Positions 1 through 64,000 of a DNA stretch of 64,000 nucleotides are shown in pieces. This DNA is from Laetmonice hystrix. Lineage: Eukaryota. The number at the start of each line of letters is the position of its first letter. The stretch's first letter is position 1. Where the stretch lies: positions 8,930,001 to 8,994,000 of the forward strand of contig OZ249436.1 in the NCBI GenBank assembly GCA_965235115.1. The letters run 5' to 3'. Made by a program: the position numbers and the translations under genes. Under the pieces are notes generated by a model that was not told the origin of the DNA, ran no database searches, and saw nothing but the letters and a program-made list of their open reading frames with translations.

Positions 1-3000
1 GTACGAGACCTATAGAGGTGACAGTTATACATCTGGCCTAACAATCATAATTTTGGGGTCGTAATTTCAATTTGACGTATCAAAAATGAAGCCATTTTTC
101 GCTTATCATTGTCTCTCCCATAAGCGCCATAGGTGCCTGCCAGCCCGCCCAGGTATAAGGTGGTGATTACATGGGTAGCCGGAAGGTGGCAGTGCAGTCG
201 GAGGGAGGCCGCTCCATTACTGCACCCTGGTGTTTGCTTCCAACCTCTCTGTCATCTCTTTCTACTGGGGGATGGGATATCTGATATAGAAAGGCGAACA
301 ACGTCATTTGCCATTGTTAATTAAGCCTTTACGGCAAACATCTACTGGGTCTACCATACAACGGTGTCGGACGCTTACAGGTGGTCAGTTGGGGACACAG
401 ATTACATGGGGGTAAATGATGGACGAAACGGATGGCCTGCCTCCTGGACAATAAAGGCATGGAAACATTAAACACGAGGCGTTCCTACATTTCTAGCTAC
501 AGTTGTATAGAAGCAAGCAGTACAGTGATGCCAAAGAGTACATGGAGGCCAAACAGTACAGTGAGGAATCCCTACAAGGTGCTGTATTGCCTAATACCCA
601 AGCAAACACTACAGTGAGGCCGAACAGTACAGTGAGGCCAATTAGTATACTGTGAGGCCAAGCACTACGAGAGGCCAATCAATCCTCTGGGAAGTCTCTA
701 CATCTTATCGGCTGGCCTACTACCCATGCAAATAGTTCACTGAGGTAGTGGAAATGAAAGATATAGGCGAGGGGCATCTAATGTTAAAATTTGGAGAAGA
801 TACTCAAATGGGAAGTAGATGTCTCACAACCATTTATCTATAGCGAACGTACGAGACCTATAGAGGTGACAGTTATACATCTGGCCTAACAATCATAATT
901 TTGGGGTCGTAATTTCAATTTGACGTATCAAAAATGAAGCCATTTTTCGCTTATCATTGTCTCTCCCATAAGCGCCATAGGTGCCTACCAGCCCGGCCAG
1001 GTATAAGGTGGTGATTACATGGGTAGCCGGAAGGTAGCAGTGCAGTCGGTGGAAGGCCGCTTCAGTACTGCACCCTGGTGGTTGCTTGCAACATCTCTGT
1101 GATCTGTTTCTATTTGGGGATGCGATATCTGATATAGAAAGGCGAACAACGTCATTTGCCTATGTTAATTAAACCTTTACGGCAAACAGTCACTGGGACT
1201 ACCGTACAACGGTGTCGGACGCTTACAGATGGTCAGTGGGGGACACAGATTATATGGGGGTAAATGATGGACGAAACGGATGGCCTGCCTCCTGGACAAT
1301 AAAGGCATGAAAACATGAAACATGAGGCGTCCCTACATTTCTGGCTACAGTTGTATAGAAGTAAGCAGTACAGTGATGCCAAAGATTACAGGGAGGCCAA
1401 ACAGTACAGTGAGGAATCCCTACAAGGTCCTGCATTGCCTAATACCCAAGCAAACACTACAGTGAGGCCGAACAGTACAGTGAGGCCGAACAGTACAGTG
1501 AGGCCAAATAGTATACTGTGAGGCCAAGCACTACGAGAGGCTAATCAGTACTCTGGGAAGTCTCTACATCTTCTCGGCTGGCCTACTACCCATGCAAATC
1601 GTTCACTGAGGTAGTGGAAATGAAAGATATAGGCGAGGGGCATCTAATGTTAAAATTTGGAGAAGATACTCAAATGGGAAGTAGATGTCTCACAACCATT
1701 TATCTATAGCGAACGTACGAGACCTATAGAGGTGACAGTTATACATCTGGCCTAACAATCATAATTTTGGGGTCGTAATTTCAATTTGACGTATCAAAAA
1801 TGAAGCCATTTTTCGCTTATCATTGTCTCTCCCATAACCGCCATACGTGCCTGCCAGCCCGGCCAGGTATAAGGTGGTGATTACATGGGTAGCCGGAAGG
1901 TAGCAGTGCAGTCGATGGGAGGCCGCTTCAGTACTGCACCCTGGTGTTTGCTCGCAACATCTCTGTCATCTGTTTCTATTTGGGGATGGGATATCTGATA
2001 TAGAAAGGCGAACAACGTCATTTGCCAATGTTAATTAAACCTTTACGGCAAACAGTCACTGGGACTACCGTACAACGGTGTCGGACGCTTACAGATGGGC
2101 AGTAGGGGACACAGATTATATGGGGGTAAATGATGGACGAAACGGATGGCCTGCCTCCTGGACAATAAAGGCATGAAAACATGAAACATGAGGCGTCCCT
2201 ACATTTCTGGCTACAGTTGTATAGAAGCAAACCGTACAGTGATGCCAAAGAGTACAGGGAGGCCAAACAGTACAGTGAGGAATCCCTACAAGGTCCTGCA
2301 TTGCCTAATACCCAAGCAAACACTACAGTGAGGCCGAACAGTACAGTGAGGCCAAATAGTATACTGTGAGGCCAAGCACTACGAGAGGCTAATCAGTACT
2401 CTGGGAAGTCTCTACATCTTATCAGCTGGCCTACTACCCATGCAAACAGTTCAGTGAGGTAGTGGAAATGAAAGATATAGGCGAGGGGCATCTAATGTTA
2501 AAATTTGGAGAAGATACTCAAATGGGAAGTAGATATCTCACAACCATTTATCTGTAGCGAACGTACGAGACCTATAGAAGTGACAGTTATACATCTGGCC
2601 TAACAATCATAATTTTGGGGTCGTAATTTCAATTTGACGTATCAAAAATGAAGCCATTTTTCGCTTATCATTGTCTCCCCCATAAGCGCCATAGGTGCCT
2701 GCCAGTCCGGCCAGGTACAAGGTGGTGATTCCATGGTTAGCAGTAAGGTCGCAGTGCAGTCGGTGAGAGGCCGCTTCAGTACTGCACCCTGGTGTTTGCT
2801 TCCAACCTCTCTGTCATCTCTTTCTACTGGGGGATGGGATATCTGATATAGAAAGGCGAACAACGTCATTTGCCATTGTTAATTAAGCCTTTACGGCAAA
2901 CATCTACTGGGTCTACCATACAACGGTGTCGGACGCTTACAGGTGGTCAGTTGGGGACACAGATTACATGGGGGTAAATGATGGACGAAACGGATGGCCT

Positions 3001-6000
3001 GCCTCCTGGACAATAAAGGCATGGAAACATTAAACACGAGGCGTTCCTACATTTCTAGCTACAGTTGTATAGAAGCAAGCAGTACAGTGATGCCAAAGAG
3101 TACATGGAGGCCAAACAGTACAGTGAGGAATCCCTACAAGGTGCTGTATTGCCTAATACCCAAGCAAACACTACAGTGAGGCCGAACAGTACAGTGAGGC
3201 CAATTAGTATACTGTGAGGCCAAGCACTACGAGAGGCCAATCAATCCTCTGGGAAGTCTCTACATCTTATCGGCTGGCCTACTACCCATGCAAATAGTTC
3301 ACTGAGGTAGTGGAAATGAAAGATATAGGCGAGGGGCATCTAATGTTAAAATTTGGAGAAGATACTCAAATGGGAAGTAGATGTCTCACAACCATTTATC
3401 TATAGCGAACGTACGAGACCTATAGAGGTGACAGTTATACATCTGGCCTAACAATCATAATTTTGGGGTCGTAATTTCAATTTGACGTATCAAAAATGAA
3501 GCCATTTTTCGCTTATCATTGTCTCTCCCATAAGCGCCATAGGTGCCTACCAGCCCGGCCAGGTATAAGGTGGTGATTACATGGGTAGCCGGAAGGTAGC
3601 AGTGCAGTCGGTGGAAGGCCGCTTCAGTACTGCACCCTGGTGGTTGCTTGCAACATCTCTGTGATCTGTTTCTATTTGGGGATGCGATATCTGATATAGA
3701 AAGGCGAACAACGTCATTTGCCTATGTTAATTAAACCTTTACGGCAAACAGTCACTGGGACTACCGTACAACGGTGTCGGACGCTTACAGATGGTCAGTG
3801 GGGGACACAGATTATATGGGGGTAAATGATGGACGAAACGGATGGCCTGCCTCCTGGACAATAAAGGCATGAAAACATGAAACATGAGGCGTCCCTACAT
3901 TTCTGGCTACAGTTGTATAGAAGTAAGCAGTACAGTGATGCCAAAGATTACAGGGAGGCCAAACAGTACAGTGAGGAATCACTACAAGGTCCTGCATTGC
4001 CTAATACCCAAGCAAACACTACAGTGAGGCCGAACAGTACAGTGAGGCCGAACAGTACAGTGAGGCCAAATAGTATACTGTGAGGCCAAGCACTACGAGA
4101 GGCTAATCAGTACTCTGGGAAGTCTCTACATCTTCTCGGCTGGCCTACTACCCATGCAAATCGTTCACTGAGGTAGTGGAAATGAAAGATATAGGCGAGG
4201 GGCATCTAATGTTAAAATTTGGAGAAGATACTCAAATGGGAAGTAGATGTCTCACAACCATTTATCTATAGCGAACGTACGAGACCTATAGAGGTGACAG
4301 TTATACATCTGGCCTAACAATCATAATTTTGGGGTCGTAATTTCAATTTGACGTATCAAAAATGAAGCCATTTTTCGCTTATCATTGTCTCTCCCATAAC
4401 CGCCATACGTGCCTGCCAGCCCGGCCAGGTATAAGGTGGTGATTACATGGGTAGCCGGAAGGTAGCAGTGCAGTCGATGGGAGGCCGCTTCAGTACTGCA
4501 CCCTGGTGTTTGCTCGCAACATCTCTGTCATCTGTTTCTATTTGGGGATGGGATATCTGATATAGAAAGGCGAACAACGTCATTTGCCAATGTTAATTAA
4601 ACCTTTACGGCAAACAGTCACTGGGACTACCGTACAACGGTGTCGGACGCTTACAGATGGGCAGTAGGGGACACAGATTATATGGGGGTAAATGATGGAC
4701 GAAACGGATGGCCTGCCTCCTGGACAATAAAGGCATGAAAACATGAAACATGAGGCGTCCCTACATTTCTGGCTACAGTTGTATAGAAGCAAACCGTACA
4801 GTGATGCCAAAGAGTACAGGGAGGCCAAACAGTACAGTGAGGAATCCCTACAAGGTCCTGCATTGCCTAATACCCAAGCAAACACTACAGTGAGGCCGAA
4901 CAGTACAGTGAGGCCAAATAGTATACTGTGAGGCCAAGCACTACGAGAGGCTAATCAGTACTCTGGGAAGTCTCTACATCTTATCGGCTGGCCTACTACC
5001 CATGCAAACAGTTCAGTGAGGTAGTGGAAATGAAAGATATAGGCGAGGGGCATCTAATGTTAAAATTTGGAGAAGATACTCAAATGGGAAGTAGATATCT
5101 CACAACCATTTATCTGTAGCGAACGTACGAGACCTATAGAAGTGACAGTTATACATCTGGCCTAACTATCATAATTTTGGGGTCGTAATTTCAATTTGAC
5201 GTATCAAAAATGAAGCCATTTTTCGCTTATCATTGTCTCCCCCATAAGCGCCATAGGTGCCTGCCAGTCCGGCCAGGTACAAGGTGGTGATTCCATGGTT
5301 AGCAGTAAGGTCGCAGTGCAGTCGGTGAGAGGCCGCTTCAGTACTGCACCCTGGTGTTTGCTTCCAACCTCTCTGTCATCTCTTTCTACTGGGGGATGGG
5401 ATATCTGATATAGAAAGGCGAACAACGTCATTTGCCATTTTTAATTAAGCCTTTACGGCAAACATCCACTGGGTCTACCATACAACGGTGTCGGACGCTT
5501 ACAGGTGGTCAGTTGGGGACACAGATTACATGGGGGTAAATGATGGACGAAACGGATTGCCTGCCTCCTGGACAATAAAGGCGTGGAAACATTAAACACG
5601 AGGCGTCCCTACATTTCTGGATACAGTTGTATAGAAGCAAGCAGTACAGTGATGCCAAAGAGTACAGGGAGGCCAAACAGTACAGTGAGGAATCCCTACA
5701 AGGTGCTGTATTGCCTAATACCCAAGCAAACACTACAGTGAGGCCGAACAGTACAGTGAGGCCAATTAGTATACTGTGAGGCCAAGCACTACGAGAGGCC
5801 AATCAATCCTCTGGGAAGTCTCTACATCTTATCGGCTGGCCTACTACCCATGCAAATAGTTCACTGAGGTAGTGGAAATGAAAGATATAGGCGAGGGGCA
5901 TCTAATGTTAAAATTTGGAGAAGATACTCAAATGGGAAGTAGATGTCTCACAACCATTTATCTATAGCGAACGTACGAGACCTATAGAGGTGACAGTTAT

Positions 6001-9000
6001 ACATCTGGCCTAACAATCATAATTTTGGGGTCGTAATTTCAATTTGACGTATCAAAAATGAAGCCATTTTTCGCTTATCATTGTCTCTCCCATAAGCGCC
6101 ATAGGTGCGTACCAGCCCGGCCAGGTATAAGGTGGTGATTACATGGGTAGCCGGAAGGTAGCAGTGCAGTCGGTGGAAGGCCGCTTCAGTACTGCACCCT
6201 GGTGGTTGCTTGCAACATCTCTGTGATCCGTTTCTATTTGGGGATGCGATATCTGATATAGAAAGGCGAACAACGTCATTTGCCTATGTTAATTAAACCT
6301 TTACGGCAAACAGTCACTGGGACTACCGTACAACGGTGTCGGACGCTTACAGATGGTCAGTAGGGGACACAGATTATATGGGGGTAAATGATGGACGAAA
6401 CGGATGGCCTGCCTCCTGGACAATAAAGGCATGAAAACATGAAACATGAGGCGTCCCTACATTTCTGGCTACAGTTGTATAGAAGTAAGCAGTACAGTGA
6501 TGCCAAAGATTACAGGGAGGCCAAACAGTACAGTGAGGAATCCCTACAAGGTCCTGCATTGCCTAATACCCAAGCAAACACTACAGTGAGGCCGAACAGT
6601 ACAGTGAGGCCGAACAGTACAGTGAGGCCAAATAGTATACTGTGAGGCCAAGCACTACGAGAGGCTAATCAGTACTCTGGGAAGTCTCTACATCTTCTCG
6701 GCTGGCCTACTACCCATGCAAATCGTTCACTGAGGTAGTGGAAATGAAAGATATAGGCGAGGGGCATCTAATGTTAAAATTTGGAGAAGATACTCAAAAG
6801 GGAAGTAGATGTCTCACAACCATTTATCTATAGCGAACGTACGAGACCTATAGAGGTGACAGTTATACATCTGGCCTAACAATCATAATTTTGGGGTCGT
6901 AATTTCAATTTGACGTATCAAAAATGAAGCCATTTTTCGCTTATCATTGTCTCTCCCATAACCGCCATACGTGCCTGCCAGCCCGGCCAGGTATAAGGTG
7001 GTGATTACATGGGTAGCCGGAAGGTAGCAGTGCAGTCGATGGGAGGCCGCTTCAGTACTGCACCCTGGTGTTTGCTCGCAACATCTCTGTCATCTGTTTC
7101 TATTTGGGGATGGGATATCTGATATAGAAAGGCGAACAACGTCATTTGCCAATGTTAATTAAACCTTTACGGCAAACAGTCACTGGGACTACCGTACAGC
7201 GGTGTCTGACGCTTACAGATGGTCAGTAGGGGACACAGATTATATGGGGGTAAATGATGGACGAAACGGATGGCCTGCCTCCTGGACAATAAAGGCATGG
7301 AAACATGAAACATGAGGCGTCCCTACATTTCTGGCTACAGTTGTATAGAAGCAAACCGTACAGTGATGCCAAAGAGTACAGGGAGGCCAAACAGTACAGT
7401 GAGGAATCCCTACAAGGTCCTGCATTGCCTAATACCCAAGCAAACACTACAGTGAGGCCGAACAGTACAGTGAGGCCAAATAGTATACTGTGAGGCCAAG
7501 CACTACGAGAGGCTAATCAGTACTCTGGGAAGTCTCTACATCTTATCGGCTGGCCTACTACCCATGCAAACAGTTCAGTGAGGTAGTGGAAATGAAAGAT
7601 ATAGGCGAGGGGCATCTAATGTTAAAATTTGGAGAAGATACTCAAATGGGAAGTAGATATCTCACAACCATTTATCTGTAGCGAACGTACGAGACCTATA
7701 GAAGTGACAGTTATACATCTGGCCTAACAATCATAATTTTGGGGTCGTAATTTCAATTTGACGTATCAAAAATGAAGCCATTTTTCGCTTATCATTGTCT
7801 CCCCCATAAGCGCCATAGGTGCCTGCCAGCCCGGCCAGGTACAAGGTGGTGATTCCATGGTTAGCCGTAAGGTCGCAGTGCAGTCGGTGGGAGGCCGCTT
7901 CAGTACTGCACCCTGGTGTTTGCTTCCAACCTCTCTGTCATCTCTTTCTACTGGGGGATGGGATATCTGATATAGAAAGGCGAACAACGTCATTTGCCAT
8001 TTTTAATTAAGCCTTTACGGCAAACATCCACTGGGTCTACCATACAACGGTGTCGGACGCTTACAGGTGGTCAGTTGGGGACACAGATTACATGGGGGTA
8101 AATGATGGACGAAACGGATGGCCTGCCTCCTGGACAATAAAGGCGTGGAAACATTAAACACGAGGCGTCCCTACATTTCTGGATACAGTTGTATAGAAGC
8201 AAGCAGTACAGTGATGCCAAAGAGTACAGGGAGGCCAAACAGTACAGTGAGGAATCCCTAGAAGGTGCTGTATTGCCTAATACCCAAGCAAACACTACAG
8301 TGAGGCCGAACAGTACAGTGAGGCCAATTAGTATACTGTGAGGCCAAGCACTACGAGAGGCCAATCAATCCTCTGGGAAGTCTCTACATCTTATCGGCTG
8401 GCCTACTACCCATGCAAATAGTTCACTGAGGTAGTGGAAATGAAAGATATAGGCGAGGGGCATCTAATGTTAAAATTTGGAGAAGATACTCAAATGGGAA
8501 GTAGATGTCTCACAACCATGTATCTATAGCGAACGTACGAGACCTATAGAGGTGACAGTTATACATCTGGCCTAACAATCATAATTTTGGGGTCGTAATT
8601 TCAATTTGACGTATCAAAAATGAAGCCATTTTTCGCTTATCATTGTCTCTCCCATAAGCGCCATAGGTGCGTACCAGCCCGGCCAGGTATAAGGTGGTGA
8701 TTACATGGGTAGCCGGAAGGTAGCAGTGCAGTCGGTGGAAGGCCGCTTCAGTACTGCACCCTGGTGGTTGCTTGCAACATCTCTGTGATCTGTTTCTATT
8801 TGGGGATGCGATATCTGATATAGAAAGGCGAACAACGTCATTTGCCAATGTTAATTAAACCTTTACGGCAAACAGTCACTCGGACTACCGTACAACGGTG
8901 TCGGACGCTTACAGATGGTCAGTAGGGGACACAGATTATATGTGTTGTATAGAAGTAAGCAGTACAGTGATGCCAAAGATTACAGGGAGGCCAAACAGTA

Positions 9001-12000
9001 CAGTGAGGAATCCCTACAAGGTCCTGCATTGCCTAATACCCAAGCAAACACTACAGTGAGGCCGAACAGTACAGTGAGGCCGAACAGTACAGTGAGGCCA
9101 AATAGTATACTGTGAGGCCAAGCACTACGAGAGGCTAATCAGTACTCTGGGAAGTCTCTACATCTTCTCGGCTGGCCTACTACCCATGCAAATCGTTCAC
9201 TGAGGTAGTGGAAATGAAAGATATAGGCGAGGGGCATCTAATGTTAAAATTTGGAGAAGATACTCAAATGGGAAGTAGATGTCTCACAACCATTTATCTA
9301 TAGCGAACGTACGAGACCTATAGAGGTGACAGTTATACATCTGGCCTAACAATCATAATTTTGGGGTCGTAATTTCAATTTGACGTATCAAAAATGAAGC
9401 CATTTTTCGCTTATCATTGTCTCTCCCATAACCGCCATACGTGCCTGCCAGCCCGGCCAGGTATAAGGTGGTGATTACATGGGTAGCCGGAAGGTAGCAG
9501 TGCAGTCGATGGGAGGCCGCTTCAGTACTGCACCCTGGTGTTTGCTCGCAACATCTCTGTCATCTGTTTCTATTTGGGGATGGGATATCTGATATAGAAA
9601 GGCGAACAACGTCATTTGCCAATGTTAATTAAACCTTTACGGCAAACAGTCACTGGGACTACCGTACAGCGGTGTCTGACGCTTACAGATGGTCAGTAGG
9701 GGACACAGATTATATGGGGGTAAATGATGGACGAAACGGATGGCCTGCCTCCTGGACAATAAAGGCATGGAAACATGAAACATGAGGCGTCCCTACATTT
9801 CTGGCTACAGTTGTATAGAAGCAAACCGTACAGTGATGCCAAAGAGTACAGGGAGGCCAAACAGTACAGTGAGGAATCCCTACAAGGTCCTGCATTGCCT
9901 AATACCCAAGCAAACACTACAGTGAGGCCGAACAGTACAGTGAGGCCAAATAGTATACTGTGAGGCCAAGCACTACGAGAGGCTAATCAGTACTCTGGGA
10001 AGTCTCTACATCTTATCGGCTGGCCTACTACCCATGCAAACAGTTCAGTGAGGTAGTGGAAATGAAAGATATAGGCGAGGGGCATCTAATGTTAAAATTT
10101 GGAGAAGATACTCAAATGGGAAGTAGATATCTCACAACCATTTATCTGTAGCGAACGTACGAGACCTATAGAAGTGACAGTTATACATCTGGCCTAACAA
10201 TCATAATTTTGGGGTCGTAATTTCAATTTGACGTATCAAAAATGAAGCCATTTTTCGCTTATCATTGTCTCCCCCATAAGCGCCATAGGTGCCTGCCAGC
10301 CCGGCCAGGTACAAGGTGGTGATTCCATGGTTAGCCGTAAGGTCGCAGTGCAGTCGGTGGGAGGCCGCTTCAGTACTGCACCCTGGTGTTTGCTTCCAAC
10401 CTCTCTGTCATCTCTTTCTACTGGGGGATGGGATATCTGATATAGAAAGGCGAACAACGTCATTTGCCATTTTTAATTAAGCCTTTACGGCAAACATCCA
10501 CTGGGTCTACCATACAACGGTGTCGGACGCTTACAGGTGGTCAGTTGGGGACACAGATTACATGGGGGTAAATGATGGACGAAACGGATGGCCTGCCTCC
10601 TGGACAATAAAGGCGTGGAAACATTAAACACGAGGCGTCCCTACATTTCTGGATACAGTTGTATAGAAGCAAGCAGTACAGTGATGCCAAAGAGTACAGG
10701 GAGGCCAAACAGTACAGTGAGGAATCCCTAGAAGGTGCTGTATTGCCTAATACCCAAGCAAACACTACAGTGAGGCCGAACAGTACAGTGAGGCCAATTA
10801 GTATACTGTGAGGCCAAGCACTACGAGAGGCCAATCAATCCTCTGGGAAGTCTCTACATCTTATCGGCTGGCCTACTACCCATGCAAATAGTTCACTGAG
10901 GTAGTGGAAATGAAAGATATAGGCGAGGGGCATCTAATGTTAAAATTTGGAGAAGATACTCAAATGGGAAGTAGATGTCTCACAACCATGTATCTATAGC
11001 GAACGTACGAGACCTATAGAGGTGACAGTTATACATCTGGCCTAACAATCATAATTTTGGGGTCGTAATTTCAATTTGACGTATCAAAAATGAAGCCATT
11101 TTTCGCTTATCATTGTCTCTCCCATAAGCGCCATAGGTGCGTACCAGCCCGGCCAGGTATAAGGTGGTGATTACATGGGTAGCCGGAAGGTAGCAGTGCA
11201 GTCGGTGGAAGGCCGCTTCAGTACTGCACCCTGGTGGTTGCTTGCAACATCTCTGTGATCTGTTTCTATTTGGGGATGCGATATCTGATATAGAAAGGCG
11301 AACAACGTCATTTGCCAATGTTAATTAAACCTTTACGGCAAACAGTCACTCGGACTACCGTACAACGGTGTCGGACGCTTACAGATGGTCAGTAGGGGAC
11401 ACAGATTATATGGGGGTAAATGATGGACGAAACGGATGGCCTGCCTTCTGGACAATAAAGGCATGAAAACATGAAACATGAGGCGTCCCTACATTTCTGG
11501 CTACAGTTGTATAGAAGTAAGCAGTACAGTGATGCCAAAGATTACAGGGAGGCCAAACAGTACAGTGAGGAATCCCTACAAGGTCCTGCATTGCCTAATA
11601 CCCAAGCAAACACTACAGTGAGGCCGAACAGTACAGTGAGGCCGAACAGTACAGTGAGGCCAAATAGTATACTGTGAGGCCAAGCACTACGAGAGGCTAA
11701 TCAGTACTCTGGGAAGTCTCTACATCTTCTCGGCTGGCCTACTACCCATGCAAATCGTTCACTGAGGTAGTGGAAATGAAAGATATAGGCGAGGGGCATC
11801 TAATGTTAAAATTTGGAGAAGATACTCAAATGGGAAGTAGATGTCTCACAACCATTTATCTATAGCGAACGTACGAGACCTATAGAGGTGACAGTTATAC
11901 ATCTGGCCTAACAATCATAATTTTGGGGTCGTAATTTCAATTTGACGTATCAAAAATGAAGCCATTTTTCGCTTATCATTGTCTCTCCCATAACCGCCAT

Positions 12001-15000
12001 ACGTGCCTGCCAGCCCGGCCAGGTATAAGGTGGTGATTACATGGGTAGCCGGAAGGTAGCAGTGCAGTCGATGGGAGGCCGCTTCAGTACTGCACCCTGG
12101 TGTTTGCTCGCAACATCTCTGTCATCTGTTTCTATTTGGGGATGCGATATCTGATATAGAAAGGCGAACAACGTCATTTGCCAATGTTAATTAAACCTTT
12201 ACGGCAAACAGTCACTGGGACTACCGTACAGCGGTGTCTGACGCTTACAGATGGTCAGTAGGGGACACAGATTATATGGGGGTAAATGATGGACGAAACG
12301 GATGGCCTGCCTCCTGGACAATAAAGGCATGGAAACATGAAACATGAGGCGTCCCTACATTTCTGGCTACAGTTGTATAGAAGCAAACCGTACAGTGATG
12401 CCAAAGAGTACAGGGAGGCCAAACAGTACAGTGAGGAATCCGAACAAGGTCCTGCATTGCCTAATACCCAAGCAAACACTACAGTGAGGCCGAACAGTAC
12501 AGGGAGGCCAAATAGTATACTGTGAGGCCAAGCACTACGAGAGGCTAATCAGTACTCTGCGAAGTCTCTACATCTTATCGGCTGGCCTACTACCCATGCA
12601 AACAGTTCAGTGAGGTAGTGGAAATGAAAGATATAGGCGAGGGGCATCTAATGTTAAAATTTGGAGAAGATACTCAAATGGGAAGTAGATATCTCACAAC
12701 CATTTATCTGTAGCGAACGTACGAGACCTATAGAAGTGACAGTTATACATCTGGCCTAACAATCATAATTTTGGGGTCGTAATTTCAATTTGACGTATCA
12801 AAAATGAAGCCATTTTTCGCTTATCATTGTCTCCCCCATAAGCGCCATAGGTGCCTGCCAGCCCGGCCAGGTACAAGGTGGTGATTCCATGGTTAGCCGT
12901 AAGGTCGCAGTGCAGTCGGTGGGAGGCCGCTTCAGTACTGCACCCTGGTGTTTGCTTCCAATCTCTCTGTCATCTCTTTCTACTGGGGGATGGGATATCT
13001 GATATAGAAAGGCGAACAACGTCATTTGCCATTTTTAATTAAGCCTTTACGGCAAACATCCACTGGGTCTACCATACAACGGTGTCGGACGCTTACAGGT
13101 GGTCAGTTGGGGACACAGATTACATGGGGGTAAATGATGGACGAAACGGATGGCCTGCCTCCTGGACAATAAAGGCGTGGAAACATTAAACACGAGGCGT
13201 CCCTACATTTCTGGATACAGTTGTATAGAAGCAAGCAGTACAGTGATGCCAAAGAGTACAGGGAGGCCAAACAGTACAGTGAGGAATCCCTACAAGGTGC
13301 TGTATTGCCTAATACCCAAGCAAACACTACAGTGAGGCCGAACAGTACAGTGAGGCCAATTAGTATACTGTAAGGCCAAGCACTACGAGAGGCCAATCAA
13401 TCCTCTGGGAAGTCTCTACATCTTATCGGCTGGCCTACTACCCATGCAAATAGTTCACTGAGGTAGTGGAAATGAAAGATATAGGCGAGGGGCATCTAAT
13501 GTTAAAATTTGGAGAAGATACTCAAATGGGAAGTAGATGTCTCACAACCATTTATCTATAGCGAACGTACGAGACCTATAGAGGTGATAGTTATACATTT
13601 GGCCTAACAATCATAATTTTGGGGTCGTAATTTCAATTTGACGTATCAAAAATGAAGCCATTTTTCGCTTATCATTGTCTCTCCCATAAGCGCCATAGGT
13701 GCCTACCAGCCCGGCCAGGTATAAGGTGGTGATTACATGGGTAGCCGGAAGGTAGCAGTGCAGTCGGTGGAAGGCCGCTTCAGTACTGCACCCTGGTGGT
13801 TGCTTGCAACATCTCTGTGATCTGTTTCTATTTGGGGATGCGATATCTGATATAGAAAGGCGAACAACGTCATTTGCCAATGTTAATTAAACCTTTACGG
13901 CAAACAGTCACTGGGACTACCGTACAACGGTGTCGGACGCTTACAGATGGTCAGTAGGGGACACAGATTATATGGGGGTAAATGATGGACGAAACGGATG
14001 GCCTGCCTCCTGGACAATAAAGGCAAGAAAACATGAAACATGAGGCGTCCCTACATTTCTGGCTACAGTTGTATAGAAGTAAGCAGTACAGTGATGCCAA
14101 AGATTACAGGGAGGCCAAACAGTACAGTGAGGAATCCCTACAAGGTCCTGCATTGCCTAATACCCAAGCAAACACTACAGTGAGGCCGAACAGTACAGTG
14201 AGGCCGAACAGTACAGTGAGGCCAAATAGTATACTGTGAGGCCAAGCACTACGAGAGGCTAATCAGTACTCTGGGAAGTCTCTACATCTTCTCGGCTGGC
14301 CTACTACCCATGCAAATCGTTCACTGAGGTAGTGGAAATGAAAGATATAGGCGAGGGGCATCTAATGTTAAAATTTGGAGAAGATACTCAAATGGGAAGT
14401 AGATGTCTCACAACCATTTATCTATAGCGAACGTACGAGACCTATAGAGGTGACAGTTATACATCTGGCCTAACAATCATAATTTTGGGGTCGTAATTTC
14501 AATTTGACGTATCAAAAATGAAGCCATTTTTCGCTTATCATTGTCTCCCCCATAAGCGCCATAGGTGCCTGCCAGTCCGGCCAGGTACAAGGTGGTGATT
14601 CCATGGTTAGCAGTAAGGTCGCAGTGCAGTCGGTGAGAGGCCGCTTCAGTACTGCACCCTGGTGTTTGCTTCCAACCTCTCTGTCATCTCTTTCTACTGG
14701 GGGATGGGATATCTGATATAGAAAGGCGAACAACGTCATTTGCCATTTTTAATTAAGCCTTTACGGCAAACATCCACTGGGTCTACCATACAACGGTGTC
14801 GGACGCTTACAGGTGGTCAGTTGGGGACACAGATTACATGGGGGTAAATGATGGACGAAACGGATGGCCTGCCTCCTGGACAATAAAGGCGTGGAAACAT
14901 TAAACACGAGGCGTCCCTACATTTCTGGATACAGTTGTATAGAAGCAAGCAGTACAGTGATGCCAAAGAGTACAGGGAGGCCAAACAGTACAGTGAGGAA

Positions 15001-18000
15001 TCCCTACAAGGTGCTGTATTGCCTAATACCCAAGCAAACACTACAGTGAGGCCGAACAGTACAGTGAGGCCAATTAGTATACTGTGAGGCCAAGCACTAC
15101 GAGAGGCCAATCAATCCTCTGGGAAGTCTCTACATCTTATCGGCTGGCCTACTACCCATGCAAATAGTTCACTGAGGTAGTGGAAATGAAAGATATAGGC
15201 GAGGGGCATCTAATGTTAAAATTTGGAGAAGATACTCAAATGGGAAGTAGATGTCTCACAACCATTTATCTATAGCGAACGTACGAGACCTATAGAGGTG
15301 ACAGTTATACATCTGGCCTAACAATCATAATTTTGGGGTCGTAATTTCAATTTGACGTATCAAAAATGAAGCCATTTTTCGCTTATCATTGTCTCTCCCA
15401 TAAGCGCCATAGGTGCCTACCAGCCCGGCCAGGTATAAGGTGGTGATTACATGGGTAGCCGGAAGGTAGCAGTGCAGTCGGTGGAAGGCCGCTTCAGTAC
15501 TGCACCCTGGTGGTTGCTTGCAACATCTCTGTGATCTGTTTCTATTTGGGGATGCGATATCTGATATAGAAAGGCGAACAACGTCATTTGCCTATGTTAA
15601 TTAAACCTTTACGGCAAACAGTCACTGGGACTACCGTACAACGGTGTCGGACGCTTACAGATGGTCAGTAGGGGACACAGATTATATGGGGGTAAATGAT
15701 GGACGAAACGGATGGCCTGCCTCCTGGACAATAAAGGCATGAAAACATGAAACATGAGGCGTCCCTACATTTCTGGCTACAGTTGTATAGAAGTAAGCAG
15801 TACAGTGATGCCAAAGATTACAGGGAGGCCAAACAGTACAGTGAGGAATCCCTACAAGGTCCTGCATTGCCTAATACCCAAGCAAACACTACAGTGAGGC
15901 CGAACAGTACAGTGAGGCCGAACAGTACAGTGAGGCCAAATAGTATACTGTGAGGCCAAGCACTACGAGAGGCTAATCAGTACTCTGGGAAGTCTCTACA
16001 TCTTCTCGGCTGGCCTACTACCCATGCAAATCGTTCACTGAGGTAGTGGAAATGAAAGATATAGGCGAGGGGCATCTAATGTTAAAATTTGGAGAAGATA
16101 CTCAAATGGGAAGTAGATGTCTCACAACCATTTATCTATAGCGAACGTACGAGACCTATAGAGGTGACAGTTATACATCTGGCCTAACAATCATAATTTT
16201 GGGGTCGTAATTTCAATTTGACGTATCAAAAATGAAGCCATTTTTCGCTTATCATTGTCTCTCCCATAACCGCCATACGTGCCTGCCAGCCCGGCCAGGT
16301 ATAAGGTGGTGATTACATGGGTAGCCGGAAGGTAGCAGTGCAGTCGATGGGAGGCCGCTTCAGTACTGCACCCTGGTGTTTGCTCGCAACATCTCTGTCA
16401 TCTGTTTCTATTTGGGGATGGGATATCTGATATAGAAAGGCGAACAACGTCATTTGCCAATGTTAATTAAACCTTTACGGCAAACAGTCACTGGGACTAC
16501 CGTACAGCGGTGTCTGACGCTTACAGATGGTCAGTAGGGGACACAGATTATATGGGGGTAAATGATGGACGAAACGGATGGCCTGCCTCCTGGACAATAA
16601 AGGCATGGAAACATGAAACATGAGGCGTCCCTACATTTCTGGCTACAGTTGTATAGAAGCAAACCGTACAGTGATGCCAAAGAGTACAGGGAGGCCAAAC
16701 AGTACAGTGAGGAATCCCTACAAGGTCCTGCATTGCCTAATACCCAAGCAAACACTACAGTGAGGCCGAACAGTACAGTGAGGCCAAATAGTATACTGTG
16801 AGGCCAAGCACTACGAGAGGCTAATCAGTACTCTGGGAAGTCTCTACATCTTATCGGCTGGCCTACTACCCATGCAAACAGTTCAGTGAGGTAGTGGAAA
16901 TGAAAGATATAGGCGAGGGGCATCTAATGTTAAAATTTGGAGAAGATACTCAAATGGGAAGTAGATATCTCACAACCATTTATCTGTAGCGAACGTACGA
17001 GACCTATAGAAGTGACAGTTATACATCTGGCCTAACAATCATAATTTTGGGGTCGTAATTTCAATTTGACGTATCAAAAATGAAGCCATTTTTCGCTTAT
17101 CATTGTCTCCCCCATAAGCGCCATAGGTGCCTGCCAGCCCGGCCAGGTACAAGGTGGTGATTCCATGGTTAGCCGTAAGGTCGCAGTGCAGTCGGTGGGA
17201 GGCCGCTTCAGTACTGCACCCTGGTGTTTGCTTCCAACCTCTCTGTCATCTCTTTCTACTGGGGGATGGGATATCTGATATAGAAAGGCGAACAACGTCA
17301 TTTGCCATTTTTAATTAAGCCTTTACGGCAAACATCCACTGGGTCTACCATACAACGGTGTCGGACGCTTACAGGTGGTCAGTTGGGGACACAGATTACA
17401 TGGGGGTAAATGATGGACGAAACGGATGGCCTGCCTCCTGGACAATAAAGGCGTGGAAACATTAAACACGAGGCGTCCCTACATTTCTGGATACAGTTGT
17501 ATAGAAGCAAGCAGTACAGTGATGCCAAAGAGTACAGGGAGGCCAAACAGTACAGTGAGGAATCCCTAGAAGGTGCTGTATTGCCTAATACCCAAGCAAA
17601 CACTACAGTGAGGCCGAACAGTACAGTGAGGCCAATTAGTATACTGTGAGGCCAAGCACTACGAGAGGCCAATCAATCCTCTGGGAAGTCTCTACATCTT
17701 ATCGGCTGGCCTACTACCCATGCAAATAGTTCACTGAGGTAGTGGAAATGAAAGATATAGGCGAGGGGCATCTAATGTTAAAATTTGGAGAAGATACTCA
17801 AATGGGAAGTAGATGTCTCACAACCATGTATCTATAGCGAACGTACGAGACCTATAGAGGTGACAGTTATACATCTGGCCTAACAATCATAATTTTGGGG
17901 TCGTAATTTCAATTTGACGTATCAAAAATGAAGCCATTTTTCGCTTATCATTGTCTCTCCCATAAGCGCCATAGGTGCGTACCAGCCCGGCCAGGTATAA

Positions 18001-21000
18001 GGTGGTGATTACATGGGTAGCCGGAAGGTAGCAGTGCAGTCGGTGGAAGGCCGCTTCAGTACTGCACCCTGGTGGTTGCTTGCAACATCTCTGTGATCTG
18101 TTTCTATTTGGGGATGCGATATCTGATATAGAAAGGCGAACAACGTCATTTGCCAATGTTAATTAAACCTTTACGGCAAACAGTCACTCGGACTACCGTA
18201 CAACGGTGTCGGACGCTTACAGATGGTCAGTAGGGGACACAGATTATATGTGTTGTATAGAAGTAAGCAGTACAGTGATGCCAAAGATTACAGGGAGGCC
18301 AAACAGTACAGTGAGGAATCCCTACAAGGTCCTGCATTGCCTAATACCCAAGCAAACACTACAGTGAGGCCGAACAGTACAGTGAGGCCGAACAGTACAG
18401 TGAGGCCAAATAGTATACTGTGAGGCCAAGCACTACGAGAGGCTAATCAGTACTCTGGGAAGTCTCTACATCTTCTCGGCTGGCCTACTACCCATGCAAA
18501 TCGTTCACTGAGGTAGTGGAAATGAAAGATATAGGCGAGGGGCATCTAATGTTAAAATTTGGAGAAGATACTCAAATGGGAAGTAGATGTCTCACAACCA
18601 TTTATCTATAGCGAACGTACGAGACCTATAGAGGTGACAGTTATACATCTGGCCTAACAATCATAATTTTGGGGTCGTAATTTCAATTTGACGTATCAAA
18701 AATGAAGCCATTTTTCGCTTATCATTGTCTCTCCCATAACCGCCATACGTGCCTGCCAGCCCGGCCAGGTATAAGGTGGTGATTACATGGGTAGCCGGAA
18801 GGTAGCAGTGCAGTCGATGGGAGGCCGCTTCAGTACTGCACCCTGGTGTTTGCTCGCAACATCTCTGTCATCTGTTTCTATTTGGGGATGGGATATCTGA
18901 TATAGAAAGGCGAACAACGTCATTTGCCAATGTTAATTAAACCTTTACGGCAAACAGTCACTGGGACTACCGTACAGCGGTGTCTGACGCTTACAGATGG
19001 TCAGTAGGGGACACAGATTATATGGGGGTAAATGATGGACGAAACGGATGGCCTGCCTCCTGGACAATAAAGGCATGGAAACATGAAACATGAGGCGTCC
19101 CTACATTTCTGGCTACAGTTGTATAGAAGCAAACCGTACAGTGATGCCAAAGAGTACAGGGAGGCCAAACAGTACAGTGAGGAATCCCTACAAGGTCCTG
19201 CATTGCCTAATACCCAAGCAAACACTACAGTGAGGCCGAACAGTACAGTGAGGCCAAATAGTATACTGTGAGGCCAAGCACTACGAGAGGCTAATCAGTA
19301 CTCTGGGAAGTCTCTACATCTTATCGGCTGGCCTACTACCCATGCAAACAGTTCAGTGAGGTAGTGGAAATGAAAGATATAGGCGAGGGGCATCTAATGT
19401 TAAAATTTGGAGAAGATACTCAAATGGGAAGTAGATATCTCACAACCATTTATCTGTAGCGAACGTACGAGACCTATAGAAGTGACAGTTATACATCTGG
19501 CCTAACAATCATAATTTTGGGGTCGTAATTTCAATTTGACGTATCAAAAATGAAGCCATTTTTCGCTTATCATTGTCTCCCCCATAAGCGCCATAGGTGC
19601 CTGCCAGCCCGGCCAGGTACAAGGTGGTGATTCCATGGTTAGCCGTAAGGTCGCAGTGCAGTCGGTGGGAGGCCGCTTCAGTACTGCACCCTGGTGTTTG
19701 CTTCCAACCTCTCTGTCATCTCTTTCTACTGGGGGATGGGATATCTGATATAGAAAGGCGAACAACGTCATTTGCCATTTTTAATTAAGCCTTTACGGCA
19801 AACATCCACTGGGTCTACCATACAACGGTGTCGGACGCTTACAGGTGGTCAGTTGGGGACACAGATTACATGGGGGTAAATGATGGACGAAACGGATGGC
19901 CTGCCTCCTGGACAATAAAGGCGTGGAAACATTAAACACGAGGCGTCCCTACATTTCTGGATACAGTTGTATAGAAGCAAGCAGTACAGTGATGCCAAAG
20001 AGTACAGGGAGGCCAAACAGTACAGTGAGGAATCCCTAGAAGGTGCTGTATTGCCTAATACCCAAGCAAACACTACAGTGAGGCCGAACAGTACAGTGAG
20101 GCCAATTAGTATACTGTGAGGCCAAGCACTACGAGAGGCCAATCAATCCTCTGGGAAGTCTCTACATCTTATCGGCTGGCCTACTACCCATGCAAATAGT
20201 TCACTGAGGTAGTGGAAATGAAAGATATAGGCGAGGGGCATCTAATGTTAAAATTTGGAGAAGATACTCAAATGGGAAGTAGATGTCTCACAACCATGTA
20301 TCTATAGCGAACGTACGAGACCTATAGAGGTGACAGTTATACATCTGGCCTAACAATCATAATTTTGGGGTCGTAATTTCAATTTGACGTATCAAAAATG
20401 AAGCCATTTTTCGCTTATCATTGTCTCTCCCATAAGCGCCATAGGTGCGTACCAGCCCGGCCAGGTATAAGGTGGTGATTACATGGGTAGCCGGAAGGTA
20501 GCAGTGCAGTCGGTGGAAGGCCGCTTCAGTACTGCACCCTGGTGGTTGCTTGCAACATCTCTGTGATCTGTTTCTATTTGGGGATGCGATATCTGATATA
20601 GAAAGGCGAACAACGTCATTTGCCAATGTTAATTAAACCTTTACGGCAAACAGTCACTCGGACTACCGTACAACGGTGTCGGACGCTTACAGATGGTCAG
20701 TAGGGGACACAGATTATATGGGGGTAAATGATGGACGAAACGGATGGCCTGCCTTCTGGACAATAAAGGCATGAAAACATGAAACATGAGGCGTCCCTAC
20801 ATTTCTGGCTACAGTTGTATAGAAGTAAGCAGTACAGTGATGCCAAAGATTACAGGGAGGCCAAACAGTACAGTGAGGAATCCCTACAAGGTCCTGCATT
20901 GCCTAATACCCAAGCAAACACTACAGTGAGGCCGAACAGTACAGTGAGGCCGAACAGTACAGTGAGGCCAAATAGTATACTGTGAGGCCAAGCACTACGA

Positions 21001-24000
21001 GAGGCTAATCAGTACTCTGGGAAGTCTCTACATCTTCTCGGCTGGCCTACTACCCATGCAAATCGTTCACTGAGGTAGTGGAAATGAAAGATATAGGCGA
21101 GGGGCATCTAATGTTAAAATTTGGAGAAGATACTCAAATGGGAAGTAGATGTCTCACAACCATTTATCTATAGCGAACGTACGAGACCTATAGAGGTGAC
21201 AGTTATACATCTGGCCTAACAATCATAATTTTGGGGTCGTAATTTCAATTTGACGTATCAAAAATGAAGCCATTTTTCGCTTATCATTGTCTCTCCCATA
21301 ACCGCCATACGTGCCTGCCAGCCCGGCCAGGTATAAGGTGGTGATTACATGGGTAGCCGGAAGGTAGCAGTGCAGTCGATGGGAGGCCGCTTCAGTACTG
21401 CACCCTGGTGTTTGCTCGCAACATCTCTGTCATCTGTTTCTATTTGGGGATGCGATATCTGATATAGAAAGGCGAACAACGTCATTTGCCAATGTTAATT
21501 AAACCTTTACGGCAAACAGTCACTGGGACTACCGTACAGCGGTGTCTGACGCTTACAGATGGTCAGTAGGGGACACAGATTATATGGGGGTAAATGATGG
21601 ACGAAACGGATGGCCTGCCTCCTGGACAATAAAGGCATGGAAACATGAAACATGAGGCGTCCCTACATTTCTGGCTACAGTTGTATAGAAGCAAACCGTA
21701 CAGTGATGCCAAAGAGTACAGGGAGGCCAAACAGTACAGTGAGGAATCCGAACAAGGTCCTGCATTGCCTAATACCCAAGCAAACACTACAGTGAGGCCG
21801 AACAGTACAGGGAGGCCAAATAGTATACTGTGAGGCCAAGCACTACGAGAGGCTAATCAGTACTCTGCGAAGTCTCTACATCTTATCGGCTGGCCTACTA
21901 CCCATGCAAACAGTTCAGTGAGGTAGTGGAAATGAAAGATATAGGCGAGGGGCATCTAATGTTAAAATTTGGAGAAGATACTCAAATGGGAAGTAGATAT
22001 CTCACAACCATTTATCTGTAGCGAACGTACGAGACCTATAGAAGTGACAGTTATACATCTGGCCTAACAATCATAATTTTGGGGTCGTAATTTCAATTTG
22101 ACGTATCAAAAATGAAGCCATTTTTCGCTTATCATTGTCTCCCCCATAAGCGCCATAGGTGCCTGCCAGCCCGGCCAGGTACAAGGTGGTGATTCCATGG
22201 TTAGCCGTAAGGTCGCAGTGCAGTCGGTGGGAGGCCGCTTCAGTACTGCACCCTGGTGTTTGCTTCCAATCTCTCTGTCATCTCTTTCTACTGGGGGATG
22301 GGATATCTGATATAGAAAGGCGAACAACGTCATTTGCCATTTTTAATTAAGCCTTTACGGCAAACATCCACTGGGTCTACCATACAACGGTGTCGGACGC
22401 TTACAGGTGGTCAGTTGGGGACACAGATTACATGGGGGTAAATGATGGACGAAACGGATGGCCTGCCTCCTGGACAATAAAGGCGTGGAAACATTAAACA
22501 CGAGGCGTCCCTACATTTCTGGATACAGTTGTATAGAAGCAAGCAGTACAGTGATGCCAAAGAGTACAGGGAGGCCAAACAGTACAGTGAGGAATCCCTA
22601 CAAGGTGCTGTATTGCCTAATACCCAAGCAAACACTACAGTGAGGCCGAACAGTACAGTGAGGCCAATTAGTATACTGTAAGGCCAAGCACTACGAGAGG
22701 CCAATCAATCCTCTGGGAAGTCTCTACATCTTATCGGCTGGCCTACTACCCATGCAAATAGTTCACTGAGGTAGTGGAAATGAAAGATATAGGCGAGGGG
22801 CATCTAATGTTAAAATTTGGAGAAGATACTCAAATGGGAAGTAGATGTCTCACAACCATTTATCTATAGCGAACGTACGAGACCTATAGAGGTGATAGTT
22901 ATACATTTGGCCTAACAATCATAATTTTGGGGTCGTAATTTCAATTTGACGTATCAAAAATGAAGCCATTTTTCGCTTATCATTGTCTCTCCCATAAGCG
23001 CCATAGGTGCCTACCAGCCCGGCCAGGTATAAGGTGGTGATTACATGGGTAGCCGGAAGGTAGCAGTGCAGTCGGTGGAAGGCCGCTTCAGTACTGCACC
23101 CTGGTGGTTGCTTGCAACATCTCTGTGATCTGTTTCTATTTGGGGATGCGATATCTGATATAGAAAGGCGAACAACGTCATTTGCCAATGTTAATTAAAC
23201 CTTTACGGCAAACAGTCACTGGGACTACCGTACAACGGTGTCGGACGCTTACAGATGGTCAGTAGGGGACACAGATTATATGGGGGTAAATGATGGACGA
23301 AACGGATGGCCTGCCTCCTGGACAATAAAGGCAAGAAAACATGAAACATGAGGCGTCCCTACATTTCTGGCTACAGTTGTATAGAAGTAAGCAGTACAGT
23401 GATGCCAAAGATTACAGGGAGGCCAAACAGTACAGTGAGGAATCCCTACAAGGTCCTGCATTGCCTAATACCCAAGCAAACACTACAGTGAGGCCGAACA
23501 GTACAGTGAGGCCGAACAGTACAGTGAGGCCAAATAGTATACTGTGAGGCCAAGCACTACGAGAGGCTAATCAGTACTCTGGGAAGTCTCTACATCTTCT
23601 CGGCTGGCCTACTACCCATGCAAATCGTTCACTGAGGTAGTGGAAATGAAAGATATAGGCGAGGGGCATCTAATGTTAAAATTTGGAGAAGATACTCAAA
23701 TGGGAAGTAGATGTCTCACAACCATTTATCTATAGCGAACGTACGAGACCTATAGAGGTGACAGTTATACATCTGGCCTAACAATCATAATTTTGGGGTC
23801 GTAATTTCAATTTGACGTATCAAAAATGAAGCCATTTTTCGCTTATCATTGTCTCCCCCATAAGCGCCATAGGTGCCTGCCAGTCCGGCCAGGTACAAGG
23901 TGGTGATTCCATGGTTAGCAGTAAGGTCGCAGTGCAGTCGGTGAGAGGCCGCTTCAGTACTGCACCCTGGTGTTTGCTTCCAACCTCTCTGTCATCTCTT

Positions 24001-27000
24001 TCTACTGGGGGATGGGATATCTGATATAGAAAGGCGAACAACGTCATTTGCCATTTTTAATTAAGCCTTTACGGCAAACATCCACTGGGTCTACCATACA
24101 ACGGTGTCGGACGCTTACAGGTGGTCAGTTGGGGACACAGATTACATGGGGGTAAATGATGGACGAAACGGATGGCCTGCCTCCTGGACAATAAAGGCGT
24201 GGAAACATTAAACACGAGGCGTCCCTACATTTCTGGATACAGTTGTATAGAAGCAAGCAGTACAGTGATGCCAAAGAGTACAGGGAGGCCAAACAGTACA
24301 GTGAGGAATCCCTACAAGGTGCTGTATTGCCTAATACCCAAGCAAACACTACAGTGAGGCCGAACAGTACAGTGAGGCCAATTAGTATACTGTGAGGCCA
24401 AGCACTACGAGAGGCCAATCAATCCTCTGGGAAGTCTCTACATCTTATCGGCTGGCCTACTACCCATGCAAATAGTTCACTGAGGTAGTGGAAATGAAAG
24501 ATATAGGCGAGGGGCATCTAATGTTAAAATTTGGAGAAGATACTCAAATGGGAAGTAGATGTCTCACAACCATTTATCTATAGCGAACGTACGAGACCTA
24601 TAGAGGTGACAGTTATACATCTGGCCTAACAATCATAATTTTGGGGTCGTAATTTCAATTTGACGTATCAAAAATGAAGCCATTTTTCGCTTATCATTGT
24701 CTCTCCCATAAGCGCCATAGGTGCCTACCAGCCCGGCCAGGTATAAGGTGGTGATTACATGGGTAGCCGGAAGGTAGCAGTGCAGTCGGTGGAAGGCCGC
24801 TTCAGTACTGCACCCTGGTGGTTGCTTGCAACATCTCTGTGATCTGTTTCTATTTGGGGATGCGATATCTGATATAGAAAGGCGAACAACGTCATTTGCC
24901 TATGTTAATTAAACCTTTACGGCAAACAGTCACTGGGACTACCGTACAACGGTGTCGGACGCTTACAGATGGTCAGTAGGGGACACAGATTATATGGGGG
25001 TAAATGATGGACGAAACGGATGGCCTGCCTCCTGGACAATAAAGGCATGAAAACATGAAACATGAGGCGTCCCTACATTTCTGGCTACAGTTGTATAGAA
25101 GTAAGCAGTACAGTGATGCCAAAGATTACAGGGAGGCCAAACAGTACAGTGAGGAATCCCTACAAGGTCCTGCATTGCCTAATACCCAAGCAAACACTAC
25201 AGTGAGGCCGAACAGTACAGTGAGGCCGAACAGTACAGTGAGGCCAAATAGTATACTGTGAGGCCAAGCACTACGAGAGGCTAATCAGTACTCTGGGAAG
25301 TCTCTACATCTTCTCGGCTGGCCTACTACCCATGCAAATCGTTCACTGAGGTAGTGGAAATGAAAGATATAGGCGAGGGGCATCTAATGTTAAAATTTGG
25401 AGAAGATACTCAAATGGGAAGTAGATGTCTCACAACCATTTATCTATAGCGAACGTACGAGACCTATAGAGGTGACAGTTATACATCTGGCCTAACAATC
25501 ATAATTTTGGGGTCGTAATTTCAATTTGACGTATCAAAAATGAAGCCATTTTTCGCTTATCATTGTCTCTCCCATAACCGCCATACGTGCCTGCCAGCCC
25601 GGCCAGGTATAAGGTGGTGATTACATGGGTAGCCGGAAGGTAGCAGTGCAGTCGATGGGAGGCCGCTTCAGTACTGCACCCTGGTGTTTGCTCGCAACAT
25701 CTCTGTCATCTGTTTCTATTTGGGGATGGGATATCTGATATAGAAAGGCGAACAACGTCATTTGCCAATGTTAATTAAACCTTTACGGCAAACAGTCACT
25801 GGGACTACCGTACAGCGGTGTCTGACGCTTACAGATGGTCAGTAGGGGACACAGATTATATGGGGGTAAATGATGGACGAAACGGATGGCCTGCCTCCTG
25901 GACAATAAAGGCATGGAAACATGAAACATCAGGCGTCCCTACATTTCTGGCTACAGTTGTATAGAAGCAAACCGTACAGTGATGCCAAAGAGTACAGGGA
26001 GGCCAAACAGTACAGTGAGGAATCCCTACAAGGTCCTGCATTGCCTAATACCCAAGCAAACACTACAGTGAGGCCGAACAGTACAGTGAGGCCAAATAGT
26101 ATACTGTGAGGCCAAGCACTACGAGAGGCTAATCAGTACTCTGGGAAGTCTCTACATCTTATCGGCTGGCCTACTACCCATGCAAACAGTTCAGTGAGGT
26201 AGTGGAAATGAAAGATATAGGCGAGGGGCATCTAATGTTAAAATTTGGAGAAGATACTCAAATGGGAAGTAGATATCTCACAACCATTTATCTGTAGCGA
26301 ACGTACGAGACCTATGGAAGTGACAGTTATACATCTGGCCTAACAATCATAATTTTGGGGTCGTAATTTCAATTTGACGTATCAAAAATGAAGCCATTTT
26401 TCGCTTATCATTGTCTCCCCCATAAGCGCCATAGGTGCCTGCCAGCCCGGCCAGGTACAAGGTGGTGATTCCATGGTTAGCCGTAAGGTCGCAGTGCAGT
26501 CGGTGGGAGGCCGCTTCAGTACTGCACCCTGGTGTTTGCTTCCAATCTCTCTGTCATCTCTTTCTACTGGGGGATGGGATATCTGATATAGAAAGGCGAA
26601 CAACGTCATTTGCCATTTTTAATTAAGCCTTTACGGCAAACATCCACTGGGTCTACCATACAACGGTGTCGGACGCTTACAGGTGGTCAGTTGGGGACAC
26701 AGATTACATGGGGGTAAATGATGGACGAAACGGATGGCCTGCCTCCTGGACAATAAAGGCGTGGAAACATTAAACACGAGGCGTCCCTACATTTCTGGAT
26801 ACAGTTGTATAGAAGCAAGCAGTACAGTGATGCCAAAGAGTACAGGGAGGCCAAACAGTACAGTGAGGAATCCCTACAAGGTGCTGTATTGCCTAATACC
26901 CAAGCAAACACTACAGTGAGGCCGAACAGTACAGTGAGGCCAATTAGTATACTGTGAGGCCAAGCACTACGAGAGGCCAATCAATCCTCTGGGAAGTCTC

Positions 27001-30000
27001 TACATCTTATCGGCTGGCCTACTACCCATGCAAATAGTTCACTGAGGTAGTGGAAATGAAAGATATAGGCGAGGGGCATCTAATGTTAAAATTTGGAGAA
27101 GATACTCAAATGGGAAGTAGATGTCTCACAACCATTTATCTATAGCGAACGTACGAGACCTATAGAGGTGACAGTTATACATCTGGCCTAACAATCATAA
27201 TTTTGGGGTCGTAATTTCAATTTGACGTATCAAAAATGAAGCCATTTTTCGCTTATCATTGTCTCTCCCATAAGCGCCATAGGTGCCTACCAGCCCGGCC
27301 AGGTATAAGGTGGTGATTACATGGGTAGCCGGAAGGTAGCAGTGCAGTCGGTGGAAGGCCGCTTCAGTACTGCACCCTGGTGGTTGCTTGCAACATCTCT
27401 GTGATCTGTTTCTATTTGGGGATGCGATATCTGATATAGAAAGGCGAACAACGTCATTTGCCAATGTTAATTAAACCTTTACGGCAAACAGTCACTGGGA
27501 CTACCGTACAACGGTGTCGGACGCTTACAGATGGTCAGTAGGGGACACAGATTATATGGGGGTAAATGATGGACGAAACGGATGGCCTGCCTCCTGGACA
27601 ATAAAGGCATGAAAACATGAAACATCAGGCGTCCCTACATTTCTGGCTACAGTTGTATAGAAGTAAGCAGTACAGTGATGCCAAAGATTACAGGGAGGCC
27701 AAACAGTACAGTGAGGAATCCCTACAAGGTCCTGCATTGCCTAATACCCAAGCAAACACTACAGTGAGGCCGAACAGTACAGTGAGGCCGAACAGTACAG
27801 TGAGGCCAAATAGTATACTGTGAGGCCAAGCACTACGAGAGGCTAATCAGTACTCTGGGAAGTCTCTACATCTTCTCGGCTGGCCTACTACCCATGCAAA
27901 TCGTTCACTGAGGTAGTGGAAATGAAAGATATAGGCGAGGGGCATCTAATGTTAAAATTTGGAGAAGATACTCAAATGGGAAGTAGATGTCTCACAACCA
28001 TTTATCTATAGCGAACGTACGAGACCTATAGAGGTGACAGTTATACATCTGGCCTAACAATCATAATTTTGGGGTCGTAATTTCAATTTGACGTATCAAA
28101 AATGAAGCCATTTTTCGCTTATCATTGTCTCTCCCATAACCGCCATACGTGCCTGCCAGCCCGGCCAGGTATAAGGTGGTGATTACATGGGTAGCCGGAA
28201 GGTAGCAGTGCAGTCGATGGGAGGCCGCTTCAGTACTGCACCCTGGTGTTTGCTCGCAACATCTCTGTCATCTGTTTCTATTTGGGGATGGGATATCTGA
28301 TATAGAAAGGCGAACAACGTCATTTGCCAATGTTAATTAAACCTTTACGGCAAACAGTCACTGGGACTACCGTACAGCGGTGTCTGACGCTTACAGATGG
28401 TCAGTAGGGGACACAGATTATATGGGGGTAAATGATGGACGAAACGGATGGCCTGCCTCCTGGACAATAAAGGCATGGAAACATTAAACATGAGGCGTCC
28501 CTACATTTCTGGCTACAGTTGTATAGAAGCAAACCGTACAGTGATGCCAAAGAGTACAGGGAGGCCAAACAGTACAGTGAGGAATCCCTACAAGGTCCTG
28601 CATTGCCTAATACCCAAGCAGACACTACAGTGAGGCCGAACAGTACAATTGGCCAAATAGTATACTGTGAGGCCAAGCACTACGAGAGGCTAATCAGTAC
28701 TCTGGGAAGTCTCTACATCTTATCGGCTGGCCTACTACCCATGCAAACAGTTCAGTGAGGTAGTGGAAATGAAAGATATAGGCGAGGGGCATCTAATGTT
28801 AAAATTTGGTGAAGATACTCAAATGGGAAGTAGATATCTCACAACCATTTATCTGTAGCGAACGTACGAGACCTATAGAGGTGACAGTTATACATCTGGC
28901 CTAACAATCATAATTTTGGGGTCGTAATTTCAATTTGACGTATCAAAAATGAAGCCATTTTTCGCTTATCATTGTCTCTCCCATAAGCGCCATAGGTGCC
29001 TACCAGCCCGGCCAGGTATAAGGTGGTGATTACATGGGTAGCCGGAAGGTAGCAGTGCAGTCGGTGGAAGGCCGCTTCAGTACTGCACCCTGGTGTTTGC
29101 TTCCAACCTCTCTGTCATCTCTTTCTTCTGGGGGATGGGATATCTGATATAGAAAGGCGAACAACGTCATTTGCCATTTTTAATTAAGCCTTTACGGCAA
29201 ACATCCACTGGGTCTACCGTACAACGGTGTCGGACGCTTACAGGTGGTCAGTTGGGGACACAGATTACATGGGGGTAAATGATGGACGAAACGGATTGCC
29301 TGCCTCCTGGACAATAAAGGCGTGGAAACATTAAACACGAGGCGTCCCTACATTTCTGGATACAGTTGTATAGAAGCAAGCAGTACAGTGATGCCAAAGA
29401 GTACAGGGAGGCCAAACAGTACAGTGAGGAATCCCTACAAGGTGCTGTATTGCCTAATACCCAAGCAAACACTACAGTGAGGCCGAACAGTACAGTGAGG
29501 CCAATTAGTATACTGTGAGGCCAAGCACTACGAGAGGCCAATCAATCCTCTGGGAAGTCTCTACATCTTATCGGCTGGCCTACTACCCATGCAAATAGTT
29601 CACTGAGGTAGTGGAAATGAAAGATATAGGCGAGGGGCATCTAATGTTAAAATTTGGAGAAGATACTCAAATGGGAAGTAGATGTCTCACAACCATTTAT
29701 CTATAGCGAACGTACGAGACCTATAGAGGTGACAGTTATACATCTGGCCTAACAATCATAATTTTGGGGTCGTAATTTCAATTTGACGTATCAAAAATGA
29801 AGCCATTTTTCGCTTATCTTTGTCTCTCCCATAAGCGCCATAGGTGCCTACCAGCCCGGCCAGGTATAAGGTGGTGATTACATGGGTAGCCGGAAGGTAG
29901 CAGTGCAGTCGGTGGAAGGCCGCTTCAGTACTGCACCCTGGTTGTTGCTTGCAACATCTCTGTGATCTGTGTCTATTTGGGGATGCGATATCTGATATAG

Positions 30001-30459
30001 AAAGGCGAACAACGTCATTTGCCTATGTTAATTAAACCTTTACGGCAAACAGTCACTGGGACTACCGTACAACGGTGTCGGACGCTTACAGATGGTCAGT
30101 AGGGGACACAGATTATATGGGGGTAAATGATGGACGAAACGGATGGCCTGCCTCCTGGACAATAAAGGCATGAAAACATGAAACATGAGGCGTCCCTACA
30201 TTTCTGGCTACAGTTGTATAGAAGTAAGCAGTACAGTGATGCCAAAGATTACAGGGAGGCCAAACAGTACAGTGAGGAATCCCTACAAGGTCCTGCATTG
30301 CCTAATACCCAAGCAAACACTACAGTGAGGCCGAACAGTACAGTGAGGCCGAACAGTACAGTGAGGCCAAATAGTATACTGTGAGGCCAAGCACTACGAG
30401 AGGCTAATCAGTACTCTGGGAAGTCTCTACATCTTCTCGGCTGGCCTACTACCCATGCA
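1..30459. repeat. Large-monomer tandem satellite, segment 1 (~36 monomers of 848/866 bp; A-B-C higher-order repeat of 2,562 bp)
   Basis: Anchor GTACGAGACCTATAGA recurs at 1, 849, 1715, 2563, 3411, 4277, 5125... (848, 866, 848 spacing). Short ORFs in the track recur at +2562. The array runs off the left edge of the window. Confidence 0.98.
1366..1530 (+). repeat. Internal 18-bp subrepeat (CAGTACAGTGAGGCCRAA) cluster of the satellite monomer; this copy is an example, the cluster is present in every full monomer
   Basis: CAGTACAGTGAGGCCGAA tandem copies. B-type monomers have one extra copy, which explains 866 vs 848 bp and the TVRPNS repeats in the spurious ORFs. Confidence 0.93.
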
Positions 30460-30587
30460 GACTAGTAATGGAGTAACGACGCACGTTTAAAAGCCCCGTG
30501 GAAATCCCTCTAATAATAACCTAAAAGAAGACGAAGGGACAGTGAACAAATACGGTTGATACAGATTTGGAACTTGTGTAAGTCAAA

Positions 30588-31895
30588 ATGCCTAAGAGAG
30601 ATGAAAATTGTCGGAAAACAAGAGGAAACGTGACGATAGAAGAAAACGTGAGCGATAATGGGGGAGATGATGATGGTGCCGACATACGCCAAATGATAAG
30701 ACAGCTGCAGGCGACAGTCATTTCTGAGGTAGATGGCCTGAGAAAACTGATTAATGATCAGAATGCAGAACTACGAGATAATTTAGAAGAAATCAAGAAG
30801 TCGGTTACAGATTCCCAATGCGAAATTGTTGAACTAAAAGACATAAACAAGAAACAGCAAGCGGAGATAGACGAGCTCAAAGAAGACCTGAGACAGACGA
30901 ACCATAAAATGGACACCATTCATGCCTATGTTAAAAAAGTGGACACTAATCAGCTGAAACATGAATCCTACACCCGTCAGTATAATATAATACTCTCAGG
31001 GATTGAAGAGAAAGAGCAAGAAGATATAGGACGGACTGTGATCAAACTAATATCGGAGGACTTTCAGGTGAACGTAGGAACAGCCGACTTCGACAAGATA
31101 CACCGCTATGGACGATCGTGGAACGGCAAACCAAGGCCTGTCATAGCAAAATGTTACTCTCTTACAACAAGGGACAGGATACTAAAGGCAAGAACACGAG
31201 GGCAACAACATGGAAATAGTAGAATCTTCATTAGTGAAGATTTCCCTGAGGAGATACGGTTCCAGAGAGCTGATCTACGGACGGTTGCTAACAATGCCAA
31301 ATACCTGGGCCACACAGCGAGTCTGAAGGGAGACACAGTTAATATTGATGGTCAAAGCTATAAGTATCGGGACTTAGATCTCCTATCGCCAGATCTGTCA
31401 CTAGCAGCTGCAAAAACTGTAAGTACGGAAACCAGCATTGCTTTCCAAGGAAAGCACAACCCCCTGAGTAACTTTTACCCGTGTCAAATAAAAGATGCTA
31501 ATGGGCATATCTACAGTAGTGCGGAACAATTGTACCAAGTAAGGAAAGCCAAATACATTGGTAGAGATGACATCGCGGCTAAGATGCTGAGCGAGAATGA
31601 CCCATTGACCATCAAAAGACTGGGAGACAATATAAAGGTGCCCAGGGGCAATGACTGGGAAACTGCAAAACTGGACATCATGCACATTACGGCAAAAGAT
31701 AAATTTTCACAGACTCCCGAACTGAAACAAATCTTGTTAGAAACTGGAACAAAAAACTTAGTTCATGCAACTCCAGACCGTTTTTGGGGATGCGGAAGTT
31801 ATCTCCACTCTGAAGAAATAAAGCAGAGCAGTTGGACAGGAAGGAATCATATGGGGAAAATTCTAGCTACAGTTAGGCAAGAACTTACAAACTAA
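30588..31895 (+). CDS. LINE ORF1p (435 aa): N-terminal coiled coil, L1-ORF1-like RRM, C-terminal NADAR (YbiA/DUF1768) domain
   Basis: Heptad-rich aa ~30-125. RRM motifs RQYNIILSGIEE, DKIHRYGR, PRPVIAK, IFISEDFPEEIR. From aa ~285: LSNFYP, YSSAEQLYQVRKA, KDKFSQTPELKQILLETG, LVHATPDRFWGCG, GRNHMGKILATVRQEL, colinear with NADAR/YbiA motifs (SNF, sEhyfQaqK, KFeQh.eL...LL.T, lvE...D.yWG, G.N.LG..LmelRe.L). Confidence 0.9.
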   Translation: MPKRDENCRKTRGNVTIEENVSDNGGDDDGADIRQMIRQLQATVISEVDGLRKLINDQNAELRDNLEEIKKSVTDSQCEIVELKDINKKQQAEIDELKEDLRQTNHKMDTIHAYVKKVDTNQLKHESYTRQYNIILSGIEEKEQEDIGRTVIKLISEDFQVNVGTADFDKIHRYGRSWNGKPRPVIAKCYSLTTRDRILKARTRGQQHGNSRIFISEDFPEEIRFQRADLRTVANNAKYLGHTASLKGDTVNIDGQSYKYRDLDLLSPDLSLAAAKTVSTETSIAFQGKHNPLSNFYPCQIKDANGHIYSSAEQLYQVRKAKYIGRDDIAAKMLSENDPLTIKRLGDNIKVPRGNDWETAKLDIMHITAKDKFSQTPELKQILLETGTKNLVHATPDRFWGCGSYLHSEEIKQSSWTGRNHMGKILATVRQELTN

Positions 31896-32125
31896 TATGA
31901 TGCATATAGTATCTAACCCTTTGAAGTCAAACCAATATGATGCATATAGTATAACCCTAAGTCAAAATATATTAAAGTAATATTTAAATACTGGGGGAGG
32001 AACACTAGGGGCTTGTATAGGCATTATGTGTAAGACATTAATTAAGATAACATATGATGTGAAAAATGTATATTTTAGCATAATTTATGTACTGCTACTT
32101 GGTAATATCCATGTAATAAATATGG

Positions 32126-35100
32126 ATGACAAACAGAGTAATGGATGACACTAGTCTATGTATAAAATGCCAAGTCAAAAATGCTATATGTGAAGGTCTT
32201 TGTGATGATTGTGCCATATTCTGTCTTCCATTCAGAGACCTTGAATGTCTCATGGAATGTTTGTCAGGTTTTGATAAAGATATTTTTGATACAACAAACT
32301 ACCTAGCAGATATATCTGATACTTTCCTAGATAATTGGACAAATCAAAGGTTAAAGGCCATATCAAGCTCAACATGTCAGTATTATAAGGACTGTGATTT
32401 TATTGAGTATGCAGCCCAGCATGATATACTACTAGCATTTAATATAAGAAGTATACCAAAAAACTTAGATTCTTTTATAACTGAGTTTTATGAGGCTCTG
32501 AGTAACAAGTTAAGTATAGTATGCTTTGTCGAGACATGGTACAACCATGATACCATAGAGGTATACAAACTAATCAATTATAATGGTACACATGTCTATC
32601 GGTCAGGCAAAAAAGGTGGGGGAGTATCTATCTTTGTTAAAAACAATATTAATTACACTAGATTGGAGAGGTTTTGCATTAACGAGTTGTATATGGAAAG
32701 TGTTGCTATTCATATAAAGTCCAGTGAAATATATAGTGAAAAAAATATCATTGTGATTAATATTTACAGACCTCCAGGTGCAAAACTTGATCAATTCATG
32801 ACACAAATGGAACAGATGCTAGATGAGCTGTCTGATCATGAAGAATATATATATCTTGTAGGAGATTTTAATATAGATTTGACAAAATATGGCTCCGGTA
32901 TTGAAAATCATTCTTCCAGGTTTATTAATCTGGGCCTAAGTTACGATTTTAAGCCAATCATATCCCTTCCTACTAGATTGGGTAAAAACAGCAATACCAC
33001 ATTAGATAACATTTTGACAAATTATCCCGGAAACAACCAATCTGGAGTTATACAAACCAGCATTTCGGATCATTTTCCAATCTTTGTGAGTTTGCACCAA
33101 AAAAACATACTAGAACCTACCAAGGAAAAAAACAAAGCCTGGAACTATAATAAAACAACAATTACTGAATATTGTAAACTTATCGATGAAATGGAGACCA
33201 CAGATGTTAGAAATTATTCTACCCAAGAATTATATACAAATTTTAATAAACAAATGGATGAGGCACACAAAAAGGTTTTTACTAAAGTTGAAAAAAACAA
33301 AAACTATTCTAATAGGCTCCCATGGGTTGGTGGAAAATTAAAAAATATGATACGACAAAAAAATAGGCTCTATATTAAATGGAAAAAATATAAAACTCAG
33401 GTTAATCACAAAAATTATAAACAATATAAAACAATGTGTGCGAGAGAACTTAAAAGTGCAGAGCGAGAATATTATCGTTATAAAATCCAACATGCTCATA
33501 ATAGTAGCAGGCAACAGTGGGGTATAATTAATCAACTATTGGGGAAGACAATTAATTATAAAATTCCTAAACTCCCTCTTAAAGATAATGAAGAGATTAT
33601 GAATTACACTCAATTAGCTAATGCGTTCAACTTATATTTCTCTAATATAGGTTGCAAACTCGCAAACTTAATCCCTACTACAACTTTAAACTATTTAGAC
33701 TGCATGGATCCACCGATTGAACAAAGTCTATTTCTAGCACCAGTTGTTAACCAAGAAATTATTACTATATTTAACAATATAAGAACAAACGCTGCAGGCA
33801 TCGACCATATTTCTAAAAAAATGATCAAGAATAAATACCACACTGTAGCAAATCACATAGTACACATTATAAACTGTAGTTTTTTAGAAGGTGTTGTGCC
33901 AAAAGAATTAAAAATTGCTAAAGTCAACCCCTTTTTTAAATCAGGTGATAAAGATATTCTAGGTAATTATAGACCTATTGCAATACTACCATTATTTTCT
34001 AAAATCTGGGAAAAATTATTTTATGATCGGCTTCTTAAATTTTTATCCCATAAGAACATACTATATAATTATCAATATGGGTTTAGAAAAAAACATTCTA
34101 CAGAGCATGCTGTAATGGCACTTCAAAACTATGTAAACGCTGCTTTCGAGAGAGGTGAATATGTTGTTGGAATATTTCTCGACCTATCGAAAGCATTCGA
34201 TACATTAAATAAAGACATTTTAATCAACAAATTACATCGATATGGAATTAGAGGTACACCTAGTAAATGGATAAGAAGTTATTTAACAGAGCGCTTACAA
34301 CAAACAATATTAACTAGGAAAGATATACTATCAAATAGCAGTCCCATTGACATAGGCGTTCCGCAGGGCTCAATATTGGGGCCGATTCTTTTCCTGTTAT
34401 ATATAAATGATCTACCGAATTTTGATGAGGAAGTTTTCACACTAATGTTCGCTGACGATAGTAGTCTTTTCTTATCGGGGCCCAACCTAGATGAATTAAT
34501 GTTTAAGGCACAAAATATAATTGTTAAAGTTAAAGCCTGGATAGATACAAATAAACTATCGCTAAACCTTAACAAAACAAAATACATGATATTTTCAAAA
34601 AGAGAGATAATTAGGAACTATAACTATATAAGTATCGAAGAATCCAGAATCGAACGAGTCACTCATATTAAATTTTTAGGTTTCACAATTCAAGAAAATT
34701 TAAAATGGTCTTTCCATGTAAATAATATATTGCAGAAAATCTCAAAAGGCATAGCAATACTTAGGAAAGTTAGAAAATACCTACATAAAGATGCTTTGTT
34801 GAGTATTTATTATTCATTTATATACCCTTATATTCAGAGGGGACTTATTATTTGGGGCAGTGACTTAAAAAGCAATATGGTTGATATTTTGCGAAAACAA
34901 AAACAAGCAGTTCGTATTATAGCTGGAATAAAGTATAGAGAACACACTGTACCCCATTTCAAACAACTAGAGATACTACCAATCGACCTACTCTACAAGC
35001 AACAATTAATCATTCTAATGTATAATGTTTTCCATCAAAGGTGTCCAGACCATATATCAAAATTATTTAAATTAAATCGAGAAGTAAATACCAATACAAA

Positions 35101-35293
35101 AACGAGACAAGCAGACGACTATTTTATCCCAAAAGCAAAATGTAAGACAACCATTAATAGTCCAAAAATCCAAGCTCCAAAATTGTATAATAATTATAAA
35201 AACCAGTTAGATTTTCACAACTCTTTAGGAGCACAGAAACGTATGGTTAAAAAGATGTTATTAAACTCATATACAGAAAATCTGGATAGTTAA
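32126..35293 (+). CDS. LINE ORF2p (1055 aa): apurinic-like endonuclease + reverse transcriptase
   Basis: APE motifs FNIRS, FVETW, GGGVSIFVK, IYRPP, VGDFNID, TLDNILTN, SDHFPIF. RT motifs NYRPIAILP, QYGFRK, FLDLSKAFD, GVPQGSILGP, FADD, KFLG. Uninterrupted reading frame. Confidence 0.97.
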   Translation: MTNRVMDDTSLCIKCQVKNAICEGLCDDCAIFCLPFRDLECLMECLSGFDKDIFDTTNYLADISDTFLDNWTNQRLKAISSSTCQYYKDCDFIEYAAQHDILLAFNIRSIPKNLDSFITEFYEALSNKLSIVCFVETWYNHDTIEVYKLINYNGTHVYRSGKKGGGVSIFVKNNINYTRLERFCINELYMESVAIHIKSSEIYSEKNIIVINIYRPPGAKLDQFMTQMEQMLDELSDHEEYIYLVGDFNIDLTKYGSGIENHSSRFINLGLSYDFKPIISLPTRLGKNSNTTLDNILTNYPGNNQSGVIQTSISDHFPIFVSLHQKNILEPTKEKNKAWNYNKTTITEYCKLIDEMETTDVRNYSTQELYTNFNKQMDEAHKKVFTKVEKNKNYSNRLPWVGGKLKNMIRQKNRLYIKWKKYKTQVNHKNYKQYKTMCARELKSAEREYYRYKIQHAHNSSRQQWGIINQLLGKTINYKIPKLPLKDNEEIMNYTQLANAFNLYFSNIGCKLANLIPTTTLNYLDCMDPPIEQSLFLAPVVNQEIITIFNNIRTNAAGIDHISKKMIKNKYHTVANHIVHIINCSFLEGVVPKELKIAKVNPFFKSGDKDILGNYRPIAILPLFSKIWEKLFYDRLLKFLSHKNILYNYQYGFRKKHSTEHAVMALQNYVNAAFERGEYVVGIFLDLSKAFDTLNKDILINKLHRYGIRGTPSKWIRSYLTERLQQTILTRKDILSNSSPIDIGVPQGSILGPILFLLYINDLPNFDEEVFTLMFADDSSLFLSGPNLDELMFKAQNIIVKVKAWIDTNKLSLNLNKTKYMIFSKREIIRNYNYISIEESRIERVTHIKFLGFTIQENLKWSFHVNNILQKISKGIAILRKVRKYLHKDALLSIYYSFIYPYIQRGLIIWGSDLKSNMVDILRKQKQAVRIIAGIKYREHTVPHFKQLEILPIDLLYKQQLIILMYNVFHQRCPDHISKLFKLNREVNTNTKTRQADDYFIPKAKCKTTINSPKIQAPKLYNNYKNQLDFHNSLGAQKRMVKKMLLNSYTENLDS

Positions 35294-35588
35294 GCCAAGA
35301 GCTTGTATTGTTAGACTTATTCTATAGCTTGGCACTTAAAAGGCAGCTGACTGTTTTTATTAAGATGGTTTCCATATTACCAGTAACTTTATTAAATATA
35401 ATACTATGTTATGCTCACATCGATGTACATATGTAAGAATGTTTGGGTCAGGGAGAAACTTTATGTACAAAAGTTTAGGTATAGAGGTAGGGGTGTGTGT
35501 TATTCCATATTAACAATCTCTTTCTGATACTGAACGTATTCGCAGGTTGTGATTAACTTCATTATTATTGTTAAAAGTGACACATGTT

Positions 35589-35621
35589 TGAGCACCAATA
35601 AGCCATGGGCTTCAGTGTTCA
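35589..35621 (+). other. Putative 3'UTR stem-loop of the LINE (candidate RT recognition signal), copy 1
   Basis: TGAGCAC...AAGCC-ATG-GGCTT...GTGTTCA: two nested stems ~45 nt upstream of the poly(A). 3' stem-loops are known in CR1/L2-group LINEs. Confidence 0.55.
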
Positions 35622-35665
35622 GTAATATAAATCACCGATTGAAAATGTATGACACTTGAGATGAA

Positions 35666-35694
<29 letters not shown>

Positions 35695-35698
<4 letters not shown>

Positions 35699-38600
35699 GT
35701 TCACTGAGGTAGTGGAAATGAAAGATATAGGCGAGGGGCATCTAATGTTAAAATTTGGAGAAGATACTCAAATGGGAAGTAGATGTCTCACAACCATTTA
35801 TCTATAGCGAACGTACGAGACCTATAGAGGTGACAGTTATACATCTGGCCTAACAATCATAATTTTGGGGTCGTAATTTCAATTTGACGTATCAAAAATG
35901 AAGCCATTTTTCGCTTATCATTGTCTCTCCCATAACCGCCATACGTGCCTGCCAGCCCGGCCAGGTATAAGGTGGTGATTACATGGGTAGCCGGAAGGTA
36001 GCAGTGCAGTCGATGGGAGGCCGCTTCAGTACTGCACCCTGGTGTTTGCTCGCAACATCTCTGTCATCTGTTTCTATTTGGGGATGGGATATCTGATATA
36101 GAAAGGCGAACAACGTCATTTGCCAATGTTAATTAAACCTTTACGGCAAACAGTCACTGGGACTACCGTACAGCGGTGTCTGAGGCTTACAGATGGTCAG
36201 TAGGGGACACAGATTATATGGGGGTAAATGATGGACGAAACGGATGGCCTGCCTCCTGGACAATAAAGGCATGGAAACATGAAACATCAGGCGTCCCTAC
36301 ATTTCTGGCTACAATTGTATAGAAGCAAACCGTACAGTGATGCCAAAGAGTACAGGGAGGCCAAACAGTACAGTGAGGAATCCCTACAAGGTCCTGCATT
36401 GCCTAATACCCAAGCAAACACTACAGTGAGGCCGAACAGTACAGTGAGGCCAAATAGTATACTGTGAGGCCAAGCACTACGAGAGGCTAATCAGTACTCT
36501 GGGAGGTCTCTACATCTTATCGGCTGGCCTACTACCCATGCAAACAGTTCAGTGAGGTAGTGGAAATGAAAGATATAGGCGAGGGGCATCTAATGTTAAA
36601 ATTTGGAGAAGATACTCAAATGGGAAGTAGATATCTCACAACCATTTATCTGTAGCGAACGTACGAGACCTATAGAAGTGACAGTTATACATCTGGCCTA
36701 ACAATCATAATTTTGGGGTCGTAATTTCAATTTGACGTATCAAAAATGAAGCCATTTTTCGCTTATCATTGTCTCCCCCATAAGCGCCATAGGTGCCTGC
36801 CAGCCCGGCCAGGTACAAGGTGGTGATTCCATGGTTAGCCGTAAGGTCGCAGTGCAGTCGGTGGGAGGCCGCTTCAGTACTGCACCCTGGTGTTTGCTTC
36901 CAACCTCTCTGTCATCTCTTTCTACTGGGGGATGGGATATCTGATATAGAAAGGCGAACAACGTCATTTGCCATTTTTAATTAAGCCTTTACGGCAAACA
37001 TCCACTGGGTCTACCATACAACGGTGTCGGACGCTTACAGGTGGTCAGTTGGGGACACAGATTACATGGGGGTAAATGATGGACGAAACGGATGGCCTGC
37101 CTCCTGGACAATAAAGGCGTGGAAACATTAAACACGAGGCGTCCCTACATTTCTGGATACAGTTGTATAGAAGCAAGCAGTACAGTGATGCCAAAGAGTA
37201 CAGGGAGGCCAAACAGTACAGTGAGGAATCCCTACAAGGTGCTGTATTGCCTAATACCCAAGCAAACACTACAGTGAGGCCGAAGAGTACAGTGAGGCCA
37301 ATTAGTATACTGTGAGGCCAAGCACTACGAGAGGCCAATCAATCCTCTGGGAAGTCTCTACATCTTATCGGCTGGCCTACTACCCATGCAAATAGTTCAC
37401 TGAGGTAGTGGAAATGAAAGATATAGGCGAGGGGCATCTAATGTTAAAATTTGGAGAAGATACTCAAATGGGAAGTAGATGTCTCACAACCATTTATCTA
37501 TAGCGAACGTACGAGACCTATAGAGGTGACAGTTATACATCTGGCCTAACAATCATAATTTTGGGGTCGTAATTTCAATTTGACGTATCAAAAATGAAGC
37601 CATTTTTCGCTTATCATTGTCTCTCCCATAAGCGCCATAGGTGCCTACCAGCCCGGCCAGGTATAAGGTGGTGATTACATGGGTAGCCGGAAGGTAGCAG
37701 TGCAGTCGGTGGAAGGCCGCTTCAGTACTGCACCCTGGTGGTTGCTTGCAACATCTCTGTGATCTGTTTCTATTTGGGGATGCGATATCTGATATAGAAA
37801 GGCGAACAACGTCATTTGCCAATGTTAATTAAACCTTTACGGCAAACAGTCACTGGGACTACCGTACAACGGTGTCGGACGCTTACAGATGGTCAGTAGG
37901 GGACACAGATTATATGGGGGTAAATGATGGACGAAACGGATGGCCTGCCTCCTGGACAATAAAGGCATGAAAACATGAAACATGAGGCGTCCCTACATTT
38001 CTGGCTACAGTTGTATAGAAGTAAGCAGTACAGTGATGCCAAAGATTACAGGGAGGCCAAACAGTACAGTGAGGAATCCCTACAAGGTCCTGCATTGCCT
38101 AATACCCAAGCAAACACTACAGTGAGGCCGAACAGTACAGTGAGGCCGAACAGTACAGTGAGGCCAAATAGTATACTGTGAGGCCAAGCACTACGAGAGG
38201 CTAATCAGTACTCTGGGAAGTCTCTACATCTTCTCGGCTGGCCTACTACCCATGCAAATCGTTCACTGAGGTAGTGGAAATGAAAGATATAGGCGAGGGG
38301 CATCTAATGTTAAAATTTGGAGAAGATACTCAAATGGGAAGTAGATGTCTCACAACCATTTATCTATAGCGAACGTACGAGACCTATAGAGGTGACAGTT
38401 ATACATCTGGCCTAACAATCATAATTTTGGGGTCGTAATTTCAATTTGACGTATCAAAAATGAAGCCATTTTTCGCTTATCATTGTCTCCCCCATAAGCG
38501 CCATAGGTGCCTGCCAGTCCGGCCAGGTACAAGGTGGTGATTCCATGGTTAGCAGTAAGGTCGCAGTGCAGTCGGTGAGAGGCCGCTTCAGTACTGCACC

Positions 38601-41600
38601 CTGGTGTTTGCTTCCAACCTCTCTGTCATCTCTTTCTACTGGGGGATGGGATATCTGATATAGAAAGGCGAACAACGTCATTTGCCATTTTTAATTAAGC
38701 CTTTACGGCAAACATCCACTGGGTCTACCATACAACGGTGTCGGACGCTTACAGGTGGTCAGTTGGGGACACAGATTACATGGGGGTAAATGATGGACGA
38801 AACGGATTGCCTGCCTCCTGGACAATAAAGGCGTGGAAACATTAAACACGAGGCGTCCCTACATTTCTGGATACAGTTGTATAGAAGCAAGCAGTACAGT
38901 GATGCCAAAGAGTACAGGGAGGCCAAACAGTACAGTGAGGAATCCCTACAAGGTGCTGTATTGCCTAATACCCAAGCAAACACTACAGTGAGGCCGAACA
39001 GTACAGTGAGGCCAATTAGTATACTGTGAGGCCAAGCACTACGAGAGGCCAATCAATCCTCTGGGAAGTCTCTACATCTTATCGGCTGGCCTACTACCCA
39101 TGCAAATAGTTCACTGAGGTAGTGGAAATGAAAGATATAGGCGAGGGGCATCTAATGTTAAAATTTGGAGAAGATACTCAAATGGGAAGTAGATGTCTCA
39201 CAACCATTTATCTATAGCGAACGTACGAGACCTATAGAGGTGACAGTTATACATCTGGCCTAACAATCATAATTTTGGGGTCGTAATTTCAATTTGACGT
39301 ATCAAAAATGAAGCCATTTTTCGCTTATCATTGTCTCTCCCATAAGCGCCATAGGTGCCTACCAGCCCGGCCAGGTATAAGGTGGTGATTACATGGGTAG
39401 CCGGAAGGTAGCAGTGCAGTCGGTGGAAGGCCGCTTCAGTACTGCACCCTGGTGGTTGCTTGCAACATCTCTGTGATCTGTTTCTATTTGGGGATGCGAT
39501 ATCTGATATAGAAAGGCGAACAACGTCATTTGCCTATGTTAATTAAACCTTTACGGCAAACAGTCACTGGGACTACCGTACAACGGTGTCGGACGCTTAC
39601 AGATGGTCAGTAGGGGACACAGATTATATGGGGGTAAATGATGGACGAAACGGATGGCCTGCCTCCTGGACAATAAAGGCATGAAAACATGAAACATGAG
39701 GCGTCCCTACATTTCTGGCTACAGTTGTATAGAAGTAAGCAGTACAGTGATGCCAAAGATTACAGGGAGGCCAAACAGTACAGTGAGGAATCCCTACAAG
39801 GTCCTGCATTGCCTAATACCCAAGCAAACACTACAGTGAGGCCGAACAGTACAGTGAGGCCGAACAGTACAGTGAGGCCAAATAGTATACTGTGAGGCCA
39901 AGCACTACGAGAGGCTAATCAGTACTCTGGGAAGTCTCTACATCTTCTCGGCTGGCCTACTACCCATGCAAATCGTTCACTGAGGTAGTGGAAATGAAAG
40001 ATATAGGCGAGGGGCATCTAATGTTAAAATTTGGAGAAGATACTCAAATGGGAAGTAGATGTCTCACAACCATTTATCTATAGCGAACGTACGAGACCTA
40101 TAGAGGTGACAGTTATACATCTGGCCTAACAATCATAATTTTGGGGTCGTAATTTCAATTTGACGTATCAAAAATGAAGCCATTTTTCGCTTATCATTGT
40201 CTCTCCCATAACCGCCATACGTGCCTGCCAGCCCGGCCAGGTATAAGGTGGTGATTACATGGGTAGCCGGAAGGTAGCAGTGCAGTCGATGGGAGGCCGC
40301 TTCAGTACTGCACCCTGGTGTTTGCTCGCAACATCTCTGTCATCTGTTTCTATTTGGGGATGGGATATCTGATATAGAAAGGCGAACAACGTCATTTGCC
40401 AATGTTAATTAAACCTTTACGGCAAACAGTCACTGGGACTACCGTACAGCGGTGTCTGACGCTTACAGATGGTCAGTAGGGGACACAGATTATATGGGGG
40501 TAAATGATGGACGAAACGGATGGCCTGCCTCCTGGACAATAAAGGCATGGAAACATGAAACATCAGGCGTCCCTACATTTCTGGCTACAGTTGTATAGAA
40601 GCAAACCGTACAGTGATGCCAAAGAGTACAGGGAGGCCAAACAGTACAGTGAGGAATCCCTACAAGGTCCTGCATTGCCTAATACCCAAGCAAACACTAC
40701 AGTGAGGCCGAACAGTACAGTGAGGCCAAATAGTATACTGTGAGGCCAAGCACTACGAGAGGCTAATCAGTACTCTGGGAAGTCTCTACATCTTCTCGGC
40801 TGGCCTACTACCCATGCAAATCGTTCACTGAGGTAGTGGAAATGAAAGATATAGGCGAGGGGCATCTAATGTTAAAATTTGGAGAAGATACTCAAATGGG
40901 AAGTAGATGTCTCACAACCATTTATCTATAGCGAACGTACGAGACCTATAGAGGTGACAGTTATACATCTGGCCTAACAATCATAATTTTGGGGTCGTAA
41001 TTTCAATTTGACGTATCAAAAATGAAGCCATTTTTCGCTTATCATTGTCTCTCCCATAACCGCCATACGTGCCTGCCAGCCCGGCCAGGTATAAGGTGGT
41101 GATTACATGGGTAGCCGGAAGGTAGCAGTGCAGTCGATGGGAGGCCGCTTCAGTACTGCACCCTGGTGTTTGCTCGCAACATCTCTGTCATCTGTTTCTA
41201 TTTGGGGATGGGATATCTGATATAGAAAGGCGAACAACGTCATTTGCCAATGTTAATTAAACCTTTACGGCAAACAGTCACTGGGACTACCGTACAGCGG
41301 TGTCTGACGCTTACAGATGGTCAGTAGGGGACACAGATTATATGGGGGTAAATGATGGACGAAACGGATGGCCTGCCTCCTGGACAATAAAGGCATGGAA
41401 ACATTAAACATGAGGCGTCCCTACATTTCTGGCTACAGTTGTATAGAAGCAAACCGTACAGTGATGCCAAAGAGTACAGGGAGGCCAAACAGTACAGTGA
41501 GGAATCCCTACAAGGTCCTGCATTGCCTAATACCCAAGCAGACACTACAGTGAGGCCGAACAGTACAATTGGCCAAATAGTATACTGTGAGGCCAAGCAC

Positions 41601-43379
41601 TACGAGAGGCTAATCAGTACTCTGGGAAGTCTCTACATCTTATCGGCTGGCCTACTACCCATGCAAACAGTTCAGTGAGGTAGTGGAAATGAAAGATATA
41701 GGCGAGGGGCATCTAATGTTAAAATTTGGTGAAGATACTCAAATGGGAAGTAGATATCTCACAACCATTTATCTGTAGCGAACGTACGAGACCTATAGAG
41801 GTGACAATTATACATCTGGCCTAACAATCATAATTTTGGGGTCGTAATTTCAATTTGACGTATCAAAAATGAAGCCATTTTTCGCTTATCATTGTCTCTC
41901 CCATAAGCGCCATAGGTGCCTACCAGCCCGGCCAGGTATAAGGTGGTGATTACATGGGTAGCCGGAAGGTAGCAGTGCAGTCGGTGGAAGGCCGCTTCAG
42001 TACTGCACCCTGGTGTTTGCTTCCAACCTCTCTGTCATCTCTTTCTTCTGGGGGATGGGATATCTGATATAGAAAGGCGAACAACGTCATTTGCCATTTT
42101 TAATTAAGCCTTTACGGCAAACATCCACTGGGTCTACCATACAACGGTGTCGGACGCTTACAGGTGGTCAGTTGGGGACACAGATTACATGGGGGTAAAT
42201 GATGGACGAAACGGATTGCCTGCCTCCTGGACAATAAAGGCGTGGAAACATTAAACACGAGGCGTCCCTACATTTCTGGATACAGTTGTATAGAAGCAAG
42301 CAGTACAGTGATGCCAAAGAGTACAGGGAGGCCAAACAGTACAGTGAGGAATCCCTACAAGGTGCTGTATTGCCTAATACCCAAGCAAACACTACAGTGA
42401 GGCCGAACAGTACAGTGAGGCCAATTAGTATACTGTGAGGCCAAGCACTACGAGAGGCCAATCAATCCTCTGGGAAGTCTCTACATCTTATCGGCTGGCC
42501 TACTACCCATGCAAATAGTTCACTGAGGTAGTGGAAATGAAAGATATAGGCGAGGGGCATCTAATGTTAAAATTTGGAGAAGATACTCAAATGGGAAGTA
42601 GATGTCTCACAACCATTTATCTATAGCGAACGTACGAGACCTATAGAGGTGACAGTTATACATCTGGCCTAACAATCATAATTTTGGGGTCGTAATTTCA
42701 ATTTGACGTATCAAAAATGAAGCCATTTTTCGCTTATCTTTGTCTCTCCCATAAGCGCCATAGGTGCCTACCAGCCCGGCCAGGTATAAGGTGGTGATTA
42801 CATGGGTAGCCGGAAGGTAGCAGTGCAGTCGGTGGAAGGCCGCTTCAGTACTGCACCCTGGTTGTTGCTTGCAACATCTCTGTGATCTGTGTCTATTTGG
42901 GGATGCGATATCTGATATAGAAAGGCGAACAACGTCATTTGCCTATGTTAATTAAACCTTTACGGCAAACAGTCACTGGGACTACCGTACAACGGTGTCG
43001 GACGCTTACAGATGGTCAGTAGGGGACACAGATTATATGGGGGTAAATGATGGACGAAACGGATGGCCTGCCTCCTGGACAATAAAGGCATGAAAACATG
43101 AAACATGAGGCGTCCCTACATTTCTGGCTACAGTTGTATAGAAGTAAGCAGTACAGTGATGCCAAAGATTACAGGGAGGCCAAACAGTACAGTGAGGAAT
43201 CCCTACAAGGTCCTGCATTGCCTAATACCCAAGCAAACACTACAGTGAGGCCGAACAGTACAGTGAGGCCGAACAGTACAGTGAGGCCAAATAGTATACT
43301 GTGAGGCCAAGCACTACGAGAGGCTAATCAGTACTCTGGGAAGTCTCTACATCTTCTCGGCTGGCCTACTACCCATGCA
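35695..43379. repeat. 848/866-bp satellite, segment 2 (~9 monomers)
   Basis: Anchors at 35813, 36661, 37509, 38375, 39223, 40089, 40937, 41784, 42632. Confidence 0.98.
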
Positions 43380-43507
43380 GACTAGTAATGGAGTAACGAC
43401 GCACGTTTAAAAGCCCCGTGGAAATCCCTCTAATAATAACCTAAAAGAAGACGAAGGGACAGTGAACAAATACGGTTGATACAGATTTGGAACTTGTGTA
43501 AGTCAAA

Positions 43508-44820
43508 ATGCCTAAGAGAGATGAAAATTGTCGGAAAACAAGAGGAAACGTGACGATAGAAGAAAACGTGAGCGATAATGGGGGAGATGATGATGGTGCC
43601 GACATACGCCAAATGATAAGACAGCTGCAGGCGACAGTCATTTCTGAGGTAGATGGCCTGAGAAAACTGATTAATGATCAGAATGCAGAACTACGAGATA
43701 ATTTAGAAGAAATCAAGAAGTCGGTTACAGATTCCCAATGCGAAATTGTTGAACTAAAAGACATAGGCTAAACAAGAAACAGCAAGCGGAGATAGACGAG
43801 CTCAAAGAAGACCTGAGACAGACGAACCATAAAATGGACACCATTCATGCCTATGTTAAAAAAGTGGACACTAATCAGCTGAAACATGAATCCTACACCC
43901 GTCAGTATAATATAATACTCTCAGGGATTGAAGAGAAAGAGCAAGAAGATATAGGACGGACTGTGATCAAACTAATATCGGAGGACTTTCAGGTGAACGT
44001 AGGAACAGCCGACTTCGACAAGATACACCGCTATGGACGATCGTGGAACGGCAAACCAAGGCCTGTCATAGCAAAATGTTACTCTCTTACAACAAGGGAC
44101 AGGATACTAAAGGCAAGAACACGAGGGCAACAACATGGAAATAGTAGAATCTTCATTAGTGAAGATTTCCCTGAGGAGATACGGTTCCAGAGAGCTGATC
44201 TACGGACGGTTGCTAACAATGCCAAATACCTGGGCCACACAGCGAGTCTGAAGGGAGACACAGTTAATATTGATGGTCAAAGCTATAAGTATCGGGACTT
44301 AGATCTCCTATCGCCAGATCTGTCACTAGCAGCTGCAAAAACTGTAAGTACGGAAACCAGCATTGCTTTCCAAGGAAAGCACAACCCCCTGAGTAACTTT
44401 TACCCGTGTCAAATAAAAGATGCTAATGGGCATATCTACAGTAGTGCGGAACAATTGTACCAAGTAAGGAAAGCCAAATACATTGGTAGAGATGACATCG
44501 CGGCTAAGATGCTGAGCGAGAATGACCCATTGACCATCAAAAGACTGGGAGACAATATAAAGGTGCCCAGGGGCAATGACTGGGAAACTGCAAAACTGGA
44601 CATCATGCACATTACGGCAAAAGATAAATTTTCACAGACTCCCGAACTGAAACAAATCTTGTTAGAAACTGGAACAAAAAACTTAGTTCATGCAACTCCA
44701 GACCGTTTTTGGGGATGCGGAAGTTATCTCCACTCTGAAGAAATAAAGCAGAGCAGTTGGACAGGAAGGAATCATATGGGGAAAATTCTAGCTACAGTTA
44801 GGCAAGAACTTACAAACTAA
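43508..44820 (+). pseudogene. Frameshifted ORF1 (coiled coil-RRM-NADAR) of LINE copy 2
   Basis: GGCTA inserted after GACATA gives a stop after 87 aa (43508-43771). The remainder stays open from 43834 (328 aa, RRM+NADAR, identical to copy 1). Confidence 0.92.
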
Positions 44821-45050
44821 TATGATGCATATAGTATCTAACCCTTTGAAGTCAAACCAATATGATGCATATAGTATAACCCTAAGTCAAAATATATTAA
44901 AGTAATATTTAAATACTGGGGGAGGAACACTAGGGGCTTGTATAGGCATTATGTGTAAGACATTAATTAAGATAACATATGATGTGAAAAATGTATATTT
45001 TAGCATAATTTATGTACTGCTACTTGGTAATATCCATGTAATAAATATGG

Positions 45051-48000
45051 ATGACAAACAGAGTAATGGATGACACTAGTCTATGTATAAAATGCCAAGT
45101 CAAAAATGCTATATGTGAAGGTCTTTGTGATGATTGTGCCATATTCTGTCTTCCATTCAGAGACCTTGAATGTCTCATGGAATGTTTGTCAGGTTTTGAT
45201 AAAGATATTTTTGATACAACAAACTACCTAGCAGATATATCTGATACTTTCCTAGATAATTGGACAAATCAAAGGTTAAAGGCCATATCAAGCTCAACAT
45301 GTCAGTATTATAAGGACTGTGATTTTATTGAGTATGCAGCCCAGCATGATATACTACTAGCATTTAATATAAGAAGTATACCAAAAAACTTAGATTCTTT
45401 TATAACTGAGTTTTATGAGGCTCTGAGTAACAAGTTAAGTATAGTATGCTTTGTCGAGACATGGTACAACCATGATACCATAGAGGTATACAAACTAATC
45501 AATTATAATGGTACACATGTCTATCGGTCAGGCAAAAAAGGTGGGGGAGTATCTATCTTTGTTAAAAACAATATTAATTACACTAGATTGGAGAGGTTTT
45601 GCATTAACGAGTTGTATATGGAAAGTGTTGCTATTCATATCAAGTCCAGTGAAATATATAGTGAAAAAAATATCATTGTGATTAATATTTACAGACCTCC
45701 AGGTGCAAAACTTGATCAATTCATGACACAAATGGAACAGATGCTAGATGAGCTGTCTGATCATGAAGAATATATATATCTTGTAGGAGATTTTAATATA
45801 GATTTGACAAAATATGGCTCCGGTATTGAAAATCATTCTTCCAGGTTTATTAATCTGGGCCTAAGTTACGATTTTAAGCCAATCATATCCCTTCCTACTA
45901 GATTGGGTAAAAACAGCAATACCACATTAGATAACATTTTGACAAATTATCCCGGAAACAACCAATCTGGAGTTATACAAACCAGCATTTCGGATCATTT
46001 TCCAATCTTTGTGAGTTTGCACCAAAAAAACATACTAGAACCTACCAAGGAAAAAAACAAAGCCTGGAACTATAATAAAACAACAATTACTGAATATTGT
46101 AAACTTATCGATGAAATGGAGACCACAGATGTTAGAAATTATTCTACCCAAGAATTATATACAAATTTTAATAAACAAATGGATGAGGCACACAAAAAGG
46201 TTTTTACTAAAGTTGAAAAAAACAAAAACTATTCTAATAGGCTCCCATGGGTTGGTGGAAAATTAAAAAATATGATACGACAAAAAAATAGGCTCTATAT
46301 TAAATGGAAAAAATATAAAACTCAGGTTAATCACAAAAATTATAAACAATATAAAACAATGTGTGCGAGAGAACTTAAAAGTGCAGAGCGAGAATATTAT
46401 CGTTATAAAATCCAACATGCTCATAATAGTAGCAGGCAACAGTGGGGTATAATTAATCAACTATTGGGGAAGACAATTAATTATAAAATTCCTAAACTCC
46501 CTCTTAAAGATAATGAAGAGATTATGAATTACACTCAATTAGCTAATGCGTTCAACTTATATTTCTCTAATATAGGTTGCAAACTCGCAAACTTAATCCC
46601 TACTACAACTTTAAACTATTTAGACTGCATGGATCCACCGATTGAACAAAGTCTATTTCTAGCACCAGTTGTTAACCAAGAAATTATTACTATATTTAAC
46701 AATATAAGAACAAACGCTGCAGGCATCGACCATATTTCTAAAAAAATGATCAAGAATAAATACCACACTGTAGCAAATCACATAGTACACATTATAAACT
46801 GTAGTTTTTTAGAAGGTGTTGTGCCAAAAGAATTAAAAATTGCTAAAGTCAACCCCTTTTTTAAATCAGGTGATAAAGATATTCTAGGTAATTATAGACC
46901 TATTGCAATACTACCATTATTTTCTAAAATCTGGGAAAAATTATTTTATGATCGGCTTCTTAAATTTTTATCCCATAAGAACATACTATATAATTATCAA
47001 TATGGGTTTAGAAAAAAACATTCTACAGAGCATGCTGTAATGGCACTTCAAAACTATGTAAACGCTGCTTTCGAGAGAGGTGAATATGTTGTTGGAATAT
47101 TTCTCGACCTATCGAAAGCATTCGATACATTAAATAAAGACATTTTAATCAACAAATTACATCGATATGGAATTAGAGGTACACCTAGTAAATGGATAAG
47201 AAGTTATTTAACAGAGCGCTTACAACAAACAATATTAACTAGGAAAGATATACTATCAAATAGCAGTCCCATTGACATAGGCGTTCCGCAGGGCTCAATA
47301 TTGGGGCCGATTCTTTTCCTGTTATATATAAATGATCTACCGAATTTTGATGAGGAAGTTTTCACACTAATGTTCGCTGACGATAGTAGTCTTTTCTTAT
47401 CGGGGCCCAACCTAGATGAATTAATGTTTAAGGCACAAAATATAATTGTTAAAGTTAAAGCCTGGATAGATACAAATAAACTATCGCTAAACCTTAACAA
47501 AACAAAATACATGATATTTTCAAAAAGAGAGATAATTAGGAACTATAACTATATAAGTATCGAAGAATCCAGAATCGAACGAGTCACTCATATTAAATTT
47601 TTAGGTTTCACAATTCAAGAAAATTTAAAATGGTCTTTCCATGTAAATAATATATTGCAGAAAATCTCAAAAGGCATAGCAATACTTAGGAAAGTTAGAA
47701 AATACCTACATAAAGATGCTTTGTTGAGTATTTATTATTCATTTATATACCCTTATATTCAGAGGGGACTTATTATTTGGGGCAGTGACTTAAAAAGCAA
47801 TATGGTTGATATTTTGCGAAAACAAAAACAAGCAGTTCGTATTATAGCTGGAATAAAGTATAGAGAACACACTGTACCCCATTTCAAACAACTAGAGATA
47901 CTACCAATCGACCTACTCTACAAGCAACAATTAATCATTCTAATGTATAATGTTTTCCATCAAAGGTGTCCAGACCATATATCAAAATTATTTAAATTAA

Positions 48001-48218
48001 ATCGAGAAGTAAATACCAATACAAAAACGAGACAAGCAGACGACTATTTTATCCCAAAAGCAAAATGTAAGACAACCATTAATAGTCCAAAAATCCAAGC
48101 TCCAAAATTGTATAATAATTATAAAAACCAGTTAGATTTTCACAACTCTTTAGGAGCACAGAAACGTATGGTTAAAAAGATGTTATTAAACTCATATACA
48201 GAAAATCTGGATAGTTAA
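45051..48218 (+). CDS. LINE ORF2p (1055 aa) APE endonuclease-reverse transcriptase, copy 2
   Basis: Protein appears identical to 32126-35293 in the ORF track. Confidence 0.97.
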   Translation: MTNRVMDDTSLCIKCQVKNAICEGLCDDCAIFCLPFRDLECLMECLSGFDKDIFDTTNYLADISDTFLDNWTNQRLKAISSSTCQYYKDCDFIEYAAQHDILLAFNIRSIPKNLDSFITEFYEALSNKLSIVCFVETWYNHDTIEVYKLINYNGTHVYRSGKKGGGVSIFVKNNINYTRLERFCINELYMESVAIHIKSSEIYSEKNIIVINIYRPPGAKLDQFMTQMEQMLDELSDHEEYIYLVGDFNIDLTKYGSGIENHSSRFINLGLSYDFKPIISLPTRLGKNSNTTLDNILTNYPGNNQSGVIQTSISDHFPIFVSLHQKNILEPTKEKNKAWNYNKTTITEYCKLIDEMETTDVRNYSTQELYTNFNKQMDEAHKKVFTKVEKNKNYSNRLPWVGGKLKNMIRQKNRLYIKWKKYKTQVNHKNYKQYKTMCARELKSAEREYYRYKIQHAHNSSRQQWGIINQLLGKTINYKIPKLPLKDNEEIMNYTQLANAFNLYFSNIGCKLANLIPTTTLNYLDCMDPPIEQSLFLAPVVNQEIITIFNNIRTNAAGIDHISKKMIKNKYHTVANHIVHIINCSFLEGVVPKELKIAKVNPFFKSGDKDILGNYRPIAILPLFSKIWEKLFYDRLLKFLSHKNILYNYQYGFRKKHSTEHAVMALQNYVNAAFERGEYVVGIFLDLSKAFDTLNKDILINKLHRYGIRGTPSKWIRSYLTERLQQTILTRKDILSNSSPIDIGVPQGSILGPILFLLYINDLPNFDEEVFTLMFADDSSLFLSGPNLDELMFKAQNIIVKVKAWIDTNKLSLNLNKTKYMIFSKREIIRNYNYISIEESRIERVTHIKFLGFTIQENLKWSFHVNNILQKISKGIAILRKVRKYLHKDALLSIYYSFIYPYIQRGLIIWGSDLKSNMVDILRKQKQAVRIIAGIKYREHTVPHFKQLEILPIDLLYKQQLIILMYNVFHQRCPDHISKLFKLNREVNTNTKTRQADDYFIPKAKCKTTINSPKIQAPKLYNNYKNQLDFHNSLGAQKRMVKKMLLNSYTENLDS

Positions 48219-48590
48219 GCCAAGAGCTTGTATTGTTAGACTTATTCTATAGCTTGGCACTTAAAAGGCAGCTGACTGTTTTTATTAAGATGGTTTCCAT
48301 ATTACCAGTAACTTTATTAAATATAATACTATGTTATGCTCACATCGATGTACATATGTAAGAATGTTTGGGTCAGGGAGAAACTTTATGTACAAAAGTT
48401 TAGGTATAGAGGTAGGGGTGTGTGTTATTCCATATTAACAATCTCTTTCTGATACTGAACGTATTCGCAGGTTGTGATTAACTTCATTATTATTGTTAAA
48501 AGTGACACATGTTTGAGCACCAATAAGCCATGGGCTTCAGTGTTCAGTAATATAAATCACCGATTGAAAATGTATGACACTTGAGATGAA

Positions 48591-48620
<30 letters not shown>

Positions 48621-48624
<4 letters not shown>

Positions 48625-51600
48625 GTTCACTGAGGTAGTGGAAATGAAAGATATAGGCGAGGGGCATCTAATGTTAAAATTTGGAGAAGATACTCAAATG
48701 GGAAGTAGATGTCTCACAACCATTTATCTATAGCGAACGTACGAGACCTATAGAGGTGACAGTTATACATCTGGCCTAACAATCATAATTTTGGGGTCGT
48801 AATTTCAATTTGACGTATCAAAAATGAAGCCATTTTTCGCTTATCATTGTCTCTCCCATAACCGCCATACGTGCCTGCCAGCCCGGCCAGGTATAAGGTG
48901 GTGATTACATGGGTAGCCGGAAGGTAGCAGTGCAGTCGATGGGAGGCCGCTTCAGTACTGCACCCTGGTGTTTGCTCGCAACATCTCTGTCATCTGTTTC
49001 TATTTGGGGATGGGATATCTGATATAGAAAGGCGAACAACGTCATTTGCCAATGTTAATTAAACCTTTACGGCAAACAGTCACTGGGACTACCGTACAGC
49101 GGTGTCTGAGGCTTACAGATGGTCAGTAGGGGACACAGATTATATGGGGGTAAATGATGGACGAAACGGATGGCCTGCCTCCTGGACAATAAAGGCATGG
49201 AAACATGAAACATCAGGCGTCCCTACATTTCTGGCTACAATTGTATAGAAGCAAACCGTACAGTGATGCCAAAGAGTACAGGGAGGCCAAACAGTACAGT
49301 GAGGAATCCCTACAAGGTCCTGCATTGCCTAATACCCAAGCAAACACTACAGTGAGGCCGAACAGTACAGTGAGGCCAAATAGTATACTGTGAGGCCAAG
49401 CACTACGAGAGGCTAATCAGTACTCTGGGAAGTCTCTACATCTTATCGGCTGGCCTACTACCCATGCAAACAGTTCAGTGAGGTAGTGGAAATGAAAGAT
49501 ATAGGCGAGGGGCATCTAATGTTAAAATTTGGAGAAGATACTCAAATGGGAAGTAGATATCTCACAACCATTTATCTGTAGCGAACGTACGAGACCTATA
49601 GAAGTGACAGTTATACATCTGGCCTAACAATCATAATTTTGGGGTCGTAATTTCAATTTGACGTATCAAAAATGAAGCCATTTTTCGCTTATCATTGTCT
49701 CCCCCATAAGCGCCATAGGTGCCTGCCAGCCCGGCCAGGTACAAGGTGGTGATTCCATGGTTAGCCGTAAGGTCGCAGTGCAGTCGGTGGGAGGCCGCTT
49801 CAGTACTGCACCCTGGTGTTTGCTTCCAACCTCTCTGTCATCTCTTTCTACTGGGGGATGGGATATCTGATATAGAAAGGCGAACAACGTCATTTGCCAT
49901 TTTTAATTAAGCCTTTACGGCAAACATCCACTGGGTCTACCATACAACGGTGTCGGACGCTTACAGGTGGTCAGTTGGGGACACAGATTACATGGGGGTA
50001 AATGATGGACGAAACGGATGGCCTGCCTCCTGGACAATAAAGGCGTGGAAACATTAAACACGAGGCGTCCCTACATTTCTGGATACAGTTGTATAGAAGC
50101 AAGCAGTACAGTGATGCCAAAGAGTACAGGGAGGCCAAACAGTACAGTGAGGAATCCCTACAAGGTGCTGTATTGCCTAATACCCAAGCAAACACTACAG
50201 TGAGGCCGAACAGTACAGTGAGGCCAATTAGTATACTGTGAGGCCAAGCACTACGAGAGGCCAATCAATCCTCTGGGAAGTCTCTACATCTTATCGGCTG
50301 GCCTACTACCCATGCAAATAGTTCACTGAGGTAGTGGAAATGAAAGATATAGGCGAGGGGCATCTAATGTTAAAATTTGGAGAAGATACTCAAATGGGAA
50401 GTAGATGTCTCACAACCATTTATCTATAGCGAACGTACGAGACCTATAGAGGTGACAGTTATACATCTGGCCTAACAATCATAATTTTGGGGTCGTAATT
50501 TCAATTTGACGTATCAAAAATGAAGCCATTTTTCGCTTATCATTGTCTCTCCCATAAGCGCCATAGGTGCCTACCAGCCCGGCCAGGTATAAGGTGGTGA
50601 TTACATGGGTAGCCGGAAGGTAGCAGTGCAGTCGGTGGAAGGCCGCTTCAGTACTGCACCCTGGTGTTTGCTTCCAACCTCTCTGTCATCTCTTTCTACT
50701 GGGGGATGGGATATCTGATATAGAAAGGCGAACAACGTCATTTGCCATTTTTAATTAAGCCTTTACGGCAAACATCCACTGGGTCTACCATACAACGGTG
50801 TCGGACACTTACAGGTGGTCAGTTGGGGACACAGATTACATGGGGGTAAATGATGGACGAAACGGATGGCCTGCCTCCTGGACAATAAAGGCGTGGAAAC
50901 ATTAAACACGAGGCGTCCCTACATTTCTGGATACAGTTGTATAGAAGCAAGCAGTACAGTGATGCCAAAGAGTACAGGGAGGCCAAACAGTACAGTGAGG
51001 AATCCCTAGAAGGTGCTGTATTGCCTAATACCCAAGCAAACACTACAGTGAGGCCGAACAGTACAGTGAGGCCAATTAGTATACTGTGAGGCCAAGCACT
51101 ACGAGAGGCCAATCAATCCTCTGGGAAGTCTCTACATCTTATCGGCTGGCCTACTACCCATGCAAATAGTTCACTGAGGTAGTGGAAATGAAAGATATAG
51201 GCGAGGGGCATCTAATGTTAAAATTTGGAGAAGATACTCAAATGGGAAGTAGATGTCTCACAACCATTTATCTATAGCGAACGTACGAGACCTATAGAGG
51301 TGACAGTTATACATCTGGCCTAACAATCATAATTTTGGGGTCGTAATTTCAATTTGACGTATCAAAAATGAAGCCATTTTTCGCTTATCATTGTCTCTCC
51401 CATAAGCGCCATAGGTGCCTACCAGCCCGGCCAGGTATAAGGTGGTGATTACATGGGTAGCCGGAAGGTAGCAGTGCAGTCGGTGGAAGGCCGCTTCAGT
51501 ACTGCACCCTGGTGGTTGCTTGCAACATCTCTGTGATCTGTTTCTATTTGGGGATGCGATATCTGATATAGAAAGGCGAACAACGTCATTTGCCAATGTT

Positions 51601-54600
51601 AATTAAACCTTTACGGCAAACAGTCACTGGGACTACCGTACAACGGTGTCGGACGCTTACAGATGGTCAGTGGGGGACACAGATTATATGGGGGTAAATG
51701 ATGGACGAAACGGATGGCCTGCCTCCTGGACAATAAAGGCATGAAAACATGAAACATGAGGCGTCCCTACATTTCTGGCTACAGTTGTATAGAAGTAAGC
51801 AGTACAGTGATGCCAAAGATTACAGGGAGGCCAAACAGTACAGTGAGGAATCCCTACAAGGTCCTGCATTGCCTAATACCCAAGCAAACACTACAGTGAG
51901 GCCGAACAGTACAGTGAGGCCGAACAGTACAGTGAGGCCAAATAGTATACTGTGAGGCCAAGCACTACGAGAGGCTAATCAGTACTCTGGGAAGTCTCTA
52001 CATCTTCTCGGCTGGCCTACTACCCATGCAAATCGTTCACTGAGGTAGTGGAAATGAAAGATATAGGCGAGGGGCATCTAATGTTAAAATTTGGAGAAGA
52101 TACTCAAATGGGAAGTAGATGTCTCACAACCATTTATCTATAGCGAACGTACGAGACCTATAGAGGTGACAGTTATACATCTGGCCTAACAATCATAATT
52201 TTGGGGTCGTAATTTCAATTTGACGTATCAAAAATGAAGCTATTTTTCGCTTATCATTGTCTCTCCCATAACCGCCATACGTGCCTGCCAGCCCGGCCAG
52301 GTATAAGGTGGTGATTACATGGGTAGCCGGAAGGTAGCAGTGCAGTCGATGGGAGGCCGCTTCAGTACTGCACCCTGGTGTTTGCTCGCAACATCTCTGT
52401 CATCTGTTTCTATTTGGGGATGCGATATCTGATATAGAAAGGCGAACAACGTCATTTGCCAATGTTAATTAAACCTTTACGGCAAACAGTCACTGGGACT
52501 ACCGTACAACGGTGTCGGACGCTTACAGATGGTCAGTAGGGGACACAGATTATATGGGGGTAAATGATGGACGAAACGGATGGCCTGCCTCCTGGACAAT
52601 AAAGGCATGAAAACATGAAACATGAGGCGTCCCTACATTTCTGGCTACAGTTGTATAGAAGTAAGCAGTACAGTGATGCCAAAGATTACAGGGAGGCCAA
52701 ACAGTACAGTGAGGAATCCCTACAAGGTCCTGCATTGCCTAATACCCAAGCAAACACTACAGTGAGGCCGAACAGTACAGTGAGGCTGAACAGTACAGTG
52801 AGGCCAATTAGTATATTGTGAGGCCAAGCACTACGAGAGGCCGATCAATCCTCTGGGAAGCCTCTACATCTTATCGGCTGGCCTACTACCCATGCAAATA
52901 GTTCACTGAGGTAGTGGAAATGAAAGATATAGGCGAGGGGCATCTAATGTTAAAATTTGGAGAAGATACTTAAATGGGAAGTAGATGTCTCACAACCATT
53001 TATCTATAGCGAACGTACGAGACCTATAGAGGTGACAGTTATACATCTGGCCTAACAATCATAATTTGGTGGGAGTAATTTCAATTTGACGTATCAAATA
53101 TAAAGCCATTTTTCGCTTATCATTGTCTCTCCCCTAAGCGCCATAGGTGCCTGCCAGCCCGGCCAGGTATAAGGTGGTGATTACATGGGTAGCCGGAAGG
53201 TGGCAGTGCAGTCGGAGGGAGGCCGCTTCATTACTGCAACCTGGTGTTTGCTTCCAACCTCTCTGTCATCTCTTTCTACTGGGGGATGGGATATCTGATA
53301 TACAAAGGCGAACAACGTCATTTGCCATTGTTAATTAAGCCTTTACGGCAAAGATCCACTGGGTCTACCATACAATGTTGTCGGACGCTTATAGGTGGTC
53401 AGCTGGTGACACAGATTATATGGGGGTAAATGATGGACGAAACGGATGGCCTGCCTCCTGGACAATAAAGGCGTGGAAACATTAAACACGAGGCGTCCCT
53501 ACATTTCTGGATACAGTTGTATAGAAGCAAGCAGTACAGTGATGCCAAAGAGTACAGGGAGGCCAAACAGTACAGTGAGGAATCCCTAGAAGGTGCTGTA
53601 TTGCCTAATACCCAAGCAAACACTACAGTGAGGCCGAACAGTACAGTGAGGCCAATTAGTATACTGTGAGGCCAAGCACTACGAGAGGCCAATCAATCCT
53701 CTGGGAAGTCTCTACATCTTATCGGCTGGCCTACTACCCATGCAAATAGTTCACTGAGGTAGTGGAAATGAAAGATATAGGCGAGGGGCATCTAATGTTA
53801 AAATTTGGAGAAGATACTCAAATGGGAAGTAGATGTCTCACAACCATTTATCTATAGCGAACGTACGAGACCTATAGAGGTGACAGTTATACATCTGGCC
53901 TAACAATCATAATTTTGGGGTCGTAATTTCAATTTGACGTATCAAAAATGAAGCCATTTTTCGCTTATCATTGTCTCTCCCATAAGCGCCATAGGTGCCT
54001 ACCAGCCCGGCCAGGTATAAGGTGGTGATTACATGGGTAGCCGGAAGGTAGCAGTGCAGTCGGTGGAAGGCCGCTTCAGTACTGCACCCTGGTGGTTGCT
54101 TCCAACATCTCTGTGATCTGTTTCTATTTGGGGATGCGATATCTGATATAGAAAGGCGAACAACGTCATTTGCCAATGTTAATTAAACCTTTACGGCAAA
54201 CAGTCACTGGGACTACCGTACAACGGTGTCGGACGCTTACAGATGGTCAGTAGGGGACACAGATTATATGGGGGTAAATGATGGACGAAACGGATGGCCT
54301 GCCTCCTGGACAATAAAGGCATGAAAACATGAAACATGAGGCGTCCCTACATTTCTGGCTACAGTTGTATAGAAGTAAGCAGTACAGTGATGCCAAAGAT
54401 TACAGGGAGGCCAAACAGTACAGTGAGGAATCCCTACAAGGTCCTGCATTGCCTAATACCCAAGCAAACACTACAGTGAGGCCGAACAGTACAGTGAGGC
54501 CGAACAGTACAGTGAGGCCAAATAGTATACTGTGAGGCCAAGCACTACGAGAGGCTAATCAGTACTCTGGGAAGTCTCTACATCTTCTCGGCTGGCCTAC

Positions 54601-57600
54601 TACCCATGCAAATCGTTCACTGAGGTAGTGGAAATGAAAGATATAGGCGAGGGGCACCTAATGTTAAAATTTGGAGAAGATACTCAAATGGGAAGTAGAT
54701 GTCTCACAACCATTTATCTATAGCGAACGTACGAGACCTATAGAGGTGACAGTTATACATCTGGCCTAACAATCATAATTTGGTGGGAGTAATTTCAATT
54801 TGACGTATCAAATATAAAGCCATTTTTCGCTTATCATTGTCTCTCCCCTAAGCGCCATAGGTGCCTGCCAGCCCGGCCAGGTATAAGGTGGTGATTACAT
54901 GGGTAGCCGGAAGGTGGCAGTGCAGTCGGAGGGAGGCCGCTTCATTACTGCAACCTGGTGTTTGCTTCCAACCTCTCTGTCATCTCTTTCTACTGGGGGA
55001 TGGGATATCTGATATACAAAGGCGAACAACGTCATTTGCCATTGTTAATTAAGCCTTTACGGCAAAGATCCACTGGGTCTACCATACAATGTTGTCGGAC
55101 GCTTATAGGTGGTCAGCTGGTGACACAGATTATATGGGGGTAAATGATGGACGAAACGGATGGCCTGCCTCCTGGACAATAAAGGCGTGGAAACATTAAA
55201 CACGAGGCGTCCCTACATTTCTGGATACAGTTGTATAGAAGCAAGCAGTACAGTGATGCCAAAGAGTACAGGGAGGCCAAACAGTACAGTGAGGAATCCC
55301 TAGAAGGTGCTGTATTGCCTAATACCCAAGCAAACACTACAGTGAGGCCGAACAGTACAGTGAGGCCAATTAGTATACTGTGAGGCCAAGCACTACGAGA
55401 GGCCAATCAATCCTCTGGGAAGTCTCTACATCTTATCGGCTGGCCTACTACCCATGCAAATAGTTCACTGAGGTAGTGGAAATGAAAGATATAGGCGAGG
55501 GGCATCTAATGTTAAAATTTGGAGAAGATACTCAAATGGGAAGTAGATGTCTCACAACCATTTATCTATAGCGAACGTACGAGACCTATAGAGGTGACAG
55601 TTATACATCTGGCCTAACAATCATAATTTTGGGGTCGTAATTTCAATTTGACGTATCAAAAATGAAGCCATTTTTCGCTTATCATTGTCTCTCCCATAAG
55701 CGCCATAGGTGCCTACCAGCCCGGCCAGGTATAAGGTGGTGATTACATGGGTAGCCGGAAGGTAGCAGTGCAGTCGGTGGAAGGCCGCTTCAGTACTGCA
55801 CCCTGGTGGTTGCTTCCAACATCTCTGTGATCTGTTTCTATTTGGGGATGCGATATCTGATATAGAAAGGCGAACAACGTCATTTGCCAATGTTAATTAA
55901 ACCTTTACGGCAAACAGTCACTGGGACTACCGTACAACGGTGTCGGACGCTTACAGATGGTCAGTAGGGGACACAGATTATATGGGGGTAAATGATGGAC
56001 GAAACGGATGGCCTGCCTCCTGGACAATAAAGGCATGAAAACATGAAACATGAGGCGTCCCTACATTTCTGGCTACAGTTGTATAGAAGTAAGCAGTACA
56101 GTGATGCCAAAGATTACAGGGAGGCCAAACAGTACAGTGAGGAATCCCTACAAGGTCCTGCATTGCCTAATACCCAAGCAAACACTACAGTGAGGCCGAA
56201 CAGTACAGTGAGGCCGAACAGTACAGTGAGGCCAAATAGTATACTGTGAGGCCAAGCACTACGAGAGGCTAATCAGTACTCTGGGAAGTCTCTACATCTT
56301 CTCGGCTGGCCTACTACCCATGCAAATCGTTCACTGAGGTAGTGGAAATGAAAGATATAGGCGAGGGGCACCTAATGTTAAAATTTGGAGAAGATACTCA
56401 AATGGGAAGTAGATGTCTCACAACCATTTATCTATAGCGAACGTACGAGACCTATAGAGGTGACAGTTATACATCTGGCCTAACAATCATAATTTTGGGG
56501 TCGTAATTTCAATTTGACGTATCAAAAATGAAGCCATTTTTCGCTTATCATTGTCTCTCCCATAACCGCCATACGTGCCTGCCAGCCCGGCCAGGTATAA
56601 GGTGGTGATTACATGGGTAGCCGGAAGGTAGCAGTGCAGTCGATGGGAGGCCGCTTCAGTACTGCACCCTGGTGTTTGCTCGCAACATCTCTGTCATCTG
56701 TTTCTATTTGGGGATGGGATATCTGATATAGAAAGGCGAACAACGTCATTTGCCAATGTTAATTAAACCTTTACGGCAAACAGTCACTGGGACTACCGTA
56801 CAGCGGTGTCTGACGCTTACAGATGGTCAGTAGGGGACACAGATTATATGGGGGTAAATGATGGACGAAACGGATGGCCTGCCTCCTGGACAATAAAGGC
56901 ATGGAAACATTAAACATGAGGCGTCCCTACATTTCTGGCTACAGTTGTATAGAAGCAAACCGTACAGTGATGCCAAAGAGTACAGGGAGGCCAAACAGTA
57001 CAGTGAGGAATCCCTACAAGGTCCTGCATTGCCTAATACCCAAGCAGACACTACAGTGAGGCCGAACAGTACAATTGGCCAAATAGTATACTGTGAGGCC
57101 AAGCACTACGAGAGGCTAATCCGTACTCTGGGAAGTCTCTACATCTTATCGGCTGGCCTACTACCCATGCAAACAGTTCAGTGAGGTAGTGGAAATGAAA
57201 GATATAGGCGAGGGGCATCTAATGTTAAAATTTGGAGAAGATACTCAAATGGGAAGTAGATATCTCACAACCATTTATCTGTAGCGAACGTACGAGACCT
57301 ATAGAAGTGACAGTTATACATCTGGCCTAACAATCATAATTTTGGGGTCGTAATTTCAATTTGACGTATCAAAAATGAAGCCATTTTTCGCTTATCATTG
57401 TCTCCCCCATAAGCGCCATAGGTGCCTGCCAGCCCGGCCAGGTACAAGGTGGTGATTCCATGGTTAGCCGTAAGGTCGCAGTGCAGTCGGTGGGAGGCCG
57501 CTTCAGTACTGCACCCTGGTGTTTGCTTCCAACCTCTCTGTCATCTCTTTCTACTGGGGGATGGGATATCTGATATAGAAAGGCGAACAACGTCATTTGC

Positions 57601-60396
57601 CATTTTTAATTAAGCCTTTACGGCAAACATCCACTGGGTCTACCATACAACGGTGTCGGACGCTTACAGGTGGTCAGTTGGGGACACAGATTACATGGGG
57701 GTAAATGATGGACGAAACGGATGGCCTGCCTCCTGGACAATAAAGGCGTGGAAACATTAAACACGAGGCGTCCCTACATTTCTGGATACAGTTGTATAGA
57801 AGCAAGCAGTACAGTGATGCCAAAGAGTACAGGGAGGCCAAACAGTACAGTGAGGAATCCCTACAAGGTGCTGTATTGCCTAATACCCAAGCAAACACTA
57901 CAGTGAGGCCGAACAGTACAGTGAGGCCAATTAGTATACTGTGAGGCCAAGCACTACGAGAGGCCAATCAATCCTCTGGGAAGTCTCTACATCTTATCGG
58001 CTGGCCTACTACCCATGCAAATAGTTCACTGAGGTAGTGGAAATAAAAGATATAGGCGAGGGGCATCTAATGTTAAAATTTGGAGAAGATACTCAAATGG
58101 GAAGTAGATGTCTCACAACCATTTATCTATAGCGAACGTACGAGACCTATAGAGGTGACAGTTATACATCTGGCCTAACAATCATAATTTTGGGGTCGTA
58201 ATTTCAATTTGACGTATCAAAAATGAAGCCATTTTTCGCTTATCATTGTCTCTCCCATAAGCGCCATAGGTGCCTACCAGCCCGGCCAGGTATAAGGTGG
58301 TGATTACATGGGTAGCCGGAAGGTAGCAGTGCAGTCGGTGGAAGGCCGCTTCAGTACTGCACCCTGGTGTTTGCTTCCAACCTCTCGGTCATCTCTTTCA
58401 ACTGGGGGATGGGATATCTGATATAGAAAGGCGAACAACGTCATTTGCCATTTTTAATTAAGCCTTTACGGCAAACATCCACTGGGTCTACCATACAACG
58501 GTGTCGGACGCTTACAGGTGGTCAGTTGGGGACACAGATTACATGGGGGTAAATGATGGACGAAACGGATGGCCTGCCTCCTGGACAATAAAGGCGTGGA
58601 AACATTAAACATGAGGCGTCCCTACATTTCCGGCTACAGTTGTATAGAAGCAAGCAGTACAGTGATGCCAAAGATTACAGGGAGGCCAAACAGTACAGTG
58701 AAGAATCCCTACAAGGTCCTGCATTGCCTAATACCCAAGCAAACACTACAGTGAGGCCGAACAGTACAGTGAGGCCAAATAGTATACTGTGAGGCCAAGC
58801 ACTACGAGAGGCCAATCAGTACTCTGGGAAGTCTCTACATCTTCTCGGCTGGCCTACTACCCATGCAAACAGTTCAGTGAGGTAGTGGAAATGAAAGATA
58901 TAGGCGAGGGACATCTAATGTTAAAATTTGGAGAAGATACTCAAATGGGAAGTAGATATCTCACAACCATTTATCTATAGCGAACGTACGAGACCTATAG
59001 AGGTGACAGTTATATATCTGGCCTAACAATCATAATTTTGGGGTCGTAATTTCAATTTGACGTATCAAAAATGAAGCCATTTTTCGCTTATCATTGTCTC
59101 GCCCATAAGCGCCATAGGTGCCTGCCAGCCCGGCCAGGTACAAGGTGGTGATTACATGGTTAGCCGTAAGGTAGCAGTGCAGTCGGTGGGAGGCCGCTTC
59201 AGTACTGCACCCTGGTGTTTGCTTGCAACATCTCTGTCATCTGTTTCTATTTGGGGATGGGATATCTGATATAGAAAGGCGAACAACGTCATTTGCCAAT
59301 GTTAATTAAACCTTTACGGCAAACAGTCACTGGGACTACCGTACAACGGTGTCGGGCGCTTACAGATGGTCAGTAGGGGACACAGATTATATGGGGGTAA
59401 ATGAGGGACGAAACGGATGGCCTGCCTCCTGGACAATAAAGGCATGGAAACATGACACATGAGGCGTCCCTATATTTCTTGGTACAGTTGTATAGAAGCA
59501 AGCAGTACAGTGATGCCATAGAGTACAGGGAGGCCAAACAGTACAGTGAGGAATCCCTACAAGGTCCTGCATTGCCTAATACCCAAGCAAACACTACAGT
59601 GAGGCCGAACAGTACAGTGAGGCCAAATAGTATACTGTGAGGCCAAGCACTACGAGAGGCCCATCAGTACTCTGGGAAGTCTCTACATCTTATCGGCTGG
59701 CCTACTACCCATGCAAACAGTTCAGTGAGGTAGTGGAAATGAAAGATATAGGCGAGGGGCATCTAATGTTAAAATTTTGAGAAGATTACTCAAATGGAAA
59801 ATAGAAATCTCACAACAATTTATCTATAGCGAACGTACGAGACCTATAGAAGTGACAGTTATACATCTGGCCTAACAATCATAATTTTGGGGTCGTAATT
59901 TCAATTTGACGTATCAAAAATGAAGCCATTTTTCGCTTATCATTGCATAAACCTGTCTCTCCCCTAAGCGCCATAGGTGCCTGCCAGCCCGGCCCAGTAT
60001 TTATAAGGTGATGATTACATCGGTAGCCGGAAGGTGGCAGTGCAGTCGGAGGGGGGGGGGCGCTTCAGTACCGCACCCTGGTGTTTGCTTGCAACATCTC
60101 TGTCGTCTGTTTCTTCTTTGGGATGGGATGATATAGAAAGGCGAACAAGGTCATATTTCATTGTTAATTAAACATTTACGGCAAACAGCCACTCGGACTA
60201 CGATACAACGTTGGCGGGCGCTTACAGGTGGTCAGTAAGGGACACAGATTACATGGGGGTAAATGATGGACGAAACGGATGGCCTGCCTCTTGGACAATA
60301 AAGGCATCGAAACATGAAATATAAGGCGTCCCTAAAATTCTGGCTACAGTTGTATAGAAGGAAACAGTGCAGTGAAGCCAAAGAGTACAGGGAGGC
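48621..60396. repeat. 848/866-bp satellite, segment 3 (~13.7 monomers), increasingly mosaic and divergent toward the array end
   Basis: Anchors at 48739, 49587, 50435, 51283, 52149, 53015 ... 58986, 59835. The last monomer is truncated at ...GAGTACAGGGAGGC (60396). Confidence 0.97.
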
Positions 60397-60673
60397 AGCC
60401 CTTACTGTAGTGTTTGCTTTAGTCTAAGCTCAGTCAATACATGTAGAGAGCCCTCACTGTAGTGTTTGCTCGAGTATAGATCTAATGCCAGTCAATCCAC
60501 GTAGGGAGCCCTCACTGTAGTGTTTGCTCGAGTATAAGGCCTGCCATTACATGTAGGTCGCTCTCATTGTATACTGTTAGCTGGAGAAGAAGGCCGGTTT
60601 GTCAATGTTGGCAGCCCTCACTGTAGTGCTTCCTGATCCAGTCTAAGGCCGGTCAATACCTCTAGGCAGCCCT
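60394..60673 (-). repeat. 52-bp minisatellite, inverted block (~5 units)
   Basis: Repeated GCCCTCACTGTAGTGTTTGCTCGAG is the reverse complement of the unit at 62847-64000. Confidence 0.92.
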
Positions 60674-60684
60674 GAATTTCCTCG

Positions 60685-60753
60685 GGCTGGAGCATACATT
60701 ACAGTGAAGCGGCTCCCTACATGTACTGTCTGGCCTTATACTCGAGCAAACAC
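60685..60753 (+). repeat. 52-bp minisatellite, short forward block left of the 335-bp array
   Basis: GGCTCCCTACATGTACTGTCTGGCCTTATACTCGAGCAAACAC matches the forward consensus. Confidence 0.85.
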
Positions 60754-60754
60754 G

Positions 60755-62852
60755 GAGGACTATACAACTTTTCTCTTTAGGGACATTGTCAAAGTAATTG
60801 GGTTACCCCTGATGCCCGTGCATTTCAAAAGAAAAATACAGTCTACGCCAGTGCCAGGATTACCTTAACAGTCAATGTTCGGTAGAAATCATGTGTAGCT
60901 CTAACTAGGAAAATATGGATTCAGTCTCATTTAAAAAAGATGTGTGTAGGGGGGAGGGTCCATTGTCCTGCTCGACCACCAAAGCTCCTTTTTTTAGGGG
61001 AGTGGCGGTGGCCTAGTGGGCATGGATGTCGACACCTTATGCTATGCGAATGGGTGCAGTAATCTTAGGGCCTGGGTTCGATTCCTGTAGAGGACTATAC
61101 AACTTTTCTCTTTAGGGACATTGTCAAAGTAATTGGGTTACCCCTGATGCCCGTGCATTTCAAAAGAAAAATACAGTCTACGCCAGTGCCAGGATTACCT
61201 TAACAGTCAATGTTCGGTAGAAATCATGTGTAGCTCTAACTAGGAAAATATGGATTCAGTCTCATTTAAAAAAGATGTGTGTAGGGGGGAGGGTCCATTG
61301 TCCTGCTCGACCACCAAAGCTCCTTTTTTTAGGGGAGTGGCGGTGGCCTAGTGGGCATGGATGTCGACACCTTATGCTATGCGAATGGGTGCAGTAATCT
61401 TAGGGCCTGGGTTCGATTCCTGTAGAGGACTATACAACTTTTCTCTTTAGGGACATTGTCAAAGTAATTGGGTTACCCCTGATGCCCGTGCATTTCAAAA
61501 GAAAAATACAGTCTACGCCAGTGCCAGGATTACCTTAACAGTCAATGTTCGGTAGAAATCATGTGTAGCTCTAACTAGGAAAATATGGATTCAGTCTCAT
61601 TTAAAAAAGATGTGTGTAGGGGGGAGGGTCCATTGTCCTGCTCGACCACCAAAGCTCCTTTTTTTAGGGGAGTGGCGGTGGCCTAGTGGGCATGGATGTC
61701 GACACCTTATGCTATGCGAATGGGTGCAGTAATCTTAGGGCCTGGGTTCGATTCCTGTAGAGGACTATACAACTTTTCTCTTTAGGGACATTGTCAAAGT
61801 AATTGGGTTACCCCTGATGCCCGTGCATTTCAAAAGAAAAATACAGTCTACGCCAGTGCCAGGATTACCTTAACAGTCAATGTTCGGTAGAAATCATGTG
61901 TAGCTCTAACTAGGAAAATATGGATTCAGTCTCATTTAAAAAAGATGTGTGTAGGGGGGAGGGTCCATTGTCCTGCTCGACCACCAAAGCTCCTTTTTTT
62001 AGGGGAGTGGCGGTGGCCTAGTGGGCATGGATGTCGACACCTTATGCTATGCGAATGGGTGCAGTAATCTTAGGGCCTGGGTTCGATTCCTGTAGAGGAC
62101 TATACAACTTTTCTCTTTAGGGACATTGTCAAAGTAATTGGGTTACCCCTGATGCCCGTGCATTTCAAAAGAAAAATACAGTCTACGCCAGTGCCAGGAT
62201 TACCTTAACAGTCAATGTTCGGTAGAAATCATGTGTAGCTCTAACTAGGAAAATATGGATTCAGTCTCATTTAAAAAAGATGTGTGTAGGGGGGAGGGTC
62301 CATTGTCCTGCTCGACCACCAAAGCTCCTTTTTTTAGGGGAGTGGCGGTGGCCTAGTGGGCATGGATGTCGACACCTTATGCTATGCGAATGGGTGCAGT
62401 AATCTTAGGGCCTGGGTTCGATTCCTGTAGAGGACTATACAACTTTTCTCTTTAGGGACATTGTCAAAGTAATTGGGTTACCCCTGATGCCCGTGCATTT
62501 CAAAAGAAAAATACAGTCTACGCCAGTGCCAGGATTACCTTAACAGTCAATGTTCGGTAGAAATCATGTGTAGCTCTAACTAGGAAAATATGGATTCAGT
62601 CTCATTTAAAAAAGATGTGTGTAGGGGGGAGGGTCCATTGTCCTGCTCGACCACCAAAGCTCCTTTTTTTAGGGGAGTGGCGGTGGCCTAGTGGGCATGG
62701 ATGTCGACACCTTATGCTATGCGAATGGGTGCAGTAATCTTAGGGCCTGGGTTCGATTCCTGTAGAGGACTATACAACTTTTCTCTTTAGGGACATTGTC
62801 AAAGTAATTGGGTTACCCCTGATGCCCGTGCATTTCAAAAGAAAAATACAGT
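60755..62852. repeat. Tandem array of a 335-bp unit, 6.26 apparently identical copies
   Basis: GAGGACTATACAAC starts at 60755, 61090, 61425, 61760, 62095, 62430, 62765. No differences seen between copies by eye. Confidence 0.97.
61002..61107 (+). promoter_or_regulatory. tRNA-type (type 2) RNA polymerase III internal promoter / tRNA-derived SINE-like head; repeated at +335 intervals (6 copies, last 62677-62782)
   Basis: A box TGGCCTAGTGG (61009-61019), B box GGTTCGATTCC (61075-61085), T7 run upstream (60989-60995), TTTT downstream (61104-61107). The acceptor and D stems do not pair, so this is not a canonical tRNA. Confidence 0.7.
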
Positions 62853-64000
62853 GATGGCTCCCTAGATGTATTGACCGGCCTAAGGCTGGAGCAAACACTA
62901 CAGTGAGGGCTGCCAACATGGACTGACGGGCCTTATACTCGAGCAAACACTACAGTGAGGGCTCCCTACGTGGATTGACTGGAATTATACTCGAGTAAAC
63001 ACTACAGTGAGGGTTCCCTACATGTATTCAGTGGCGTCATACTCGAGCAAACACTACGGTGAGGGCTCCTTAGAGGTATTGACCGGCCTAAGACTGGAGC
63101 AAGCACTACAGACGTGAGGGCTGCCAACATGGACTGACGGGCCTTATCCTCGAGCAAACACTACAGTGAGAGCGACCTACATGTAATGACAGGACTTATA
63201 CTCGAGCAAACACTACAGTGAGGGCTCCCTATGTGGATTGACTGGAATTATACTCGAGTAAACACTACAGTGAGGGCTCTCTACATGTATTGACTGAGCT
63301 TAGACTGAAGCAAACACTACAGTGAGGGCTCCCTACATGTAGTGACTGGCCTCAGACTGCAGCAAACACTACAGCTAGTGAGGACTCTCTACATGTACTG
63401 ACTGGCCTTATACTCGAGTAAACACTAGAGTGAGGGCTGCCCACATGGACTGACTGGCCTTATACTCGAGCAAACACTACAGTGGGGGCTGCCTACATGT
63501 ACTGTCTGGCCTTAAACTCGAGCAAACACTAAAGTGAGGACTCTCTATATGTACTGACTGGCCTTATACTCGAGCAAACACTACAGTGAGGCTGCCCACA
63601 TGGACTGACTGGTCTGAATTATACTCGAGCAAACACTACAGTGAGGGTTACCTACATGTATTGACTGGCCTCAGACTGCAGCAAACACTACAGTGAGGGC
63701 AGCCAACATGTATTGATGGCCTTAAACTCGAGCAAAAACTACAGTGAGGAGTTTCTACATGTATTGACTGAGCTTCGACTGATGCAAACACTGCAGTGAG
63801 GGCTCCCTACATGTATTGACTGGCCTCAGACTGCAGCAAACACTACAGCTAGTGAGGACTCTCTACATGTACTGACTGGCCTTATACTCGAGTAAACACT
63901 AGAGTGAGGGCTGCCCACATGGACTGACTGGCCTTATACTCGAGCAAACACTACAGTGGGGGCTGCCTACATGTACTGTCTGGCCTTAAACTCGAGCAAA
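62847..64000 (+). repeat. 52-bp minisatellite (approx. TACAGTGAGGGCTCCCTACATGTAYTGACTGGCCTTATACTCGAGCAAACAC), ~22 diverged units, continues past the window end
   Basis: GAG(C/T)AAACAC at 62941, 62993, 63045 (52-bp period). Units contain palindromes CTCGAG and TACATGTA. Confidence 0.95.

Follow-up and report, generated by a model that had tools for sequence, protein, structure and literature searches.

Removal of base-linked ADP-ribose from DNA and RNA is an established activity of NADAR proteins (PMC11543638, PMC11833690), which hydrolyse guanine-ADP-ribose on both nucleic acids as well as cytidine-ADP-ribose, and a sponge NADAR is among the active members (PMC11125620, PMC11833690, PMC12945103). 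The YbiA fold is described as core helices flanked by small sheets, and the residue on the last strand separates the types, with Glu in YbiA-type, Asp in BC4488-type and His in phage-type NADARs (PMC11125620). DarT1-associated NADARs combine the catalytic Asp with fold extensions (PMC11125620, PMC11543638), while the phage NADAR AdfN strips guanine-ADP-ribose from the phage's own DNA and so defeats DarTG1 (PMC11825919). In retroelements, the accessory domains known from LINE ORF1 proteins are CCHC, PHD and esterase modules (PMC4120745), and YbiA-family NADAR domains have been noted in ORF1s from LINE families that Repbase labels 'Tx1' in the Pacific oyster Crassostrea gigas (PMC12477816, Genome Biol 2025).

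The window analysed here, a 64-kb stretch of the Laetmonice hystrix genome, contains an intact, recently mobile APE-type LINE whose ORF1p carries a stand-alone-type (YbiA-like) NADAR domain added at its C-terminus (Table 1). This LINE ORF1-NADAR architecture is already catalogued (Repbase; PMC12477816) and is not in itself new; what the window element contributes is scale, evidence for selection, a model of the structure and a His variant. As in the oyster Tx1 ORF1s, NADAR lies within ORF1 of an invertebrate APE-type LINE, and the window element and the oyster carriers probably belong to the same element superfamily. The oyster elements are compared here by description only; the published account amounts to one paragraph and one alignment, and its passages on Tx1 deal neither with copy numbers nor with an analysis of selection, a structure or variation between Glu and His (PMC12477816). 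Set beside the oyster Tx1 families, the window family is found inserted at sites that are unrelated. Among the literature matches listed, that paper is the only one to mention the fusion. The Gypsy Pol of Ectocarpus likewise presents a retroelement-encoded YbiA-type NADAR, to which the Pol arrangement of another L. hystrix element (locus L031) is analogous, but it differs from the window LINE in element class, host kingdom and carrier, Pol rather than ORF1p (PMC12477816).

Outside retroelements, the phage NADARs T4 gp30.3/AdfN share with the window domain an orphan NADAR on a mobile element and His at the third catalytic position (PMC11825919, PMC11125620). They differ in being free-standing and in countering the DarT1 toxin, whereas the ORF1p NADAR is fused to an RNA chaperone; the likeness is one of description, not of sequence. 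The DarT1-associated antitoxins (BC4488 family; G. lovleyi 8BAT, E. coli C7) belong to the same superfamily and presumably share its chemistry. Assignment of the window domain to these antitoxins was considered and rejected, given His in place of Asp, a weak structural match to G. lovleyi 8BAT (Z 7.4), no match to the DarT model in a genome search run with no positive control, and an APE-RT ORF2 as neighbour. With human L1 ORF1p (2YKO) and other type II ORF1s the protein shares a coiled coil as well as an RRM and a CTD, and the modular, recombining evolution described for that group (PMC4120745) has a counterpart in mosaic ORF1 pairs in L. hystrix. NADAR is absent from the ORF1 domain types in the available sections of the same survey, and represents here an enzymatic C-terminal addition.

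Table 1. Features of the NADAR-bearing LINE and its second copy, in positions of the window
Feature	Position	Strand	Basis or remark
Full-length non-LTR retrotransposon, copy 1, 5,241 bp	30456..35696	+	Within satellite array; ends taken from the copy on contig C7
ORF1, 435 aa + stop	30588..31895	+	Disordered N-terminus, coiled coil, RRM, CTD, NADAR
Long helix, aa 32-130, L1-type ORF1p coiled coil	30681..30977	+	One helix by DSSP on the AlphaFold2 model
RRM + CTD, L1-type (type II), aa 131-282	30978..31433	+	Structural matches 2W7A, 2LDY
NADAR domain, aa 283-435 of ORF1p	31434..31892	+	PF08719; structural matches 8BAU and YbiA; phmmer against PDB
E313 (GAA, 31524-31526) and K320 (AAA, 31545-31547)	31524..31547	+	Counterparts of E43/K50 of the P. 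nicotianae NADAR
H393, codon CAT	31764..31766	+	Site occupied in the YbiA family by the catalytic Glu, E125 of 8BAU
ORF1-ORF2 spacer	31896..32125	+	40-bp unit x2.1 (31888-31966)
ORF2, 1055 aa	32126..35293	+	N-terminal Cys-rich stretch, APE aa 104-320, RT aa 610-855 (both by Pfam), ~200 aa C-terminal region
3' UTR + poly(A)	35294..35696	+	33-nt A run at 35664-35696
Copy 2, insertion duplicated together with satellite flanks	43376..48622	+	99.89% identity over 8,006 columns including flanks

The original prediction, made from the DNA letters, was that a complete NADAR domain closes a LINE ORF1p, and both profile and predicted structure bear this out. Pfam NADAR/DUF1768 (PF08719) matches aa 289-433 with E 1.6e-34 and 119.9 bits, well above the curated cut-off of 35.1, and covers profile positions 9-162 of 163. 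When ORF1p is compared with the PDB by phmmer, the Phytophthora nicotianae NADAR 8BAU is found at E 9.2e-14 and E. coli YbiA 2B3W at E 4.1e-8. The AlphaFold2 model of ORF1p has a mean pLDDT of 84.6, mostly above 90 in the NADAR part, and its residues 269-435 superpose on 8BAU with Z 21.1 and an rmsd of 2.2 Å over 162 residues at 31% identity; superposition on YbiA 2B3W gives Z 16.0 at 28% identity. The C-terminal domain is accordingly predicted to have the YbiA fold. All of the motifs first quoted for the domain (SNFYP; SAEQLYQVRKA; KFSQ.PELK..LL.TG; D397-RFWG; GRNHMGKIL) are present in the ORF1 translation, with E313, K320, D397 and W400 at the residue numbers assigned to them. The best structure and sequence matches, 8BAU and 2B3W, have the Glu-Lys core and the Asp/Trp motif in common with ORF1p, but each is a cellular protein made up of one domain, and its third catalytic residue is Glu.

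At the active site, E313 and K320 correspond to E43 and K50 of the P. nicotianae NADAR and to E88 and K95 of the E. coli C7 NADAR. Of the residues named as key at the outset, E313 therefore matches a catalytic residue, E43, whereas D397 corresponds to D130, a water-mediated phosphate contact. The third catalytic position is instead His393, found in all five copies of the window element's family in place of the last-strand Glu of the YbiA family. This replacement had been overlooked in the earlier reading. Across the wider group Glu prevails at the position, in 47/55 intact genomic ORF1s, in 138/140 public full-length relatives and in P0001, the nearest relative outside the genome. Judged by this residue, the element superfamily is YbiA-type, and the window family a His variant within it. 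Ligand contacts were read from the phmmer alignment to 8BAU against those given in PMC11543638. The residues kept (8BAU/ORF1p) are E43/E313, K50/K320, K75/K343, G78/G346, W89/W357, R93/K361, D130/D397 and W133/W400, so that the ribose- and phosphate-binding residues are retained. Three ADP-ribose contacts are changed (R79/D347, Y84/P352 and D86/G354, in a loop of uncertain alignment), and the adenine/phosphate end of the pocket, hence the substrate, may consequently differ from that of 8BAU. In the E. coli C7 NADAR, mutation of the residue equivalent to His393 abolishes efficient hydrolysis (PMC11543638). The His-type T4 NADAR is nevertheless active (PMC11125620, PMC11833690, PMC12945103), although markedly weaker than E. 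coli C7 NADAR on RNA guanosine-ADP-ribose (PMC11833690). The ORF1p NADAR may be catalytically active, with more reserve for the His393 form in particular.

The coiled coil and L1-type RRM that were predicted to precede the NADAR are confirmed by the match of model residues 90-277 to the human L1 ORF1p trimer (chain 2YKO_B, Z 13.3), and a CTD is present as well. The C-terminal part of the long helix aligns to the coiled coil of human L1 ORF1p 2YKO/2YKP, in alignments that run from model residue 83 or 90 to 277. The L1 ORF1p RRM 2W7A matches residues 129-218 with Z 11.0, the RRM-CTD structure 2LDY matches residues 131-276 with Z 9.4, and Foldseek relates the model to L1-type ORF1p at E 5.2e-7. 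Pfam PF02994 gave no reported match in ORF1p at E<=0.01. In the predicted structure a single RRM and then a CTD come after the coiled coil, which makes ORF1p type II (L1-type), and by analogy with L1 it may trimerise.

The element itself is an APE-type non-LTR retrotransposon by its APE- and RT-containing ORF2, poly(A) and dispersed copies. Its ends are defined by a copy on another contig (C7), which aligns to 30456-35696 at 99.56%, has both ORFs intact, unlike flanks and a short AAGTC duplicated at its ends; the satellite similarity breaks off at 30456 and picks up again after 35696. Family copies are found on contigs C7, C10 and C19 with differing flanks. In the second copy in the window, a 5-bp insertion breaks ORF1 into two ORFs, 43508-43771 and 43834-44820, with ORF2 intact at 45051-48218. 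Site-specific insertion into the satellite was rejected as an account of the window pair, which is one duplicated insertion, the flanks on C7 and C19 being unrelated. Rfam at gathering thresholds returned no RNA family within the window. A single-sequence phmmer search of the PDB with ORF2 gave weak matches to R2 and group II RTs and none to human L1 ORF2p even at E<=10; with a 12-sequence ORF2 profile, no solved chain scored better than human L1 ORF2p (E 1.4e-43), whose alignment is collinear from APE to RT over profile positions 63-873. This profile match is compatible with the L1/Tx1 group but not diagnostic of clade. Homologues of ORF2 are plentiful, with 7,204 of 7,999 scored candidates matched. 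The sole source name among the 120 homologues listed is 'hypothetical protein', the cluster look-up for these relatives carries no names and the atlas names are generic.

The architecture extends well beyond the window. In the 627-Mb genome, ORF1 finds 888 candidate places; every one of the 97 scored reaches E<=5.5e-52, and in 78 of these the match contains no stop. The Pfam NADAR model finds 741, and each of the 150 scored exceeds the cut-off. From loci L001-L073, excluding L031, 55 distinct intact ORF1-NADAR proteins were recovered, forming 38 families at <90% identity. At most of the loci read, a further ORF starts downstream of ORF1, and Pfam confirms APE-RT at L032 and L033. Over the 703 family pairs, NADAR is the best-conserved ORF1 domain, with a mean pairwise identity of 0.405, compared with 0.353 for the RRM, 0.329 for the CTD and 0.208 for the N-terminus and coil. 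Each of E313, S294, N295, W357, K372, F373 and W400 is kept in 55/55 proteins, and position 320 holds K in 50 proteins and R in the other 5. These observations speak against neutrality or decay of the domain across family members and show strong constraint across the 38 families. Estimates of dN/dS, proposed as a check of selection, point the same way but are blurred: within-family ORF1 pairs are near identical or mosaic, so the figures are not clean measures of selection, and between families dS is saturated and YN00 mostly failed. For pairs about 60% identical, NADAR dN is 0.21-0.34 against saturated dS (NG86 fails or gives 2.5-3.1), with omega ~0.09 where computable. The locus set aside, L031, is a Gypsy-like LTR element with identical 304-bp LTRs and a Pol ordered protease, NADAR, RT, RNase H and integrase. 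In one genome, NADAR is therefore carried by retroelements of two classes.

Public data repeat this pattern on a larger scale. A profile search of public proteins returned at least 3,471 cluster representatives at E<=1e-30, and nearly all of the best 150 of the 3,471 are single full-length matches of 400-470 aa. E313 is present in 140/140 public full-length relatives. The search suggested for further RRM-NADAR ORF1s was thus amply answered, by thousands of public relatives in addition to the oyster Tx1 LINEs already noted. Proteins with several NADARs, 3-7 domains each, also exist in public data.

To our knowledge, the erasure of base-linked ADP-ribose is the only nucleic-acid activity demonstrated for NADAR. 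We tentatively favour, at a little short of an even chance, a model where the ORF1p NADAR acts as an eraser of base-linked ADP-ribose on the LINE RNP and is kept by selection for retrotransposition. ORF1p coating its own element RNA in cis would concentrate NADAR on the RNP, with three NADARs per trimer should ORF1p trimerise as L1 ORF1p does. As an N-glycosidase, the domain could then remove guanine- or cytosine-ADP-ribose, or a similar adduct, from LINE RNA, nascent cDNA or nicked target DNA. Base-linked adducts left in place would be expected to block reverse transcription, and selection for retrotransposition would in this way retain NADAR in ORF1p. In this model both the substrate and any benefit to transposition are putative.

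A stricter version, which we consider unlikely, is counter-defence, where ADP-ribose is attached to retroelement RNA or cDNA as a means of restriction, either by the host or by a resident microbe, and the ORF1p NADAR erases the mark, as in the contest of DarT1 with AdfN. Phage orphan NADARs of the AdfN type provide the precedent, clearing ADP-ribose from phage DNA to beat DarTG1 (PMC11825919), and the occurrence of NADAR in both a LINE ORF1p and a Gypsy-like Pol here, and in the Ectocarpus Gypsy Pol (PMC12477816), fits such a role. On the free tree of retroelement NADARs, the Glu/His site changes to His three times among four state changes, one of them involving Lys, a pattern that an arms race could produce. 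However, the data do not reject a constrained tree in which the His rows form one group (p-AU 0.121), so repeated switching to His is not established. The search for a writer also speaks against it. The Pfam models Scabin-like (taken to cover the pierisin/CARP-1 group), DarT (PF14487), Enterotoxin_a, ADPrib_exo_Tox, ART and Tox-ART-HYD1 gave no matches in the 627-Mb genome, in a search scored exon by exon and run with no positive control, so that zero matches are not proof of absence. No report of ADP-ribosylated nucleic acid in L. hystrix or related animals was found in the literature. The original prediction of a packaged eraser serving counter-defence therefore stands as regards a real, selected ORF1p domain that would travel in the RNP; the host ADP-ribosylation response that it implied finds no writer among these six families. 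Counter-defence is plausible but unsupported. In its broadest form, which we hold to be doubtful, NADAR retroelements of both classes would carry catalytically competent erasers against an unrecognised base-ADP-ribosylation restriction in invertebrates. The writer would be an ART outside the six searched families, and the Glu to His changes would be substrate shifts in an arms race like that of DarT1 and AdfN.

An alternative to erasure is that the domain is non-catalytic, the NADAR fold binding nucleic acid, ADP-ribose or NAD-derived ligands and serving RNP assembly as reader or scaffold, at least in the His393 families. The window family has made several near-identical copies despite the change from Glu to His at the catalytic site, and the three altered ligand contacts are in keeping with such a role. 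We nonetheless judge it improbable. The invariance of E313, the near invariance of K320 and the retention of Glu at the third position in most genomic and public relatives form a pattern typical of a working active site, and His occurs naturally in active phage NADARs (PMC11125620, PMC11833690).

Less probable still is an RNA-processing enzyme outside defence that would work on the transcript of the element itself, for instance by treating a nucleotide-derived adduct at the 5' or 3' end, or at a step linked to splicing or trans-splicing. A similar role has been suggested for RNA-virus NADARs and for the C. elegans three-NADAR protein SNA-3, which is cited together with trans-splicing (PMC11125620), and processing of the RNA intermediate has been proposed for the Ectocarpus and oyster elements (PMC12477816). 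The fusion of NADAR to an RNA-binding chaperone and the public multi-NADAR proteins are consistent with this, but no specific RNA substrate is known and the window shows no sign of a processing site. An accidental passenger, whether it arose by transduction or mis-joining of a host NADAR exon in one copy or is an artefact of gene model or assembly, can be dismissed, as the same in-frame architecture recurs on many contigs, in 55 intact ORF1s that fall into 38 families, with an ORF downstream in most loci (APE-RT at two), and in thousands of public proteins.

Returning to erasure on the RNP, LINE ORF1p is usually viewed as an RNA chaperone to which a small set of accessory modules (zinc knuckle, PHD or esterase) may be added, whereas in these elements no part of the protein is better conserved over dozens of families than an enzyme domain, and its architecture is found in thousands of public proteins. 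This raises a testable question, namely whether invertebrate retroelements have to rid their RNA or cDNA of an N-glycosidic adduct, and what adds it, for which ScARP-modified oligonucleotides and DarT1 rescue assays already exist. If so, nucleic-acid ADP-ribosylation would join the known eukaryotic anti-retroelement defences. If not, NADAR is a widespread ORF1 module that lacks an explanation, and annotation pipelines should be able to pick it up.

Close relatives of the NADAR domain as a stand-alone protein amount to three short proteins at E<=0.001 (from 10 candidates, 33% identity), which are too few for tracing the origin of the domain. One of the three is named 'ribA/ribD-fused uncharacterized protein'.

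The NADAR domain placed by the original prediction at the C-terminus of the LINE ORF1p (aa 283–435) is borne out, with coordinates and motifs correct. Pfam NADAR matches aa 289–433 at E 1.6e-34, scoring 119.9 bits where the cut-off is 35.1, and phmmer against solved structures recovers the Phytophthora nicotianae NADAR 8BAU (E 9.2e-14) and E. coli YbiA 2B3W (E 4.1e-8). When an AlphaFold2 model of ORF1p, built with 15 relatives as input (mean pLDDT 84.6), is submitted to Foldseek, 8BAU ranks first (E 2.7e-12), followed by YbiA (5.8e-8) and the human L1 ORF1p trimer 2YKO (5.2e-7). VIA-align superposes model residues 269–435 on 8BAU with a Z of 21.1 (rmsd 2.2 Å, 162 residues) and the model on YbiA with a Z of 16.0, while the DarT1-linked G. 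lovleyi NADAR reaches only Z 7.4. Model residues 90–277 align with 2YKO_B chain residues 114–322 (Z 13.3), which upholds the coiled coil and L1-type RRM proposed 5' of NADAR and extends the likeness to the CTD. Together these comparisons identify a complete type II (L1-type) ORF1p of coiled coil, RRM and CTD, with a stand-alone-type NADAR appended at its C-terminus.

Ligand contacts were read from the phmmer alignment to 8BAU against the list in PMC11543638 section 12, where the 8BAU chain index is the paper number plus 2, an offset consistent with E43/K50 and with the chain range of the structural alignment. Contacts kept (8BAU residue in brackets) are E313 (E43), K320 (K50), K343 (K75), G346 (G78), W357 (W89), K361 (R93), D397 (D130) and W400 (W133). 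D347 (R79), P352 (Y84) and G354 (D86) are altered, all within a loop of uncertain alignment. The most important change is H393, at the position of the catalytic Glu that defines the YbiA family (E125). D397, put forward as the second catalytic residue, is the D130 counterpart; the residue of interest is H393. As described in PMC11125620 and PMC11543638, the third catalytic position is Glu in YbiA-type, Asp in DarT1-linked and His in phage NADARs, and the phage enzymes are active; on RNA guanosine-ADPr, T4 NADAR is reported to be clearly less active than E. coli C7 NADAR (PMC11833690).

In the window's family, the five copies all carry the His codon CAT, even decayed ones at 91% and 96% identity. 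P0001, the closest relative from elsewhere (56% identical), carries Glu at position 393, and of the 55 distinct genomic ORF1s, 47 have E there, 7 have H and one has K. A quick ML tree built from 43 NADAR domains pairs the window family with the Glu-type P0001 as sisters (SH-aLRT 99), unites three genomic loci (L057/L059/L060) in a separate His clade (support 98), and places the domain of an LTR element elsewhere without support. The Glu/His/Lys states require a minimum of 4 changes on this tree, three of them to His. Repeated Glu-to-His switching among retroelement NADARs is likely but not proven, because the AU test does not reject a tree constrained to a single His clade (p-AU 0.121).

The block carrying ORF1, window 30456–35696, is a complete non-LTR retrotransposon. 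ORF2 matches AP-endonuclease (PF03372, E 8.4e-7; PF14529, E 9.4e-10) and reverse transcriptase (PF00078, E 2e-36) in Pfam. A CxxC...CxxC stretch 5' of the endonuclease domain (window 32126–32250) is conserved among ORF2 relatives and matches no Pfam family. A 40-bp unit repeated 2.1 times (31888–31966) begins at the ORF1 stop codon and runs into the spacer in both window copies. The family has been recently mobile: a copy on another contig, C7, is 99.56% identical across all 5,241 bp with both ORFs intact, and has the same start nucleotide, unrelated surrounding DNA and a short repeated AAGTC at its flanks. Decayed copies lie on two further contigs (C10 and C19). In the window, insertion into the satellite took place at an A-rich site, and the 5' junction shows microhomology. 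Site-specific insertion was rejected, as the C7 copy sits in unrelated DNA.

Features of the window and of a second retroelement class in the same assembly
Feature	Position	Size or composition
Satellite	window 1-30455, 35697-43375, 48623-60300	
LINE leader	5' of ORF1	132 nt
LINE ORF1	window 30588-31895 (+)	435 aa
ORF1-ORF2 spacer		230 nt
LINE ORF2	window 32126-35293	1055 aa
LINE 3' UTR + A run	3' of ORF2	33-nt A run
58-bp-unit tandem array	window 60386-60536	
335-bp-unit tandem array	window 60755-62852	6.3 repeats, 100% identity
52/263-bp tandem array	window 62847-64000, to window end	
Gypsy-like LTR retrotransposon	L031 3505-10000 + L075 (C1:23017504-23027237)	~9.7 kb

The window is satellite almost throughout (GC content 0.46), with monomers of ~850–860 bp that contain 18-bp sub-repeats and form a three-monomer higher-order unit of 2,562 bp. 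Two AT-richer blocks interrupt it, that of the LINE and a second at about 43376–48622. The blocks are 99.89% identical over 8,006 columns, including 1.4 kb and 1.3 kb of flanking satellite. Because the match extends into both flanks, the second block is a duplicate of the first insertion within a ~12.9-kb array unit and not an independent insertion. The duplicated segment comprises the LINE and ~7.7 kb of satellite at an offset of ~12.92 kb, and the transposon is therefore now part of a larger repeat unit. Copy 2 has an insertion of 5 bp within the coiled-coil region (window 43771–43834; copy 1 counterpart 30843), which breaks ORF1 into two frames of 87 and 328 aa; its ORF2 is intact. Other tandem arrays close the window (60386–64000).

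An ORF1p search of the 627-Mb assembly returned 888 candidates; all 97 scored had E<=5.5e-52, 78 lacked an internal stop and most were only 31–42% identical to the query. Pfam NADAR gave 741 candidates, and the 150 scored were all above cut-off, mostly within open frames of 400–480 aa. From loci L001–L073, leaving out L031, 59 proteins of at least 340 aa with NADAR motifs were obtained (55 distinct, 38 families at <90% identity). At most loci read, an ORF begins downstream of ORF1, and in the two Pfam-scanned (L032 and L033) it is an APE-RT ORF2. NADAR is the most conserved part of ORF1p, as it has the highest mean identity over 703 family pairs (0.405, against 0.353 for RRM, 0.329 for CTD and 0.208 for N-terminus plus coiled coil). 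S294, N295, E313, W357, K372, F373 and W400 are invariant in 55/55, position 320 holds K in 50 and otherwise R (5), and D397 is D in 52. For pairs ~60% identical, NADAR dN is 0.21–0.34 and NG86 either fails or returns dS of 2.5–3.1, giving an omega of ~0.09 where computable; these figures are rough, synonymous sites being saturated, and two closer pairs are mosaic. In L045/L047 dN is 0.196 before NADAR and 0.003 within it, and L016/L034 shows the reverse (0.002 and 0.081). Such mosaics indicate recombination swapping NADAR modules between LINE families, in agreement with the modular mode of ORF1 evolution set out in PMC4120745. The ORF1-NADAR family is large, old and constrained.

A second retroelement class with NADAR is present in the same genome. 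The Gypsy-like element has two identical 304-bp LTRs and a 521-aa gag-like ORF preceding a 1,657-aa Pol ordered as protease (aa 82–170), NADAR (349–490, E 1.2e-29), RT, RNase H and integrase, with His at the catalytic position. Another copy, on contig C8 (L076), is 98% identical. The location within Pol is shared with Ectocarpus Gypsy elements, the only ones for which the relevant passages of PMC12477816 describe it.

The LINE ORF1-NADAR fusion had been noted before (PMC12477816, Genome Biol 2025): the architecture is real, but was already catalogued in Crassostrea gigas, several of whose Repbase 'Tx1' LINE families are described as appearing to contain a YbiA-family NADAR in ORF1. The window's LINE probably belongs to the same superfamily of elements. 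RNA processing is suggested there as speculation, and our literature search found no other publication linking NADAR or YbiA with retrotransposons. ORF1-NADAR LINEs are thus a known but barely studied kind, to which we add family scale, selection evidence, a structural model, ligand-contact mapping, the His393 variant and a NADAR-bearing LTR element from an animal.

NADARs are reported to hydrolyse guanine-ADPr on DNA (PMC11543638, PMC11125620), guanosine-ADPr but not phosphate-end ADP-ribosylation on RNA (PMC11833690), and cytidine-ADPr, for which a sponge NADAR is included (PMC12945103). An orphan NADAR of T4-like phages reverses DarT1 modification of phage DNA (PMC11825919). Since the catalytic core is conserved, the domain is under constraint and two retroelement classes carry it, an enzymatic role in retrotransposition would be the best reading of the ORF1p domain, most concretely as an eraser acting on the RNP. 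The NADAR observation is confirmed, and the interpretation attached to it is partly supported. No ART writer was matched in the genome at E<=0.001 with six Pfam models (Scabin-like, DarT, Enterotoxin_a, ADPrib_exo_Tox, ART and Tox-ART-HYD1). We take the Scabin-like model to cover pierisin and CARP-1. These negatives weaken the host-defence idea and do no more, as scoring was exon by exon and without a positive control.

In public data, a profile built from 15 ORF1-NADAR proteins matched 72,991 cluster representatives at E<=0.001, 36,171 at <=1e-10 and 3,471 at <=1e-30, the looser thresholds also taking in NADAR-only and RRM-only proteins. Nearly all of the best 150 are single end-to-end matches of 400–470 aa. 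Among the full-length relatives retrieved (140/149), E313 is kept in 140/140, K320 in 125 (R in 7) and Glu393 in 138, with His in 0. Look-alike NADAR clusters of 415–489 aa in a protein atlas, whose few labelled members are annelids, offer a lead only. In five public proteins (P0152, P0155, P0200, P0229 and P0240) the only Pfam domains are 3 to 7 NADARs in tandem, one example being 4,240 aa long with 7; these proteins may be SNA-3-type host genes or gene models merged across repeats. In P0007 (578 aa) a CCHC-like zinc knuckle, in place of the L1-type RRM-CTD, precedes NADAR (aa 226–371) and a long low-complexity tail follows, which suggests that further gag or ORF1 types have NADAR fused to them too.
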